NCBI GenBank assembly: GCA_016432465.1
Contig: CP066690.1
Location: 786,724-850,723 of the forward strand
DNA length: 64,000 nt
Reading direction: 5' to 3'
Origin: Candidatus Sungiibacteriota bacterium
GTDB taxonomy: Bacteria > Patescibacteriota > Minisyncoccia > Sungbacterales > HO2-52-23
The position numbers and the translations under genes were made by a program. This document shows, one piece after another, positions 1 through 64,000 of the stretch; position 1 is the stretch's first letter, and the number at the start of each line of letters is the position of its first letter. The notes under the pieces were generated by a model. It was given only the letters and a program-made list of their open reading frames with translations, was not told the origin of the DNA and ran no database searches.

Positions 1-670
1 TAAAGAGAAAAACATCGTTATATTGCGGGTAAAGCACTTGACGCGCTTCAGTCTGGTTGCCCCTGCGGATACTACTCCTCCTGCTCCTCCAACCAAAGCC
101 GTAGCTTCTGCTCTGGGAGAAGGAAAGGTGAAAGTAAGCTGGCAGAATCCCGTTTCCGATTTTGCTTACGCCAAAGTATACCGGAGCGACAAACTGGGCG
201 AGCTTGGCAAGCTCGTTGCGCCGCAGCTGAAAGGCAGTCAATATATTGACGGTTCAATAGCCGATGGCGTGACTTACTACTATGCCGTACGCTCGGTTGA
301 TCCGGCAGGGAATGAATCCAATAACCAAGATCAGGTAAATGTTAAGGCCATAGGGACGTCAGCCCAAGTGTCAGCGCCCGTAAAGCCGGCTTCCGCCGCA
401 GTATCGGTAAAAAAAGGCGGACTCTCGCGAAACCTAAGTCAGGGTGCAAAGGGTGATGATGTAAAAACACTGCAGGAATTGTTAATCAAAGAAGGATTTT
501 TGTCCGCGGGTTCCTCAACCGGATTCTTTGGTAACCTGACTAAACAAGCGGTAATACGTTTTCAGGAAAAATACGCCTCCGAAGTTCTTACTCCGGTAGG
601 ACTTACCAAGGGTTCAGGATTTGTAGGAACAGGAACGCGAAAGAAAATCAACGAGCTGCTTGCAAAATAA
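1..670 (+). CDS. Secreted/surface protein, C-terminal part: fibronectin type III-like domain plus peptidoglycan-binding domain (probably starts upstream of the window)
   Basis: FN3-like 'VKVSWQNP...YAKVYRS...TYYYAVRSVDPAGNES'; PG_binding_1-like 'LSQGAKGDDVKTLQELL...TGFFGNLTKQAVIRFQEKY...GFVGTGTRKKIN'. Confidence 0.8.
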   Translation, partial: KEKNIVILRVKHLTRFSLVAPADTTPPAPPTKAVASALGEGKVKVSWQNPVSDFAYAKVYRSDKLGELGKLVAPQLKGSQYIDGSIADGVTYYYAVRSVDPAGNESNNQDQVNVKAIGTSAQVSAPVKPASAAVSVKKGGLSRNLSQGAKGDDVKTLQELLIKEGFLSAGSSTGFFGNLTKQAVIRFQEKYASEVLTPVGLTKGSGFVGTGTRKKINELLAK

Positions 671-706
671 ACAAAATCCCCGCCGAACGGCGGGGATTTT
701 GTTTAT
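667..706. terminator. Bidirectional intrinsic terminator between convergent genes
   Basis: Perfect inverted repeat ATAAACAAAATCCCCGCCG-AA-CGGCGGGGATTTTGTTTAT. Confidence 0.8.
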
Positions 707-734
707 AAAGAGTTTGGAGATGACCCCAAAGAAA

Positions 735-1448
735 TTAGGCAGCAACGTTTCCCCACAAAGTTATAAAGATGGATTTCATCATGGTGGCGTAAGGACGATC
801 GGTAATAAGCATACCCCGCACTGGTTTCTCAAACGGAATAATACCCACCGAATTACCAAAGATAAAAACATAACCCGGAAAGTTGAAGGATTCGGGAAGG
901 ATTCTGTTTTCGTGCAGCTTAATGCCGGAGTCGCTTTTCTCGTCATCAGGAAAACGGAGAGAATTGAGAAAAATACCCCTTTCTCGTCTTCGTTCCCCAA
1001 AACCATATTTTCCACCGATAAGCTCCAGCAGTTTTTTAGTTGATCCGATTGATTGTATCAGCTTTTCTTTAGACCTTAGGGCTTCTTCGGTCATGCTTCT
1101 TACTGCATCCTGTCCTTCAAAAAAGCGGATGTGGGGAGTGGTGGGAAGTCTGCGCAGTTCTTTCTCCAGTTCCGGTATTAGTCTTTCTGCTAAAATGGCT
1201 TGACGTTCAAAAAAGGTTTTAAGCTTGGTCGGGTGTTCAGCCACAAATCGTCTTACCCCTCGCTCTTGGTAGGAACTCACCAGCCCCATAGAAATCAAAT
1301 TCTCCAGGATATGATAGGCGCTGGTCCGTTTAATTCCGGCTCTACGCGCAATATGGCCGGCCGGAGCGTCAGCCAAACTCAAGAGGGCCCTGTACAGAGC
1401 TTCTGTTTTTTTATCTAAACCAAGAGGTTGCAATAGTATTTTTCGCAT
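735..1448 (-). CDS. TrmB-family transcriptional regulator
   Basis: N-terminal wHTH 'LGLDKKTEALYRALL...IARRAGIKRTSAYHILENLISMGLVS', followed by 'IRFFEGQDAV' typical of CPR TrmB-like proteins. Confidence 0.8.
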   Translation of the reverse strand: MRKILLQPLGLDKKTEALYRALLSLADAPAGHIARRAGIKRTSAYHILENLISMGLVSSYQERGVRRFVAEHPTKLKTFFERQAILAERLIPELEKELRRLPTTPHIRFFEGQDAVRSMTEEALRSKEKLIQSIGSTKKLLELIGGKYGFGERRRERGIFLNSLRFPDDEKSDSGIKLHENRILPESFNFPGYVFIFGNSVGIIPFEKPVRGMLITDRPYATMMKSIFITLWGNVAA

Positions 1449-1638
1449 AAGTGACGATTACTTTCGTCAACTCTATCTTAGCACACCCCACCAGAAATTA
1501 CAAGCATCTAAGCCAAATTATAGAGGAAAGGTTTTTGTCAGGCATATTATGCCCTGATTTTATGACAATATTATGTCAATAATATACAGTGAAGGTGCGG
1601 AATGGTTCCGTGGCTGTTCTTTGAGAAAGGAGATCAAG

Positions 1639-2022
1639 ATGGCGGAGAACAAGGTTTATAGAGTAGTGTGTCAGAAGTGGCTGGAATCTGAACGAGGTTG
1701 GGGTACACGTCCTGATGGGTACTCACTGCATCTCACCGATAAGGAAAGAGAGCAATTTATTAAGGAATATTGGGATCGGATGCCTGATCAGGCCCCTGAC
1801 GAGTATTCTCGAGATGACGGTGATCCGTATGTGTGTGAGGTAAGCGAAGCAATTTTTAAGAAAATTAAGGAAAGTAGGAACGGAATCCGTTGTTGGGGGA
1901 CAGCCCCTTATCCGGGGGGAACTGATGGGTGGATCCCGCTTCCGTCTACATCTACAAAATTAGATCGGGCCACAATAGAAGATCTTAATAAAAAAACAAC
2001 CGGCCGTCATGGTCTAAAATAA
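1639..2022 (+). CDS. Hypothetical protein (phage-like small protein)
   Basis: ORF 1573..2022; AAGGAG RBS before ATG 1639; W/D-rich core 'WLESERGWGTRPDGYSLH'. Confidence 0.65.
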   Translation: MAENKVYRVVCQKWLESERGWGTRPDGYSLHLTDKEREQFIKEYWDRMPDQAPDEYSRDDGDPYVCEVSEAIFKKIKESRNGIRCWGTAPYPGGTDGWIPLPSTSTKLDRATIEDLNKKTTGRHGLK

Positions 2023-2027
2023 GCGGG

Positions 2028-2333
2028 TTGCCAGTGGAGAACTACAAAGTTATATATTACGACAAACCCATCAGTGAAGGACGGTTTGGTCGTATAATAG
2101 AAGGTGAAAAGTTAAGCGTACCCTTTAAGGCATCCGATTTCAACTATCTGGCAAAGGCAGCTGAAATATTAGCTGAAATAGCAACTAGAAAGAAAATTCA
2201 CTTCCATGATGTGTTGGTAGAAGAAGATGGTGAATATCCTCATGGTCGTGGATGGTCTGGATTAGTTGACGTGGGCACGCAGGATGCAATTAACGTACTA
2301 TTGAAGAAGATTTCTGCTTTAGCTATCAGTTGA
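2028..2333 (+). CDS. Hypothetical protein
   Basis: 101-aa ORF tightly packed between co-oriented genes. Confidence 0.5.
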   Translation: MPVENYKVIYYDKPISEGRFGRIIEGEKLSVPFKASDFNYLAKAAEILAEIATRKKIHFHDVLVEEDGEYPHGRGWSGLVDVGTQDAINVLLKKISALAIS

Positions 2334-2368
2334 CCCCGCTAGAGACTACTTAAAAACGGAGGTAAACA

Positions 2369-2959
2369 GTGAATCGTCACGAATTTTTCCAGAAACTCAA
2401 TGGTGTGGTTAAGCAGCAGGATGACGGCACTAAAATTTCTTGGGCCTACTGGTTGGCTAAATCTACACATCGTACACAATTGCGTATTAACGGTGAAAGA
2501 TATTTTGAACATTGCCGTAGGGTAGCCTTAAACCTTGTGCATTATGGGCCAACGGACGCGGATGAAATTATAACGGCACTTTTGCACGATTGTCTGGAGG
2601 ATGGATTTTTACCGCAGGATTTCATCAAAGCTCTTTTTGGAGACTTTATCGCTAAAGGCGTGGAGGTCTTGAGTAAGTATCGGCCCAGGTTCAATGGAGC
2701 AGGTATAATTACAGAAAAAATAAGAATAAGCGACGATGATTATTACCGGGATATTTCCTGCGCTCCGTCTTGGATACGACGAATCAAACTTGCTGACCGT
2801 CTGGATAACATAAGAGATTTGGGGGTTCGTACTCCGGAACGACGACAACAATACATCCAAGAAACGAAAACATATCTCATGCCTCTGGCGCGTATAACTG
2901 ATGAGCGATTCCTTAAGGCACTGGAAGAACGCTGTGAAATTCATGCCGGTAAAGTTTAA
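2369..2959 (+). CDS. Stand-alone RelA/SpoT-type HD hydrolase (small alarmone hydrolase / MESH1-like)
   Basis: 'AKSTHRTQLRINGERYFEH', 'ALLHDCLED', 'IKLADRLDNIRDL' motifs; GGAGG RBS; no synthetase domain. Confidence 0.85.
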   Translation: MNRHEFFQKLNGVVKQQDDGTKISWAYWLAKSTHRTQLRINGERYFEHCRRVALNLVHYGPTDADEIITALLHDCLEDGFLPQDFIKALFGDFIAKGVEVLSKYRPRFNGAGIITEKIRISDDDYYRDISCAPSWIRRIKLADRLDNIRDLGVRTPERRQQYIQETKTYLMPLARITDERFLKALEERCEIHAGKV

Positions 2960-3113
2960 GGGGCTATTCTGCTTGAGCAGCCCCTTTTTGATTCATAAAT
3001 TTTTGCTTGACTTTTCATGTTGGTTATGCTATCATATAATTAAAGTTCGGGGATACGGCATAGTGCCGTTTTCCTTTTGAAATCAAACATAAGAGAAAGA
3101 AAGGAGTAAGACA

Positions 3114-4259
3114 GTGGAATTCAAGTATCCCACATCAAGGCAGTTCCCCTTTGACGAGGTGTGCGAGAAGATCGTGCACGCTCTCGAGGTGAGAAACTGG
3201 AAAGTTCCGGGCATCAAGATTGAGTTCAACCAGTGGGGGACCGGCGAGGAGAAGTATCGCTTCGTATCAGTGATCGAAGGAGCGAACTTCCAACTCCAGT
3301 TCAGTCTCATCAGAATCGAGAGCGTTTCCCAGATCAACATTCCGGGGATGGAGCTCAACGTCTATTCCGACGAATCAGGTCCTGGCTTCTATCTCTACGT
3401 CGGCGACGACTGGAATCGTGATCGTAAGATGTTCGAGCTGGGCAGCAAGTGCAACAGTAAGCTAAGGGGTGAGCCGCGGATTTACCTTAGGTATGAAGGT
3501 ATCTGTCATTGCGATAACACGATGAACCTCCCGCAGAGCCTCCCGCACCTTCATCGGGGCAAGCGGTCACCACTGCTCAGGCACACGAACGACCTGGATC
3601 GTGAGTACGATCCGGTCGGTCACGAACCGAAGGAGTTCGTGACAAGCGAGATTTTTACCAAGTTCACCGACTGGCTTTCGGAAAATGTGCTTCGAGTCAT
3701 CGAAGTGCAACCTCTGCCCGAGAGACGGATCGACATCTTCCACGAGGAAGTGATTCCGTTTCCGGTTTCGATCGGCCCGCTCTTCACGTTCGGAACACTG
3801 GACGAGGTTGAGCGGATCACACAGGGCAAGCAGGATCCAAGCAAGCTCGAGCCAAGGCGCCGTTACGGGCTCCGGGGAAATGAGTTCGGAGTGGGAGAAG
3901 TGACGCAACACACTCCGATCGATGCCCTGCGGATTCCGGGGTATTACCGGCGCACTGGCAGTTTTTCGTACAACGAGGAGTTCGTGATCCGTGTGGCGCC
4001 GAGGTCAGCCAATCATATCTTCGTCGTTGATCACGGAGCTTTCGAGAGAGCGGCGGAGAAAACCCTTTCTCGGCATCACAGGGGGTATTGGGTGACAGAC
4101 AAGGATTTGGACGGGTGGAGGCAGGCCAAGCAGCACACGCGAATCCCGATCGCACAGTATGACGGCAAGTTCAAGCAGCCGGTCGTCCTGATCGATCGGG
4201 AACTCTCCTTCGACGAGGTCGAGGTCGTGAGCGGTCCCCACAAGGATCGTTCCGCCTGA
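3114..4259 (+). CDS. Hypothetical protein (GC-rich, probably horizontally acquired)
   Basis: 381-aa ORF with AAGGAG RBS, upstream TTGACT...TATCAT promoter-like signals and a downstream hairpin/T-tract; codons end mostly in G/C, unlike neighbours. Confidence 0.75.
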   Translation: MEFKYPTSRQFPFDEVCEKIVHALEVRNWKVPGIKIEFNQWGTGEEKYRFVSVIEGANFQLQFSLIRIESVSQINIPGMELNVYSDESGPGFYLYVGDDWNRDRKMFELGSKCNSKLRGEPRIYLRYEGICHCDNTMNLPQSLPHLHRGKRSPLLRHTNDLDREYDPVGHEPKEFVTSEIFTKFTDWLSENVLRVIEVQPLPERRIDIFHEEVIPFPVSIGPLFTFGTLDEVERITQGKQDPSKLEPRRRYGLRGNEFGVGEVTQHTPIDALRIPGYYRRTGSFSYNEEFVIRVAPRSANHIFVVDHGAFERAAEKTLSRHHRGYWVTDKDLDGWRQAKQHTRIPIAQYDGKFKQPVVLIDRELSFDEVEVVSGPHKDRSA

Positions 4260-4341
4260 TCCCCAAGTAGTACAAAGGGGGTGTGCGTGAGGCAACTTGC
4301 GTACACCCTGTTTTTTTCGGCGCAACGAACTTTACTATTTA

Positions 4342-4445
4342 TCCCCCCACCCTCCCAGAATACCCCGCAGCTTGCTGCGGGGATGAATGGGCGCCGTAGA
4401 AATCCTTCCCGCGGGGTCCACTACCCCGCTGGGAAGGTGGGGGGA
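4342..4445 (-). mobile_element. 104-bp MITE-like element (TIR TCCCCCCACCYTCCCAG), copy 1
   Basis: Terminal inverted repeats flanked by TTTA on both sides (4338-4341, 4446-4449); reverse-orientation homolog of 5821-5924. Confidence 0.8.
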
Positions 4446-4475
4446 TTTATTCAAACCTTTAAGTGTGCTATAGTA

Positions 4476-4496
4476 ATAGTGTATACAATACACTAT
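4476..4496. promoter_or_regulatory. Predicted NrtR operator upstream of nadD-nrtR-nadE
   Basis: ATAGTGT-ATACAAT-ACACTAT, a 21-bp palindrome with the GT-N7-AC core known for NrtR sites; overlaps promoter-like elements. Confidence 0.8.
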
Positions 4497-4523
4497 ATTT
4501 GCGTTATACTATTAAATACCAAC

Positions 4524-5108
4524 ATGAAGATTGGAATTTTGGGCGGGACGTTTGACCCGCCTCATAAGGGCCATAAATTAGTCGCGGGAATAGTTAAAAA
4601 AGAACTGGGGCTAGACCGGATTATTTTTATTCCCACCAAAGATCCGCCCCATAAAGTAAGGCCCAAAGTATCGCCGCAACATCGCTTTTTTCTGACCCGT
4701 CTTTTGGTAAGGGGTAAAAAGGGGTTCCTTGTTTCTGACTTGGAATTTAAACGTCCCGGGAAATCGTATACCGCCGACACCGTTCAGGAGCTTAGAAAAC
4801 TCTACCCCCAAGATAAGCTTTTTTGGATTATTGGCGCCGACGCCCTGCTTTATATGCCGCGCGGCTGGAAAGAGGGCTACAAGATTTTAGATAAGTGCCA
4901 ATTTGTAGTAGTAGTAAGGCCCGGCTATTCTTTGAAAAGCGTGCCCGGCCGCATCCTTCAGAAAGTTATTATTGTAAAAAATAGGGCGCGAGACGATATT
5001 TCAAGTACCGAGATACGCAGATACCTTAAGAGTGGGAAGAGTATTAAGGGTCTTCTCACGCCCCAACAAGAAATTTATATAAAACGTAAGCATCTGTATA
5101 AAACATGA
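4524..5108 (+). CDS. nadD: Nicotinate-nucleotide adenylyltransferase
   Basis: 'MKIGILGGTFDPPHKGH', 'PPHK', 'SYTADT', 'IIGAD', 'ISSTEIR'; start placed at ATG 4524 because the upstream ORF extension is repeat-derived. Confidence 0.95.
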   Translation: MKIGILGGTFDPPHKGHKLVAGIVKKELGLDRIIFIPTKDPPHKVRPKVSPQHRFFLTRLLVRGKKGFLVSDLEFKRPGKSYTADTVQELRKLYPQDKLFWIIGADALLYMPRGWKEGYKILDKCQFVVVVRPGYSLKSVPGRILQKVIIVKNRARDDISSTEIRRYLKSGKSIKGLLTPQQEIYIKRKHLYKT

Positions 5109-5788
5109 TAAAACGACAATTTCTCAAAAAATTTGAAAAACCCATGATGACAGTTGATGTTGTCTTTTTTACTATTGATCAAAATAAGTTAAAAGTTCTT
5201 CTCGTAAAAAGGAAATACGATCCCTATGGGGGTTTCTGGGCCCTGCCCGGGGGGTTTATTAGAAAAAACGAAGAGATGTATGAAGCGGCCGCAAGAGAGT
5301 TAAAAGAGGAAACAGGGGTGCGTGGAGTGTATTTGGAGCAGCTTTATACCCTTGGAGCTTTAGGCCGTGATCCTCGGGGCCGGGTGGTTACCGTGGCCTA
5401 TTTTGCGCTGGCACCGCGCCCGACTAAGAAACTTAAGCCCTCTTATGATGCGGCAGAAGCCGGATGGTTTTTGGTGGACAAATTGCCGAGGCTCGCCTTT
5501 GATCATAAGAAAATTATTGTTTATGCTTTGAGACGGGTGCGTAATAAAATTCAATATACCAATGCGGCTTGGAGTTTGCTTCCCGCAACTTTTAGTCTGG
5601 GTGAGGGTCAAAAAGTTTACGAAAGTATCTTGGGCCACCGGCTGGATAAAAGAAATTTTCGCAAAAAGTTTCTATCCCTCGGATTGCTGCAAAAAATATC
5701 TAAGGTTCGCCGCGGGCTTCGTCAGCGTCCGGCCCAACTATATAAATTTAAAACAAAAAAATACGTGGAACTTAAAAGGTTTTTCTAA
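5105..5788 (+). CDS. nrtR: Nudix-related transcriptional regulator NrtR
   Basis: Nudix 'WALPGGF...AAARELKEETG', 'LEQLYT..GRDPRGRVVTVAY', 'LAFDH', C-terminal wHTH 'YESILGHRLDKRNFRKK...RPAQLY'. Confidence 0.92.
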   Translation: MIKRQFLKKFEKPMMTVDVVFFTIDQNKLKVLLVKRKYDPYGGFWALPGGFIRKNEEMYEAAARELKEETGVRGVYLEQLYTLGALGRDPRGRVVTVAYFALAPRPTKKLKPSYDAAEAGWFLVDKLPRLAFDHKKIIVYALRRVRNKIQYTNAAWSLLPATFSLGEGQKVYESILGHRLDKRNFRKKFLSLGLLQKISKVRRGLRQRPAQLYKFKTKKYVELKRFF

Positions 5789-5802
5789 CCCTCAATATAA
5801 AT

Positions 5803-7860
5803 ATGGCAGTCAAAAATAAATCCCCCCACCTTCCCAGTGGGGTAGTGGACCCCGCGGGAAGGATTTCTACGGCGTCTATTCATCCTCGCAGCAAGCTACG
5901 GGGTATTCTAGGAAGGTGGGGGGATAAACAATATCTTGGGTTTTTGCGCCTAGCAGCAGCGTCACCTCCTCTTAGAATTGGTGACGTAGACTATAATGTT
6001 AAAAAAATTTTGGAATTTGCCAAACGCGCTGATAAAGAGTCGGTTGATATCCTCGTATTTCCCGAGCTTTCCATTACTGCCTATACTGCGTCGGATTTAT
6101 TCTTTAACCGCACACTTCTTGCGCAGGCCCTTAACGGCCTTGCTAGAATTCGTCTGGCTTCCCGCGCTCTGGGCAGCGTACTTGTTGTGGGCGTTCCTAT
6201 TGCGCAGGAAGGAAAGCTTTTTAACACCGCGGCCGTGGTTTTTAAAGGAAAAGTTTATGGTCTCGTTCCGAAAACCTACGTTCCCGGATACAAAGAGTTT
6301 TATGAAGAGCGCTGGTTTGCTTCGGCCCGGGATTTGGTAGTCAAAGAAATTATGCTGGGTGGCCAGATGATTCCCTTTGGCACTGATATTTTGTTTCGTA
6401 TGCCCAAAATTTCCGGCGCGGTTCTGGGCGTGGAAATCTGCGAAGATCTTTGGATGCCTATGCCTCCCAGCTCTTTTCAGGTCCTCCGCGGCGCAACTAT
6501 TATTGCCAATCTTTCTGCATCCAACGATTTGGTGGGAAAGGCGGACTATCGCAGAGCGCTTGTTACCCAGCAGTCTGCCCGTGGAGTTTGTGCCTATGTT
6601 TATAGTTCCTGCGGCGTGCATGAATCAACTACGGATGTTGTTTTTGGGGGACATGCCTTGATTGCCGAAAACGGTGCGCTTCTTGCCGAGTCCAAACGAT
6701 TTATAAGAGAGGGCGAGATGACCCTCGCCGATATTGATGTAGAACATATGCTAGTGGATCGCGAACGCATGACGAGTTTCGGCGAATCAATACACGAGTC
6801 GCCGCAAAAAGAATTTCGTATAATTGATATTCCTTTACCAATACCTTTTCATCCGATTCCCAGACGTTTTATTGACCCTAATCCCTTTGTTCCTTCCAAT
6901 CCGGAGGAACGAGACCTTCGCGCCAAAGAAATTTTCTCCATTCAGGTGGCGGGGCTGGCCAAGCGTCTGGAGGCGGCCAAAATAAATAAAATGATTTTGG
7001 GTCTTTCTGGGGGACTGGATTCTACTTTGGCGCTGCTTGTAGCAGTTAAGACAGCCGAAACCCTTAACCTGCCTCATAAAAATATTTTTACCTATACCAT
7101 GCCCGGATTCGGAACTTCGCATCGTACTAAAAATAATGCTGTAAAACTGGCTCGGGCTTTAGGGGTAAACATAGAAACTATTGATATAATCAAAGGCGTA
7201 CTTCAGCAGTTCAAAGACATTAAACATAGTCCTAACGAAGAGAATACTGTCTTTGAAAATGCGCAGGCAAGATACCGCACCTATACTCTTATGGATAAGG
7301 CCAATCAAATTCATGGCTTGGTGATTGGCACCGGCGATCTTTCGGAAATTGCTCTGGGCTGGAATACTTACACCGGAGATCATATTGCGCATTACAACGT
7401 AAACTGCAGTGTACCTAAAACTTTGGTAAGATATCTGGTGCAATGGGCGGCTGAAACCCAAGTGGATAAAAAAACGCGGCGCATTCTTGAGGATATTTTG
7501 GCCACACCCATCTCACCCGAGCTTAGGAAAAATCATAAACCCGGCGAAATTTCTCATCGGACCGAAAAGCTTATCGGGCCTTACGAGTTGCATGACTTTT
7601 TCCTGTATCACTTTATCCGTTGGGTCTCTTCTCCTAAAAAGATTCTTTTCTTGGCGGAGCACTCATGGGGCAAAAAATACAAAACCCCAGAACTTAAAAA
7701 ATGGCTTAAGGTATTTTTGCAAAGATTTTTTGGCTCTCAATGGAAAAGGTCTGTGGCCACTGACGGCCCCAAGGTTGGATCGGTTTCTCTCTCTCCCCGC
7801 GGGGACTGGCGAATGCCGTCCGATGCCGAGGTTAAAATGTGGAGTGAGGAATTAAAATGA
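5803..7860 (+). CDS. nadE: Glutamine-dependent NAD+ synthetase, with a 36-aa repeat-derived N-terminal insert
   Basis: Nitrilase domain 'FPELS', 'VPKTYVPGYKEFYEERWF', 'EICEDLW'; synthetase 'GLSGGLDSTLAL', 'ENAQARYRT', 'GTGDLSE', 'QWKRS'. Confidence 0.97.
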   Translation: MAVKNKSPHLPSGVVDPAGRISTASIHPRSKLRGILGRWGDKQYLGFLRLAAASPPLRIGDVDYNVKKILEFAKRADKESVDILVFPELSITAYTASDLFFNRTLLAQALNGLARIRLASRALGSVLVVGVPIAQEGKLFNTAAVVFKGKVYGLVPKTYVPGYKEFYEERWFASARDLVVKEIMLGGQMIPFGTDILFRMPKISGAVLGVEICEDLWMPMPPSSFQVLRGATIIANLSASNDLVGKADYRRALVTQQSARGVCAYVYSSCGVHESTTDVVFGGHALIAENGALLAESKRFIREGEMTLADIDVEHMLVDRERMTSFGESIHESPQKEFRIIDIPLPIPFHPIPRRFIDPNPFVPSNPEERDLRAKEIFSIQVAGLAKRLEAAKINKMILGLSGGLDSTLALLVAVKTAETLNLPHKNIFTYTMPGFGTSHRTKNNAVKLARALGVNIETIDIIKGVLQQFKDIKHSPNEENTVFENAQARYRTYTLMDKANQIHGLVIGTGDLSEIALGWNTYTGDHIAHYNVNCSVPKTLVRYLVQWAAETQVDKKTRRILEDILATPISPELRKNHKPGEISHRTEKLIGPYELHDFFLYHFIRWVSSPKKILFLAEHSWGKKYKTPELKKWLKVFLQRFFGSQWKRSVATDGPKVGSVSLSPRGDWRMPSDAEVKMWSEELK
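5821..5924 (+). mobile_element. 104-bp MITE-like element, copy 2, inserted in frame in nadE
   Basis: TAAA duplicated on both sides; 104+4=108 bp = 36 codons; removal restores MAVKNKQYLGFLRLAAASP. Confidence 0.85.
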
Positions 7861-8236
7861 TACCCGAAGCAGAGCCTAAAGAATTTAAAAAGTGGAGCCC
7901 CACGCGCAGAGCGCGTGGCACCCTGTGTTGCGGGGTTCCTCCCACGCTCGCGCGTGGGGCGGAACCCCGCACCGAGGGTCATTTCATCCACGGGAAGTAA
8001 GACTTCCCACGGGCAAAGCCCGTGGCCCTCTGGTGCGCGGGTAGCTATGGGGTGGCCACCCGCCGGAGGATTTATATGATGACGACTACAATACTGCTAA
8101 GAAAGCTTTAAGATATTTAGTGGAGTCAATAAACAGGAATTTTAAGGCTGCTTTATCTTTGGAAGAAATAGTCAAGCTATATCAAAAGTCCTATGAAGAT
8201 GTTTTGAGTAAAAAAAGACAGCGTAGGACAAGGTGA
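7857..8236 (+). pseudogene. Small ORF coupled to nadE (ATGA overlap), interrupted by a palindromic repeat element
   Basis: MIPEAEPKEFKK | hairpin-rich insert 7893-8044 | LWGGHPPEDLYDDDY...RRTR*. Confidence 0.5.
7893..8044. repeat. Multi-hairpin REP/IS200-IS605-end-like element
   Basis: Hairpins CCACGCGC-AGA-GCGCGTGG, TGCGGGGTTCC...GGAACCCCGCA and CCACGGGC-AAA-GCCCGTGG; related to 59737-59832. Confidence 0.6.
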
Positions 8237-8317
8237 TTAAATTTTATACCTGCTCGGTTAGGTGGTCTTCTCATCTTAATCATAACAACAGGCGGCCTTA
8301 AGGCCGCCTTGCTGGGT

Positions 8318-8590
8318 TTACTGGGCTTTGGTTTTTGCTTCTTGTTTTGCCCGGGCTCGGGCCAAAGCTATAGGAAGGAAGTATTTTTGCCAAATATTAT
8401 TGGCAACATTTAGCAGTGTCGCGCCTACCATCCAACAGCCAAAATATAATCCTATTCCAAATACTACTCCCTTAGAATTCCCACTCTCGAAATATCCATC
8501 CGGCCCAATAACTCCTAAAAGGTAAAATAGGTTCCACGCCAGAGGTGTAAGCATAAAAACAGTTCCCAAAAGCGCATAAAAAATATACAT
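8318..8590 (-). CDS. Small membrane protein (2 predicted TM helices)
   Basis: 90-aa hydrophobic ORF with AAAGGAGAG RBS. Confidence 0.6.
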   Translation of the reverse strand: MYIFYALLGTVFMLTPLAWNLFYLLGVIGPDGYFESGNSKGVVFGIGLYFGCWMVGATLLNVANNIWQKYFLPIALARARAKQEAKTKAQ

Positions 8591-8681
8591 TTTCTCTCCT
8601 TTCGGGTCGGCCCTAGGTTACCCTAAGCCAGCCACCTTTTCTATTATAGAATTTATAATGATATACGTCAAGTACAAAAGC

Positions 8682-8710
8682 TTGACAATTACGCTAGAGT
8701 TTGTTATTCT
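8682..8710 (+). promoter_or_regulatory. sigma70-type promoter of pncA
   Basis: TTGACA-17 bp-TATTCT with extended TGn. Confidence 0.6.
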
Positions 8711-8742
8711 TTATAGAGGGCCTACAAAGGGAGGCTAGAACA

Positions 8743-9336
8743 ATGTCTAAAGATGCGCTGATTATTGTTGATGTTCAGAACGATTTTTGTCTGGGTGGAT
8801 CCTTGCCTGTGCCGAACGGCGATAAAGTGGTAGAGCCGTTGAACAGAATGATTGGTAAGGCGGCAAAAAAAGATGGAGGGCTTATAATCGCTTCGCGCGA
8901 TTGGCATCCAAGAGAAACAAACCATTTTGCCGAGTTTGGGGGACGCTGGCCCGTACATTGCGTACAGGGAACCAAGGGTGCTGAATTTCACCCCGGACTT
9001 TTACTGCCAGCCGACAAAGCCATTATAGTTTCCAAGGGCATGGCAAAAGATGAAGATGCCTACTCTGCTTTTCAGGGTTCCGCAGTGCTTACGACCGCAG
9101 ATGATATAACTACTGTAACTATGTATTTGCGCGATATTCTGGGCGGCTGCGGGGTTGATACTCTTTATATCGGGGGTCTAGCCACTGATTATTGTGTAAA
9201 AGCAACTGCGCTTGATGCGCGCAGATTCGGATACGAAGTATATTTGCTGATTGATGCTTGCCGGGGGGTGGCCGCAGAAACCACCTCGGACGCCTTGATA
9301 GAAATGGCCCGGGCAGGGGTGAAGTTTATTTTATAG
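8743..9336 (+). CDS. pncA: Nicotinamidase
   Basis: 'ALIIVDVQNDFC.GGSLPV', 'SRDWHP', 'WPVHCVQGTKGAEFHP', 'KG...DAYSAF', 'GLATDYCVKATALDA'. Confidence 0.95.
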   Translation: MSKDALIIVDVQNDFCLGGSLPVPNGDKVVEPLNRMIGKAAKKDGGLIIASRDWHPRETNHFAEFGGRWPVHCVQGTKGAEFHPGLLLPADKAIIVSKGMAKDEDAYSAFQGSAVLTTADDITTVTMYLRDILGGCGVDTLYIGGLATDYCVKATALDARRFGYEVYLLIDACRGVAAETTSDALIEMARAGVKFIL

Positions 9337-9485
9337 ATGACATCATAATTAAGTTTTTGGAGCCGCCTGTTGGCGGCCTTTAGATTATACATTTTAGATC
9401 GTTAGATTTGCCTTTAAAACATAAATCTTGTATAATAAATTTAGAGTTTCCAAGGGGTCTTTGACTGCCAGCGGAGGATACAACA

Positions 9486-10955
9486 ATGCTGGAGGCGCAG
9501 CTTATTTTTGACCGTTACCATGCAACAATGGATCAGTTTGCTTCGGGAGAGCACGCCCTGATTGGTGGTAAACCTTTAGCCGACCTGCCGGCCACATTTT
9601 ACGTATCGCAGCGCAAACTTTCTTTTGCTCCTTGTGTTGGTCATGAGCGTCTGCTGGAGGGTTTGATGAGACGAAACATTGATGTACCCAGAGCGCGGTT
9701 TCTTCGTGAGGATAAGGCAGGACTTTCTCGAACCGCCGAGCGTCTTGCTTCAACCTCTAACCCTTTCTTGATTCGTTGTGTAAAGCCCGGAACTATTATG
9801 TTCGCCCGGGAGCCTTTTGCAGATATCACAGGTCCTTTTGCCGAGACGCAGATGATGGAAGTAAGGTTTGAGCACGCATTTGACGAACCCATGACGGTTG
9901 CGGGCAGGGCTTTAGCCATACGGCTTGATGCGGGAGAACGCTGGATTTCTGATTTTTCCTTACGTCGGGATGGAAGTCTTGGTAGAGCGGTGGACATTGC
10001 CAAGTACTCTTATATCGGAGGTTTTGACGATACCTCCAACATGGAAGCCGCGTTTCTTTTGGACATTAATGCCGTGGGCACCATGGCTCATTATCTGGTG
10101 CAGGCGTTTCTGGTGTCTAGTCGCTATCCCCAGCGTTCGGAAAAAGGAGTACGCAAACACTTTCAACAAGCATGTTTTGAACAATGGTTAGATGCGCACC
10201 CCAAAGGCACAACCCTGCTGTTGGACACTATTACCTTAAGGCTTGGAGTAATCCACACTATTCGTGCTGCTAAAAGTTCGGAAGGCAGACGCGGGGCTTT
10301 AAGGGCAGTACGTATTGACTCTGGTAATTTGATTAAAAACGCGCTTTGGGTGCGTGCGATGCTGGATGCCAATGCCCTTGAAGACGTTAAGATTATTCTC
10401 ACATCTGACCTTGACAGGAATCTGATTGCCGAGATTGTTAAACGCTGTCCGGCAGTATACGGATTTGGCGTAGGCACAAAACTTGCCGCCGAGGTGGAAA
10501 ACGTCGCCGGTGTTATATTTAAGCTTTCCCAGATTGATGACCTGCCGACCCTCAAGTGTTCCGAAACTCCCGGGAAAGAAACTCTCCCCGGTCGCCTGCA
10601 GGTATGGCGGTGTATTGATCATGAGGGATTTTTCGTCAAAGATGTAATTGGTACTGATGGTTGGGCGGCAAGCGAACAAGATAGAAAAGAATTTTCTTCT
10701 GCCTTTCCGCTGTTGCAGCCGTGGTGGGGCAATGCTTTCAAGACTGACTTTCTGCCTTATGAACAGCCGCGTATGCCGACCATTCAGGAACAGCGCGTGT
10801 TTGTACAGCAACAGGTTAAAAGATTTCGTGATATCCATAACTATCCGGTAGAACTCTCCAGTCTGACCAAAGAACGGATTAGGTATCTTACAGAAATGAT
10901 GACCCGTGATGAGATGGGAGAGAGTGGGGTCGTCATGGTTGACTATCCATCGTAG
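9486..10955 (+). CDS. pncB: Nicotinate phosphoribosyltransferase (divergent)
   Basis: 'DRYHATM', 'EPFADITGP', 'DFSLRR', 'GGFDDTSN', 'GTMAH' (phospho-His), 'LLDT', 'VRIDSG', 'FGVGTKL', 'KETLPG'. Confidence 0.85.
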   Translation: MLEAQLIFDRYHATMDQFASGEHALIGGKPLADLPATFYVSQRKLSFAPCVGHERLLEGLMRRNIDVPRARFLREDKAGLSRTAERLASTSNPFLIRCVKPGTIMFAREPFADITGPFAETQMMEVRFEHAFDEPMTVAGRALAIRLDAGERWISDFSLRRDGSLGRAVDIAKYSYIGGFDDTSNMEAAFLLDINAVGTMAHYLVQAFLVSSRYPQRSEKGVRKHFQQACFEQWLDAHPKGTTLLLDTITLRLGVIHTIRAAKSSEGRRGALRAVRIDSGNLIKNALWVRAMLDANALEDVKIILTSDLDRNLIAEIVKRCPAVYGFGVGTKLAAEVENVAGVIFKLSQIDDLPTLKCSETPGKETLPGRLQVWRCIDHEGFFVKDVIGTDGWAASEQDRKEFSSAFPLLQPWWGNAFKTDFLPYEQPRMPTIQEQRVFVQQQVKRFRDIHNYPVELSSLTKERIRYLTEMMTRDEMGESGVVMVDYPS

Positions 10956-11047
10956 TTTTTGAAGCCGAAACGCAACCGCGTTTCGGATTTTAGTTTTTTG
11001 AAAATGATAAAGCCGAGAGTTCACGCTCTCGGTCTTTGACTTAACTG

Positions 11048-11872
11048 TTAACTGCAGGGCAAGGCGTTTAAGGTTTGTAGCATCAACTTGCCTTCGCCGG
11101 ACTCGCCCTGCTCCGGATCGCCAACAAAAATAGTATAAGAGCAGTTTTTGATGGGGTTTTCGTCATCTTTTCTGGTGAAGTCTTGAGACTCCCAACGTTC
11201 TTGTGTGGAAATAAAGGCGGTGATAGTTATATGGTGGCTCACCAAAAGAACTTCTCTTTCGGAGAACTCACGGATAAGTTTTCCCGAAAGAAGCCGCATC
11301 CGTCCCTCTACCCCCAGAACATTTTCTCCCTGCGGATAGCAATAGTCATATTTGCCGTCTCTCAAGTAAATGTACCTTTGTTCTGGGTGGAAGGTTTCCA
11401 TTACTCTCCAGTTATTGTAGAGACCGGCAAGCCCGATGTCTATTTCTCTAATAAGCGGTTCAGTCTCCTGTTTTATTCCAGCAAGTTCCGGCCATCCGCG
11501 GGTCATTCCTTCCAGTGTCTGTTTGGTGCGAAGATACGGCGAGACCAGAATAACGTCGGGAAGCCGTGCATCAGGAAGAATTTTCAGGGTTCGCCCCAGA
11601 CGTTCTGCCTGCAGCCAGCCGGTATCAGTTAGGGGTGTTAGTCGGTTACTGTAAGGCAGGAAATACTTTCTATACATTTTTACTGCCAACCCACGCAGTT
11701 CCTTTGAGGCTTTTACATACGGCCAATGTCTTTGGAACTTATCTAGATTAAATTCCTGCTCAAAGAGCTTTACAAAACGCTGATATTCCGGATCTTTCCT
11801 TTGCTGTTCTTTGACTCTGTTAAATTCTGATTCTCCGTGGCGCACTAAGATGACTTTACGCGGCCATTTCAT
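11048..11872 (-). CDS. Histidine phosphatase (phosphoglycerate mutase-like) family protein
   Basis: 'ILVRHGESEFN', 'VSPYLRTKQT', 'IREIDIG', 'PQGEN', 'VSHH', 'NCS'. Confidence 0.9.
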   Translation of the reverse strand: MKWPRKVILVRHGESEFNRVKEQQRKDPEYQRFVKLFEQEFNLDKFQRHWPYVKASKELRGLAVKMYRKYFLPYSNRLTPLTDTGWLQAERLGRTLKILPDARLPDVILVSPYLRTKQTLEGMTRGWPELAGIKQETEPLIREIDIGLAGLYNNWRVMETFHPEQRYIYLRDGKYDYCYPQGENVLGVEGRMRLLSGKLIREFSEREVLLVSHHITITAFISTQERWESQDFTRKDDENPIKNCSYTIFVGDPEQGESGEGKLMLQTLNALPCS

Positions 11873-11957
11873 TCGTTAGTCCCCCCGCAAGGTTTCTTTA
11901 ATCGTACCACGATTTCTCTGATTTTGCAAACTAAAACCGAAGCATGAGCTTCGGTTG

Positions 11958-13145
11958 CTATCTTCCCTCCAAAATGGTCTGCATAATCATTCCGACAGTT
12001 GACCAGTCAAGCAGTCGTGTCTCAATAATTTCGCCCAATGTTTTTACTTCAAGTGAGGTTTGTTCTCCTTCAGCGATATTTCCAAAGACCGTGCGGTTTC
12101 GAGCATTAGTCTCAAAATACTCAATTTCTTCGGGTTTAAGTCGGATAGAAAAAAGGTGGGTGTGATGCGCAGAAAAAGTTCCGGCAACCTGACGCGAACC
12201 ATGGGCAACCAGGCGGCATTTTTCAAATTCTTTTCCGGTTTCTTCCTTAATCTCCTCCAGGGCAATTTCTTCCGGTGTCAGCCACCATTGGGGTGAGGAG
12301 CCGCTGGGCAGCTCGTGGATAAATCCATCCGGAGTTCTCCCCGAAGGCCGGAACTCTTTTACCAAAACAATTTTTGTATTCAGCGGGTTGAAAGCTTCCT
12401 GCCATAGCACTGTGGCCGAGGTATCGGTTCTGGACAGGGCAAAATCAAACTCGCTTGTTTTGAATCTATTTTCCGAGGCAATAAAGATCCGTGCCTGTAG
12501 TATCCATCTGTAAACAAATGACCCCTTAGCATTCTTGCGGGAGCACCAAAGTACCTCGGCCCCTTCCAGTATATTTCCTGCTGTCTTTAGACCTTCATAC
12601 CACAATTGGAATGATTTCGCGTTCCAGATGTGAAGCGGTATGTCGCATTCACCGCCATTTCTCTCGGCGCCGCCTCCAATGTAGGAGACCGCAAAATCAA
12701 GGGTGTCTTTCAGCGTTTGAAAGCGCGGGACGTCTTGCCTGTCTGCCGTCAGTTCAAGATATTTATTTCTAGGAAGATCAGGTGGAGCGCCATAAACTAT
12801 TTTGCCCGAGCGTACCCAAAGACCAAATTCCACGTTGGTGGTAAAGGCAGGCATGGTAGTAAGGTTTCTTGGCACCCAAAACACAATAAGATCCGCCCTG
12901 TTAAGGCCTATTCGCTCCCAAGCAATCTGGTGTTTGTATTCTTGATTGTTTATATCTTCTTCTCTTGGTCCGTCGCGATTTTCCGGTATAAATACATGCC
13001 CGTCATAGCCAAGTTCCTCCAGAATTTTGATTGCCCCGGGAATGCGCCAAGAGGGAGTAGTGCGTTTCCTCGGCGTCGGCCCTGCAAGAAATATAGATTT
13101 TTTAACGTGCGTAGGAAAAGGTTCTCTGGTATAAATCAGTTCCAT
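11958..13145 (-). CDS. Nucleoside 2-deoxyribosyltransferase-like domain fused to a Nudix hydrolase
   Basis: N-terminal 'SIFLAGPTPR..SWR', 'QIAWE...ADLIVFWVPR...TTNVEFG'; C-terminal 'LVKEFR...ELPSGS...ALEEIKEETG'. Confidence 0.8.
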   Translation of the reverse strand: MELIYTREPFPTHVKKSIFLAGPTPRKRTTPSWRIPGAIKILEELGYDGHVFIPENRDGPREEDINNQEYKHQIAWERIGLNRADLIVFWVPRNLTTMPAFTTNVEFGLWVRSGKIVYGAPPDLPRNKYLELTADRQDVPRFQTLKDTLDFAVSYIGGGAERNGGECDIPLHIWNAKSFQLWYEGLKTAGNILEGAEVLWCSRKNAKGSFVYRWILQARIFIASENRFKTSEFDFALSRTDTSATVLWQEAFNPLNTKIVLVKEFRPSGRTPDGFIHELPSGSSPQWWLTPEEIALEEIKEETGKEFEKCRLVAHGSRQVAGTFSAHHTHLFSIRLKPEEIEYFETNARNRTVFGNIAEGEQTSLEVKTLGEIIETRLLDWSTVGMIMQTILEGR

Positions 13146-13260
13146 GACGTCCTCCCCCTGCTGGCAATGTTTAAAGTTTAAACTTTTTTGTTAAAAAAAA
13201 CAAGCGAAAACCCACACCGAATTTTGGTGTGGGAAGTCTGACTTTCTGTGGGTGATTGGG

Positions 13261-14142
13261 CTATAGTATTACTGCTCCTTCATATTGCCAGTAGGGCCGG
13301 ATACGTCCGTTAGGAGAAAAAATTATATTTCTCAATTCTTCCGAGTCTGGCTGGATAGAAAGACAGTTATTAAGACAGAAATTCTGGCCGTTGACGTCAA
13401 AAACTACTGCACCATGGGTTAGGGTATACAGTCTCCTTCCTTGTGTAAAAAGAAATTGCTGGATATCCCCAAACTGTTCAGTGGTTAGCTGGTGCTCACT
13501 GGTCCACTCCCATACTTTTTTGTCTCTGGCCAGTCTTTCCTCTGGTTTTTCGACCGGCGTTCCGGTAAGTTGTTCCACCCTGTTTGTTTTGGCAAATTCA
13601 ATAAGACGTGTCAGCTCTTTGCTGTTATCAATAAACCCCCCGGTCAGAACGCAAGTTAGTCGCACCGAGAAAAGCATGTCGTGCAATGTTTGGATAAGAC
13701 GCGGCAGGTCAAAATAACTTTTGGGAGAGTGAAAAAAGAATTCTCCATTTTTCCCCGGATCGTAGTGGGCAATAGATATGGCAATAGTAGTCATACCAAG
13801 TTCGTACCACATTTTGAGGTGGGAAGCGTATACTTCCGGTTTTCGAGCAAGCAGACTGCCGTTGGTTTGCAGTTCAATAAGAGGAAATTCAAAGGGCTCA
13901 AGCTCTTGTAGAAATCGCGTAATTTGTTTTGGAAAGATCGTAGGTTCACCCTTGCCGGTCAGCATGACTGTGGTACATCCGCATTGTTTGGCTAGTCGGC
14001 AGGCAATTTTGAAGTTCCGCCAATTTACCTCCGGCTCCTTAGTCTCTATCCCCTCAGGTAGTGTCATTTTGGAAACACAGGGCGAGCAACAGGCATTACA
14101 GGCCTCACTTCCGGCGATAATGCTGAAGGTCTGGATGCGCAT
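13261..14142 (-). CDS. Radical SAM protein of unknown function
   Basis: CxxxCxxC 'CNACCSPC', 'LTGKGEPT', 'ELQTNG'; GGAGG RBS. Confidence 0.85.
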   Translation of the reverse strand: MRIQTFSIIAGSEACNACCSPCVSKMTLPEGIETKEPEVNWRNFKIACRLAKQCGCTTVMLTGKGEPTIFPKQITRFLQELEPFEFPLIELQTNGSLLARKPEVYASHLKMWYELGMTTIAISIAHYDPGKNGEFFFHSPKSYFDLPRLIQTLHDMLFSVRLTCVLTGGFIDNSKELTRLIEFAKTNRVEQLTGTPVEKPEERLARDKKVWEWTSEHQLTTEQFGDIQQFLFTQGRRLYTLTHGAVVFDVNGQNFCLNNCLSIQPDSEELRNIIFSPNGRIRPYWQYEGAVIL

Positions 14143-14231
14143 CTTCTACCCTCCGGTCCTGCGGTCTCTTTAAGGGTAACATAGAAATATTACTTTGTCC
14201 AGCCAAAAAGGAAGCCGCCCGCGGGGTTTCA

Positions 14232-14332
14232 TCCCCCCACCCAGGGAACCGCGGCTGGAAGGCCGCGGAGGAATGGCATAGTCTCTCGCGAAACGAGAAA
14301 CACAAGATAACCCACCCGGGAGGGTGGGGGGA
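14232..14332. mobile_element. MITE-like element with related TIRs (TCCCCCCACCC...GGGTGGGGGGA) but different interior
   Basis: Inverted termini; flanks TTCA/CTCA. Confidence 0.55.
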
Positions 14333-14333
14333 C

Positions 14334-15206
14334 TCATCTAAACGCGAATTTTTCCTGCAGGCTTTTGAAAAAATAGTTTTTTTCAAGTTCCAAAAAGCGC
14401 ACCAATCTCTCGGATTTTTTAATAATTATGCGGTCTCCCGGGCGCAGCGCGAGAGCCCGTTCCGTGTCAGTCGAGAGCATGACGTCCACCGGCTCTTTTG
14501 TATCCTGCAGTAGAAATCGGCCACTTTTTCTAAAACCCCCAATCTTCACGGTGATGGTTCTGTCCCTTTTAATAACGAGGCTCGGCGTAGGCAGACTATG
14601 GTCCATTAATTCTGTGATGATAAAACATTTGATGTCGGGCATAACAATGGGGCCGTGGGCGGATAGATTGTAGGCAGTAGAGCCGGTTGCCGTAGAAACC
14701 AAAACCCCGCTGCCGTGGATTTTTTGTACACAATGCTCGTCCACATACACTTCAATATCAACAACCCCCGAAAGATTCTGGACCGCAATCTCATTCAAGG
14801 CGTATCCGGACAAAATTCTTTTGCCTCTACGTTCAACCACTGCTCGCATCATCATATGCGGTACCACGCGGTATTTACGGCGCAAAACACTAAAGAGTCC
14901 CGCTACGAAGTTTTTGGGGTTTCTGACGGAGGCAAGAAATCCTACATGACCAAGGTTCAGGCCCAAAATACGCGGATTCCAACGCTGAAATTTTTGAGCA
15001 GCTTCCAGTATGGTTCCATCCCCGCCCAGTACAATCAAAAGTTCCGGGGCTGATTTTTTTTGCCGCGGAACCGCATTGGATGCCAGAATTTGAATTTTGG
15101 TAAAACGTTTTTTTAGGAGTCGGGCAAGTTTGTTTTCCCAAAATTTGGCAGCTTTAACTTCCGTCCGAAAATAAAAAGCTACTTTTTTAAATGCTAAGCC
15201 GGACAT
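14334..15206 (-). CDS. nadK: NAD kinase
   Basis: 'VLGGDGTIL', 'GLNLGHVGFL', 'ALNE', 'VSTATGSTAYNLSAHGP'. Confidence 0.95.
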   Translation of the reverse strand: MSGLAFKKVAFYFRTEVKAAKFWENKLARLLKKRFTKIQILASNAVPRQKKSAPELLIVLGGDGTILEAAQKFQRWNPRILGLNLGHVGFLASVRNPKNFVAGLFSVLRRKYRVVPHMMMRAVVERRGKRILSGYALNEIAVQNLSGVVDIEVYVDEHCVQKIHGSGVLVSTATGSTAYNLSAHGPIVMPDIKCFIITELMDHSLPTPSLVIKRDRTITVKIGGFRKSGRFLLQDTKEPVDVMLSTDTERALALRPGDRIIIKKSERLVRFLELEKNYFFKSLQEKFAFR

Positions 15207-15261
15207 GCGGTAATTTTATCACGTTTAGCCCTTTTTTGCCAAGTAGACTCCGGTTAACACC

Positions 15262-15318
15262 TTGACTTATTTTCACCGGCGTACTATACTAATACTGGTA
15301 GTGTAGCGTGTACACTAT
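15262..15318 (+). promoter_or_regulatory. sigma70 promoter (TTGACT-17-TATACT, 15262-15290) followed by predicted NrtR operator (15298-15318)
   Basis: GTAGTGT-AGCGTGT-ACACTAT directly after the -10 box. Confidence 0.8.
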
Positions 15319-15341
15319 TTGGTTCTTTTGGGGAGGATGTT

Positions 15342-15803
15342 GTGAGGACGGTTGAGATTGTGGTACGCAACAAAGACGGGAAATTATTTTTCTACGGTGA
15401 TGGGATTTATTTTAATTTTCTTAGTGCCTTTCCTTTTTGGGGAGGAGAGCTGTGTTTACTACGAGATGGCAAGATCATTGATCGCGCTCGCATTGATGAA
15501 CACGGCACACATGCGCCTACTGTATGCTTTTTGGGGCTAAAGAGTGTGGGCACGTATGCAACAACAGATCTTTTTGTCGTTCAGTTCCAAGAGGGTGATC
15601 TGCTAAAAATTGAGTTTCTGGACACGGTCGGCGAATTACGGCAATGGGTTATTAATGACTTTATTGATACGGAGGTTTGGAAGCGGGTAAAAGAGAGTGG
15701 TCATACCACCCCATCCTATGCGGTTCTGGAGTTATATGCGGAAGAATGGGAGCGTTTATGTAAAGAGATTAAGGATAAAAACATAGATACATTTGAAATT
15801 TAA
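15342..15803 (+). CDS. Hypothetical protein, predicted NrtR-regulated
   Basis: 153-aa ORF with GGGAGG RBS, own promoter and operator. Confidence 0.7.
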   Translation: MRTVEIVVRNKDGKLFFYGDGIYFNFLSAFPFWGGELCLLRDGKIIDRARIDEHGTHAPTVCFLGLKSVGTYATTDLFVVQFQEGDLLKIEFLDTVGELRQWVINDFIDTEVWKRVKESGHTTPSYAVLELYAEEWERLCKEIKDKNIDTFEI

Positions 15804-15911
15804 GAAACAAGGCACCCGTCTAAGGGTGCTTTAATGCAAAATTTTTTGATTGACTGTTGTATTTAAAGGGGGTACTATTGTTTAGGTTTGGATACAAGGG
15901 ACTCTTAAATA

Positions 15912-16718
15912 ATGCGGCAGCCGCTTCATAAAAAGGCGCGTCTGGAAAAGCCGTCTGTATATCCCGAAAGATTTTCTGTCCCCGACGACAAAGTAGACTG
16001 GTGTAGCTATTTTGGAGAATACCGCCCGCCTTATTTTGTGGCACCAGAAATTTTGGAGCGGTTTTATCAAAATCCGTCAGAAGTAGATCCAGAAGATTGC
16101 TGTAAGATTAAAAGGCCGTTTTACAGTTTTGAAAATAAGGTGGAGCTTGATAGTTCTAATCGGCCGAGAAATCCCAGAGGCAGAACCGGTCTTGCGGGTA
16201 GGGGCATACTTTGGAGGTGGGGAGCTAACCTAGCAGTTGATACGGTTTTAAGCAGGCTTAATGCAGAAACGGACGAGTTGGAGTTGCTTCTTATAAATAG
16301 AAAAGACACCGGAGAGCTCGCTCTTCCTGGGGGTATGGTGAATAAAGGTGAAAAGATTCGGGAGGCACAAGAGCGGGAATTTGAAGAAGAAACAGGTCTC
16401 AAGATTTCTATGGAAGACTCCGAAACGGTTTATTGCGGTTATGTGGATGATCAAAGAAACACAGATAACGCTTGGATGGAAACCGTGGCCTCGCATAAGC
16501 ACATGGGTAGTAATCAGGCAAGTACTTTAAGTTTTCGGGCTGGCGATGACGCCGAGAATGTTCTTTGGCATTCTTTGAAACCCGAGCTCATCACTAATCT
16601 TTATGCCAGTCATGACGAAATTGTTAGGCTGGCTATGTATAGGTTTTACGATCGCTGTGGCGGTTGGTTGACTGCAAAAACAAAGGAACAAATTGAGGCA
16701 GTGATAGTCCGTCAGTAG
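15912..16718 (+). CDS. NUDT9-like ADP-ribose pyrophosphatase
   Basis: 'RNPRGRTGLAGRGILWRWGAN', 'ALPGGMV...REFEEETG', 'GYVDDQRNTDNAWMET', 'AGDDA', 'LYASH' are NUDT9-family signatures. Confidence 0.9.
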   Translation: MRQPLHKKARLEKPSVYPERFSVPDDKVDWCSYFGEYRPPYFVAPEILERFYQNPSEVDPEDCCKIKRPFYSFENKVELDSSNRPRNPRGRTGLAGRGILWRWGANLAVDTVLSRLNAETDELELLLINRKDTGELALPGGMVNKGEKIREAQEREFEEETGLKISMEDSETVYCGYVDDQRNTDNAWMETVASHKHMGSNQASTLSFRAGDDAENVLWHSLKPELITNLYASHDEIVRLAMYRFYDRCGGWLTAKTKEQIEAVIVRQ

Positions 16719-16733
16719 TACGGACTTTTTTCA

Positions 16734-16793
16734 TTGACATATTGGCTATTACAGGCTATAATTTAAATAGCAGTAGTGTGCTATGCACACTAT
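16734..16793 (+). promoter_or_regulatory. Consensus sigma70 promoter (TTGACA-17-TATAAT, 16734-16762) and predicted NrtR operator (16773-16793)
   Basis: GTAGTGT-GCTATGC-ACACTAT just downstream of the predicted transcription start. Confidence 0.85.
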
Positions 16794-16833
16794 TTGATCC
16801 TTGAGTAATTGGTGCCTGTAGAGGAGAAAGAAA

Positions 16834-18168
16834 ATGTATGAGAAAGTCTACGACGTCGCCATTATTGGCGGAGGGGTTACTGGCACAGCCCAAGCGTATA
16901 TCTTTTCTTATTTTGTGGAGGGGGTTTCCCGGATTTTGCTCGTTGAGAAAAATAATAATGTGGCGCTGGTAAATTCGCACACAGTCAGCAACGCCCAAAC
17001 ACTGCATGGCGGCGATACAGAAACAAATTTTGGTTTAGAGAAGGCGTTGAAGATGAGAGACGCGGAGCGAATGCTCTCGGCGTTTCTTGAGAAATTTAGT
17101 CACGGTCAGGGCGCATTCCGCCGGCTCTATAAAATGGCTTTTGGAGTAGGGGAGAAAGAGGTTCGGATTCTCTCCGAGCGCTTTGCCATGATTAGGAGCT
17201 ATTATCCTACTTTGCAGTTTCTGGGACGCGAGGAGCTGGTGCGCATTGAACCGAAGCTCTTGGAAGGACGTGATCCCAGCATACCCGTAGCAGCGCTTTA
17301 TCGTCCCAATGGTTATGCGGTGGATTATCGAAAACTGGCAGAGTGTTTTGTGGCTGAAGCCAAAAAAACAGGCAAAGTGGAAATTTTACTTGGCACAAAA
17401 ACGAATGAGATCATAAGGCGGGGCAATCTCTTTGAGATACGCACATCCAAAGGCAATTATCTTGCTAAAGCCGTGATGGTGGCAGCAGGACCCTATAGTC
17501 TTCTTTTTGCTCACGCCTTGGGTTATGCCGGGGATTATACAATTCTTCCGGTTGCCGGAAATTTCTACCACACTAAGGCTGTCTGTTTTCCTGGAAAGGT
17601 ATATGGTGTTCAAGATCCTGTATTACAGTTTACCGCAGCGCATATTGATTCTTCCGTGGATAATCCTGGAAAGATGCGTCTTGGTCCTACGGCTGACGTT
17701 GTTCCTCTTCTTGAAAAACACCACTGGATGACTTTTATAGACTTCTTGCGTACGGGGATCATTGGGTTACGCGGTGCCCGCGCTATTGCCAAGATTTTTT
17801 GCAACTGGAAGGTTGTGAAATTTGCAGCGCGTAACATCGTCTACAAGCTTCCTGTTGTTGGTAAATGGTACTTTTTGAAAAAGGCAGCGCAGAAACTCGT
17901 ACCCACCCTTCGTTATCGTGATATCCAGTTTGCCAAAGGAGAGGGTGGTATCAGGCCGCAGTTGGTGAACGTAGAAGAGGGGCGACTGGAAATGGGTACA
18001 GGGAAGATTTTGGGCGATAGTATTATTTTTGATATCACCCCTTCGCCCGGGGCTTCGGACTGTTTGAGGAATGCTGTGGTAAACGCTAAGCACGTCGTCC
18101 AACTTTCAGGCGGTGCATACGTTTTTGACGAAGAAAGTTTTCAGAAGGAGTTCGGCCTCCACACCTAG
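16834..18168 (+). CDS. FAD-dependent oxidoreductase, Helicobacter/Campylobacter-type malate:quinone oxidoreductase-like; candidate NadB substitute
   Basis: 'DVAIIGGGVTG', 'NAQTLHGGDTETNF', 'KMAFGVG', 'LPVAGNFY', 'GKVYGVQDP', 'RLGPTA', 'GGIRPQ', 'DITPSPGASDCLRNA' match the epsilonproteobacterial Mqo motif pattern as I recall it. Confidence 0.8.
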   Translation: MYEKVYDVAIIGGGVTGTAQAYIFSYFVEGVSRILLVEKNNNVALVNSHTVSNAQTLHGGDTETNFGLEKALKMRDAERMLSAFLEKFSHGQGAFRRLYKMAFGVGEKEVRILSERFAMIRSYYPTLQFLGREELVRIEPKLLEGRDPSIPVAALYRPNGYAVDYRKLAECFVAEAKKTGKVEILLGTKTNEIIRRGNLFEIRTSKGNYLAKAVMVAAGPYSLLFAHALGYAGDYTILPVAGNFYHTKAVCFPGKVYGVQDPVLQFTAAHIDSSVDNPGKMRLGPTADVVPLLEKHHWMTFIDFLRTGIIGLRGARAIAKIFCNWKVVKFAARNIVYKLPVVGKWYFLKKAAQKLVPTLRYRDIQFAKGEGGIRPQLVNVEEGRLEMGTGKILGDSIIFDITPSPGASDCLRNAVVNAKHVVQLSGGAYVFDEESFQKEFGLHT

Positions 18169-18317
18169 CGGTGGAGGTTTTTCTTTTATCTTTCGTCCTC
18201 CAGAAAACGCGGCAGCTTGGGAAGTCAGACTTCCCTTGCTGCCGAGTAGTTCATCACCTTTATCATTGAGCGGTTGATGCCCTCTTGACTTTTTTTGAAG
18301 AGCGCGTTACACCTTAC

Positions 18318-18338
18318 TTAGTGTACAGGTTACACTAA
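18318..18338. promoter_or_regulatory. Predicted NrtR operator upstream of nadA-nadC
   Basis: TTAGTGT-ACAGGTT-ACACTAA; TTGACT at 18285. Confidence 0.8.
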
Positions 18339-18358
18339 TTGGACCCTTGAAAAAGGAG

Positions 18359-19474
18359 ATGGCCGTGCAAGAAATAGTATCCGGCGATATCCTACCGGCG
18401 CGGGAGGCCATTGAAGCCATTGATGAGACTGACCTTGGGCCGCCGATTGAAATACCAGCAATATCCCCGGACGCTTTCCCGGAAAATATCACGGATGAGG
18501 AGCGGAAGTTTTTAAGATCCGAAATTCAACGCCTCAAAGAGGAGCGTAATGCCCTAATTTTGGCCCACAATTATATGCCCAAAGACGTGCAGGATATTGC
18601 CGATGTGGTGGGGGACTCGCTTTATCTTGCCCAGCGGGGTACGGCATCCAATGCGGATATTCTTTGTGAGGCCGCAGTGCTTTTTATGAATCAGATTTTG
18701 GCAATCATGAAAAAGCCGCACCAGAGGGTTTTGGCGCCGAGTATGTCGGCCTTATGTTCTTTGGCAGCGCATGCGGACGCGGAAAAAATCCGGGCGTGGA
18801 GGCAAGAGCATCCGGACGGCATTGTCATAAGTTATGTAAATACCTACGTGGACGTAAAAGCCGAAAGTGATTATTGCTGTGCGTCCGCGAACTCCCCCAG
18901 GGTTATTCTTCATGTTCTCGCGCATCATCCCGGAAAACCTATTCTTTTTCTCCCCGATGTTTATCTTGGTTTTTATGCGGCAAAACTTCTGCAGCAGCAA
19001 GGCGAGTCTTTGGATCGGCTGTGGCTTATGATGGGCGTATGTCACGTGCACGATCGCATACGGCCTCATCATGTAGAAGCGGCACGCAAACTCTATCCCG
19101 GAGCGGCAGCCGTGGTGCATCCGGAATGCGGTTGCACCAGCGCCTGTATGCGTCAGATCAGTGATGGTTTGGTGCCTTCCAGCATGATGCAGTTTCGTTC
19201 CACTCAAGGCATGATTGATTTTGTAAAACAATCACCCCAAAGGGTTGTGATTGTGGCGACGGAAGTCGGGAACCTAGTTCCTATGTCCAAGGCCGCACCA
19301 GATAAAGTTCTGATTCCTGCCAACCGCGAGGCAGTCTGCGCTTTCATGAAGCAAAATACACTGCGCGGCGTTTATGGGTCGTTGCGCGATCTCAAATATG
19401 AAATTTCGATTGATGATCCGGAACTTGCTAAGCGCGCCCGCATCCCCATTGAGCGGATGCTCGCGATTGTGTAA
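18359..19474 (+). CDS. nadA: Quinolinate synthase (start may be GTG 18365)
   Basis: 'LILAHNY', 'GDSLYLA', three cluster cysteines 'ALCSLA', 'GVCHVH', 'VCAFMK'; 'SYVNT', 'FLPD', 'VHPEC'. Confidence 0.95.
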   Translation: MAVQEIVSGDILPAREAIEAIDETDLGPPIEIPAISPDAFPENITDEERKFLRSEIQRLKEERNALILAHNYMPKDVQDIADVVGDSLYLAQRGTASNADILCEAAVLFMNQILAIMKKPHQRVLAPSMSALCSLAAHADAEKIRAWRQEHPDGIVISYVNTYVDVKAESDYCCASANSPRVILHVLAHHPGKPILFLPDVYLGFYAAKLLQQQGESLDRLWLMMGVCHVHDRIRPHHVEAARKLYPGAAAVVHPECGCTSACMRQISDGLVPSSMMQFRSTQGMIDFVKQSPQRVVIVATEVGNLVPMSKAAPDKVLIPANREAVCAFMKQNTLRGVYGSLRDLKYEISIDDPELAKRARIPIERMLAIV

Positions 19475-19485
19475 GGAGACAAGAG

Positions 19486-20322
19486 ATGAATGAACTCTGG
19501 CTTGAACCGGAACTTAAGCGTTTTTTGCTGGAGGATATAGGGTATCTAGAAATTGATTTTGGGGTTCCAGCGCGTTACATTACTGCCGAAATTGTTGCTG
19601 GAGGCGAAGGAGTATTTTGCGGTGGTCGTTTTATAGCAAAACTTTTTAATCTTTTGGTTCCGCCGGAGATTAGACCGCTGCAGATGATTCATTGCGAACC
19701 GGAAGGCGCAGAATTTAAAAAAGGAACAATACTGGCCAGTTTCAGAGTCAACGCCGAAGCCCTGCGGCACGGCACTCGTACGGTACTCAACCTACTGACG
19801 CACCTTACGGCGATTGCCACGCGTACTCGCGAAGTAGTAAAAGAGCTGCAGAATTTTTCAGTTACCTTGCTTGATACTAGAAAAACAACTCCGGGATTGA
19901 GGATTTTTGAGAAATATGCAGTTCGCGTGGGCGGCGCATCCAACCATCGCATGGGCAGGTTTGACGGCATACTTATTAAAAAAGAAGACATTAAAATTGA
20001 TGGCGGGATCAGGAATGCCGTGGAGAAGGCATGCCGCAAGAAAGCGTACCTTGTCGCTGTGTCGGTGGAAATAGAAACACTGGAGGAATTGGGGGAGGCG
20101 CTGGGAGACAAGCGCGTGACGCATCTTTTGGTTGATAACCCCAGTATTGAACTTCTCCAAAGAACAGTAGAGCGTTGCGCCAGCACCCATATAATAGAAG
20201 CATCAGGGGTGGGAAAGTTGGACCTTCGCGAGGTAGCGGCCACCGGTGTGCATTATATCTCTCTAAGTTCGTTGATTCTCGGCGCAAAAACAATTAAGAT
20301 GAAGATGAGAATAGTCTCCTAA
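19486..20322 (+). CDS. nadC: Quinolinate phosphoribosyltransferase
   Basis: 'LLEDIG', 'IATRT', 'LDTRKTTPGLRIFEKYAVRVGGASNHR', 'VEIE', 'VDN', 'EASG'. Confidence 0.92.
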   Translation: MNELWLEPELKRFLLEDIGYLEIDFGVPARYITAEIVAGGEGVFCGGRFIAKLFNLLVPPEIRPLQMIHCEPEGAEFKKGTILASFRVNAEALRHGTRTVLNLLTHLTAIATRTREVVKELQNFSVTLLDTRKTTPGLRIFEKYAVRVGGASNHRMGRFDGILIKKEDIKIDGGIRNAVEKACRKKAYLVAVSVEIETLEELGEALGDKRVTHLLVDNPSIELLQRTVERCASTHIIEASGVGKLDLREVAATGVHYISLSSLILGAKTIKMKMRIVS

Positions 20323-20346
20323 AAAGGCGGCCTCGGCCGCCTTTTA
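20321..20346 (+). terminator. Intrinsic terminator after nadC
   Basis: AAAAGGCGGCC-TC-GGCCGCCTTTT. Confidence 0.65.
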
Positions 20347-20381
20347 AAATTGATAACTTTGGTATAAAATACGTTTTAGAC

Positions 20382-22673
20382 ATGGCAACTAACGATAAAA
20401 AAAGGCAAATTCCCATTACCCTAAGTCGCACCTTGGGCGTCTGGGAAGTAACTCTTCTTGGGGTGGGGGCGCTTTTAGGTGGCGGGATTTTCACCCTTTT
20501 AGGGCATGCGGCTGGACTGGCCGGAGGCGGTCTTATTTTTGCCATGATGCTGGGTGCGGCGATTTCTTTTTTAAACCTTAATTCTTATGTTTCGCTTGCC
20601 ACTACCTTTCCCGAAGCTGGCGGAGGGTATCTTTGGGTTAAGGAAGGATTAGGGGACTTGCAAGGATTTATGTCCGGCTGGATTTCTTGGATGGCGCACT
20701 CGGTTGCCTGTTCTCTTTATGCCGTAAGCTTTGGTATTTTTGCCGCAGAATTTGCTTTTTCGCTTCTTGGTGTACCCATGTTTGGAATTTCGCTTTTTAC
20801 TTGGAGGCTGCTTTTTACAACTGCAGTGGTGGTTTTTTTCGGATTGGTTAACTATCGCGGTGTAGCCCTTACGGGTAAAGCGGGCGGCTACATTTCACTT
20901 ACGCTTATTGCTATACTACTTTTTTATATCTTTTTTGGAGTGAAGCGGATGACTGGTCTCCCCGATCTTTTAAATATTAATTTCTTGCCCTTGCTTCCTT
21001 TTGGACTTGTGGGGGTACTGCAGGCAGCATCGCTTTTTTATATTGCTTTTGAGGGGTCCGAAATTCAGGCGCAAACCGGCGAGGAAGCCAAAGACCCCGC
21101 ACGGACGCTAAAAATTTCGCTTTTTTCTTCTTGGGCTATTATTTCAGTCCTCTATCTTTTAATTGCGTTTGTCATTGTCGGCGCGACCAGTAATTTGGGC
21201 GAACCTTCCTGGAAAGTTCTTATGGGACATTCGGACCGCGCCATTATTGAGTCAGCCAAACAGTTTATGCCTGTGGGCTATATTCTTATGGTGTTGGGGG
21301 GGTTGCTAGCCAACATTGCTGCGCTCAATGCCACTATTTATTCTTCTTCACGGGTCCTTTTTGCTATGGCGCGGGACAAATTTGTCTGGCCCAAACTCGC
21401 CGATATGCATGAACTTAATCTCACGCCCTACCGCGCTGTACTGCTTTCGGTGGCCGCAATTATTTTTGTGGCCGTTTTCCTGCCCCTGAAAGATATCGCG
21501 GGGGCTGCTGACATTCTATTTATACTGCTTTTCTCACAGCTTAATCTTGCCTACATAGAACTTCGGCGCAAAAAGCCGGAAGCGCGCTGGTATTACGTGG
21601 TTCCTTTTGGGCCGGTGCTGCCGCTTACGGCAGTAGTGCTTTACTTCGTCCTCGGAGTTTCGCTTTTTCACGTAAGTCCTATTGCTATTTATTTTACTGC
21701 CATCTGGTTTCTTTTGGGCCTCGTGAATTATTTTGCTTTTACCAAAACACAGGAGCGCGAGGATCTGGAACGGGAAGTTATGTATGAGCATACTACGCGA
21801 TTCCGTGAGAAGTTAGGATATCGCATAATTCTGCCGGTAGCTAATGAAGAACACTGGAATATGTTTTCGCAGATCGCCCTTGCTGTGGCGCGCGAGGAAC
21901 AGGGAGAACTTTTGGTCTTGAGAATTCACGAGGTTCCTCCAACTCTTCCCTTGGCTGCGGGTTTTAACACCGACCACGAAAGAAGGGTGCTGGACAAAAT
22001 AGAAAAATCGTCTATTGAGAAAAAAACGAATATAGATACGAGATTGCTTGCGGCGCGCTCCGTCCCGGAGACTATTTTAGAAACAGTAGCGGTGGAGAAT
22101 GGAGACCTGCTGATTATGGGTTGGGACGGCTATGTTGATACCAAGGGTTTTATCTTTGGCCGCAAGGTAGATACGGTATTGCATCGCGCCAAAAGCGACT
22201 TGCTAGTGGTTAAATTGCAGGACCCGGAACACATAAAAAGAATCTTGGTTCCGGTGCCCTTAGATGAAAATCCCAATCTTCGTTTTGCCGGAAAGGTTGC
22301 AACCGCTTTGGCCAACTGGTTTGACGGGGAAGTTACTGTGGTTATGATCATACCGGATTACACCTCAAACATCAGTTATGCTCGTTATCACGTGTTGTTG
22401 GAGGATAGGATTCGAGAACTAAAGTTTAAAACTACCAAAGAAATAAAATTAAAACTAATTCGTTCCAACCATATTGCCTCTGCTATTATCAAGGAGGCTA
22501 ATCATCACGATGTGGTGCTTTTGCCAGCGGCCCGCGGCCGCATTACCAAGGTTATTGGGATGGGATCAATTCCGGAACAAATCGCTAAGCATTGCCGCAA
22601 AACTATAATCATGGCCAAGGGGCATCGTGGTATTATTCAGCCGTTTTTTGACTACGTCAAATCGCGCTTTTGA
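20382..22673 (+). CDS. APC-family amino acid permease with C-terminal universal stress protein domains
   Basis: 'LGVGALLGGGIF', 'FPEAGGGY', 'GEEAKDPART', 'SSSRVLFAMARD'; USP-like 'RIILPVAN', 'DLLIMGW', 'RILVPV'. Confidence 0.9.
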   Translation: MATNDKKRQIPITLSRTLGVWEVTLLGVGALLGGGIFTLLGHAAGLAGGGLIFAMMLGAAISFLNLNSYVSLATTFPEAGGGYLWVKEGLGDLQGFMSGWISWMAHSVACSLYAVSFGIFAAEFAFSLLGVPMFGISLFTWRLLFTTAVVVFFGLVNYRGVALTGKAGGYISLTLIAILLFYIFFGVKRMTGLPDLLNINFLPLLPFGLVGVLQAASLFYIAFEGSEIQAQTGEEAKDPARTLKISLFSSWAIISVLYLLIAFVIVGATSNLGEPSWKVLMGHSDRAIIESAKQFMPVGYILMVLGGLLANIAALNATIYSSSRVLFAMARDKFVWPKLADMHELNLTPYRAVLLSVAAIIFVAVFLPLKDIAGAADILFILLFSQLNLAYIELRRKKPEARWYYVVPFGPVLPLTAVVLYFVLGVSLFHVSPIAIYFTAIWFLLGLVNYFAFTKTQEREDLEREVMYEHTTRFREKLGYRIILPVANEEHWNMFSQIALAVAREEQGELLVLRIHEVPPTLPLAAGFNTDHERRVLDKIEKSSIEKKTNIDTRLLAARSVPETILETVAVENGDLLIMGWDGYVDTKGFIFGRKVDTVLHRAKSDLLVVKLQDPEHIKRILVPVPLDENPNLRFAGKVATALANWFDGEVTVVMIIPDYTSNISYARYHVLLEDRIRELKFKTTKEIKLKLIRSNHIASAIIKEANHHDVVLLPAARGRITKVIGMGSIPEQIAKHCRKTIIMAKGHRGIIQPFFDYVKSRF

Positions 22674-22750
22674 AATTTTTTGTTAGTTGTGGTATACTTA
22701 AAATATGAGGTTCTTCGAAAATCTTTGAGGCTGGAAAAAGGAGGGAGTCG

Positions 22751-23701
22751 GTGGTCAGGAAGCCATTATCTTTGGGGCTTTTTCTACTGCTTTGGGTAGC
22801 ATTTGTGACGGCCTGCGGATCTTCCGGAGGCGGGGGTTCTGGCAGTCAGGGGGGCGGACCATCTTTTAATCTGCCTTCGGATCTATCTGCGTTTTTGGTT
22901 AAAAAAGTATGTATTGATAATCCACAGCAGGATCCTTACACCTGTACGAACCGCAGGGAATTAATGCCCGGGGAGTCGCTTCATATAAGTAATGTTGATA
23001 TGGAAGATAGTCAGGTAAGTGACGCCCTGCCGTTAGCAGACGGTCGAGTGGTGGCTACATTTGATTTTCCGCCTTTTCATATATTTAATAATGATATTGA
23101 CGGGTATGATTTGGCCGGAAAGTCCTTGCTTTTCTACGGCATCCAGGTCACGCGTGATCCGGTCAGTAAGGGAGTGACTTGGTTTAGGCGTGAAAACGGC
23201 GTCTGTAGCCAGTTTGATAGCTGGATTCTTTTCCCAAGATTTCATTCAGGAAATGGTATGTTGTCCGGACACATTGTTGCGTTATTGCACGGCGAACCTT
23301 GGGAGAAAAAGGGTCTGCCTTATCCAGGACTATGCACGGGCACAGATGTGCCGGCGCTTACCAAGTGGAGTTCACAGATTGTAGTGTATACGTCACACGG
23401 CACTCCACCGGTTGCCAAAGTGATGCTGACCATTGTTTCGGAACACTACAATAGCGCTTCGGAAGAGACCGCGACCATGATTGAAATTTTCTATTCAACC
23501 GATGTCTATGGTTTCCGAACCCGTTGGGAGCTTTGGGTGAGACAAGAAATCGGCGAGTCCCCGGTTTCCGACCAAAAGTGTAATGGCCCCAAGAGAAAAG
23601 GCCCTTGGCTTATGGTAGACTGCCGTGATTTTTCAAAAGTTCGTGTAAATTCTCCGCCTTTTGATTCAGTGGTCTGGCTTGTGCATGTGCCCGTGCCCTA
23701 A
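22751..23701 (+). CDS. Hypothetical lipoprotein
   Basis: Lipobox-like 'VTAC' followed by a Gly/Ser linker; GGAGGGAG RBS. Confidence 0.7.
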   Translation: MVRKPLSLGLFLLLWVAFVTACGSSGGGGSGSQGGGPSFNLPSDLSAFLVKKVCIDNPQQDPYTCTNRRELMPGESLHISNVDMEDSQVSDALPLADGRVVATFDFPPFHIFNNDIDGYDLAGKSLLFYGIQVTRDPVSKGVTWFRRENGVCSQFDSWILFPRFHSGNGMLSGHIVALLHGEPWEKKGLPYPGLCTGTDVPALTKWSSQIVVYTSHGTPPVAKVMLTIVSEHYNSASEETATMIEIFYSTDVYGFRTRWELWVRQEIGESPVSDQKCNGPKRKGPWLMVDCRDFSKVRVNSPPFDSVVWLVHVPVP

Positions 23702-23770
23702 TTGGGACGGGCTTTTACATTAAGGTTGCCGTTATAACCTAAAATAGTATATAATAAAGGCCATCTGATT

Positions 23771-24688
23771 ATGAGTGTCTGGACCGAGAAAACAAAAAAT
23801 ATCAGAAAAACTTGGCTTCTTATGTCCGTATTTTTTGGCGTGGTTATTGCGATTGGCTGGCTATTCAGCCGTCTTTACGGAAACTCCAGTATTCTTTATA
23901 TTGCCGTATTTTTTAGCATCTTTATGAATGTGTTGAGTTATTGGTTTTCGGATAAAATCGTGCTGATGTTGCATCGGGCGCGCCCCCTAGACGCCAAATC
24001 TCACCCGGAACTTTACCAAATAGTGGCCAGACTTGTTTCTTTGGCTGGTTTGCCCATGCCCAAACTTTATATTATTGATGATCCGGCTCCGAATGCTTTT
24101 GCAACCGGCCGTAATTCCAAACACGCCGTAGTGGCTGTAACCTCCGGGATTTTGGAGCGTTTGAGCCCTGCGGAACTGGAAGGGGTCCTAAGCCACGAGC
24201 TCTCCCACATTGGTAATCGCGATATGCTGGTGTCCACGGTTGCTGTAGTACTCGTAGGATTTGTTTCTATACTCTCTGATATTTTTATGCGATCTATGCT
24301 TTTTGGGGGTTGGGCTGGTAGAGATGATGATCGAGACAGGGGAGCGGGCGGGTTTATACTTGTTATCGGTATTATTTTTTCTATTCTTGCGTCCCTGATT
24401 GCTTCTTTGATTCATCTTGCTATTTCGCGTAGGCGCGAGCTTTTGGCGGATTCTTCCGGGGCGCTGCTTACTCGTGCTCCGCAGAATTTGGCTTCTGCTC
24501 TTGGAAAAATTGCATCGTATTCGCGGCCGCTATCAAGCGCCAAAAACGCTACGGCCCACCTTTTTTTCGGCAACCCGTTTGGTGCGGACCGAAGTGGTTT
24601 GCACAAAACATCTTGGATTATAAAGATGTTTTCCACACACCCGCCAATTGAGGAACGGATTGCGGCGCTTGAACAAATAAAAGTATAA
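23771..24688 (+). CDS. htpX: Zinc metalloprotease HtpX
   Basis: 'PNAFATGR', 'HELSH', 'ISRRRELLAD', 'FSTHPPIEERI'. Confidence 0.93.
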   Translation: MSVWTEKTKNIRKTWLLMSVFFGVVIAIGWLFSRLYGNSSILYIAVFFSIFMNVLSYWFSDKIVLMLHRARPLDAKSHPELYQIVARLVSLAGLPMPKLYIIDDPAPNAFATGRNSKHAVVAVTSGILERLSPAELEGVLSHELSHIGNRDMLVSTVAVVLVGFVSILSDIFMRSMLFGGWAGRDDDRDRGAGGFILVIGIIFSILASLIASLIHLAISRRRELLADSSGALLTRAPQNLASALGKIASYSRPLSSAKNATAHLFFGNPFGADRSGLHKTSWIIKMFSTHPPIEERIAALEQIKV

Positions 24689-24691
24689 GCC

Positions 24692-25285
24692 ATGCGTATA
24701 GTTGTTGCTACCACTAACCCTGCGAAGTTTAAAGAAGCCAAAGAGGTACTGCAGGGAGAAGACTTAGAAATTTTGAGTCTGGGTGATTTTCCAAATATAA
24801 ATCCGGTGGAAGAGTCCGGCGATACATTTGAAGAAAATGCGGTTTTAAAAGCCAAAGGGTATTTTTTACAGACTCAAATTTCATGTATTGCTGATGATGG
24901 GGGATTGGAGGTAGAGTACTTAGGCGGCGCGCCGGGGGTGCATAGTAAACGTTGGCTGGGATATGAAGCAACTGATTGGGAGCTGGCGCAGGCCATACTT
25001 AAGAAACTTGAGGGTGTATCGTGGGAGCAGAGAAAAGCGCGCCTCGGCGGATTTATTTCTTTTTTTGACGGCAAAAATCTTTTAACCCGTGAGGATTGGA
25101 TTGATGGGTACATAATGGACGAGTTAAAAGAAGAAATTTGTCCCGGATTTCCGTACCGCCCCCTTCTTTATATTCCGCAATTTCGTAAAACCTACGCCGA
25201 GCTTACAGAAGAAGAGCACAATAAAGTAAATTTCCGAAGAAAAAATTTAAGGGCATTAAAATCAAAAATTTTGGAATTATTATAA
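24692..25285 (+). CDS. rdgB: Non-canonical purine NTP pyrophosphatase (RdgB/HAM1)
   Basis: 'VATTNPAKFKE', 'EESGDTFEENAVLKA', 'ADDGGLEV..LGGAPGVHSKRW'. Confidence 0.88.
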   Translation: MRIVVATTNPAKFKEAKEVLQGEDLEILSLGDFPNINPVEESGDTFEENAVLKAKGYFLQTQISCIADDGGLEVEYLGGAPGVHSKRWLGYEATDWELAQAILKKLEGVSWEQRKARLGGFISFFDGKNLLTREDWIDGYIMDELKEEICPGFPYRPLLYIPQFRKTYAELTEEEHNKVNFRRKNLRALKSKILELL

Positions 25286-25289
25286 TATC

Positions 25290-25562
25290 ATGGAGTCACC
25301 AGAAATTACGCCCAAAAAAGAAGAGTCGCCACAACGCAGAAGGTCTCCGGAAGAACCGGGCGAAGTTAAATATGCCCCCAAAGATTACAATATTCCGGAA
25401 GGAGAACGAAAGAGACAAAAATCAATCGTAGAACGTAAAGTGGACGGCCAAACCCACCGCATAGAAATTTGGTATGAAGAAATACGGTCTGGCGATTGGC
25501 AGAAACTTCCCGGAGAAAAAGATTTGGGCATAGCGGAGCAAGAGTTTAAAAATGCGGCATAG
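25290..25562 (+). CDS. Hypothetical protein
   Basis: 90-aa ORF starting 4 bp after rdgB. Confidence 0.55.
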   Translation: MESPEITPKKEESPQRRRSPEEPGEVKYAPKDYNIPEGERKRQKSIVERKVDGQTHRIEIWYEEIRSGDWQKLPGEKDLGIAEQEFKNAA

Positions 25563-25596
25563 GGAGGCGTCGCAAATCGCAATCCCATTTATAAAT

Positions 25597-25680
25597 GGAG
25601 GGTTGGCCGAGCGGTTTAAGGCGCACGCTTGGAAAGCGTGTGGGAGAAATCCCTCACAGGTTCGAATCCTGTACCCTCCG
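25597..25680 (+). tRNA. tRNA-Ser(GGA)
   Basis: Acceptor GGAGGGT/ACCCTCC, anticodon arm CACGC-TTGGAAA-GCGTG, long variable arm, GGTTCGAATCC; CCA not encoded. Confidence 0.95.
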
Positions 25681-25788
25681 ATAGATTGTGCGCCCGTTCG
25701 AGAGACCGGGCGCCCTTTTTATAAAAAAACAACCTACTCGGCTAAAAGCCTTTCGGTTGGTGATCTTTGTGGGATACGGTTATCCCTA

Positions 25789-25983
25789 TTACTCCTCGCG
25801 TGAATACGATTGAGCTTGCCACATACTAACGCGCCGACCGCTCTCGGTTACAACTCCGAACCCACCCTCTGATGGTTTCGCAAGCTGACCCTTATCATTG
25901 ATGCCCCATTTGGAGACAATCTTTTCAAGCTGGCCGTTTACCTTGACGTGTGTAGCTTCTGTCACATCGACTCCGTGCTTCAT
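25789..25983 (-). CDS. Small hypothetical protein
   Basis: 64-aa ORF with AAGGAGGG RBS. Confidence 0.55.
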   Translation of the reverse strand: MKHGVDVTEATHVKVNGQLEKIVSKWGINDKGQLAKPSEGGFGVVTESGRRVSMWQAQSYSREE

Positions 25984-26144
25984 TTTGTTCCCTCCTTAAG
26001 ACTGCGGTTGAAAGAACTCTTAAAGATTATCAAAGATAGGTTCTGTTTGTCAACCAACAGACTTAGAATACCCCCCCGAGGAAGGTTGACGAAATGTAAT
26101 AAAAAATGTTATTCTAGAGTTATGCCTTTTGAAAGGATACTACT

Positions 26145-27230
26145 ATGGAAACAGGTGCGACTCAAAAAATTCGACAGGCCGTAGGGGTTATTGAAACTTG
26201 CATCGGCCTCAAGGGCGTATGGGCAAGCCCTATTCGTTACAAATATCAGTGCTGGACACGTGATTTTGCTCTAGCCACTGAAGAAGCGCTTCTGGACCTT
26301 GGTAGACCAGAAGTTGTTAAACTTCATTTAAACGAACTTTCTAGGCGCCAATACAGTGATGGGCGTATACCCATTATGTTTCTGGACAAGCCGTTGCGAT
26401 GGCTTCTGCTCAAGGCGTGGCACGCCATTAAGAATCGACGAATGTCATTTCTTCTTCGCCAATATTTCAGTAAAGATGGCATCGGCCAGCTTTCGCCCTG
26501 GACGCGGGATTCAGAACTGCTTTATGCGCTTGCTGTCGCCAGCTTTGTACGTCGAACACACGATGACACTTTTCTTATGAGGCATACTTCGCACATTCGG
26601 GCGGCTCTTGGTTACGTCGAGTCATCACTTATGAAGGGCGGACTTATTTTCGGAGGCGACTGGCGAGACACACGCCCCGACCTTACTGATAAATTTCTTC
26701 TGACAAACAACTGCTTGCTATATCAGGCATATGCGCTACTGGGCGAGACAAAAAAGGCAGAAGCCATCAAGGCCGCTATCAACGAGCGATTTTGGACCGG
26801 TTCTTATTATCGTGACTATATCGGTATTGATGATTTTGATACCTTGGGCAATTCCCTGGCCATTCTTTTTGATGTAGCGCCACAGGATCGTTGGCCATCC
26901 ATTATTGAGAGCGCAGAGGCGCTGGATACACCATACGGATATAAAATAAATAAGGTGACCTTGCCCCCAAAGTCGAAAGAAGAAACCGCAGTCATGTTGA
27001 GAACAAATCAGTTCGGCGTGATCTGGCCATTCATTCATGGGTTTATGATCTTGGCCGCCCTGAAAGGAGGCAGGACCGATATAGCAAAAAGACAGCTCCA
27101 AAAGTGGACTACACTTGACGGGTTCTATGAGTTTTATGATCCAACCACTGGAAGGGGTTATGGTAGCGTTGATCAGGTTTGGAGTGCCGCACTCTATTTC
27201 CGGACTGCGCATGCGTTAGGTGTAACGTAA
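26145..27230 (+). CDS. Six-hairpin glycosidase (amylo-alpha-1,6-glucosidase / invertase-like)
   Basis: 'CWTRDF', 'DWRD', 'FDTLGNSLAILF', 'GVIWPFIHG', 'FYEFYD', 'QVWSAA'. Confidence 0.8.
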   Translation: METGATQKIRQAVGVIETCIGLKGVWASPIRYKYQCWTRDFALATEEALLDLGRPEVVKLHLNELSRRQYSDGRIPIMFLDKPLRWLLLKAWHAIKNRRMSFLLRQYFSKDGIGQLSPWTRDSELLYALAVASFVRRTHDDTFLMRHTSHIRAALGYVESSLMKGGLIFGGDWRDTRPDLTDKFLLTNNCLLYQAYALLGETKKAEAIKAAINERFWTGSYYRDYIGIDDFDTLGNSLAILFDVAPQDRWPSIIESAEALDTPYGYKINKVTLPPKSKEETAVMLRTNQFGVIWPFIHGFMILAALKGGRTDIAKRQLQKWTTLDGFYEFYDPTTGRGYGSVDQVWSAALYFRTAHALGVT

Positions 27231-27281
27231 GACATACACGGAGAATGTACAAAAATGTAACGCCGCTTTTTGAGCGGCGCT

Positions 27282-28484
27282 TTAATGTTTAAGGGCGCGC
27301 AGGACCGCCCTCCAAGAGTGTAAAGAAGTCCGTGGAGTGGCAAGAAACACAATCACTGCGAGTCCAAGGTATATATATGTAAAGACGTTTCGTGCCTCGC
27401 TCCAGGGCATGACAAGCTGGGTGCAAAATAAAATGGCAAGCGCAAAGGCCTCCTTGAGAGAAAGACTTAAATTGGCAAGCAGTACTACTGCGAATAGTGA
27501 CTGTGCGGCGGTAAGAAAAATTTCCTGACTCTGGCGTGCGTCCAGAGGAAAATAGGTAAGTCCGGCCGAACCGTGCCACTTTTCCGAAAGCCAAAAGACG
27601 AGAGGAAGAGTGCCGATAAGAAGCGTCCATTGGTTTATTTTGGAGGAAACAAGAACCCCGAGGCCCTTGGTAGCTTTTAGTCTCCAGGCAAAAAGGAGTG
27701 CTATGACAAATTCCGGAGTTTCGGAAGCAAGTGGGGCAAGCCATTGTACCAAGATGAACTCGTCAATTTGCAGCGCTTTCCCTGTCGTAATCAGACTATG
27801 GGCGAATGGTTCTGCGGAGATGGCAATAGCCAAAGCCGCATAGGCCATGAGGCCCACCCAGACAGCTACCCGACACTTTTTGGGTTCAATTTCAGAAATT
27901 GCCTTGGCCGGTCCAATGATTTCAAGTTCCACTCTGGGGAAACGCAGAATCTTAACAAGATAAAATATAAACAACCCGCCAAGAAGCAATCCGTCAAACC
28001 AGGCCAGAAACCCTTTCAGCGGTATGGTAAAAGCATAAAGAGTCGCAATAGCAAGAATTCCGCAATCCAGACGCTGGATGGGATGAATCTGCACACTGGT
28101 TTTATGGCCTTTGGTTTTTAGGGCCGACAAAAAGACCAGCGAGGCCCAGCCGATGCCAATCAGCAGACGGTTGGCGCCGGTCATATTGGCAATGGCATAA
28201 GGCGCAAACGATATGTCTTTTCCTGCGGACCAAGCCAGAGTACTATCCACTGCATATTCGGGGAGAACGGCGATCAAAGCAATTAAGGCGATAATCAAAG
28301 ATCCGGTAACGTCACGTTCCGCAGCTTCCGAAGCCCAAGTTAGCAGAAAAGCTGCTGCAAATATAGTTAACCCAGTAATTAGAGAAATAAGAATGGGACT
28401 CGGTTCGGCACCGAAAATTTTCAGTGCAATCCAGGGGATTGGCACAAGACTCATAGAGATAGCCCATCCGAATTTCCCAGCCAT
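27282..28484 (-). CDS. Sodium:calcium antiporter (CaCA family)
   Basis: Alpha repeats 'AVLPEYAV...ANMTGANRLL' and 'ASETPEF...SSKINQWTLL'. Confidence 0.9.
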   Translation of the reverse strand: MAGKFGWAISMSLVPIPWIALKIFGAEPSPILISLITGLTIFAAAFLLTWASEAAERDVTGSLIIALIALIAVLPEYAVDSTLAWSAGKDISFAPYAIANMTGANRLLIGIGWASLVFLSALKTKGHKTSVQIHPIQRLDCGILAIATLYAFTIPLKGFLAWFDGLLLGGLFIFYLVKILRFPRVELEIIGPAKAISEIEPKKCRVAVWVGLMAYAALAIAISAEPFAHSLITTGKALQIDEFILVQWLAPLASETPEFVIALLFAWRLKATKGLGVLVSSKINQWTLLIGTLPLVFWLSEKWHGSAGLTYFPLDARQSQEIFLTAAQSLFAVVLLANLSLSLKEAFALAILFCTQLVMPWSEARNVFTYIYLGLAVIVFLATPRTSLHSWRAVLRALKH

Positions 28485-28609
28485 TTATCCTCCAGTTTTT
28501 CCGTTGCGGCGCAAATTTTTTCAGTGAACTATTAGTCAAATTGTAACATTTCATTAGATTTAAGTCAAGCCAATTTGCAATTCGTTTATTTACCCCATAT
28601 CATTTAATT

Positions 28610-30370
28610 ATGACTCTTACCCCGATTGACGATATTAAAGGGCGTTTGGATATCGTGGATGTAATCCAGGGCTATGTCCGGCTTCAGAAGGCCGGGATAA
28701 ACTATAAGGCCCTGTGCCCATTTCACATGGAGAAGACACCGTCATTTTTTGTATCGCCTTCTCGTCAAATCTGGCACTGTTTTGGCGGATGCGGCAAAGG
28801 GGGGGACATTTTTAAATTTATAATGGAGATTGAAGGACTGGAATTTCCGGAGGCATTGCGGACGCTGGCGACTCGCGCGGGCGTGGTTTTAAAACGGGAA
28901 GACCCAGCCATACGCTCGGAGAAAAATAGATTACACGATCTCAACGAAGAAGCAACTAAAATTTTTGAAAGGAACCTTGTTCTTACTCCGGCAGTAAAGT
29001 TGTATCTCAAAAAGCGAGGGGTTGCCGACGAGACAATTCAAGGATTTCGTATTGGATTTGCGCCGCAGAGTTGGGATTTTTTACTGAAAGCCTTAACCGT
29101 TGGGGGATTTAAAAAAGAAGAAATTGAAAAAGCGGGCCTCGCCATAAGGTCAGAAGATGGGACTTCGTGGTACGACCGTTTTCGCTCACGGGTCATGTTT
29201 CCGATTAGTGATGCCAATGGCCGTGTGGTAGGTTTTAGCGGGAGAGTGTTTTCCGCCGAAGGCGGATCCGCCTCTGGCGGAGAGGCATCCAAAGCCGCGC
29301 AGATAGAGGCCAAATACGTAAACACGCCGCAAACCCTTCTTTACGATAAATCTCGTGTCCTCTATGGCTTTGAAAAGGCCAAAAACGAAATCCGCGCTAA
29401 AAATCAGGTGATCGTAGTTGAGGGCCAGATGGACTGTATCATGTCGCATCAGGCTGGAGTTAAAAACACTGTGGCTGTTTCCGGCACCGCCCTTACTCCT
29501 TACCAGTTAAAAATTTTACGTAGGCTTTGTGAGACCCTGATTAGCTCTTTTGACACAGATGCCGCGGGCGAGTCCGCTACTAAACGGTCGCTGGCTCTGG
29601 CTTCGCAATTTGAATTTGAAAGGAAAATTGCAGTGATACCTTCGGGCAAGGACCCGGCCGACACGGTGGCAGAAGATGCGGCCCTATGGAGAAGCGCCGT
29701 GGATGGGGCACGACCGGTAGTAGACTTTTATTTTGATAAAATGTTGCGGGAGCACGATCCTCGCACGGTTGACGGAAAAAAGAAAATTTCGGCGACGCTT
29801 CTGCCGTTGCTCTCGGAACTTGCTGGCGAAATAGAAAAAGCACATTGGGTAGGAGAACTTGCTAAACGCTTTGGGATCCGTGACGATGCTGTCTGGAACG
29901 AATTAAATAGGGTAAAAAGCGGACCACAGGAATACAGTGTTGATACCGCTCCCCGCAGTCGTATTCCAACGAGACGTGAACTTCTGGAGGAGAGATTGCT
30001 TACTCTTCTGACGCTTGTTAGTCAGGAGGTCCGCGATCGGGAATTGAGCGGCGGGAATGATTTCGTCTTTACCTCCGCTTTAAACGAGAGATTATTTGAA
30101 AACCTTAAGGAGAAGGCGACGGCCGTCAGCGATCTCTCCGGGCACCTAAACCTCTTACGGTTTAAGGGAGAAGTACTTGTCCAGATGACAAGCAATATTG
30201 AGGAAGAATTTGTGGTTTGCAAAAGAGAACTTGAAAAAGAGTGCATTAAGGAAAAACTCCTTAAGATAGGAGAGGAAATTGAGCGAAGTGAAAAAAGGGG
30301 GGATCACGTTGATGTTGTCTCGCTTCTGCAGGACTTTCAGGCCCTTTCCGGAAAGCTCAAAACTTTATAA
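28610..30370 (+). CDS. dnaG: DNA primase (with a 10-aa [10 protein letters not shown] repeat insert)
   Basis: Zn finger '[11 protein letters not shown]...HCFGGC', '[11 protein letters not shown]', 'KYVNTPQT', TOPRIM 'VVEGQMD', 'FDTDAAG', 'KDPAD'. Confidence 0.97.
29252..29281. repeat. 30-bp double-hairpin element in frame in dnaG
   Basis: TCCGCC-GAA-GGCGGA + TCCGCC-TCT-GGCGGA. Confidence 0.85.
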
Positions 30371-30375
30371 TTTCT

Positions 30376-31599
30376 ATGAATACAAAAAAATCAATAAAAA
30401 AGAAAGCAGCAGTTAAGGGTTATGAAAGAAAAAAGAACCGCGCTTCTATTTTGGTTAAGCAGGCGAAGATTAAAAGTCCGATTCCAACAAAAATCCAGCC
30501 AGGCCTAAAAAAAGTTGCCAAGGAGGTTGAGCAGAAAATCAAGGCGTTAATGGAACGGGGCAGGGGGCGCGGCTTCGTGACTTATGCTGAAATTCTTTAC
30601 TATTTCCCTACGATTGAGGAAGATATTTTGCTGCTGGAAGATCTTTATCAAAGGCTGGAACAGGGAAATATTGAAATTCTGGAGTCGCGGGAACTTCTGG
30701 GAGAAGCGGGTGAAGAAAAAGCCGTCGCTAAAAAAAGAAAGCGGGAGGAGGCCATTGACTTTGAGCAGTTATCGCAGGACTCGGTGCAGATGTATCTGCG
30801 CGAAATCGGCCGGATCACCCTACTTACCGGTGACGAGGAAAAAGACCTTGCCAAGCGTATTGAAAGGGGAGATGAGGAAGCGCGAAAAAAACTCACTCAA
30901 GCCAATTTGAGGTTGGTGGTTTCTATTGCCAAGCGCTACGTTGGCCGCTCGCCTCACCTGACGCTGCTTGATTTGATTCAGGAGGGAAATATCGGCCTTT
31001 TCAAGGCAGTAGAAAAATTTGATTACCGCCGCGGCTATAAGTTTTCTACTTATGCTACGTGGTGGATTAGACAGGCAATTACGCGTGCCTTGGCGGATCA
31101 GGCGCGAACCATACGGATCCCGGTGCACATGGTGGAAACAATTTCTAAATACCAGCAGGTCAAGCGCCGCCTTATTCAGGATTTGGGACGCGAGCCTTTA
31201 CCGGAAGAAATTGCGGCGGAGATGGGACTGGAATTGGAAAAGGTGCACCACATTGAAAGGATTGCGCAGGAAACGGTGTCTTTGGAAGCTCCGGTGGGAG
31301 ACGACGAGGAAGACTCGGTCTTGGGAGAGTTTATTGTTGATGAAAAAACGCTTTCCCCCGCGCAGTTTGCCGCGCGTCGTCTCCTTAAAGACCAGCTGAT
31401 TACGATTATCAAAGAGTTGACCCCACGCGAGCAGAAAATTTTGAGTATGCGTTTTGGTTTGGAGGATGGCATCACGCATACCCTTGAGGAAGTCGGTAGT
31501 GAGTTTGGTGTAACCCGCGAGCGCATCCGCCAAATTGAGGCCAAGTCCCTGGAGCGTATCAGACTACACGAGGCCTCCAGAAAACTTGAAGAATATTAA
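30376..31599 (+). CDS. rpoD: Primary RNA polymerase sigma factor
   Basis: '[11 protein letters not shown]', '[13 protein letters not shown]', '[10 protein letters not shown]', '[17 protein letters not shown]', '[20 protein letters not shown]'. Confidence 0.97.
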
Positions 31600-31672
31600 A
31601 ATTTTGTATAGAATTTAAAACATTCCGGCGTAGCCCCGACGTTAAGGTTGGGGCCCCGCACCAAATTCTCTC

Positions 31673-31800
31673 TCTGCAGTAGTTCAACGGTAGAGCGGCG
31701 CGCTGTTTCAGCCTGAGGCTGATCCGCCTCTGGCGGAAAGGAGACGGTCGCAGGTTCTCAGCCAAAGGCTGATTCGCCTCGGGCGAAGAATCCTGCAGCA
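31673..31800 (+). pseudogene. Pseudo-tRNA-Asn carrying two 30-bp double-hairpin insertions
   Basis: Removing 31708-31737 and 31758-31787 gives 34 nt identical to 31858-31891 of the intact tRNA-Asn; anticodon and acceptor stems no longer pair. Confidence 0.75.
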
Positions 31801-31827
31801 AATATATTTACAAATAAAATCCTCTGC

Positions 31828-31899
31828 TCCGGTGTAGCTCAGTGGTAGAGCGGCTCCCTGTTAAGGAGACGGTCGCAGGTTCGAATCCTGCCACCGGAG
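31828..31899 (+). tRNA. tRNA-Asn(GTT)
   Basis: Acceptor TCCGGTG/CACCGGA, D arm GCTC..GAGC, anticodon loop CTGTTAA, T arm GCAGG-TTCGAAT-CCTGC. Confidence 0.95.
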
Positions 31900-32306
31900 C
31901 AAAGGGCGTGATTTGGGGTAGAAATCCCCGAATCGTGCCTTCACTGGGGGCTTTTCCGAGGTTCGAATATTATTTCGAGGTTCGGAGAGCTCCAACGCAT
32001 GATGAGAAAGTGTCATGAGCAATGCACCGCTAGGAATGGCGGTGTTTTGCTTTTGTTCGAATTTTTTCCATGCGGGGGTAAACTTTGCGAGTATTTCGAA
32101 GGCTTTGCTGTACTACAGTTCACAGTATTACGATGGCATAAACCTCACGCAGTTGAGGCCGCGAGTTGTTGCTTTCAAAACATATAAAACACACGACGGC
32201 ACTCTAATAGAGTTGTTTCAAGGAAACCGTGGGATGAGACCGGATCTCGATTTTGTTATAAAGATTTTTATCCCCGGGATATGGGAATAGATGAAAATTA
32301 GCAACC

Positions 32307-32828
32307 TTATCGAGGCACCGGTAATCCTATTTTTTGCAGCGGTAAGTAATTGAAGTAATATTGACACCCAACTGAAATAACATAATCGAGCGTATCTTTA
32401 TATGCGGGATTTTTGAACCAATCGTTGAGAATATAGACATATTCAACCTCGATATTCAGCGGTGCCATAAGTTTGCGATATTGTTTTTTCTTAAAGTCGC
32501 AAGTTTGTAGCTTCTCATCAACCGATCCCGCGACTTTCTGAAATTTCATCTCAATAATAAAGAGTGTGTTATTTACGATTACATATAAGGCCTCGTCTGG
32601 AAAAAGACGCTTCGAAACTAATTTATGCCAATTGATCTTCCTTTCCAATAACAACTTATATAGCCCCTGCTTGCGGTAACTGCGAGCTACTTCTTTGCCA
32701 CGATAATAAATTACACTGCCTTTCACAGAATAATCCTTAGCCTTTTTGAGAATTTCTAAAATATCGCGCTCTTTCTCAAAATTTAATCCCGTAATTGTAT
32801 TTCCCCCTCCTACACCTTTTGCCTTCAT
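32307..32828 (-). CDS. PD-(D/E)xK nuclease, putative restriction endonuclease
   Basis: 'LFPDEA...IIEMKFQKVAGSVDEKLQ'; 5 bp downstream of the methyltransferase. Confidence 0.75.
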   Translation of the reverse strand: MKAKGVGGGNTITGLNFEKERDILEILKKAKDYSVKGSVIYYRGKEVARSYRKQGLYKLLLERKINWHKLVSKRLFPDEALYVIVNNTLFIIEMKFQKVAGSVDEKLQTCDFKKKQYRKLMAPLNIEVEYVYILNDWFKNPAYKDTLDYVISVGCQYYFNYLPLQKIGLPVPR

Positions 32829-32833
32829 AATTT

Positions 32834-34315
32834 TTATATTTTATTAAATTTTAGTGATAGATTTCGATTCAATTCTTCAAAGCGTTTAACGGATAAATCT
32901 AAAAATTTTGGTTCGGTATCGATGCCTATAAATTTTCTACCATGAAGATAGGCCGCGATGCCAGTAGTGGAACTCCCGGTGAATGGGTCAATAACTAAAT
33001 CACCTTTATTTGTGCTTGCGAGTACTATTCTTTTTAACAAATCTTCTGGTTTTTGTGTAGGATGTTTCCCAAACCTTTTTTCTATCGGTCTTGGCGTGCC
33101 CATTGACCAAACCGAGCGCATTTGGAGACCTGGTTTTTTTAAATTATCCTCTGCCCAATGGCCATTTTTCATTAGATCATAATTGAATGTATGTTTCGCC
33201 TTTCTTTCTTTTCTCGCCCAAATTAAGGTTTCGTGACTTGCGGTAAAATATCGGCAACTAAGATTCGGTGACGCGTTTGGTTTAAACCACGCAATATCGT
33301 TTAAGATATGATAACCGAGGGCCTGTAGGGCGTGACCACACTGATAAATTGAATGGTAAGTACCACTGACCCAAAGAGTGCCGTGCGGCTTCAAAACTCT
33401 CCGACACGCCTCCATCCATTTGTAATGAAAATCATAGTCATCTTTGAACCCCTTGCTTTTGTCCCAATCTCCCTTATTCACGCTAACCATTCGCCCTGCG
33501 TGAACCGTAAAGCCGCCATTGGAAAGGTTGTAAGGTGGATCGGCAAAAATCATATCAACTGAGTTTTCTGGAAGTTTTGCCAGTACATTGAGACAATTCG
33601 CTTGGTAAAGTTTAAACCCTGGCTTTTCATAATATGGTTTTGATGTAGTTACTTTCTGTTCTCTGTTGTAGAATTTTATTTCTGGAGAAATTTCTAATGG
33701 GGTAGTGTTGATGTTCTCACGAATAACATCGAGAACTATTCCTTGTATTGAAACATCCCGGCCATTTCTAAAAATAAGCGGCTCCATGCTTCTATTTGCT
33801 GGCTGTAAACGGATATGACCGCGCTCTCTATAAAATTTCTTTAGCGTCGCTTCGTGATTGTCTATAAGCGCAACTACTTTTTGGCCATTGTCAGCAACGG
33901 CTTGTTGTTTCACTAAAACGACATCGCCGTCGTTAATATTCTCGTCAATCATACTGTTGCCAACTACGCGGAGGGCATAGAATTCACCACCTCGAGGCAA
34001 CTTACTTTGAGGGACCGCGATGGTTTCCTTTTCTTGTATCGCTTCAATCGGCTGGCCCGCGGCAATAGTCCCGAGTAGCGGGATTTTCACCAGCCTGGCG
34101 GCTTTTTCCACTAAACTAATACCACGCGTCGAATTATCATCTTTAGTAATAAATCCCTTATCTGCCAAAGTTCCGATATGCTGGTGGATCGTAGAAAGTG
34201 ATGCGAGTCGGAAGTGTTTTTTAATTTCTTCCAAAATTGGTGAAAGGCCCTTCTTGTTGATATAGGACTTGGTATAGTCGTAGATTTGTTTTTGTCGCTT
34301 GGTTAGAGTAGCCAT
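32834..34315 (-). CDS. LexA repressor fused to a beta-class (DpnA-like) DNA methyltransferase
   Basis: LexA HTH, cleavage site 'IAAGQP', catalytic 'GNSM' and 'ATLKK'; MTase 'IFADPPYNLSNGG...VSVNKGDWD', 'HPTQKP', 'DPFTGSSTTG'. Confidence 0.9.
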   Translation of the reverse strand: MATLTKRQKQIYDYTKSYINKKGLSPILEEIKKHFRLASLSTIHQHIGTLADKGFITKDDNSTRGISLVEKAARLVKIPLLGTIAAGQPIEAIQEKETIAVPQSKLPRGGEFYALRVVGNSMIDENINDGDVVLVKQQAVADNGQKVVALIDNHEATLKKFYRERGHIRLQPANRSMEPLIFRNGRDVSIQGIVLDVIRENINTTPLEISPEIKFYNREQKVTTSKPYYEKPGFKLYQANCLNVLAKLPENSVDMIFADPPYNLSNGGFTVHAGRMVSVNKGDWDKSKGFKDDYDFHYKWMEACRRVLKPHGTLWVSGTYHSIYQCGHALQALGYHILNDIAWFKPNASPNLSCRYFTASHETLIWARKERKAKHTFNYDLMKNGHWAEDNLKKPGLQMRSVWSMGTPRPIEKRFGKHPTQKPEDLLKRIVLASTNKGDLVIDPFTGSSTTGIAAYLHGRKFIGIDTEPKFLDLSVKRFEELNRNLSLKFNKI

Positions 34316-34353
34316 AAACGATTGACTCAGCGTACTTATTTTCTTACACTATC

Positions 34354-34382
34354 AGTATACCGAAGATTTGCCGAAGATGTAA
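34354..34382 (-). promoter_or_regulatory. Promoter of the lexA-MTase gene with a direct-repeat operator candidate
   Basis: Minus strand TTACAT-17-TATACT; CCGAAGAT repeated at 34360 and 34371 (11-bp period) within the spacer. Confidence 0.5.
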
Positions 34383-34402
34383 CAAGTGAGTTATCCACAG
34401 AC

Positions 34403-35347
34403 ATGGGAACAAAAACATCAAATCCAAAAAGACAGCATTATGTACCGGCCTGCTATTTAAGAGAATTTACTGATCCGCGAGACGGATTGCTTTGGATATT
34501 TAATAAAGACGGGAAAAATGTTCGTAGACAGAAACCAGAAAAAACTTTTACATCAAATCATCTCTACACGATAAAAATAAGTGGCACCAAGGACTACCGC
34601 ATCGAACAAACACTTTCGAATATTGAAGGTAACTACGCCGGTATATTTCAAAGTAAAATCAAGAAGAAACTCCTTCTAACAGACTACGAACACATTATTT
34701 TATGTGTTTTTGTTGCAGCCCAACTTCAAAGGACATTGCGCATGAAGAAGAATCATGAAAATTTCATCCAACAGATTATAGATCACGGCAAACAGCTATT
34801 AATGGTTCACGGTAAGAATACTAATTCTAAGCAAATACAAGAATGGGAATCGTATAAAAATGACATCCATAAACTTCAGTTGTTAGATGGGTTGCCCTTT
34901 TTAACTAAAATTTTGCATCAGATGAGTGTTGCGTTTGTATGCTCGGCAAATCCTCAAAAACACTGGTTCATTACATCTGATGATCCATGCACTCTTTTCA
35001 ACCCAGATTTACAATGGCAGCGTTTTTATGGCCCGGGTTTTGGACAGAAGAATGTGCAACTAACGATGCCTCTATCGCCGGAAATAACTGTTTTCTTTTG
35101 CTGGGCTAATTATCATGGCTATTCACTTGCTGACGGCTATACGGTGGAAGAAATGATGAATAGGATGACGCGCGGGCACTGTCACAAAGAATTTGTATCT
35201 CCATTTGGCAATAAAAAATGGATATGGTTTAGTAGGATTCCTTTGGACCCGATATTTCTAATCAAAGTGTTAAAAACACGGCTTCGCTTTTTCTTGCATG
35301 ATGTAAAAATAAAGTGGAGGCGGCGTAAGTGCAAACGATATGAATGA
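34403..35347 (+). CDS. DUF4238-domain protein
   Basis: 'KRQHYVPACYLREF', 'IEQTLSNIEG', 'FITSDDP', 'MPLSPE'. Confidence 0.8.
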   Translation: MGTKTSNPKRQHYVPACYLREFTDPRDGLLWIFNKDGKNVRRQKPEKTFTSNHLYTIKISGTKDYRIEQTLSNIEGNYAGIFQSKIKKKLLLTDYEHIILCVFVAAQLQRTLRMKKNHENFIQQIIDHGKQLLMVHGKNTNSKQIQEWESYKNDIHKLQLLDGLPFLTKILHQMSVAFVCSANPQKHWFITSDDPCTLFNPDLQWQRFYGPGFGQKNVQLTMPLSPEITVFFCWANYHGYSLADGYTVEEMMNRMTRGHCHKEFVSPFGNKKWIWFSRIPLDPIFLIKVLKTRLRFFLHDVKIKWRRRKCKRYE

Positions 35348-37082
35348 TCTAGTCGAAAAAATTAAAGAAGTAGAGGCATCTTCGTTATCTGACGCAGAAA
35401 AGCTACAGCAGTTTGTAAATTTCATGGTCTCGCTTAAACCCGTTGATAATTCAGCGGCTTTAGTATTAGCTTGCACCTACGGAATATCTTCTGCGCAGAG
35501 ATTAGGTAGGTCAGAGATGGAAGCGCAATTTTATATAACTAGGGCTAAAGTATTCATTATGCAAACTGGTACTCTGATCCATGAGATGAAAAATATTACT
35601 TTAGCACCGCACTGGTTTCAGTTTGCTCTTGAGTCAGAAAAGAAAAGGTATGCCGAACTGGATATGCAAGTCAAAAAAATCTGGAGCGATGTTCAAGCTG
35701 ATATAGAAAAAGCATTTGAGGCGATCAATAAAAATCGTATCGCTGGTGCCGTTGCCTTCGTCTTAAAAACTACTGGTGAAGTTTATGGTCAATACTATTT
35801 ACAACTCAGGTTGTACTGTTTTAAATCAAAGTCGCCGTTTCATGCTCGGTTAGCAAACATGAAAATTTTTCGATGGATTGGGGCCGATGATTTTTTCGTT
35901 CTCAGTAAGGAGGCTAGAGGTAAACTTAAAACTGTGAAAAATGATTGTTTAACAAACCTATATAAAGCGATTGCTCTTTTTAAGCAACATAAGAATTACG
36001 ACTACCTGGCTGACGCCCTGCTTGCTCTTTCAACAGAATATCGTTCTTTCCAAAGTCCAATAAGGTCAAGATTTTATCTTACTCAAGCGGAAAGACTGAT
36101 AAAAAAGCATAAACTAACAGAACTTGAAGGCAACTTAGCTCTTATGAAGCGATGGGAGCCATTTAGTAACTATAATCCTAAAAATTTTATGGACATTAAC
36201 AGACTTGTAGAAGCTAATACTGCGTTTAGGAGGTTTGAAAAGGAGCTCTCTGGGTTTAGCGTCTCCGACAATAAAGCAAATAAATTTATGTCTTTGCTGT
36301 TAAGCTCTCTTGAATCTTTTGAGCTTGTTTCTACCCGTTACGCAAATATTAGAAACAAAATACAAGATATACACAAAGAAGAATGGGCGCAGAGAAAAGC
36401 AAATCCAGAAAGAAAATCATGGCCCGCACATCCTGATGAAAAATACTCCTACGCCGCCGTACGAGTAGATGCTGAATCTCTTTTTATATTTGGAATAATC
36501 ATGGTTCGCAGGACCCTCCCATTGATAGAATTGTTTATTCTCGATAAGCCACCGGCTAAAACATTCGAAGATTTGAGCAATTTCTATAGTTGGATTTCAA
36601 CTACCCCGAACCCATCAAAACTAACTGCTGATTTAAGAAATGATTTCGGTCATCATTTCAGATGGCTTTATGCGGTACTAAGATTTTACAGAAATAGATT
36701 TGTTGAGCATCTCAGTGAACCGCGACAACAAGGAATGAACTTTGATTTGGGAGGGAAAAAATTTGCATTACACTCCTATAAGTGGAATTTTAATGCGAAT
36801 GACGAAAAAGCTATTTTGGATTTTAAGAATAAACTGGAAAAAAGAGGTATAACGATACCAAATGAACATAATCCACGACATTATGTACAACTGGTTTTTG
36901 ATAACTTGGATCAGGTTCCCGAAGATTTTCTGCAGGACGCACTAAGATTAATTGATGATATCGGGATAGATTCGCCGTCACCAACAACTTTAATAAATCA
37001 CATTGAGGCGTATCTTCGGGATTTATTTAATTTTATGAGTGATCGTATTGGAGACAGCCACTTGGCTCAATACCGCAAATAA
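35340..37082 (+). CDS. Hypothetical protein, helical N-terminal half plus HEPN-like C-terminal half
   Basis: 580-aa ORF overlapping DUF4238; 'RNRFVEH' Rx4-6H motif. Confidence 0.6.
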   Translation: MNDLVEKIKEVEASSLSDAEKLQQFVNFMVSLKPVDNSAALVLACTYGISSAQRLGRSEMEAQFYITRAKVFIMQTGTLIHEMKNITLAPHWFQFALESEKKRYAELDMQVKKIWSDVQADIEKAFEAINKNRIAGAVAFVLKTTGEVYGQYYLQLRLYCFKSKSPFHARLANMKIFRWIGADDFFVLSKEARGKLKTVKNDCLTNLYKAIALFKQHKNYDYLADALLALSTEYRSFQSPIRSRFYLTQAERLIKKHKLTELEGNLALMKRWEPFSNYNPKNFMDINRLVEANTAFRRFEKELSGFSVSDNKANKFMSLLLSSLESFELVSTRYANIRNKIQDIHKEEWAQRKANPERKSWPAHPDEKYSYAAVRVDAESLFIFGIIMVRRTLPLIELFILDKPPAKTFEDLSNFYSWISTTPNPSKLTADLRNDFGHHFRWLYAVLRFYRNRFVEHLSEPRQQGMNFDLGGKKFALHSYKWNFNANDEKAILDFKNKLEKRGITIPNEHNPRHYVQLVFDNLDQVPEDFLQDALRLIDDIGIDSPSPTTLINHIEAYLRDLFNFMSDRIGDSHLAQYRK

Positions 37083-37103
37083 TCTTTTTTAATTACAAAT
37101 ATT

Positions 37104-37589
37104 ATGGCCGCAGGATGGGTACATGCATCGATGGATTTAATGGCGTTTGGACGCAGTTATTTTGATTTGCATAAATACAAAGATCATCCTTGGAGAGAGT
37201 TGGGATATAAGCATAGGCAAATAAATCACGATTGGTATAAAGAATTCGGTAAAAGCTGGAATTTCAATGAACCATTCCCCCCAATAATTCACATGAGAAC
37301 TGATGCTATAGAGAATCCAGATGAGGCGGAACAATTTCAATCGTGGACTTCACACGATTATTTGGATCGTATCTGGGATACTCTTGATTTTGAACGGCGG
37401 AGAAGTTTTGAGCTGGCTTGCAAATGGTTTTTGGAAAACCCCGAAGAACTGAATCGAGTTTACGAAATCGATGTTTTTAGAGGTTTAATTTTCCGTGTTA
37501 TTGACGGAAAAGAAGTAACTGAGAATTGTCCTGAACTCGTCAAAGAATATCAGCGTCTCCGTAGCTATGTGGCAAGGATTAATTTGTAA
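37104..37589 (+). CDS. Hypothetical protein
   Basis: 161-aa His/Trp-rich ORF in the island operon. Confidence 0.65.
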   Translation: MAAGWVHASMDLMAFGRSYFDLHKYKDHPWRELGYKHRQINHDWYKEFGKSWNFNEPFPPIIHMRTDAIENPDEAEQFQSWTSHDYLDRIWDTLDFERRRSFELACKWFLENPEELNRVYEIDVFRGLIFRVIDGKEVTENCPELVKEYQRLRSYVARINL

Positions 37590-37855
37590 ACTTCTTAAGC
37601 TCGTCTAATTCGGGTCAATCTGGTGCCAGTGGTACAAAGCTCTGACCCGGGGTTAATCGCTCGCCACAGGGGCACACAGCTCGTAATTCGCGGTGTTTCT
37701 ACCAGTAGTTCACGATCTTAAACGGAGAAATGTTGCCGGGAATCTGCCAAATAGCGGTTCTAAATGCGTGAAGCGCGCGGAGCAAGATATAGGTAGCGGA
37801 TGGCAAATAAATCTGTTTCTGTGTACAACTCTGGATTTTTCTTGGGATAATTGAT

Positions 37856-39100
37856 ATGGTAACAGTAATGAGGTTTACGCCTAAAAAAATTACACTATTG
37901 ATTGCGGGAGCAGTGTTTACTGCCGGACTTGCAGTGGGCTTTGTTATTCCTGTTTTTGCGGCTGATGATTACAACAGCTCAAGGTCAAATACCTCAATAT
38001 CAGTAGTAAACATACCAATAGCAAACAAACACGTTGGAGATATTCTTTTGCGCTACGGCGCGGGCGGCGCGGAGATCAACGAGGTGACGGACGCTCTTGC
38101 TCGAGGTATTAGCACAGCTGACCTCAAGGCAATGCTGGTTAAGTTTGGTGTAAGCGATACGGGCATTGAGGCGGTCTTTACAAAACTTGATGAGCTTGGG
38201 GCTGGAGCTGATTCTCCCGAAAAAGAATTTACAACAGGAGGGGCGGTTTCTGCTCCTGCCGCGGGGAAAACACCGCAACCAGCAGCAGTAAATCGAGAAG
38301 TTAAGCGAATGAGTGGCAAAGTTTCTGCTCCTAATACACAAGACGATCCAAGACGAGGCAAGGGAAGCGTCAATTTTATAAATAAACCAGACAGAGGCGC
38401 ATTTCACGATACGCAGCAGGAAATTCTTGCAGAGTTTGATAGGTACGAAGAAGGCAAAAGCGTAAGAGAAAAAACAGATAAAATAGAAAAACTCCGAGCC
38501 AACCGCGAAGCATTTCAAACAGAAATAATATCTGTGAATTTAACTATTCGCGAAAACGCAAAAGCGCTTCGCGATAATTTCCGAGAAAATGTAAAAACAA
38601 CAATAGGCCACGTGGACCACGGAAAGACGGCGCGCATTGCCGTTGCCCACGGCAAAGGACTGCGCATGCTCAATCGTTACCGTTCAGCCATGGTCCGGTT
38701 TGACCATATTTTAAGCCGGCTGGAATCGCGTATTGAAAAAATGAGAATTGAATTTGAAGCTGAAGAGCGAGCAAAAACCGGCTCTGTAAATAATACATTT
38801 CCGCCACGCAACATGGCTATTCTTATTGAGAAAGCCAAAAATATGAGCGTTGAAAACGAGGCAAAGATGGAAGAACTTAAGGCAAAATATGAATCCCTGC
38901 TTTTGGGCGAAAATGCAAAGGGAGTCTTAGCCAAATTGACCATCGTTCCTGAAAAAGGGGAGGAAGCCCGCGCGCTCGCCGCAGAACTGAAAACAGACAT
39001 AGAAAACCTCCGCGCCATAATTATTGAGATATATACGCAAGGAGCCGGCTACCGCGGCGGCGTCGATTTCAACAGTTCCAGATCAAATACCAGTATATAA
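37856..39100 (+). CDS. Secreted coiled-coil protein with a terminally repeated D[YF]NSSRSNTSI motif
   Basis: Signal peptide ending 'VFA/AD'; motif at 37967-37999 and 39065-39097. Confidence 0.75.
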   Translation: MVTVMRFTPKKITLLIAGAVFTAGLAVGFVIPVFAADDYNSSRSNTSISVVNIPIANKHVGDILLRYGAGGAEINEVTDALARGISTADLKAMLVKFGVSDTGIEAVFTKLDELGAGADSPEKEFTTGGAVSAPAAGKTPQPAAVNREVKRMSGKVSAPNTQDDPRRGKGSVNFINKPDRGAFHDTQQEILAEFDRYEEGKSVREKTDKIEKLRANREAFQTEIISVNLTIRENAKALRDNFRENVKTTIGHVDHGKTARIAVAHGKGLRMLNRYRSAMVRFDHILSRLESRIEKMRIEFEAEERAKTGSVNNTFPPRNMAILIEKAKNMSVENEAKMEELKAKYESLLLGENAKGVLAKLTIVPEKGEEARALAAELKTDIENLRAIIIEIYTQGAGYRGGVDFNSSRSNTSI

Positions 39101-39194
39101 TCATGGCTATTTACCCCGTTAGAAGTTCTTGGCAGAAAAATTTTTATAAAAATTTTTCTGCGCTGAATTAACGGGGATATAGTAAAAACAAAGT

Positions 39195-39575
39195 ATGTCA
39201 GAAACAAATTATAATAATCGCATGGAGCAGACTTATAACGGGGCAAGAAAAAACACACTTATCATTGCAATTATTATTCTCGCTGTTGTCGCGGGAGGAG
39301 TATTATTTTTCTTGAATCGGGGCCCTTCGTATCAAAAAGAGTCGCTTACGATTGAGCAGGGTTTGACGCCTATTGAACTTTCTCCAGAAGAACAGCAGGC
39401 GCTTCAAGCCGAAGGACTCGCCATTCCTTCTGGAGAAGACACAGCCGCAAAAAATTTGCAAACCGTGCGAACTTCCGACGAACTTGACGCTATTGGATCC
39501 GATCTCAACGAAACCAATCTATCAGGACTTGATGCCGAATCAGAAGCAATAGAAAGCGACCTCTCTGGGCTATAA
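39195..39575 (+). CDS. Membrane-anchored hypothetical protein
   Basis: Single TM helix followed by an acidic tail 'SDELDAIGSDL'. Confidence 0.65.
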   Translation: MSETNYNNRMEQTYNGARKNTLIIAIIILAVVAGGVLFFLNRGPSYQKESLTIEQGLTPIELSPEEQQALQAEGLAIPSGEDTAAKNLQTVRTSDELDAIGSDLNETNLSGLDAESEAIESDLSGL

Positions 39576-39798
39576 ACCTTGATAGGAGTAAAACAGAGGG
39601 CCGAGGGGCGCAACGGGGATTTATTCTTTCCCGCTCGCCACGTTAGAGATCCGCATTGTAAATGCGGCAGATACCATTGGCATCTCATCTCTAACGGGGC
39701 GAGCTGTTCCCGCAAAAAACTCCCGTGCTGGGAGTTTTTTGTTTCCAAACAATAGTGGGTTGAGGCGTGGGGGTAAAATGTTGTAAGATATAAAAAAT

Positions 39799-40146
39799 AT
39801 GCAATTTTTAATTAAAGTCCTAATCTCGGCGTTGATAATTGCTCTGGTGTCTGAGGCGGCACGACGGTTTACTTTGGTCGCCGCTCTTATTGCCTCGTTG
39901 CCTCTTACATCAATTTTGGCTATCATGTGGCTTTATCGTGATACAAATGATGCACAAAAGATTATAGATTTATCATCAAATATCTTTTGGGCAGTATTAC
40001 CCTCGTTGCTATTCTTTATTGTCCTACCAACACTTTTAAAAATGGGGTTTAAGTTTGGTTCGGCTATGGTTATATCATCAATAGTCATGTTCTTTGGGTA
40101 TACCATCTATGCCGTTTTACTCAATAAGCTTGGAATAAAGATATAG
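39799..40146 (+). CDS. DUF3147-family membrane protein
   Basis: 'KVLISALIIALVSE...ALIASLPLTSILA.MWLY...FWAVLPSLLFF'. Confidence 0.8.
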   Translation: MQFLIKVLISALIIALVSEAARRFTLVAALIASLPLTSILAIMWLYRDTNDAQKIIDLSSNIFWAVLPSLLFFIVLPTLLKMGFKFGSAMVISSIVMFFGYTIYAVLLNKLGIKI

Positions 40147-40324
40147 AAATAGCGGTGGGGGTAAGTTTATAAGTTCGCATATTCCCTCAAATCTGGGATG
40201 TAAATATATTCATTTTGTCTCTTAAAAATGGTTCTAACATTGTTCACGGTGCGGAGCATCTCCGAAAGGCCAGATAAAACTGGCTTCATGGTTAGTAATA
40301 AAAAAGATGCCCAAGATACGGGCA

Positions 40325-41440
40325 TCAGCTTTTGATTCGCTCTCTGTCTTTGCGGAATGCGTCAAATGCGCCTATGGCAATATCAAGAAGATCTTCGCGA
40401 AGGCACAGTTCATCGCAGAGCATCATGGTGCGGTAGCCTATGTCGTACAACCACGTTAGATCGCAGAAGTCTGCACAGGAGGGAATATCCCTATTGATAA
40501 GTGATAGAAGCGTCGTCTCTACCAGTCTCGCTGGATCCTGTTTGTTTAAGTCAAGGGCACGAACCAGTTTAATTGCTTCAGAGATTTTGCGGTTTCTAAT
40601 ATCGTTGACTACCGAAAGAAGAATTCTTGAGCCAACACACGCTTCGGGGTCTTTTCCAACAATCAGTCTTAGGGCGTCCACTATCATGTGTGGCCACTCC
40701 AATTCTATAAAAAGATCGCCGCGGGCAGCCACCAGAATAAGGTTGTCTGATTTTCGGAATCCTCGCGCCACGAAATTAAGACCGCGCCGGTTTTCTATTT
40801 TGAGCATTACGACTGTATCTCTGCCAATCAATTCTTGAAACTCGTCAATATCTCTTTGGTCTTCCACGTAGGACAGGAAGTAGTTCTTAAATCCTGCCCT
40901 TTGAACTTTTTCCAGTTTGCTTTTCTCTTCATCGGTAAACAGTGGGCCGCTGGTTTTTAAGGATGGGTCTAGGATGTGAATAGACTCTCCGGGGTAAACC
41001 ATGTACGCAGGTCCACCGCGAAAAACAAGACGCCGGCCGTCCTCCTCAAGTTTTTCCAACATGGCGCTATCGGCGCCGGCCTTGAATAAAACCATCACCG
41101 GCGTTTTTACAGAAATTGGGTGATTGAGTCTCAAGTCTAAGTGGGTGGTGTTTTCCTTGTCTACCCACGCAACACGCAATTGTCTGCCCTTGGCGTCAAA
41201 GTACAGAGGCACTGCGGGCTTAAGGTCGTGCAGGGCTGTAAGTTCTTTTTCCAGTTCCGGATTATTTATCATGGCGCTATTCAGTCGTATTCCTGCAATT
41301 CTTTTGTCATCCATAAATTTAGTGAAATGCGGGAAGCTTGACCACAGTGTTACCATAAGCTTGAGGGGTTTAAATAAAAGAGCCTCTGGAGACTTGACTC
41401 GCGAGAGGCTCGGGAAAAATCTACGCAGTCCTGTGACCAT
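40325..41440 (-). CDS. Divergent pyruvate kinase-like protein (barrel plus B domain, no C domain)
   Basis: 'GIRLNS', 'FDAKGRQLRV', 'LSYVE', 'LKIENRRGL', 'VAARGDLFIEL', 'PSCADFCD', 'MMLCDE' align with PK motifs. Confidence 0.75.
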   Translation of the reverse strand: MVTGLRRFFPSLSRVKSPEALLFKPLKLMVTLWSSFPHFTKFMDDKRIAGIRLNSAMINNPELEKELTALHDLKPAVPLYFDAKGRQLRVAWVDKENTTHLDLRLNHPISVKTPVMVLFKAGADSAMLEKLEEDGRRLVFRGGPAYMVYPGESIHILDPSLKTSGPLFTDEEKSKLEKVQRAGFKNYFLSYVEDQRDIDEFQELIGRDTVVMLKIENRRGLNFVARGFRKSDNLILVAARGDLFIELEWPHMIVDALRLIVGKDPEACVGSRILLSVVNDIRNRKISEAIKLVRALDLNKQDPARLVETTLLSLINRDIPSCADFCDLTWLYDIGYRTMMLCDELCLREDLLDIAIGAFDAFRKDRERIKS

Positions 41441-41450
41441 CTCTGACTCC

Positions 41451-42416
41451 TTAGTTTTTTCTGATCGTTACAGATCGTCCTTCGCCCAAAGACTTCTTTG
41501 ACTGTTCGCCGCTCGGCAAAGCATGTATGGTGTGCAAAGACGTCATTACAGTTTTGACCTGCTCCGGTGTTTGACGACCACTAAGCTCTTTCCGGAAATA
41601 ACCTATTTTCCCGGCTTCTCGGGCCATGATGCCGAAAATTACGTCAACCACGCGGCCGGGGTCAGCCAGAAGTGCAATGTGGTCTTCACCGACCAAAGCA
41701 GCCCAATTTTCATGAACTCTCTTGGTAGTGCCGGTTAGCGGACCATCAGAAAGCACCTCGCGGCCATAGGGCTTTTGAATAAAGTAGACCGAGAATTTCT
41801 GTTTCAATTCGTCAAAGATCTGACTGGTTCTTACCTTCTGGGGAAGCTTTACACGAGCGATCAATTCTGCTTCTTCCGGATCAACGAAGTCATAGGGCGA
41901 TTCGTCGCCAATGACGATCAGAAGCGGCCTCACGGCATTGGGCATAACAACGTTTCGTGCACAATAGAGAGCCGCAAGTTCATAGCTCTCCTGGGTTGTG
42001 CCGCCGCCTTCACCCTCAATCACCAGTTCCTTAAGTCTTTGAGCGTGGTCTGTTCCTTTGGCAAAGGGTCGCATCTGGAGCGGATACTTCTCGTTGTTGC
42101 GGGCATCGCCTATAGCACCCCAGCTAATTTCTACGTCTGTCCCCATGTATTCTGTCTTTGCCTCGTGTTCCAGATATGGCATTTTTGAGAACATGGTTGC
42201 TGGCCACTCACCCATTGAGCCTGACTGATCCGTAACAATAGCCATTGGGTTTTCGCTTTCAGTAGAGATACTTGCTGGAACCAAATCTTTAACGGTAGTC
42301 CCGCGGCTGAGGGCCTTATCCATGCTAGTTGCGGCAAAGTCTCGGTAATTCCTGCGTGCGCTCGCAAAGTCGTGACCAGCCCAGACGCCCGGACTATAAT
42401 CGCCAGCCTCTGACAT
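41451..42416 (-). CDS. von Willebrand factor A-like protein
   Basis: MIDAS 'VTDQSGSMG', 'AIGDA', 'EGEGGGTTQESYEL', 'IVIGDE'; AGGAGG RBS before ATG 42416. Confidence 0.8.
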   Translation of the reverse strand: MSEAGDYSPGVWAGHDFASARRNYRDFAATSMDKALSRGTTVKDLVPASISTESENPMAIVTDQSGSMGEWPATMFSKMPYLEHEAKTEYMGTDVEISWGAIGDARNNEKYPLQMRPFAKGTDHAQRLKELVIEGEGGGTTQESYELAALYCARNVVMPNAVRPLLIVIGDESPYDFVDPEEAELIARVKLPQKVRTSQIFDELKQKFSVYFIQKPYGREVLSDGPLTGTTKRVHENWAALVGEDHIALLADPGRVVDVIFGIMAREAGKIGYFRKELSGRQTPEQVKTVMTSLHTIHALPSGEQSKKSLGEGRSVTIRKN

Positions 42417-42580
42417 ACTGCCTCCTGTTGTTTTGGGATTTTCGGAGTGGTACCCATCCTGTCCACTCCGACCCACCAGTGATTGTACAGCTAAGTCACC
42501 TATTCTGTCAATGGCTTGACAAAAATGACACTTCTGGGTAGCATATAAGCAGCTCCCCAATTTTTATTATAGGTGGTTTG

Positions 42581-43636
42581 ATGGCTCACGCTAGGTCCAT
42601 TGAAGAACTTTACGAAGTGCTGGAAGTTAGTCTAAAGGCTTCTCCGGAGGTTTTGCATGCAGCCTTCAGGGCTCTTATGGCTAAACATCATCCAGATCCG
42701 CCCAACAGAACGGAAGCAGATGAGGAGCGTGCTAAAGAAGTCAGCGAGGCGTATGCCGTTCTTTCCGATCCCAGGGCCCGAGCGAGGTATGAACATAGGT
42801 TTAGAGACTTGACCGGCAAGATTGTTGGAGAATACCGCATACTGGCAAAAATTGCCGAGGGCGGATTTGGATGCACTTACAAGGCCGAGCACATGACTAT
42901 TGGCGAACCGGTGTGTATTAAGCACTGTCATAATCTGGATCCTTTTGATGAAGCAATTCTGATTGAGGAAGCTAAGGCCATGTGGGATCTTAGACATTAT
43001 TCAGTTCCGGCAGTTCGTGGTTTGTTAAGAATGCCGGACGGAAAGCTGGCTTTAGTGATGAGTTATATTCCCGGTCCAACGCTGACTCAACTCGTTGAGA
43101 AGTTATCAGAAAACAGCAGGAGATTGGATCCGGAACATGTAGCTTGGGTCACGGAGAGGGTTTTAAATGCTTTGCGTTACATCCACTATCAAGGTATAGT
43201 GCACGGTGATTTAAAACCGCACAATATCATTGTTGAGCCGGACAAACATTTAGCCTCTGTTGTTGACTTTGGGCTGTCCAAGATTAAACCTAAAGCCAAG
43301 TCCGGAAGTAAGGGTTACACTGAGTTTTTTTCGGCCCCCGAAGTTATAGCCGGCGGAACGATATTGCCGGAGGCTGACATGTATAGTTTGGGCATGACAA
43401 TGATTTATGCCTTATCCGGCGATCCGGACTGTTTGTTACGAAAAGAGGTACCAACCAATACACCCCTGCCCATGCAGAAGTTCATCAAGAAATTGATTGT
43501 CCGTGATCCTTTGTCTAGACCAAAATGGCCGAGTAGCCCGAATGAGATGGATCTTTGGGACGAGTTTTTGGAGATTCGCAGAGAATCTTTTGGCAGGAGT
43601 CGTTCTAGTCTGAAACCAATTCCGGGATTTAACTAA
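42581..43636 (+). CDS. J-domain (DnaJ-like) fused to a Hanks-type Ser/Thr protein kinase
   Basis: 'LYEVLEV...HHPD...VSEAYAVLSDP'; kinase 'AEGGFG', 'VCIK', 'HGDLKPHN', 'DFG', 'APE', 'DMYSLG'. Confidence 0.9.
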   Translation: MAHARSIEELYEVLEVSLKASPEVLHAAFRALMAKHHPDPPNRTEADEERAKEVSEAYAVLSDPRARARYEHRFRDLTGKIVGEYRILAKIAEGGFGCTYKAEHMTIGEPVCIKHCHNLDPFDEAILIEEAKAMWDLRHYSVPAVRGLLRMPDGKLALVMSYIPGPTLTQLVEKLSENSRRLDPEHVAWVTERVLNALRYIHYQGIVHGDLKPHNIIVEPDKHLASVVDFGLSKIKPKAKSGSKGYTEFFSAPEVIAGGTILPEADMYSLGMTMIYALSGDPDCLLRKEVPTNTPLPMQKFIKKLIVRDPLSRPKWPSSPNEMDLWDEFLEIRRESFGRSRSSLKPIPGFN

Positions 43637-43678
43637 TCTGTTTTGGGGTTTCCCCGCACGGAATAAACCGTGCGGTGT

Positions 43679-43761
43679 TTTTATCTGGCCTTTTGGAGAT
43701 GCTCCAAAAGGCCAGATAAAACTGGCTTCATTTGTTTCCAAACAATAGTGAGTTGAGGCGT
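43679..43761. repeat. Long perfect hairpin plus two ~30-bp direct-repeat units shared with 40260-40289 and 39738-39768
   Basis: CTCC(A/G)AAAGGCCAGATAAAACTGGCTTCAT and TTTGTTTCCAAACAATAGTG(A/G)GTTGAGGCGT, each with one mismatch. Confidence 0.8.
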
Positions 43762-43807
43762 AGTGAAAACAGGATTATCCACAATTTGAATTTTGTATAA
43801 TTAAAAA

Positions 43808-43988
43808 CGCCCTTCTCTTGGCGAGTTGGGCGAGGATGTAACTCGTAGCGTTGTGGACCGATATACGTCGGGAGCAGGGCCGCCAGCGCGGTGACCTTCC
43901 GATTTCATCGGGCAACTGCTACGGGGCTAAAACTCTCTGCGTTGTTGACTGGGTCAGCCGCTGGCACTGCCCAGGCAACGCAGAGGGA
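43808..43988. ncRNA. Candidate structured non-coding RNA with loop-loop complementarity
   Basis: ORF-free, GC-rich multi-stem region; loop GCCAGCG (43882-43888) is complementary to loop CGCTGGC (43959-43965). Confidence 0.45.
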
Positions 43989-44094
43989 TTATAACAACCT
44001 AAGCATAGCATAATCAGTCATGACCTGTCAACCACAAGTAACCCCTCATAAAAAGCATCGGTGTCTGTTACGGAGGCGTGTCAAGCGCAATAAA

Positions 44095-44274
44095 TCCCCC
44101 CACCTTCCCAGCGTGGTATTGGACCCCGTGGGAAGGATTTCTACAGCGCCCATTCATCCCCGCAGTCCAGCCTTCGTCCCGCTTCTAGCGGGACTACAGT
44201 CGCACGCCGCCATAGCTTTGGCGACGGCGCGCGGAGTAGGCCAAGCTACGAGGTATTCTGGGAAGGTGGGGGGA
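44095..44274 (+). mobile_element. MITE-like element, copy 3, with a nested 76-bp hairpin insert (44166-44241)
   Basis: Same TIRs as 5821-5924; TAAA duplicated on both sides. Confidence 0.8.
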
Positions 44275-44282
44275 TAAAAGCG

Positions 44283-45719
44283 TTATGGGGTTGGGTGCTT
44301 CTTTAGAAATTTAACCCTGCCCAGCGAAAAGAGGCCGTAGCTTGCCAGCAAAAATATAAAGGTATTGACCGGATAGCGGTGCCGGCCGTAGTCGCTGAAG
44401 CCCGCAACAATGGAGGTGGTTGCGTAATATATAATAAGTAGAGCAAGGAGGAGAGCAATCACTCTCCCAGCGCCCCCCCTTTTAACTGCCAAAAAAGCGC
44501 CGAGAGCCCCCAAGATGGTCAGAAATATCCAGAAAATTCTACCCGCTAATGGTATTAAAAAAAGTACTCCGAGTCTTTGCCAGACGAGCTTGGCAAGCGC
44601 CCCGGGCCCTTCTTTGATAAGCGTCACGGATGGGGAAAAGTCCATGGCAAAGCGCGGAATTACCCTGTATTGCCGTAAATAAGTGGCATATAAATCTTGG
44701 GTAAAGAAAGAATTTATGCTTATCGCAAAAACAGCCAGCGTTTCTTTGGGATTTTCAAGCATAATTTTAATTCCTTCACGCGCCAACAAAGATCCGTAAG
44801 CCGGATTTTCTTTTAAATCCTTAATAGTAAGGCCTTCCCGTAAAGCCAGGGTTTTATAAAGTTTTTCCTGCACTTCGCCATAAGGCTGGTCTGTTTTATA
44901 GTTCATTACCGAGGTGCCAAGAGACGAATAAATGTTGCGAACTCCGGTGGTGGACACGCTTATTGTGCCAAAGCGAATGTAGTTGCGGAGCAGCCAAGGC
45001 GAGAGGGTGAGGAGAAAGAAGACGGTAAACACTAACAGGATTAAGGCCCTCTGTTTAGCCGCCAGCACGATTCTTTCTTCGGGGGCGGGATCCGACCGCA
45101 CTCTTTTTAGGGATCCTTTAAGAAGAAGAATGAAAAGAAAAACGGCGGCCGGTATAAAAAGAAATTGAGCGTGAGGGCGAGTAAGAGTAGAAAGGCCAAG
45201 AAGTAAACCGGAAAAGAGAGCCGAACGGACTGAAAAATCTCCCAGCAGTTTTATAAAGAAAAAAACAGCCAGAAGCAAAAAGAAAACAGCAACCACGTCG
45301 CTCATTACGGTAATACTCCATAAAACCCCCAAGGGCTCAAACGCCGTGAGTCCGGCGGCCACTCCGGAGACGAAAGGGCGTACAGATAAACGCTCGCCAA
45401 TTCGGAAGACCACCAACGGCATTAACGAAGCAAGAATAATTTGTAAAATCAAAACCGGAAGTATGGAACTGGCTATAAGTTTTGATCCGGCAATTAAAAG
45501 CGGATAAAGAGGCGGGAAAAAGGCGGTCGGTAAAAAAGGCGGTTCGGGTTCCCGGGAGAATCCGTGTCCTGCCAGAAGATTATTGGCAGTTCGCAAAAAT
45601 ATTCTGGAGTCAGTAAGTTCCAGCCCCGTTTCTCCAAAATTGAGAAGCAGCGCAGAAAGGAGCAGCAAGCGAACAACCAAAGCAAGAAGGATAATTATAA
45701 TAAGTTTTTTTGGAATCAC
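44283..45719 (-). CDS. ArnT/PMT-like (GT-C) membrane glycosyltransferase
   Basis: 'TDSRIF..ANNLL.GHGF', '[10 protein letters not shown]', 'LSTLTRP', 'PWLLRNY', 'RHRYP'. Confidence 0.8.
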
Positions 45720-46342
45720 AGCGATTCTTTTTTTGCGACAACGATAAAAGTTGGTGATAAGTAATGCGTCAAAAGCGGATGTGAAAGGGTAAACTTTAGA
45801 AGTGCGTAAGGGAAGAACCCAAAAATTTTGGCGTGAGGGAAAAGTTGCATGACATCTTTAAGACTAAAAAACTTTTTGTGGTCAGGATTTTGCAGATCCT
45901 TAGGAGTATAGCCGAAAATTTTAAAAAAGGTATAAAGCCAAAAATAGGAATTAGGCGTAGTAAGCAGCAGTAGGCCGCCTGGCCCCAAAACCCGTTTGAT
46001 CTCCCGGATCAGATGATTGGGCGTATATAAATGTTCCAGCACGTCACTTGACCAAACAAGGTCAAATGACAGATCAGGGAAGGGGAGTCCTTTTTCCAGA
46101 TCCACAATTCTAGTTTTGGAGTACTGCATTTCATGATCAACCGAAGTTACGTTATAGCCAAGACCGGTCAACTTCTGTGACCAAAAGCCGTCTCCGCAAC
46201 CCATGTCCAGCGCTGTTTTTCCGGTAACAGCAAATTTCTTAGCAAATCGGAAACAAACCTTTTTGCTTTTAGCCCAGTGCCGCGCGTGTCCGGTGCCAAG
46301 GTCAATCAAGGGTAAATTTTTAAGAAATTGTAAAAAGCCCAT
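45716..46342 (-). CDS. Class I SAM-dependent methyltransferase
   Basis: 'ALDMGCGDG', '[12 protein letters not shown]', 'LLTTPN'. Confidence 0.9.
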
Positions 46343-46415
46343 TTTAATGATTTTACTAATGAAACTAGCAGTAGACCTGTTAGGTTATATATACAGTGTA
46401 TACTAGGGAAAATTT

Positions 46416-47597
46416 ATGGTCTCGACAAGTAAGGCACCAGAAAAATGGGCCGCCAAAGTTCCGCAGCTTGATTTGGGGCGCTACGCCAGATTAGTAAGTG
46501 AGAAATGGCTGCGGTGTCTGAAAAACATTACCGACTCCGGGAAAGTTCTTAACGGACCGCATAAAAAAGCATTTGAGGAGGAGTGGGCGGCGTATCTCGG
46601 AGTAAAACACGTATTGGGGGTTGCTTCGGGTACCGATGCCCTTGTTCTTTCTTTGGAAGCGTTGGGTGTTGGTCGGGGGGATGAAGTAATTATTCATGCT
46701 AACGCCTTTATTGCGGACGTAGAGGCCATCATTGCTTTAGGGGCACAGCCGGTATTGGTTGATATGTCTTCTGAAGATTTGGGGCCGGACTATGAGGCGT
46801 TACCCAATGTTGTTTCCGAAAGGACCAAAACCATAATTGCTGTTCATATGCTTGGTTTGCCATGCAATGTCGGAAAGTTAATAAGATTTTCCGAAAAGTA
46901 CAACATTCCCCTGATTGAAGATGCTTCCCATGCTCACGGGGCCGCGGTTCAAGAATTGCACGGAGTTGAAGGGACGGGCGGCAGAGGAAAAAAAGTCGGA
47001 AGTTTCGGCAAAATTAATGCCTTTAGCTGCGGTCCTGTAAAAAATCTTGCCGCTTTGGGTGATGCTGGTTGTATTGCTACTGACGATACCGCTCTTTATG
47101 AAAAAGTAAAACTCTTAGCGGACCACGGACAGGCGAAAAAATATGAGCATGTGGTTTACGGATGGAATAGCCGGCTGGATGAGGTGCAGGCAGCTTGGTT
47201 AAGACTGGGGCTTACCACTCTTGATGAACGAAATCTCCGGCGGGCCGCAATTTACTTGCGCTACGTTAAGGCCTTACGCGACCTTGAACCAATGATAGAT
47301 CGCAAAGAAGGTCCTCCCAGCGATAAGTTTCCTGTTTTTCACCGCGCCGTATTTTTTAGCAAAAGACGGGATGAACTGCAGGGGTTCCTGCGCGCGCGCG
47401 GAGTTGAGACCGGAATTTACTATCCCCATGCTTTGCATGAGCAGGAAGCGTGGAAGAGAGCAGGGCTTCCCGCGGGATCTTTTCCTGTCGCCGAGAGATA
47501 TGCGCGTCAAAACATTGCCCTACCGCTTTTCCCCGAGATGACCGAGGAGGAAATAGAGTATGTCATAAGTTCCGTACGCGAGTTTTTCAGACGGTAG
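46416..47597 (+). CDS. DegT/DnrJ/EryC1/StrS-family sugar aminotransferase
   Basis: 'ASGTDAL', 'IEDASHAHGA', 'FSCGPVKNLAALGDAG', 'GWNSRLDEVQAA'. Confidence 0.92.
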   Translation: MVSTSKAPEKWAAKVPQLDLGRYARLVSEKWLRCLKNITDSGKVLNGPHKKAFEEEWAAYLGVKHVLGVASGTDALVLSLEALGVGRGDEVIIHANAFIADVEAIIALGAQPVLVDMSSEDLGPDYEALPNVVSERTKTIIAVHMLGLPCNVGKLIRFSEKYNIPLIEDASHAHGAAVQELHGVEGTGGRGKKVGSFGKINAFSCGPVKNLAALGDAGCIATDDTALYEKVKLLADHGQAKKYEHVVYGWNSRLDEVQAAWLRLGLTTLDERNLRRAAIYLRYVKALRDLEPMIDRKEGPPSDKFPVFHRAVFFSKRRDELQGFLRARGVETGIYYPHALHEQEAWKRAGLPAGSFPVAERYARQNIALPLFPEMTEEEIEYVISSVREFFRR

Positions 47598-47645
47598 AAA
47601 TTTTTAACTTTTGCCCGAGGAGGTTTTGATTCCCGGGCTTTTCTT

Positions 47646-48551
47646 ATGCCGCCAGAAATTTCCATTGTTGCTCCGATGCATAATGAAGAGGGTAATGCCC
47701 GGCCGCTTTACAATGCAATTAAGCAGACTATGGATAATCTTGGCCGCAGTTACGAGATAATTTTTGTTAATGATTTTTCCCGAGACAACACATTAAATAT
47801 TTTTAAAGAGATAAAGTCTCGTGATCCCAACTTTCATTACTGCGATCTTGAAGAAAATGCAGGAGAAAATTGGGCCATGCTGGCCGGTGTTTCCCGGGCG
47901 CAGGGAAAGATGGTAGTTACGATTGACGGCGATTTTCAAAATGATCCGCGCTACATACCTCTACTTTTAGATAAATTGAGTCAGGGCTACCGCGTAGTGA
48001 GCGGTTGGCGCAGAAATAGAATAGGAGGATTTTTTAGCAGAATCGCGCCTTCCGTAGCGGCCAACTTTCTTATTTCACTTATTTCCGGGGTGAGGGTGCA
48101 TGACTGCGGCTGTGGTCTTAAGGTCTATCGTAGGGAGGTTCTGGCGGGAAAGTTTGTGCCCAAGGGCTTTATGAATCGTTTTTCACCCGTTGTTTTCGGA
48201 GTAAAAAATCAGGAGTTTGCGGAGGTTGAAATTGAGGATCGGGTCAGGATCTATGGCCGGTCGCATTACGGCGCCAAGAGGATCTTGATAGTCTTTAACG
48301 ATCTTTTTGCCCTTCTTTTTATACTCCGCGGCTTCCGCAAGATGCGTCCTGTGGTTCTGACTCTGGCGTTGATATTTCCTGTTTTGGGACTTTTGGCCGC
48401 AACTTTGCTGCCTCCGCGTTCGTTACAATTTATAGTTCTTGTAGGCGCGGTCTTGCTCATGGAGACGGTTTTGGTAAGTATCTACTGGAATCTGGGCCGT
48501 TTTCTTGAAGCCGAAGTCCGCCCTCGTTTTAAAATTAAGGAGTTTGTATAA
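47646..48551 (+). CDS. GT2 glycosyltransferase (ArnC / polyprenol-phosphate glycosyltransferase-like)
   Basis: 'ISIVAPMHNE', 'VNDFSRD', 'TIDGDFQNDP', 'VVSGWR', 'HDCGCGLKVY'; two C-terminal TM helices. Confidence 0.9.
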   Translation: MPPEISIVAPMHNEEGNARPLYNAIKQTMDNLGRSYEIIFVNDFSRDNTLNIFKEIKSRDPNFHYCDLEENAGENWAMLAGVSRAQGKMVVTIDGDFQNDPRYIPLLLDKLSQGYRVVSGWRRNRIGGFFSRIAPSVAANFLISLISGVRVHDCGCGLKVYRREVLAGKFVPKGFMNRFSPVVFGVKNQEFAEVEIEDRVRIYGRSHYGAKRILIVFNDLFALLFILRGFRKMRPVVLTLALIFPVLGLLAATLLPPRSLQFIVLVGAVLLMETVLVSIYWNLGRFLEAEVRPRFKIKEFV

Positions 48552-49579
48552 TGTCCGATCCACGGCATAAAATACGGCTGGGTCTGGTGGGACTTGGGTA
48601 TTGGGGGCCAAAACTTCTGCAGAAATTTTCCCGAATTGAGGCAGCGGAAGTAGTGCGGTTTTGCGAGAAGTCAGAAGATCTGCTGCGCGATTTTGCGGAG
48701 CGCTACCCCCTGCGCTACCCGCCCACCGTCTCTTTTGAGGAGTTAATTTCTAACGAATCATACCCGCTCGATGCCGTTATTGTTGTAACCCCGCCGGAAA
48801 CCCATGCTGCGCTTGTAGCACAGGCAATGCTACGGGGCTTGGACGTATTTGTGGAAAAGCCGCTGGCCACTAATTTGCAGGACGCGTTGTATCTCGCCAA
48901 GTTGGCACGGGAAAAGAACCGGGTACTTATGGTTGATCATACTTTTTGTTACGACCACGCCCTTCTTTATGTAAGAAATTTATTGTCAGATCGGAAGTTT
49001 GGTACTGCCGACTTTCAAGGAAGCGCGTTTGAATGGCTGGGCGCGCGGAAAAAGCCTCAAGGCCCCAGTATTCTTTGGGACTCCGGACCTCACGCCGTTG
49101 CCGCCATGTTATTTTTACTGAAGAAAACACCAGAGCGGATTAGCATGCGTGTCGTAGAAAATCTCTCCGAAAACATACCAGCAACGATGACCGGATATGC
49201 AGAGTTTACCGACGGGCATAAGGCAGAAATTCGTCTTGCTTGGCAAGACGGTGTATTGGATGGCAAGATCGTAGAAAAAGCAGCTCGGGTTGCCATTTTT
49301 GGGGATAGAAGAAAGGTTTTGTACGAAGGCACTTTTGGAAAGCGGGAGGTGCTGCTGCATCATGATTGGGACGGAGCAATACTCGCACCCGGACTCACCT
49401 ATGAGGATGAACCACTGCAGACCGTATGTGAAGAGTTTATTCGCGCCGTGGCTGAGGGCGGCTCCGCTTTTACGGACGGAGACTTTGGTGCCAAGGTCGT
49501 GGCCATTCTTGAGGCGGCAGAACGTTCCTGTATGCGGGAAGGAGAACCGATACCAATAGTTTTGCCCCAACTTTCTTAA
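48551..49579 (+). CDS. Gfo/Idh/MocA-family oxidoreductase
   Basis: 'VGLGYWG', 'VTPPETH', 'VFVEKPLA', 'LMVDHTF'. Confidence 0.9.
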   Translation: MSDPRHKIRLGLVGLGYWGPKLLQKFSRIEAAEVVRFCEKSEDLLRDFAERYPLRYPPTVSFEELISNESYPLDAVIVVTPPETHAALVAQAMLRGLDVFVEKPLATNLQDALYLAKLAREKNRVLMVDHTFCYDHALLYVRNLLSDRKFGTADFQGSAFEWLGARKKPQGPSILWDSGPHAVAAMLFLLKKTPERISMRVVENLSENIPATMTGYAEFTDGHKAEIRLAWQDGVLDGKIVEKAARVAIFGDRRKVLYEGTFGKREVLLHHDWDGAILAPGLTYEDEPLQTVCEEFIRAVAEGGSAFTDGDFGAKVVAILEAAERSCMREGEPIPIVLPQLS

Positions 49580-49614
49580 GCTACCGCCAGAAAAATTTTG
49601 GCGGTATTCTTTAA

Positions 49615-51330
49615 ATGATTCCTTTGTTGCGTAACAACTATATCCGATTTTTTATTTCCGCCGCTGTTGCAGCGGGCGTCTTTTATTTTTTATGGAAAGT
49701 GGTTTTACGTGAAGATTTATCGCTCCTTTCTTTTAATTTTGCTGTACGTTGGGGAATGGCGGCGCTGGTTCTAAACTTTGTACCGCTTCTGGTAAAAAGT
49801 ATACGATTTCATTATTTTTTACGCGGTCAAGTTCCCAAGGGGACAATTTTAGGCACGGCCGCGATCCATAGTTTTTGGAACTATCTGCTTCCCTTCCGGG
49901 TAGGTGAACTTTCCTACGTTTATCTCATAAAAAAAACCGGTAGAGTCAGTACCGCAGAAACCATAACTTCTCTGGTGGCCGGACGCATTTTTGATGTTTT
50001 TGTGGTCATGCTTTTATTAAGTATCGCATCTTTTTTACTGTTCACGCCGAACGTAGTAGGATCTTTAGCTATCCAGTTTTTGTGGGGAGGAGTTTTGGTT
50101 GGTCTGGTGGGAGCCCTGATTTTGGGTAAACAGGCGGATAAGCTGACGGCTTTTTTGGGGCGTAGATCCTTAAGGTTTCAGGAGAAAGGATTAAAAGTTT
50201 TTGCTAAAATTTTTACCAACTTCCGGGGGATAGTTACGGCCTTGGGAAGGCTCAATACTACCTCAAGCCTTGCCGTCTTTTTTATCCTTTCTATTTTTGT
50301 TTGGGTTAGCGACTTTATTTTTGTTTGGACGGCTTTGCGCGCTGCCGGGCTTGTACTGTCTCCCGCGTCAGCGATTTTTATTGCGGCTTTTCCGGTGATT
50401 GCCGGTCTTCTGCCCCTGCAAACACCCGTGGGAATTGGTACTTTTGAAGGAACAATGCTCGCGGGGTTTGCGCTACTGGGCATTACCGGCCCCCAAGCAG
50501 TTTCCGCCAGCATTATTCTGCACGCCGAGTTGGTTTTTTTCTCTTTTATTTATGCATTGCTGGGTTACTGGTTTTATGTGCGTCCGATACTGGCAAAAAA
50601 AATAAGCGATTCTCCTGAAAGCCACACCGAGTTTTATCAGGCCCTCCAGAGTCCGGCTGGTGATTTTAGAAACCGCAATTTAGCAGAGCTTCTTGTTTCT
50701 TATGCCAAAGGAAGTTCTTTGCTTGACGTCGGGTGCGGCTATGGACTTTTGTTGTTGTTGGCCAAGCAGCGTGGTTATCAGGCCGTAGGAATTGAGCCTG
50801 ATCCGAAAATACGGTTAGTAGGGGAAGAGGCGTTTGGTCGGTTAGAAATTTACCCGTCTGCTATTCGTGATTTTAATCCGCCCAAACTTTTTGATACGGT
50901 AACAATGATTGACGTTTTGGAGTGTTTGGAGCAGGACAAAGAAGCGCTGGCGCGCGTTGTTTCCTGGGTGAGTCCGGGGGGGCGTCTTGTCCTAGCCGTA
51001 CCCGCGCACCCCTTGCTTTTCGGGACACGGGATAAGATGTTGAAATATTTCAGACGTTATAGCAAAAAAGACCTCGTGCCAGTTTTGCAAAACCTCGGTT
51101 TTAATAAAATTTATACACGCCACTGGAACGTACTGGGAGTGTTACCCTACGCCGTTCTTTATAAATTGTTATCTTTTCGCTCGCACTTTGAAGGTTGGCG
51201 CGGAGGCGGCGCCAACGGCGTAGTCAGGACTCGGCTCTCGTCACTTCTGAACTTCTGGTTCAGACACGTAGAAAATCGTCTTAATGCGGGATTGGGCCTG
51301 ACGCTGATTGTGGTGGCAGAGAAGGAATAG
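49615..51330 (+). CDS. Flippase-like (lysylphosphatidylglycerol synthase TM / UPF0104) domain fused to a SAM methyltransferase
   Basis: 'NYLLPFRVGE', 'GRIFD', 'GIGTFE'; C-terminal 'LLDVGCGYG', 'DVLEC', 'AVPAHP...RRYSK'. Confidence 0.8.
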   Translation: MIPLLRNNYIRFFISAAVAAGVFYFLWKVVLREDLSLLSFNFAVRWGMAALVLNFVPLLVKSIRFHYFLRGQVPKGTILGTAAIHSFWNYLLPFRVGELSYVYLIKKTGRVSTAETITSLVAGRIFDVFVVMLLLSIASFLLFTPNVVGSLAIQFLWGGVLVGLVGALILGKQADKLTAFLGRRSLRFQEKGLKVFAKIFTNFRGIVTALGRLNTTSSLAVFFILSIFVWVSDFIFVWTALRAAGLVLSPASAIFIAAFPVIAGLLPLQTPVGIGTFEGTMLAGFALLGITGPQAVSASIILHAELVFFSFIYALLGYWFYVRPILAKKISDSPESHTEFYQALQSPAGDFRNRNLAELLVSYAKGSSLLDVGCGYGLLLLLAKQRGYQAVGIEPDPKIRLVGEEAFGRLEIYPSAIRDFNPPKLFDTVTMIDVLECLEQDKEALARVVSWVSPGGRLVLAVPAHPLLFGTRDKMLKYFRRYSKKDLVPVLQNLGFNKIYTRHWNVLGVLPYAVLYKLLSFRSHFEGWRGGGANGVVRTRLSSLLNFWFRHVENRLNAGLGLTLIVVAEKE

Positions 51331-51346
51331 ACGTATTCCGGATTTA

Positions 51347-51389
51347 TCCCCCCACCTTCCCAGAATACTCCGCTGGGAAGGTGAGGGGA
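51347..51389. mobile_element. 43-bp short form of the TCCCCCCACC MITE
   Basis: TCCCCCCACCTTCCCAG-AATACTCCG-CTGGGAAGGTGAGGGGA; equals the long copy minus the segment between its TACCCCGC direct repeats. Confidence 0.7.
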
Positions 51390-51428
51390 TTCATTGTCAC
51401 AGAACTACCGTCGTGTTAATCTTTAAAA

Positions 51429-53654
51429 ATGCAGCGAAACACTCTTGAGCGTACCGTAGTTTGGGTAGTCAAAATCGGGCTTTGGTTATTGCCGTTTTTG
51501 CCTCTTTATATTTCTTCAACCATGCTCTTCCCGTTTATTACCGGGAAGAATTTTGCTTTCAGGATTTTGGTTGAGGTCCTTTTTGCTTTTTGGGTTGGGC
51601 TGATGGTTGCCTGGCCTAAGTATCGTCCTCGGCTCACCCCGCTTTTAAAAGCGTCCACCATTTTTATTCTGATTGTTTTTTTAGCCGATCTTTTCAGCCC
51701 CAGCCCCTACCGAGCTTTCTTTTCTAACTACGAAAGGATGGAAGGGTTTATGATGGTTTTTCATCTCTGGCTTTATTTCCTGATGCTCTCCAACGTCTTT
51801 CGGACAAAGAAGGATTGGTTAGTTTTTTGGCACTCAACACTGGCCGCAAGCATTGTAGTCGGTTTTGTCGCGCTTATGCAAAAACTGGGATATCGCGTCT
51901 CTATCCAAGGGGGTTATCGCGTGGATTCCACCATTGGTAACCCGGCCTATCTTGCGGCGTATCTCTCCTTGAATGTCTGGATTATTTTTATGATGCTCCG
52001 GAGATTTTGGAGCAGGTGGTGGCTTCGTATTGTCTACACCGCGGCTTTGCTTTTTGAACTCATCATAATTTATTTCACCGCCACTCGCGGGGCGGCCGTT
52101 GCTTTTGCGCTAATAACGCCGTTGATGGCGCTGGCGGTAGTTATTTTCTGGCCGCGGCTTTTTCCTAATCGTATTTCTTGGCGTCCCTTGGCCGTTGCTG
52201 CTGTCCTGGTTTTCTTTGCTATTCCCGTTATATTCTGGCAGCTGCGTAACACCCACCTTATCCGTTCCAACCAAATTCTTAACCGCTTTGGTTCGATTTC
52301 CCTGCAGGATACAACTACGCAGGCCCGTTTTTCTATCTGGAAGATGTCACTTAGAGGAGTATTAGAGAGGCCGCTTTTTGGTTGGGGACAGGAAAATTAT
52401 TATCTTGTGTTTCAGAAATATTTTGATCCCAAGCTTTATTCCAGCGAGCCCTGGTTTGATCGTTCGCACAATGTGGTGCTGGATTGGCTAGTACATACAG
52501 GCGTCTTTGGTTTTGTTGCATTTTTTTCAATGCTGGGCGCGGCTTTCTGGGGTGTGGGGAGAGCTATACGAAGAGGCAGGATTGATGCCGGAGAAGGGAT
52601 ATTTTTGGGGGCTGCCTTGGGGAGTTACTTTATCCAAAACCTATTTGTTTTTGACAACCTAAATACCTATCTTCTTCTTTTCGCATTTTTTGCCTACACC
52701 AACTCTTTATATGAAGGTGAGCCAGAAGGGCGCCCCTCTTCTATACCCAACCCAAATTATGGACTGGCTATGGGCGGGGCGGCTTTGCTGCTGGTGTTAC
52801 TGCTTTTTTACCCGCTTCACTTCAAGCCCATTCGTCAGGCGCAGGCCCTCATTAGTGCCTTGAGGCTAAGTTACAGTAACGGCAATGCCGTTCAAATCAG
52901 GACCGCTTTTGAACAGGCGCTTTCCTATCAATCTTTTGGCACCACCGAGGTCAGGGAGCAGTTGGGAACTTTTGCGCGCGGAGTCCCCAATATCCAGCGT
53001 TTTACCGAGGATGAACAAAGAGGGTTTGTTAATTTTGCCGTGGAGGAACTTAAAAAAGAAATTTTAAAACCCAGCCGCGATGCTAAACACATGATTTTTA
53101 TCGCCTCTATACTAAATCAGGCGGCCCGCCTTAACCCCGCTTACGTTGATGAGGCAGTAACGATTATGCGGGAGGCCATCCGTCTTGCGCCCGCCAAACA
53201 AATTTTTTACTTTGAACTGGCCCAAGCGTATATTCTGCGCAAGGAATATGATCAAGCAATTGAAGTATTGCGTCAGGCCGTTCAGCTGGAACCCAATTAC
53301 GGGAAAGCAACCGGTAATCTCTTTGTTGTTGGTGCTCTGGCCGGACGTGCAGATATAATGAATGAGGCCTTCGGCAAGATTAATTTAAAAACTGCAGGAG
53401 AAGAAACGCTTAATACGGTTGGAAAAATTTATCGGAATTCCGGGGCGTATGAGCAGGCGAGGAAAGTTTATGAGCAGTTGGTAGAAATATCACCCGAAAA
53501 AGCTTCGTATCACGCAACACTGGCAGCTCTTTTGGGGGAGTTGGGAGAATATGAGTTGGCGAAAAAAGAAATTGGGCAGACCGTAGCGCTTGATCCCGCC
53601 GCCGGGGAAGAGGCCCGGGTGTTTCTCGAAATGTTGAAACAAAAAATGAGATAA
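51429..53654 (+). CDS. O-antigen ligase-like (Wzy_C) membrane protein with C-terminal TPRs
   Basis: 'STIGNPAYLA', 'TATRGA', 'RPLFGWGQEN', 'DRSHN..LDWLVHTG'. Confidence 0.88.
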   Translation: MQRNTLERTVVWVVKIGLWLLPFLPLYISSTMLFPFITGKNFAFRILVEVLFAFWVGLMVAWPKYRPRLTPLLKASTIFILIVFLADLFSPSPYRAFFSNYERMEGFMMVFHLWLYFLMLSNVFRTKKDWLVFWHSTLAASIVVGFVALMQKLGYRVSIQGGYRVDSTIGNPAYLAAYLSLNVWIIFMMLRRFWSRWWLRIVYTAALLFELIIIYFTATRGAAVAFALITPLMALAVVIFWPRLFPNRISWRPLAVAAVLVFFAIPVIFWQLRNTHLIRSNQILNRFGSISLQDTTTQARFSIWKMSLRGVLERPLFGWGQENYYLVFQKYFDPKLYSSEPWFDRSHNVVLDWLVHTGVFGFVAFFSMLGAAFWGVGRAIRRGRIDAGEGIFLGAALGSYFIQNLFVFDNLNTYLLLFAFFAYTNSLYEGEPEGRPSSIPNPNYGLAMGGAALLLVLLLFYPLHFKPIRQAQALISALRLSYSNGNAVQIRTAFEQALSYQSFGTTEVREQLGTFARGVPNIQRFTEDEQRGFVNFAVEELKKEILKPSRDAKHMIFIASILNQAARLNPAYVDEAVTIMREAIRLAPAKQIFYFELAQAYILRKEYDQAIEVLRQAVQLEPNYGKATGNLFVVGALAGRADIMNEAFGKINLKTAGEETLNTVGKIYRNSGAYEQARKVYEQLVEISPEKASYHATLAALLGELGEYELAKKEIGQTVALDPAAGEEARVFLEMLKQKMR

Positions 53655-53693
53655 TTGGTAACCACCAGCGCCCCTAGCTCGTTTTATTATGTG

Positions 53694-54620
53694 ATGGCAC
53701 AGGAAAGACTTAAAATTGGGATTATAGGGGTGGGAATGGTGGGGACACCGCTTAAACGCTATTTTGAAGAACGACAGGGTTACCAGAGGGGCGAGACCAT
53801 TTTTCTTTACGACATAGACCCCAAGAAGGGCTATTTTGATGACATCAACAGGGCTGATGTTATTTTTATTTCTGTTCCTACACCCCGTTCCCCGGATGGA
53901 TCGGCCAATGTTTCGGCCGTTGCCTCTGCCTTGGAGATGATTCAGGGAAATAAAATCGCAGTGATTAAATCAACGGTGCCTCCCGGCACCACCGAGTTTT
54001 TTCAAAAAAAATATCCACAGCACAAAGTTTTATTTAACCCGGAATTTCTTACCGAGAAGCACGCTTGGGAAGATTTTATAAAACCGGATCGCCAGATTGT
54101 GGGTTTTACGGATCAGAGTCTTGATGCCGCGCATTTTGTGCTTTCGCTTCTCCCCAAGGCCCCTTTTATGTCGCCGTGGGGCCTTAATACTTACCGCCCC
54201 ATCAAGATTACCGCCACCGAAGCGGAGATTATTAAATACGGCGGCAACATTCATTTTGCCCGCAAGGTCAATTTGGCTAACGTCCTGGCTTTGTTTACCG
54301 AAAAACTCGGAGCAAATTATGAAAATGTGCGGGTGGGGTTGGCTGCAGATTTTAGAATAGGGGATTCGCATCTTGACGTGATCCATGGCGGCTATAAGGG
54401 GTTCGGGGGTTTTTGTTTCCCAAAGGATCTAGATGCTTTTGTGGCGCATTTGGGATCTCATGGTCTTAAGGAAGCGGCGGAACTTTTGCGTAGTGATCGC
54501 GCCTTTAACGAAAAACTTTTGGCGGGGCAGGGGCTGACACTGGAAGATGTATCAGTGCACGACCATGAATGGATACATAACAAATTAAAAACGAAAAGTG
54601 AAAAAGGCAAAACGGAGTAG
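53694..54620 (+). CDS. UDP-glucose/GDP-mannose dehydrogenase family (short form lacking the C-terminal domain)
   Basis: 'GIIGVGMVG', 'SVPTP', 'KSTVPPGTT', 'NPEFL', 'AEIIKY', 'GFGGFCFPKD'. Confidence 0.9.
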   Translation: MAQERLKIGIIGVGMVGTPLKRYFEERQGYQRGETIFLYDIDPKKGYFDDINRADVIFISVPTPRSPDGSANVSAVASALEMIQGNKIAVIKSTVPPGTTEFFQKKYPQHKVLFNPEFLTEKHAWEDFIKPDRQIVGFTDQSLDAAHFVLSLLPKAPFMSPWGLNTYRPIKITATEAEIIKYGGNIHFARKVNLANVLALFTEKLGANYENVRVGLAADFRIGDSHLDVIHGGYKGFGGFCFPKDLDAFVAHLGSHGLKEAAELLRSDRAFNEKLLAGQGLTLEDVSVHDHEWIHNKLKTKSEKGKTE

Positions 54621-55512
54621 TAAGCCTAGAATACTTCTGACCGGGGGTTCGGGCTACATTGGATCAGAAATTAGAAAGCGCTTGGGTGAGCGTTTTCATT
54701 TTATCAATATGGATATTAAGTCAGGCCGCCGGGATGACGTACGAAATTTTAAACGTCTTCGGCGTGCCGTACGCAGTGTAGACGGTGTTTTGCACTTGGC
54801 GGCCGTTTCCCGCCCCAAATGGGGGTACCAGGATCCCTACCATTGTCTTATCACCAACGTGGTGGGCACCATTAATGTTTTGGAAGCAGTACGGTTGATA
54901 AACCCCCGTGCTTGGATCATTTTAGCTTCCAGTCGGGAGGTTTTTGGAAATTTGGCCAAATTTCCCGCAACCGAAAAAAGCCCGCGCAACCCTCTTAATG
55001 CTTATGCTGTCTCTAAAGTTTGCGGTGAAGACCTGCAGCGGCAATACGCAAAAAATTATGGACTGCGGTGCCTTACGCTGCGTTTTTGCGGAGTATATAC
55101 CGGACGCAGAGATATTCTGGACCGCGTTATCCCGCACTTTATTTTGCAGGCGTTAAAGAGTCGTCCCCTTATTATTGAAGGCAGCGGCAGACAAAAGGGT
55201 GACTATGTTTATATAGATGATGCCGTAGAAGGAGTGAGACGCGCGATTCACCACGTTTCTTCCAAGCGGACCGGATTTTATGATCATATTACTCTAGCCG
55301 CCCAAAACCCGATTACTCTCACCGATCTTGCCCGGATGATCATAAAGCTCGCGGGCAGCAAAAGTTCTGTTATCCATGCTCCACCCAGAAGTTATGATCA
55401 GCAGGGATTTTGGGGCACGTTCAAAAAAGCATATCGTCTTCTGGGCTGGAGGCCGCGGGTTTCTCTCCCTGCGGGATTGCGCCGCTCTATTAAGGAACTA
55501 CGAAAATTATGA
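54598..55512 (+). CDS. NAD-dependent epimerase/dehydratase
   Basis: 'TGGSGYIG', 'HLAA', 'YAVSK'. Confidence 0.9.
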   Translation: MKKAKRSSKPRILLTGGSGYIGSEIRKRLGERFHFINMDIKSGRRDDVRNFKRLRRAVRSVDGVLHLAAVSRPKWGYQDPYHCLITNVVGTINVLEAVRLINPRAWIILASSREVFGNLAKFPATEKSPRNPLNAYAVSKVCGEDLQRQYAKNYGLRCLTLRFCGVYTGRRDILDRVIPHFILQALKSRPLIIEGSGRQKGDYVYIDDAVEGVRRAIHHVSSKRTGFYDHITLAAQNPITLTDLARMIIKLAGSKSSVIHAPPRSYDQQGFWGTFKKAYRLLGWRPRVSLPAGLRRSIKELRKL

Positions 55513-56420
55513 GTACAATAAAAGTAATAGTAACCGGAGGGGCGGGCTTTATTGGTTCGCATCTGGTTGATGCTCTGATTGAGAAAGGATATGAAGTTTA
55601 TGCTCTGGACACGTTTCTAGCGGGGAAACGTGAACACTTAAATCCGGCTGCGATATTGCACGAGGCCGATATTCGTGATTTTGATAATTTGGTAAAAATT
55701 TTTCAGGGCGCGCGCTATGTTTTTCATACTGCAGCTCTGCCTCGGGTACAGCCTTCAATTCAGGATCCGCGCACCACCCATGATATAAATGTAAACGGGA
55801 CCTTAAATGTTTTGGTGGCAGCGCGGGATGCGGGGATAAAGAGGGTGATTTATTCTGCTTCTTCTTCCGCCTACGGCAATCAGGAAAAACTTCCGCTGCG
55901 GGAAGACATGGGGGCCTGTCCCTTAAGTCCTTACGGAATGCAAAAATATATAGGGGAGCTTTATTGTAGGCTTTTTTCGGAAATCTATGCTTTGGAGACT
56001 GTGGCTCTTCGTTATTTTAATGTTTATGGTCCTCGTGCTTCCACCCAAGGGGCTTATGCCTTAGTGATTGGAAGATTTTTGGAGCAAAGAAAACAGGGAG
56101 AGTCCCTGACTATAGTTCCAGATGGCATGCAGTCGCGAGATTTTACACATGTACGGGATGTGGTGCGTGCGAATATCTTGGCTGCCGAATCCCCAAAGGT
56201 CGGCAGGGGCGAAACCATTAACATTGGGGGAGGAAAAGATCGAACAGTACTTGAGATCGCAGACCTCATAGGGGGTCCGAGAGTTTTTATTGAGCCCCGG
56301 CTTGAGCCCAAACACACGTTAGCAGATATTACTAAAGCCCGGGAACTTCTGGGTTGGAGTCCGGAGGTAAACTTTGAAGATGGAATTCAGGAGCTGAAGA
56401 ATTTATACGGCATTAGATAA
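55509..56420 (+). CDS. NAD-dependent epimerase/dehydratase (UDP-GlcNAc 4-epimerase-like)
   Basis: 'TGGAGFIGSH', 'SASSSAYG', 'PYGMQK', 'LRYFNVYGP', 'RDFTHV'. Confidence 0.92.
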   Translation: MSTIKVIVTGGAGFIGSHLVDALIEKGYEVYALDTFLAGKREHLNPAAILHEADIRDFDNLVKIFQGARYVFHTAALPRVQPSIQDPRTTHDINVNGTLNVLVAARDAGIKRVIYSASSSAYGNQEKLPLREDMGACPLSPYGMQKYIGELYCRLFSEIYALETVALRYFNVYGPRASTQGAYALVIGRFLEQRKQGESLTIVPDGMQSRDFTHVRDVVRANILAAESPKVGRGETINIGGGKDRTVLEIADLIGGPRVFIEPRLEPKHTLADITKARELLGWSPEVNFEDGIQELKNLYGIR

Positions 56421-56454
56421 CTAAAATCCCCCGATGGTAATCGGGGGATTTTAG
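56421..56454. terminator. Bidirectional terminator
   Basis: CTAAAATCCCCCGAT-GGTA-ATCGGGGGATTTTAG between convergent genes. Confidence 0.75.
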
Positions 56455-57831
56455 TTATCTTCCCGTCCGATGCAGAAGGGCAAATAGAGTTTTTATAATT
56501 ATAAGAAAATCAAGCAGAGCCGATCGATTTTTAGTATAATAAAGGTCATACTGCATCTTTTCCGGCGCATCTTCCACCGAAGCGTCATTCTCCATATTAA
56601 CCTGCGCCCAGCCGGTAAGCCCCGGTGGGATCAGAAGTCTCATCTCGTAGAATGGGATTTTTTGTTTAAGCTCGGCAACGTAATGGGGGCGTTCCGGCCG
56701 CGGCCCCACAAAGGACATCTCACCCTTTAGGATATTTATAATTTGGGGAAGTTCATCCAGATAACTTTTTCTAAGAAACCTGCCGGTACGGGTGTGGCGC
56801 GGGTCACGACCGGCCTCTTTTTGACCGCTAAGGTTTTCCGCGTCTTTTACCATAGAGCGGTATTTTATCAGCCAGAAGTCTTTTCCGTGCCGTCCCACCC
56901 TCTTTTGACGGTAAAAAGTCGGTCCCTCCGAATCAAGCTTTATGGCCAGGGCAATAAATGGTAAGAGGAGTAGAGTCGGAATGCCGAGCAGAGTGGCCAG
57001 CGCCACGTCCCCGATTCTTTTGAAAAATTCGTAAAACTTTTTTCGGATGCCGATAAGGTTTTCCAAAAACCAAACCTCTCCGATTAAGGAAAGAGGAATT
57101 TTCCCGGTAAGCATTTCATGATACTGGGGAAATTCAGCCACCGATATCCCCAGCGGTATTACCTGAAAGAGAAGTCTAACCAAGGTTTTATTTCCTTTAA
57201 GATCGCTGGTTATGACAATGGTATCAGCGCCGGTATCACGCAGAATATGATCCAGATTTTGATTAAATTGATAGTGGGGAAGGGGAAGGATATCTGGATC
57301 GTTTCGGGACTCACCGTTAGAGACAAAAGCCACTGGCCGCTGTCCCAATTGAGGGTTTTTAAGAAGGAAGTCCGCCAGTTCCACCATTTCCCGGTTTACT
57401 CCAAAAAAAATAACGCGCGGAGCATGGGTACGGATGATGATGAGATTAAAAAGATAGCGCCAAAGGAAAATATAGATGGTGGCAATTCCCGTGATAAGAA
57501 AGAGATTACGCCGCGGTTCTATTTCAAATATGGGGATAAGATAAAGCACTAGAATCGTGACTACGGCGTTGGTGGCCATGACGCGCAGCAGCCGGTACAA
57601 AAAGACCTTACTATTTTTCATAAAGCGCAGGTCATAGAATCCGAATGCCCCGAATATTACGAGCCAGAGGAGAAAAATTATAGAGAAGGGAAGGAGATGT
57701 CGCTTAACCAATAGGGTATCAAGTTCATAATATTGCCGTAAAAAAAGAGCGCCGAACAGCGCGGCATAAAAAAGGATCAGGTCGCCCAAGATGAGTAAGG
57801 AGACTTTTAAAGAGTGTCCCCGTTTAAGCAT
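56455..57831 (-). CDS. Polyprenyl-phosphate sugar (priming) transferase, WcaJ/WbaP-like
   Basis: 'KRIGD', 'FYRQKRVG', 'KYRSM', 'LDELPQIINILKGEMSFVGPRPE', 'PGLTGWAQV', 'DLYY'. Confidence 0.93.
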   Translation of the reverse strand: MLKRGHSLKVSLLILGDLILFYAALFGALFLRQYYELDTLLVKRHLLPFSIIFLLWLVIFGAFGFYDLRFMKNSKVFLYRLLRVMATNAVVTILVLYLIPIFEIEPRRNLFLITGIATIYIFLWRYLFNLIIIRTHAPRVIFFGVNREMVELADFLLKNPQLGQRPVAFVSNGESRNDPDILPLPHYQFNQNLDHILRDTGADTIVITSDLKGNKTLVRLLFQVIPLGISVAEFPQYHEMLTGKIPLSLIGEVWFLENLIGIRKKFYEFFKRIGDVALATLLGIPTLLLLPFIALAIKLDSEGPTFYRQKRVGRHGKDFWLIKYRSMVKDAENLSGQKEAGRDPRHTRTGRFLRKSYLDELPQIINILKGEMSFVGPRPERPHYVAELKQKIPFYEMRLLIPPGLTGWAQVNMENDASVEDAPEKMQYDLYYTKNRSALLDFLIIIKTLFALLHRTGR

Positions 57832-58981
57832 AAATTTTAATCATGTTCTCAATCATATCACGGAGCCGAAACCTTGTCTCGGATTTTTTTCTGGCATTTT
57901 CGCCAAGGGTTTTGCGTAGTCGGACATCTCTCAAGAGAAGGTCTAGGGTCTGGGTAAGCCTTAGGGGGTCTTGGGGCGGTATCAGGAGACCGTCGTGCTG
58001 GTGCGTAATCATATCCGGTATGCCGCCTACGGAAGTTGCGACAATCGGCAGACCCGCTTGCATAGCTTCCATTATGGTGTAGGGTAGTCCCTCTTTGAGC
58101 GAAGGCAAAATAAAAATATCAAAGCCCTTAAGATAGTGCGCCGCTTCAGGAAGAAAATCAACAAGAAATACTGAACCATGCAGTCCAAATTCCTGAATAA
58201 GGTTTTGAAGTTTGGAACGTTCTTCCCCCCAGCCAATGAGCAATGTCAAACATCGAATGTTTGACATTGCGTAGTTGGGGTTGTGCAGGGCCTGTAGGAG
58301 ACCGGTTAGTCCTTTATTAGGAGTAAACTCGGCTATAGTTCCTATGATAATAGTGTCAGTTTCAAGTTTTTTGGATAATTTTTCCGCAAAAAAATTACGG
58401 GCAGCGGCGCGTTCCATAAAATTAACCGGCCCGATTCCGTTATAGATTAAGGCGAGTTTTCTGCTGGGTATAAATTGTTTTGCCGCGTTAAGGTCGGCGG
58501 TATTTATTAGAATTATTTTGTCCTGAAATAGCGCCCCCAACCAACTTAAAAATCTGATAAATTTTTTCTGCCACCACGGGCGTTTCTCGTTAAAGGGCCA
58601 GCCGTGGACGGTGAAAATAGTTGTAAGTTGTAAGTTGTAAGTTGTAAGTTTGGCGGCGAAAGCCGCAATAGCGCCGAGGCCGCCGACTTTGCTGCTGTTT
58701 AAATGTATAATATCCGGTTTCTCGCGCACAAAAATTTTAAAGAGGTACCAAAGAGACACCAACTCTTTCCATAAATTTATGTCGCGCTGGAGTCCGGGAA
58801 TAGTAATGGTGCGGACTCCCGCTTTTTGTAATTTATCAAAAAGCGGACCGGAACCACCGGTTGCTACCACCACCTCGAATTGACCCCCGGGGAGATTTGT
58901 CGCCAAGTCAAAAATGTACCGCTGGGCTCCTCCCCAAACGGATTTGGTGATTACATATAATACTTTTTGGTGGTAGGCCAT
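57824..58981 (-). CDS. GT4 glycosyltransferase
   Basis: 'ITKSVWGGAQRY', 'IHLNSSK', 'FTVHG', 'IYNGI', 'PSLKEGLPYTIMEAM'. Confidence 0.92.
   Translation of the reverse strand: MAYHQKVLYVITKSVWGGAQRYIFDLATNLPGGQFEVVVATGGSGPLFDKLQKAGVRTITIPGLQRDINLWKELVSLWYLFKIFVREKPDIIHLNSSKVGGLGAIAAFAAKLTTYNLQLTTIFTVHGWPFNEKRPWWQKKFIRFLSWLGALFQDKIILINTADLNAAKQFIPSRKLALIYNGIGPVNFMERAAARNFFAEKLSKKLETDTIIIGTIAEFTPNKGLTGLLQALHNPNYAMSNIRCLTLLIGWGEERSKLQNLIQEFGLHGSVFLVDFLPEAAHYLKGFDIFILPSLKEGLPYTIMEAMQAGLPIVATSVGGIPDMITHQHDGLLIPPQDPLRLTQTLDLLLRDVRLRKTLGENARKKSETRFRLRDMIENMIKIYA
58620..58650. repeat. Heptamer tandem repeat (GTTGTAA)x4 within the GT4 gene
   Basis: GTTGTAAGTTGTAAGTTGTAAGTTGTAAGTT; encodes KLTTYNLQLTT. 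Confidence 0.85.
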
Positions 58982-59057
58982 ACAGGTAATATAACGTAAT
59001 TTGACTTTATTTGGTCAACATGATAAATTGTCGTAAGAGCATTGCGGAGGCTAAAAC

Positions 59058-59519
59058 ATGAGGATTTTCTTTATCTGCAAGGTGAGGGGAGTAACTGAAG
59101 ATAGTGAAGAGTATCAAAGGCAAAAGGCATATGTTGAGGAATGGGAACGCCAAGGGCATGAAGTGCATTGGCCGCATCGAAACACAGAGCAGAAGGATCC
59201 TAAACACGGCACTGGAATATGCCGCACGACCTTTTGGGCTATTTTTTGGTCAGATGAGGTGCGCGTGTTATTTGATCCTACAAGTGAAGGTTTTATTGCG
59301 GATATGATGATGACTTTTGCTCTGAAAGAGCTGGGTAACAATAACCTCTTTAAACGGTTTGTTGGGAGGAGAAAAGTTGTTGTCATGAATCCAGAGGCGC
59401 TGGAGAGAAAAATCGCAGAAGAAATAGAACAACAGATTATAAAAGGAGCAGATCCGCTTTTTGTAAAAAGTTATGCTATGGTTCTTCAGGATTTTGCCCG
59501 TGAGACGGCGAGTTTCTAG
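59058..59519 (+). CDS. Nucleoside 2-deoxyribosyltransferase-like / Rossmannoid small protein
   Basis: 'IFFICKVR', 'GHEVHWPHR', 'SDEVRVLFDPTSEG...D'; GGAGG RBS. Confidence 0.6.
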   Translation: MRIFFICKVRGVTEDSEEYQRQKAYVEEWERQGHEVHWPHRNTEQKDPKHGTGICRTTFWAIFWSDEVRVLFDPTSEGFIADMMMTFALKELGNNNLFKRFVGRRKVVVMNPEALERKIAEEIEQQIIKGADPLFVKSYAMVLQDFARETASF

Positions 59520-59631
59520 TTATGTCCAACGCGGTCCAACATTTAACGTTGGACATTTTTTATAATCCGGCAGACTAATTATTGTGGATAAATCCCCTTG
59601 ACTTTTTAAATAGGAGGATTATAATATAGGT

Positions 59632-59726
59632 GTGAGTGTCTTTTAGGAGGTGTTCCGCTTACAGCGGAGTATTCCTAAAACTCCAATTTGTCCGCGTAAA
59701 ACCCCCTTTCGGGGGTTTTACGTTTT
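59632..59726 (+). ncRNA. Candidate small RNA
   Basis: TTGACT-16-TATAAT promoter (59598-59625), a long hairpin, then terminator CGTAAAACCCCC-TTTC-GGGGGTTTTACG-TTTT; no ORF. Confidence 0.45.
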
Positions 59727-59884
59727 GGATGGGTCTCATCCACACCAAGCAGATAAAATATGAAGCTCCACGGGCAAGCCTGTGGTATCCACGGTTTCAT
59801 GGTTAAGCCTGTGGTCTTCTGGTGCGTGGATAAAAGTCTAGGGGGGTCACAGAGGGTTTAACTCCAATACACTTGTCCTTCGTC

Positions 59885-60008
59885 CCCCACCCAACTTTGA
59901 CCGGAGATTTACTTACAAGGCGCCAGAAGGGTTTAACTCCAAAACTTTGTCCTTATGTGAGTGCCGGCTTCTGACGCCGTGAAAATAAAATGTCAAAGTT
60001 GGGTGGGG
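59885..60008. mobile_element. MITE-like element with 17-bp perfect TIR
   Basis: CCCCACCCAACTTTGAC...GTCAAAGTTGGGTGGGG. Confidence 0.6.
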
Positions 60009-60123
60009 AATAAATGAGTGCCTGCTCCATAGCCCATCAAGAAAAAGGTGGGAGGATGAATGAGTGTCTCTAGTAAACCTTCTTGCTTAAACCCCTCATT
60101 ATTATATAACATAGATCTGTAGC

Positions 60124-61161
60124 ATGCCAGTAACTATAAAAGAAAATATCTCCCTCGCGCCCCACACTATATATAAAATAGGGGGGCCTGCGCGATATTT
60201 TGTGGAGACGAAAAATTCAGATGAGCTTAAACAGGCGCTTGATTTTGTAGCAACAAAAAAAGTTCCTATTTTTGTTTTGGGAGCAGGCTCAAATATATTA
60301 GTGAGCGATAAGGGGTTTGATGGTTTGGTAATTCGTATGGCCGGCGGGGAAGTTAAGGTTGAGGGCGAGAGATTGACTGCGGATGCCGGAGTTATGATGG
60401 CGCAAGCGGTATTGAAATCAGCGCAGGCTGCTTTAAGCGGTTTTGAATGGGCCATCGGAGTTCCCGGAACTATTGGCGGATCGGTGCGGGGCAATGCCGG
60501 GTGTTTCGGCGCAGAGATGAAAGATGTCGTTGAATCGGTGAAAATTCTTGACTTGGGGAAGTCGGACTTCCCAAGGAAGTCCGACTTCCTGATATTGAAA
60601 AATACACAGTGTGAGTTCTCGTATCGCGATTCAATTTTCAAAAAACATCCGGAGTGGATTATTCTTTCCGCGACCCTAAAACTTCAAAAAGGAGATCCTG
60701 CTAAAATTCAGGAGAAAATAAAACGCATTACTGCCGAGCGCGCACAAAAACAGGACATTGGCACCAAATCCTGCGGGTGTATTTTTAAAAATATTTCTTG
60801 GGCCCCGTTAGAGGTAAGCCGCCCCTTGGCGGCTGCCGCCGTGCCGTCCGGGCAGGGCGGACCTCTAACGGGGTGGGCAAGAAAAGATATAAATAAGGAA
60901 AAGATTCTTTCACAATTTCCCGAGCTTGAACAATTTAAGGATCAACCCAATGTCCCGGCCTCGTTTCTTATTGATAGGGCAGGACTTAAAGGAAAAAGTG
61001 TTGGACATGTTTTTATCTCCCCAAAACACGCCAATTATTTTGTAAATGAGGGCGGTGCAACGGCTGAAGGGGTTGTCACGCTTATTGGGATTGCCAAAGA
61101 CACCGTGCGACATAAGTATGAATTGTCGCTTGAGGAAGAAATACAGTATGTGGGATTTTAA
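60124..61161 (+). CDS. murB: UDP-N-acetylmuramate dehydrogenase with two repeat-derived in-frame inserts
   Basis: 'HTIYKIGGPA', 'GAGSNILVSD', 'GVPGTIGGSVRGNAG', 'FSYRDSIF', 'SCGCIFKN', 'SPKHANYFVN', 'LEEEI'. Confidence 0.95.
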   Translation: MPVTIKENISLAPHTIYKIGGPARYFVETKNSDELKQALDFVATKKVPIFVLGAGSNILVSDKGFDGLVIRMAGGEVKVEGERLTADAGVMMAQAVLKSAQAALSGFEWAIGVPGTIGGSVRGNAGCFGAEMKDVVESVKILDLGKSDFPRKSDFLILKNTQCEFSYRDSIFKKHPEWIILSATLKLQKGDPAKIQEKIKRITAERAQKQDIGTKSCGCIFKNISWAPLEVSRPLAAAAVPSGQGGPLTGWARKDINKEKILSQFPELEQFKDQPNVPASFLIDRAGLKGKSVGHVFISPKHANYFVNEGGATAEGVVTLIGIAKDTVRHKYELSLEEEIQYVGF

Positions 61162-61223
61162 GGGCTTGGCCTAAATTTTCAATCCCGACTGGTCGGGAGA
61201 AGAAAATTTAGCTGCCAAACCTT

Positions 61224-61375
61224 AACCCCGCACTAATTTTGCCGCGTAAATCTGGGCAGTGCACCATTGAAACCTGAAATGGAATACATTTGCAGCCCGC
61301 GCGTGCCGAATAGGCACACACCGTTATGGGTGAGGCGGGCTGCCCCGTTTCATGTTGCAAAATTAGTGCGGGGTT
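61224..61375. mobile_element. MITE-like element with 19-bp perfect TIR
   Basis: AACCCCGCACTAATTTTGC...GCAAAATTAGTGCGGGGTT. Confidence 0.65.
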
Positions 61376-61581
61376 GATGACTATTGCAAGATTTAAATGG
61401 ATATGGTATTATGAAATTATAAAAAAGCTAAGCTCTTTTGATTAAGTTTGCGAGTTCGCCATAGCGTTTGGCGTGTTTGGAAAGCACTTCAAACGCTGTG
61501 GCGAATGGGAGGGTTAAATCGGTGCTCGCATGGTGCGACTGCCGACAAAACCGCGCTACGGCTCGTGCAAGGAGGCCCATC

Positions 61582-62190
61582 ATGGGCGACCATACCAATC
61601 TCATCATTACTGCAGTGAACACGCTGACTGCGAACGCGGACCTGGGGTCATTAGATCCCGAACGGTTCCAGGTCCAGGACCGGATCATTCGCGATGGGCA
61701 GCGCGCCGGTCGCGAGTTCCGGAAGTTTCTCGAGCTCGGCGCCGAAATCCAAATTGTGGTGCCTGAGCTCCATGTCATCGACTGTCGTATCGCCTCGATG
61801 CCACGAGAGTGGCGAGAGACTGGGTGGAAAGTCGAGTGGCACCGCAACCTCGGGCATCAGGTCTTCACGCCTGATGCCATCCGTCTGCACCTCGCCGAGG
61901 AGCAGAAGGATGGCAGGATCGTGCGCGGCGACAAGCTGCGCAAGATCATCGAGACCGAGCCGGTCCTCACGGACAACTGGCTTGACTTTCTCCTCGAGCA
62001 TCCGGAGTTCATACCGGAGTCGTGGAAGGGGAAGGCCATCTTCTTCTGGGGGACTGGCTACCGCCACCCCGACGGCGGCCTCTACGTCCGTTTCCTCTCT
62101 TTTAGTGTTGGGCTGTGGTACTGGCGCTGCTACTGGCTCGGCATCGACTGGTCTCAGTCGTACCCGGCTGCGGTGCTCGCAAGCTCCTGA
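61582..62190 (+). CDS. GC-rich hypothetical protein with a DGR variable-region-like C-terminus
   Basis: AGGAGG RBS; 'LDFLLEHPEFIPESWKGKAIFFWGT...VRFL...WYWRCYWLGIDW...PAAVLAS'. Confidence 0.7.
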   Translation: MGDHTNLIITAVNTLTANADLGSLDPERFQVQDRIIRDGQRAGREFRKFLELGAEIQIVVPELHVIDCRIASMPREWRETGWKVEWHRNLGHQVFTPDAIRLHLAEEQKDGRIVRGDKLRKIIETEPVLTDNWLDFLLEHPEFIPESWKGKAIFFWGTGYRHPDGGLYVRFLSFSVGLWYWRCYWLGIDWSQSYPAAVLASS

Positions 62191-62349
62191 TCGCTTGGTC
62201 GCTGGGTCACTTGTGCGCAAGGCACTTTGACCCTCTGACCCTTACCTGCCATCAGGCAGGCAAAGAGTCGGTTCACCCCTGGTGGACCGACTCTTAAATT
62301 AACTATGATTGAAGTCGAACTTCAATCATTAAAACTTCAATCATTAACT

Positions 62350-62457
62350 GCCACGGCGGAGGAAGTGGCGACTCTTGTTGAAACTGCAAAAGATACTGTG
62401 CGGAGAAAGTACGGCTTGCTACTTGAGGAGGAGATACAGTATGTTGGGTTCGTTTGA
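62350..62457 (+). pseudogene. Duplicated 3' fragment of murB
   Basis: Translates ATAEEVATLVETAKDTVRRKYGLLLEEEIQYVGFV*, 26/34 identical to the MurB C-terminus (61057-61161). Confidence 0.85.
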
Positions 62458-62513
62458 TACCCCTAAAAAGCTATGCTAAACTGTTTTTGTGGTTCTTTTT
62501 GGGGGCGTAAATA

Positions 62514-63011
62514 ATGCGGAAACTAGGCAAGTTCTTTCGTGCTGGTATTATTTTAGTGGCTATTTGGGTTTTTGGATTCTATGCGGGGTATCAGTACAGC
62601 TGGCGAGAGAGTGCTTGGCTCAAGGCAGGAGATTTTTATATGGCAGATTTTGATTTACACGGTTGGACAATAGCCGAGGTTAATACCGCAGGACGTCTGA
62701 GAGCTATCTTATGGGAAGAGATGCGGAAATTGGAAGAGGGCAAAAAACTGCCATATGCGAAGTGGGAAGTCAAACTCGGAACTCACAAGAAGACAAAGAG
62801 GCCGGCACTTCTTGTTATTAAACATCGTACTCTTTATTGGTCACCTGTCGTTATATATTCAGTAAATATGAAAGATATGGATTTGGTGAATGGCCCGAGG
62901 TTGCGTCCCATAATGGAGTCTGTGAAGAGTAGTAACCCAGAAGTTGTATACAAAGAATTTATAAGATCGGATGTCGTACCGGTAGTTTATCGACGACTTT
63001 ATCAAGATTGA
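62514..63011 (+). CDS. Membrane-anchored hypothetical protein
   Basis: 165-aa ORF with an N-terminal TM helix. Confidence 0.6.
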   Translation: MRKLGKFFRAGIILVAIWVFGFYAGYQYSWRESAWLKAGDFYMADFDLHGWTIAEVNTAGRLRAILWEEMRKLEEGKKLPYAKWEVKLGTHKKTKRPALLVIKHRTLYWSPVVIYSVNMKDMDLVNGPRLRPIMESVKSSNPEVVYKEFIRSDVVPVVYRRLYQD

Positions 63012-63099
63012 GACAGTGGTGCACCGCACCACTTTTATTTATAAAAGAAAGTTATCCACACTTGATTATAAATAAATTTTTGTTGATTATTAAACTATA

Positions 63100-64000
63100 A
63101 TGACTAACGGAAACGGAGCATCAAGCGAAATAAAAACTCCATTAAAATTTTTATTTGTGTCGCTGGAAAGTCTAAGCGGTGATTTGGCTTGGACCCTGAA
63201 AAAAGAAGGACATGAAGTTAAAGCATACATCAAAGCTAAAGGCGACCAAGATGTCTACAACGGATTTATTGATAAAATAGATAGATGGGAAGACCATACG
63301 GATTGGGCAGACATTATTTTATTTGATGACGTATCGTTTGGTGAGACCGCGGAAAAACTGCGTAAAAAGGGTAAGCTGGTGATTGGAGGGTCGGTGTACA
63401 CCGACCGGCTTGAGATTGACCGCGAATTTGGCCAGCAGGAGCTGAAAAAGCACGGCATCAGTATTCTTCATAGCTGGAACTTCAATGGTTACGATGATGC
63501 GATTGCTTTTCTAAAGGCCAACCCGGACCGCTATGTATTTAAACCGAGCGGCAATACACCTTCGGTCGGCAAAGGGCTTTTATTTATTGCTCAAGAAGAA
63601 GACGGAAAAGATCTTCTGGAGCTTCTGGAGAGGAACAAAAATGTGTGGCAGAAAAAAGCGCCGTGGTTTCAGCTGCAGAAGTATGTTTCGGGTGTGGAGA
63701 TTGCAGTGGGCGCCTTTTTCAATGGCCACGAATTTATTTATCCGATTAATGTAAATTTTGAACACAAGCGTGTATTCCCGGGAGACATCGGTCCCTTCAC
63801 CGGTGACATGGGTGCATTGATGTTTTGGGATACGCCCAATGTTCTTTTTAACGCTACACTGGGTAAAATGCTGCCCGCCCTGCAGACTTCGGGCTACATT
63901 GGGTATATTGACATTAATTGTATTGTTAACGGACGCGGTATTTATCCTTTGGAGTGGACTTGTAGATTCGGGTTTCCCACGATTTACGTACAACTTGAAG
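63100..64000 (+). CDS. Phosphoribosylamine-glycine ligase-like ATP-grasp protein (runs off the window end; absent from the ORF track)
   Basis: Manual translation from ATG 63100: 'DLAWTLKKEGHEV', 'TDRLEIDREFGQ', 'YVFKPSG', 'GVEIAVGAFFNG', 'FEHKR.FPGDIGPFTGDMG', 'LEWTCRFGFP'. Confidence 0.85.
   Translation, partial: MTNGNGASSEIKTPLKFLFVSLESLSGDLAWTLKKEGHEVKAYIKAKGDQDVYNGFIDKIDRWEDHTDWADIILFDDVSFGETAEKLRKKGKLVIGGSVYTDRLEIDREFGQQELKKHGISILHSWNFNGYDDAIAFLKANPDRYVFKPSGNTPSVGKGLLFIAQEEDGKDLLELLERNKNVWQKKAPWFQLQKYVSGVEIAVGAFFNGHEFIYPINVNFEHKRVFPGDIGPFTGDMGALMFWDTPNVLFNATLGKMLPALQTSGYIGYIDINCIVNGRGIYPLEWTCRFGFPTIYVQLE

Follow-up and report, generated by a model that had tools for sequence, protein, structure and literature searches.

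A short Mqo-like flavoprotein as a candidate replacement for L-aspartate oxidase in the NAD regulon of a Candidatus Sungiibacteriota bacterium

The OX locus and its operators

The analysed window is a stretch of 64,000 nucleotides from the genome of a Candidatus Sungiibacteriota bacterium, which is complete (100% completeness) and consists of a single contig of 923,469 bp (0.92 Mb). On its + strand, a gene encoding a FAD flavoprotein, here termed OX, is followed by nadA and then by nadC, and further NAD genes lie upstream. The relevant features are:

4477..4495, no strand: NrtR-type operator before nadD-nrtR-nadE, exact site
4524..5108, + strand: nadD (NF000840, 174.4 bits, above the cut-off of 150)
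5105..5788, + strand: nrtR, Nudix-related repressor (NrtR_WHD 1.4e-20 and NUDIX)
5803..7860, + strand: nadE, glutamine-dependent NAD synthetase (NAD_synthase and CN_hydrolase)
14334..15206, - strand: nadK, NAD kinase
15299..15317, no strand: NrtR-type operator between nadK (-) and orf153 (+), exact site
16706-16726: terminator-like hairpin upstream of OX
16734..16762, + strand: OX promoter TTGACA-17-TATAAT, sigma-70 type, 12/12 consensus matches
16774..16792, no strand: NrtR-type operator TAGTGTGCTATGCACACTA before OX, 12 bp 3' of the -10 box, exact site
16834-18168, + strand: OX, a FAD flavoprotein (444 aa) of the short Mqo-like family and candidate for iminoaspartate formation
18154..18188, + strand: terminator-like hairpin (18154-18179) and T run after OX
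18285..18313, + strand: nadA promoter-like site TTGACT-17-TACACC, read by eye, outside the promoter scan scores
18319..18337, no strand: NrtR-type operator before nadA, exact site
18347..19474, + strand: nadA, quinolinate synthase (PF02445, 1.2e-85)
19486..20322, + strand: nadC, quinolinate phosphoribosyltransferase (QRPTase_C and QRPTase_N)

Since terminator-like hairpins flank OX on both sides, the gene forms its own transcription unit in this genome. For nadA, the ATG at 18361, preceded by AAGGAG, is a likelier start than 18347, and the three invariant cysteines of NadA are present in the alignment. The NadC and NrtR products score under the cut-offs of TIGR00078 (191.2 bits vs. 198.4) and NF050029 (175.7 bits vs. 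400), respectively. The amino-acid permease gene found after nadC is not conserved beside the operon in other genomes; thus, we do not count it as evidence of aspartate uptake.

The initial annotation had tied OX to NAD regulation through a consensus promoter and an operator shared with nadA and nadD. We found both: the promoter matches the consensus at every position, and exact copies of the palindrome TAGTGT-N7-ACACTA start at 16774, 18319 and 4477, to which a fourth (15299) can be added. OX thus shares its operator with nadA-nadC, nadD-nrtR-nadE and the nadK/orf153 region. The complete genome contains no exact sites beyond these four, each of which lies at an NAD promoter, while about 0.1 would be expected by chance (12 fixed bases in 0.92 Mb, by simple arithmetic), and any further site of this kind requires two mismatches. 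The palindrome contains the GT-N7-AC core reported for NrtR operators in excerpts of PMC2330246. A palindromic promoter site, an nrtR gene in the genome and identical sites at other NAD genes together point to predicted NrtR binding upstream of OX. The same motif precedes OX at six other loci (L099, L101, L102, L106, L111 and L148).

Family, fold and active site of OX

OX is a FAD enzyme of the DAO/Mqo fold. It scores 81.2 bits against Pfam DAO (PF01266; gathering score 27.9, E 1.3e-22), with an N-terminal GxGxxG FAD fold (DVAIIGGGVTGTA), and 62.1 bits against Pfam Mqo (PF06039; gathering score 27) over residues 6-408. All 15 of the curated NCBIfam Mqo models listed stay far under their cut-offs, the best being NF003611 (72.9 bits vs. 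499), as does the LhgO model NF008726 (84.8 bits, cut-off 299). Neither PF00890 nor TIGR00551 matches OX, i.e., the NadB-type architecture was not found in it. The top fold matches of an AF2 model (pLDDT 87.5) are Mqo 9dm1 and L2HGDH 8w7f; the modelled fold superposes on the mycobacterial Mqo 9dm1_A with a TM-score of 0.80 (query) or 0.74 (target), E 2.8e-26, at 19% identity. The top PDB match by sequence is dmL2HGDH 8w75 (E 5.7e-12 with OX, 6.2e-24 with the family profile), and the N-terminal half matches L-alpha-glycerophosphate oxidase 4x9m (E 2.3e-10; 1.8e-16 with the profile). As for domain architecture, the closest relatives of OX bear an N-terminal membrane domain, which has no counterpart in the window's genome (best tblastn E 0.24). 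One 1130-aa protein (P0333) carries the OX-type domain at its C-terminus, its first 646 residues being devoid of Pfam matches. No OX-NadA or OX-NadC fusions were detected in a weak search among proteins >777 aa at E <= 1e-20.

We determined that all nadA-adjacent family members, OX among them, fall within one clade (SH-aLRT 100 in one tree and 97 in another). In the other branch, which comprises cyanobacterial, DPANN and other CPR proteins, nadA or nadC was found near none of 130 loci (flanks of 6 kb for metagenome loci and up to 10 kb for genome loci), and all 12 cyanobacterial carriers of the family retain nadB. NAD linkage is a property of one clade and a few outliers, not of the family at large.

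The equivalents of the dicarboxylate-binding residues His92, Tyr289, His302 and Arg393 of dmL2HGDH are conserved in OX. Ser88 of the same enzyme touches both flavin N5 and the C1 carboxylate; in 27 of 28 clade members, an Ala stands at the corresponding position. OX retains four of the five 2-OG-contact residues of dmL2HGDH, not the full five. His58, the histidine serving as base towards the hydroxyl, is invariant, which counts against aspartate oxidation. Seven changes are typical for the NAD-linked clade (S54A, Y66F, V74M, Y117F, G232A, Y298W and Y330F). We considered them as a specificity switch and rejected the idea: L099, linked to nadA-nadC, retains Tyr66, and L118 and L127 retain both Ser54 and Tyr66. 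Moreover, the Ala at position 54 recurs in canonical Mqo 9dm1. As the changes do not strictly track NAD linkage, we dropped them as an argument about the substrate.

These features bear on one reading in which OX keeps the ancestral chemistry, oxidising L-malate (or a similar 2-hydroxy dicarboxylate) to oxaloacetate, from which iminoaspartate would arise with ammonium, either non-enzymatically or in the NadA site. The pathway would then still begin with OX, in the capacity of an oxaloacetate supplier. In NadA assays in vitro, iminoaspartate is provided by oxaloacetate plus ammonium. The score above the Pfam Mqo threshold, the fold match to mycobacterial Mqo and 34% identity to a Helicobacter canis malate dehydrogenase (quinone) agree with such chemistry, as does the finding that the catalytic His and all carboxylate-binding residues are identical between the NAD-linked clade and the non-NAD branch. 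The characterised close relatives (Mqo, L2HGDH and GlpO) all oxidise 2-hydroxy acids, not amino acids. The operator, the adjacency and the exclusion of nadB described below fit equally well. Yet, the co-occurrence with nadB in all 12 cyanobacteria implies that these organisms do not dispense with NadB on account of a family member that forms oxaloacetate, and chemical imine formation requires high ammonium. Together with the gene content described below, this makes the reading unlikely in our estimate.

Gene content and occurrence across related genomes

The lack of nadB and nadX, initially noticed within the window, extends to the complete genome, where the TIGR00551 and PF01958 profiles gave no matches and the sole PF00890 (FAD_binding_2) match covered 38 positions of a dinucleotide fold in a 330-aa frame. 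OX is the sole real DAO-family protein of this genome, which encodes the rest of the NAD pathway (nadA, nadC, nadD, nadE and nadK). Doubt about a respiratory Mqo role had also been raised, and it is borne out here: no terminal oxidase (COX1, cytochrome bd) and no quinone prenyltransferase (UbiA) were found in the complete genome, nor were Ldh/Mdh, malic enzyme or fumarase; the two Lyase_1 proteins encoded are PurB and ArgH. Class I/II aspartate aminotransferases were not detected either; therefore, carboxylases aside, no standard malate- or oxaloacetate-making enzyme was found. With neither a malate source nor quinone synthesis or a quinol oxidase seen in the genome, the supply of oxaloacetate by OX loses ground. 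Aspartate itself is required by the cell whichever reading applies.

Among 401 genomes of the same class, 17 carry nadA. OX occurs in six of them and nadB in four others, the two never together, whereby the carriers are not independent: those of OX represent five families of this one class and those of nadB a single family (f193). nadX was found in none of the 17. The predicted co-localisation and anti-correlation are thus both seen: OX lies directly upstream of nadA in five of the six genomes (in the sixth, the genes are split by contig ends), and none of the six has nadB. A recognisable nadC occurs in this sample only in G000, G546, G652 and G742, all four within OX operons. In the remaining seven nadA genomes, OX, nadB and nadX are all missing, as is nadC, and one of the nadA genes is a fragment. 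The lack of a known first-step enzyme is hence shared by genomes other than those with OX.

A distinct clade of the family occupies the slot of nadB in related genomes, as seen in Saccharibacteria, where NrtR-OX-nadA in L009 corresponds to NrtR-nadB-nadA in L104 and L105. The distance between OX and nadA ranges from an 11-nt overlap (L101) through 1 nt (L009) and 27 nt (L100) to 123 nt (L099). OX adjacency persists with both types of NadA, i.e., those with 34–35% identity to the window's protein (L100, L106) and the others with 68–73%. Among metagenome contigs, we observed operator-OX-operator-nadA-nadC (L106), an OX fragment followed by operator-nadA-nadC (L135) and nadK-operator-OX (L109). 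In turn, on two contigs of 65–68% GC (L118, L127), the start and stop codons of OX and nadC overlap. Micrococcus, which also lacks NadB, was considered as the source of these two contigs and rejected, as their relatives are named Candidatus Binatia.

Two clade members stand apart from nadA: L008 lies in a stretch of about 16 kb devoid of NAD genes and of the operator, with no nadA seen in its genome, which is of unestablished completeness, and L148 has the operator and no nadA within 6 kb. They favor a role as a dehydrogenase that works without NAD and is part of the NrtR regulon for some other reason, e.g., supplying NadA with DHAP from glycerol-3-phosphate or substituting for an NAD-dependent dehydrogenase at low NAD, with the iminoaspartate step served otherwise or by uptake. 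The match to 4x9m, the seven nadA genomes without a recognisable first-step enzyme and the inclusion of genes outside NAD synthesis in NrtR regulons (PMC2330246) are in line with this. However, under such a role a complete genome would still have no enzyme for the first step. Nor would it account for why OX and nadB exclude each other in a shared slot, or for why OX is translationally coupled to nadA and to nadC in separate lineages, and the conserved residues fit the L2HGDH dicarboxylate site. We regard this alternative as distinctly unlikely.

The genome also encodes the salvage genes pncA and pncB, and small genomes of the epibiont type import much, so that nadA-nadC might serve only the salvage of imported intermediates, with OX as a neighbor without an NAD role. 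Yet, OX has a promoter of its own that matches the consensus perfectly, along with an exact copy of an operator confined to NAD promoters, and the arrangement recurs in five families and in metagenome contigs. In addition, uptake of iminoaspartate is improbable, given the instability of the compound. We hold this explanation to be highly improbable.

Proposed role and comparison with known systems

The initial interpretation of OX as a new first step of de novo NAD synthesis is, overall, supported. With a probability of roughly 0.55, we propose that OX is a non-orthologous replacement of L-aspartate oxidase (NadB). It would oxidise L-aspartate, rather than L-malate, on its FAD to iminoaspartate, which would pass to NadA for condensation with dihydroxyacetone phosphate to quinolinate. 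If it behaves like the NrtR proteins characterised so far, NrtR would repress OX together with the pathway and be relieved by ADP-ribose. O2 is our default guess for the electron acceptor, as expected of a soluble protein where the genome lacks quinone synthesis. In the organisms of the closest relatives, the acceptor may instead be on the membrane side, as hinted by the N-terminal membrane domain of their proteins.

Two enzymes are known for the first step of de novo NAD synthesis, NadB and NadX. OX would represent a third, unrelated flavoprotein in NadB's slot and under the NAD repressor, in genomes with the rest of the pathway, and gives a gene that has long been missing a specific candidate that can be cloned. 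On its predicted role, some Saccharibacteria could make NAD from aspartate, and part of the family now annotated as malate dehydrogenase (quinone) could be reassigned. In the limited collection of literature searched, we found no report connecting the short Mqo-like family to nadA.

The kinship with the Helicobacter-type Mqo, suggested in the initial annotation, proved right. The Helicobacter/Campylobacterota-type short Mqo (about 450 aa) shares its family and length with OX, as well as the motif NxQTxHxGxxETN[YF], and the H. canis protein (P0397) aligns with OX over its full length (E 3e-85); a Hydrogenimonas protein is also a member. Unlike the NAD-linked clade, P0397 has Ser54 and Tyr66 of the general branch and lies in the other half of the tree, and neither a quinone system nor a source of malate was found in the genome of the window. 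The H. pylori member is presumably HP0086, for which Kather and colleagues reportedly found Mqo activity in 2000. The gap suspected for this species is in print: excerpts of PMC6593275 describe curated reconstructions in which 34 genomes of predicted prototrophs have neither NadB nor NadX, 17 of them being H. pylori strains (NadB/NadB2 missing). A broader proposal would make short Mqo-like flavoproteins a third class of iminoaspartate suppliers beside NadB and NadX, including the step postulated for H. pylori in 2019, with aspartate oxidation as a second activity or with oxaloacetate fed to NadA; we consider this extension doubtful.

NadB (TIGR00551; FAD_binding_2, succinate dehydrogenase/fumarate reductase type) belongs to an unrelated flavoprotein family; yet, it occupies the same slot as OX, is mutually exclusive with it and forms the same predicted product. 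NadB uses O2 or fumarate as acceptor. NadX/NadB2, the L-aspartate dehydrogenase (PF01958), catalyses the same step as NadB and is its known non-orthologous counterpart; however, it is NAD(P)-dependent and no flavoprotein. Canonical Mqo, whose Pfam model OX passes, is its top structural match as modelled; OX is, however, about 50–100 residues shorter. With L2HGDH/LhgO, OX shares the four dicarboxylate-binding residues, the Ser88 equivalent being Ala in the NAD-linked clade. Finally, ThiO, the glycine oxidase of thiamine synthesis, has the same superfamily fold, although it is distant in sequence (profile E about 1e-8) and acts on another substrate in another pathway. As a flavin oxidase, ThiO supplies a partner in cofactor synthesis with an unstable imine, and in many genomes its job is done by the unrelated ThiH.

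OX and the NrtR regulon

The genome of this Candidatus Sungiibacteriota bacterium is a single contig of 923,469 bp (completeness score 100%, contamination 0.98%). Whole-genome profile searches found neither nadB (TIGR00551) nor aspartate dehydrogenase (PF01958), and the sole FAD_binding_2 match was a 38-position dinucleotide-fold stretch. The other pathway and salvage genes (nadD, nadE, pncA, pncB, nadK, nadA, nadC) are grouped at 4.4–20.3 kb of the window, together with the gene of the sole true DAO-family protein of the genome, the Mqo-like flavoprotein OX.

Features of the OX locus and operator regulon
16834–18168, plus strand: OX, 444-aa ORF (Pfam DAO, 1.3e-22; Mqo PF06039, 62.1 bits, cut-off 27)
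16734–16762: OX promoter, TTGACA-17-TATAAT, 12/12 match
18347–19474: nadA, downstream of OX
19486–20322: nadC, downstream of nadA
5105–5788: NrtR gene (Nudix and NrtR_WHD domains)
4477: operator copy before nadD-nrtR-nadE
15299: operator copy between nadK and orf153
16774: operator copy before OX
18319: operator copy before nadA

OX scores below every curated NCBIfam cut-off (top LhgO, 84.8/299; Mqo subfamily, 72.9/499). Its gene has terminator-like hairpins on both sides, and TAGTGTGCTATGCACACTA sits 12 bases past the -10 box of its promoter. Within the ~180 nt that separate OX from nadA lie a terminator, promoter and operator. The available text of PMC2330246 describes NrtR sites as 21-bp palindromes with a GT-N7-AC core. 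The initial annotation had reported the OX-nadA-nadC order, the promoter and the common operator; this is correct and stronger than claimed, as TAGTGT-N7-ACACTA occurs in four exact copies in the whole genome, all remaining sites having at least 2 mismatches.

The NAD "supercluster" (window 4477–22673) is unusually complete. It runs from operator-nadD-nrtR-nadE through pncA, pncB, a histidine-phosphatase gene, a nucleoside 2-deoxyribosyltransferase-like gene and a weak radical-SAM-like ORF to nadK, followed by operator-orf153 with a NUDT9-like Nudix gene, operator-OX, operator-nadA-nadC and an amino-acid permease fused to Usp domains. orf153 (window 15342–15803), which precedes the gene of the 268-aa Nudix protein, carries a promoter-like site of its own together with an exact copy of the NrtR operator, and gave no match in Pfam or NCBIfam; judged from its sequence, it would be an NAD regulon member without a recognised family. 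In the small genomes of loci L097, L099, L122 and L148, ADP-ribosylglycohydrolase genes repeatedly neighbour NrtR operators and NAD genes, which fits ADP-ribose as the NrtR signal.

Distribution, gene order and phylogeny

The OX family is large, with 621 matches in a word-indexed search and 210 representatives at E <= 1e-30 in a 50%-cluster library, and was found in cyanobacteria, many CPR and DPANN lineages, Haloparvum, Campylobacterota and others. Most members are unconnected to NAD genes: nadA lies near the family gene in 1 of 81 genome loci (L009 only), and among 21 small CPR/DPANN genomes with a family member two encode nadA and none nadB. An OX-type protein occurs in 2 of the 401 genomes of the phylum sample.

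In the class sample, nadA was detected in 17 of 401 genomes, the window's own (G000) counted. Six of these, from five GTDB families, carry OX (G000, G766, G548, G742, G652, G546) and four, all of family f193, carry nadB; OX and nadB together were found in 0/17, and so was nadX. The other seven have neither OX nor nadB, recognisable nadC is likewise absent from them, and one of their nadA genes is a fragment. Recognisable nadC is confined among the 17 to G000, G546, G652 and G742, every one a flavoprotein operon. G555 was rejected as a seventh OX carrier (unrelated DAO protein, 29% identity). It belongs to the seven genomes lacking nadB, nadX, OX and nadC (loci L092–L098; G445, G523, G555, G624, G651, G718, G799), among which G624 has only the nadA fragment, between nrtR and pncA, and G718 an operator-nadA unit downstream of an ADP-ribosylglycohydrolase gene.

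OX is positioned immediately upstream of nadA in five of the six genomes carrying both; in the sixth, a contig end truncates OX and nadA begins another contig. Outside G000, the two genes overlap by 11 nt at one extreme and lie 123 nt apart at the other, and an NrtR motif precedes OX in L099, L101 and L102. Genomes with nadB (L104, L105) show the order NrtR-nadB-nadA, whereas L009 shows NrtR-flavoprotein-nadA; this swap in the slot before nadA is a gene displacement in situ. The OX-nadA adjacency is kept even when the nadA type changes: NadA from L100 and L106 shares only 34–35% identity with that of the window, the others 68–73%.

Several of these loci have further peculiarities. The divergent nadA genes of L100 (G652) and L106, of 400–411 aa and beside a clade flavoprotein, point to in-place nadA replacement. 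The f193 Saccharibacteria loci L104 (G543) and L105 (G706) have NrtR-nadB-nadA with nadC not recognisable, and a PncB-like phosphoribosyltransferase in their cluster might accept quinolinate. L009 encodes (18490–20988) an 832-aa protein in which NAD synthetase (CN_hydrolase and NAD_synthase) is joined to a nadD-like cytidylyltransferase domain; an NrtR operator, a 340-aa ORF without assignment and purA lie upstream of its gene.

A metagenome scan with the clade alignment as query (the clade being the family branch with the nadA-adjacent members) retained 80 loci, of which those with NAD context are listed below.

Gene order in metagenome loci
L106: nadK, operator, OX, operator, nadA, nadC
L111: OX sequence identical to that of L099
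L135: OX fragment, operator, nadA, nadC
L109: nadK, operator, OX, contig end
L108: OX, then pncA
L148: NAD genes, operator, OX; nadA absent within 6 kb
L122: OX, operator, ADP-ribosylglycohydrolase, nucleoside deoxyribosyltransferase-like gene, pncA, pncB, nadA
L118, L127: two contigs of 65–68% GC; OX stop overlaps nadC start

The relatives of L118 bear the name Candidatus Binatia; therefore, the coupling of OX to the NAD pathway recurs outside CPR.

An IQ-TREE phylogeny of 62 rows placed every nadA-adjacent protein on one side of a branch (SH-aLRT 100), together with 18 metagenome proteins without context and L008. The clade was recovered by FastTree from 178 rows (support 94) and in a 60-row tree (support 97), where the Binatia pair adjoins it (support 89) and the L122/L015 group lies outside, on the other side. 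Context was counted in flanks of 6 kb for metagenome and up to 10 kb for genome loci, with G000 entered by hand. Among the eight clade members whose downstream sequence extends for 1.5 kb or more, nadA is directly next in six, L148 has the operator only and L008 no NAD context; in the other branch, nadA/nadC appeared in the fetched flanks of 0/130 loci, 108 of which reach that downstream length.

Active site and substrate

The confident AlphaFold model of OX (pLDDT 87.5, pTM 0.88) has as top structural neighbours mycobacterial Mqo (9dm1, TM 0.80) and Drosophila L2HGDH (TM 0.77–0.84), followed by glycine oxidase, GlpO and other amine oxidases. Residues were mapped by profile alignment to dmL2HGDH, with active-site roles as given in the available text of PMC10726252. 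The C2 base His92 has its counterpart in His58 of OX, the C1-carboxylate binders Tyr289 and His302 in Tyr257 and His270, and the distal-carboxylate binder Arg393 in Arg374; Ser88, which touches both flavin N5 and the C1 carboxylate, aligns with position 54. His58, Tyr257, His270 and Arg374 are invariant family-wide, while position 54 is Ala in 27/28 clade members and Ser in 129/133 other-branch rows; the match between clade-typical changes and NAD linkage is not strict. Since the dicarboxylate-site residues are conserved, the site is predicted to bind an L-configured 2-substituted dicarboxylate, and as predicted it would fit L-malate and L-aspartate alike.

The nearest relatives (P0002, P0004, P0005, P0007, P0011; 589–619 aa) have an extra N-terminal domain of ~150 aa with a membrane-spanning look by eye, a conserved CxxC...GW motif and a weak DUF1360 resemblance (E 0.006). 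This domain, for which no counterpart was found in the window's genome, may anchor the protein in the membrane or act as an electron-acceptor module. Another family protein, P0333 (1130 aa), has its Mqo-like domain at residues 647–1110; its N-terminal 646 residues gave no Pfam match.

The assayed relatives of OX are all hydroxy-acid dehydrogenases, which would suit an enzyme producing oxaloacetate that, with ammonium, serves the first step of NAD synthesis. We consider this route unlikely. Searches of the complete genome found no Ldh/Mdh, malic enzyme, UbiA-type prenyltransferase, haem-copper oxidase or cytochrome bd, nor a class I/II aspartate aminotransferase (the single match is a sugar aminotransferase), and fumarase/aspartase was judged absent because both Lyase_1 proteins exceed the PurB and ArgH cut-offs. 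A malate:quinone oxidoreductase would thus have no evident malate source (malate uptake and carboxylases lay outside the search), quinone pool or terminal oxidase. Moreover, nadB is retained, above cut-off, in 12/12 cyanobacterial genomes with a general-branch member, where having such a protein does not make nadB dispensable. Aspartate must be available anyway for protein, PurA and ArgG. It is the better guess for the substrate, and we lean slightly towards the prediction that OX oxidises L-aspartate.

Under either chemistry, OX probably performs the first step of the pathway (probability about 0.75). Regulon membership, occupation of the nadB slot, phyletic exclusion of nadB and a dedicated clade all support the placing of the flavoprotein in the nadB role by the initial annotation, with the chemistry as a prediction. 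Some other role for OX appears quite improbable.

Relation to the Helicobacter enzymes

The 90% cluster of one family representative includes a Helicobacter canis "malate dehydrogenase (quinone)", and another representative is from Hydrogenimonas. OX and the H. canis protein share 34% identity over the full length, so the motif resemblance to the Helicobacter/Campylobacter Mqo type proposed initially holds as far as tested. A literature search covering sources other than subscription journals and supplements retrieved no paper placing the OX family in NAD synthesis. In the available text of Rodionov et al. (2019; PMC6593275), NadB/NadB2 are absent in 34 predicted niacin prototrophs, 17 of them H. 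pylori strains, in agreement with the earlier suggestion that H. pylori lacks nadB, and a still unknown iminoaspartate-forming enzyme is proposed. The H. canis protein has the general-branch residues Ser54 and Tyr66, and the Helicobacter enzyme falls in the branch without NAD-gene linkage. OX itself represents a new candidate enzyme variant for an already known step.
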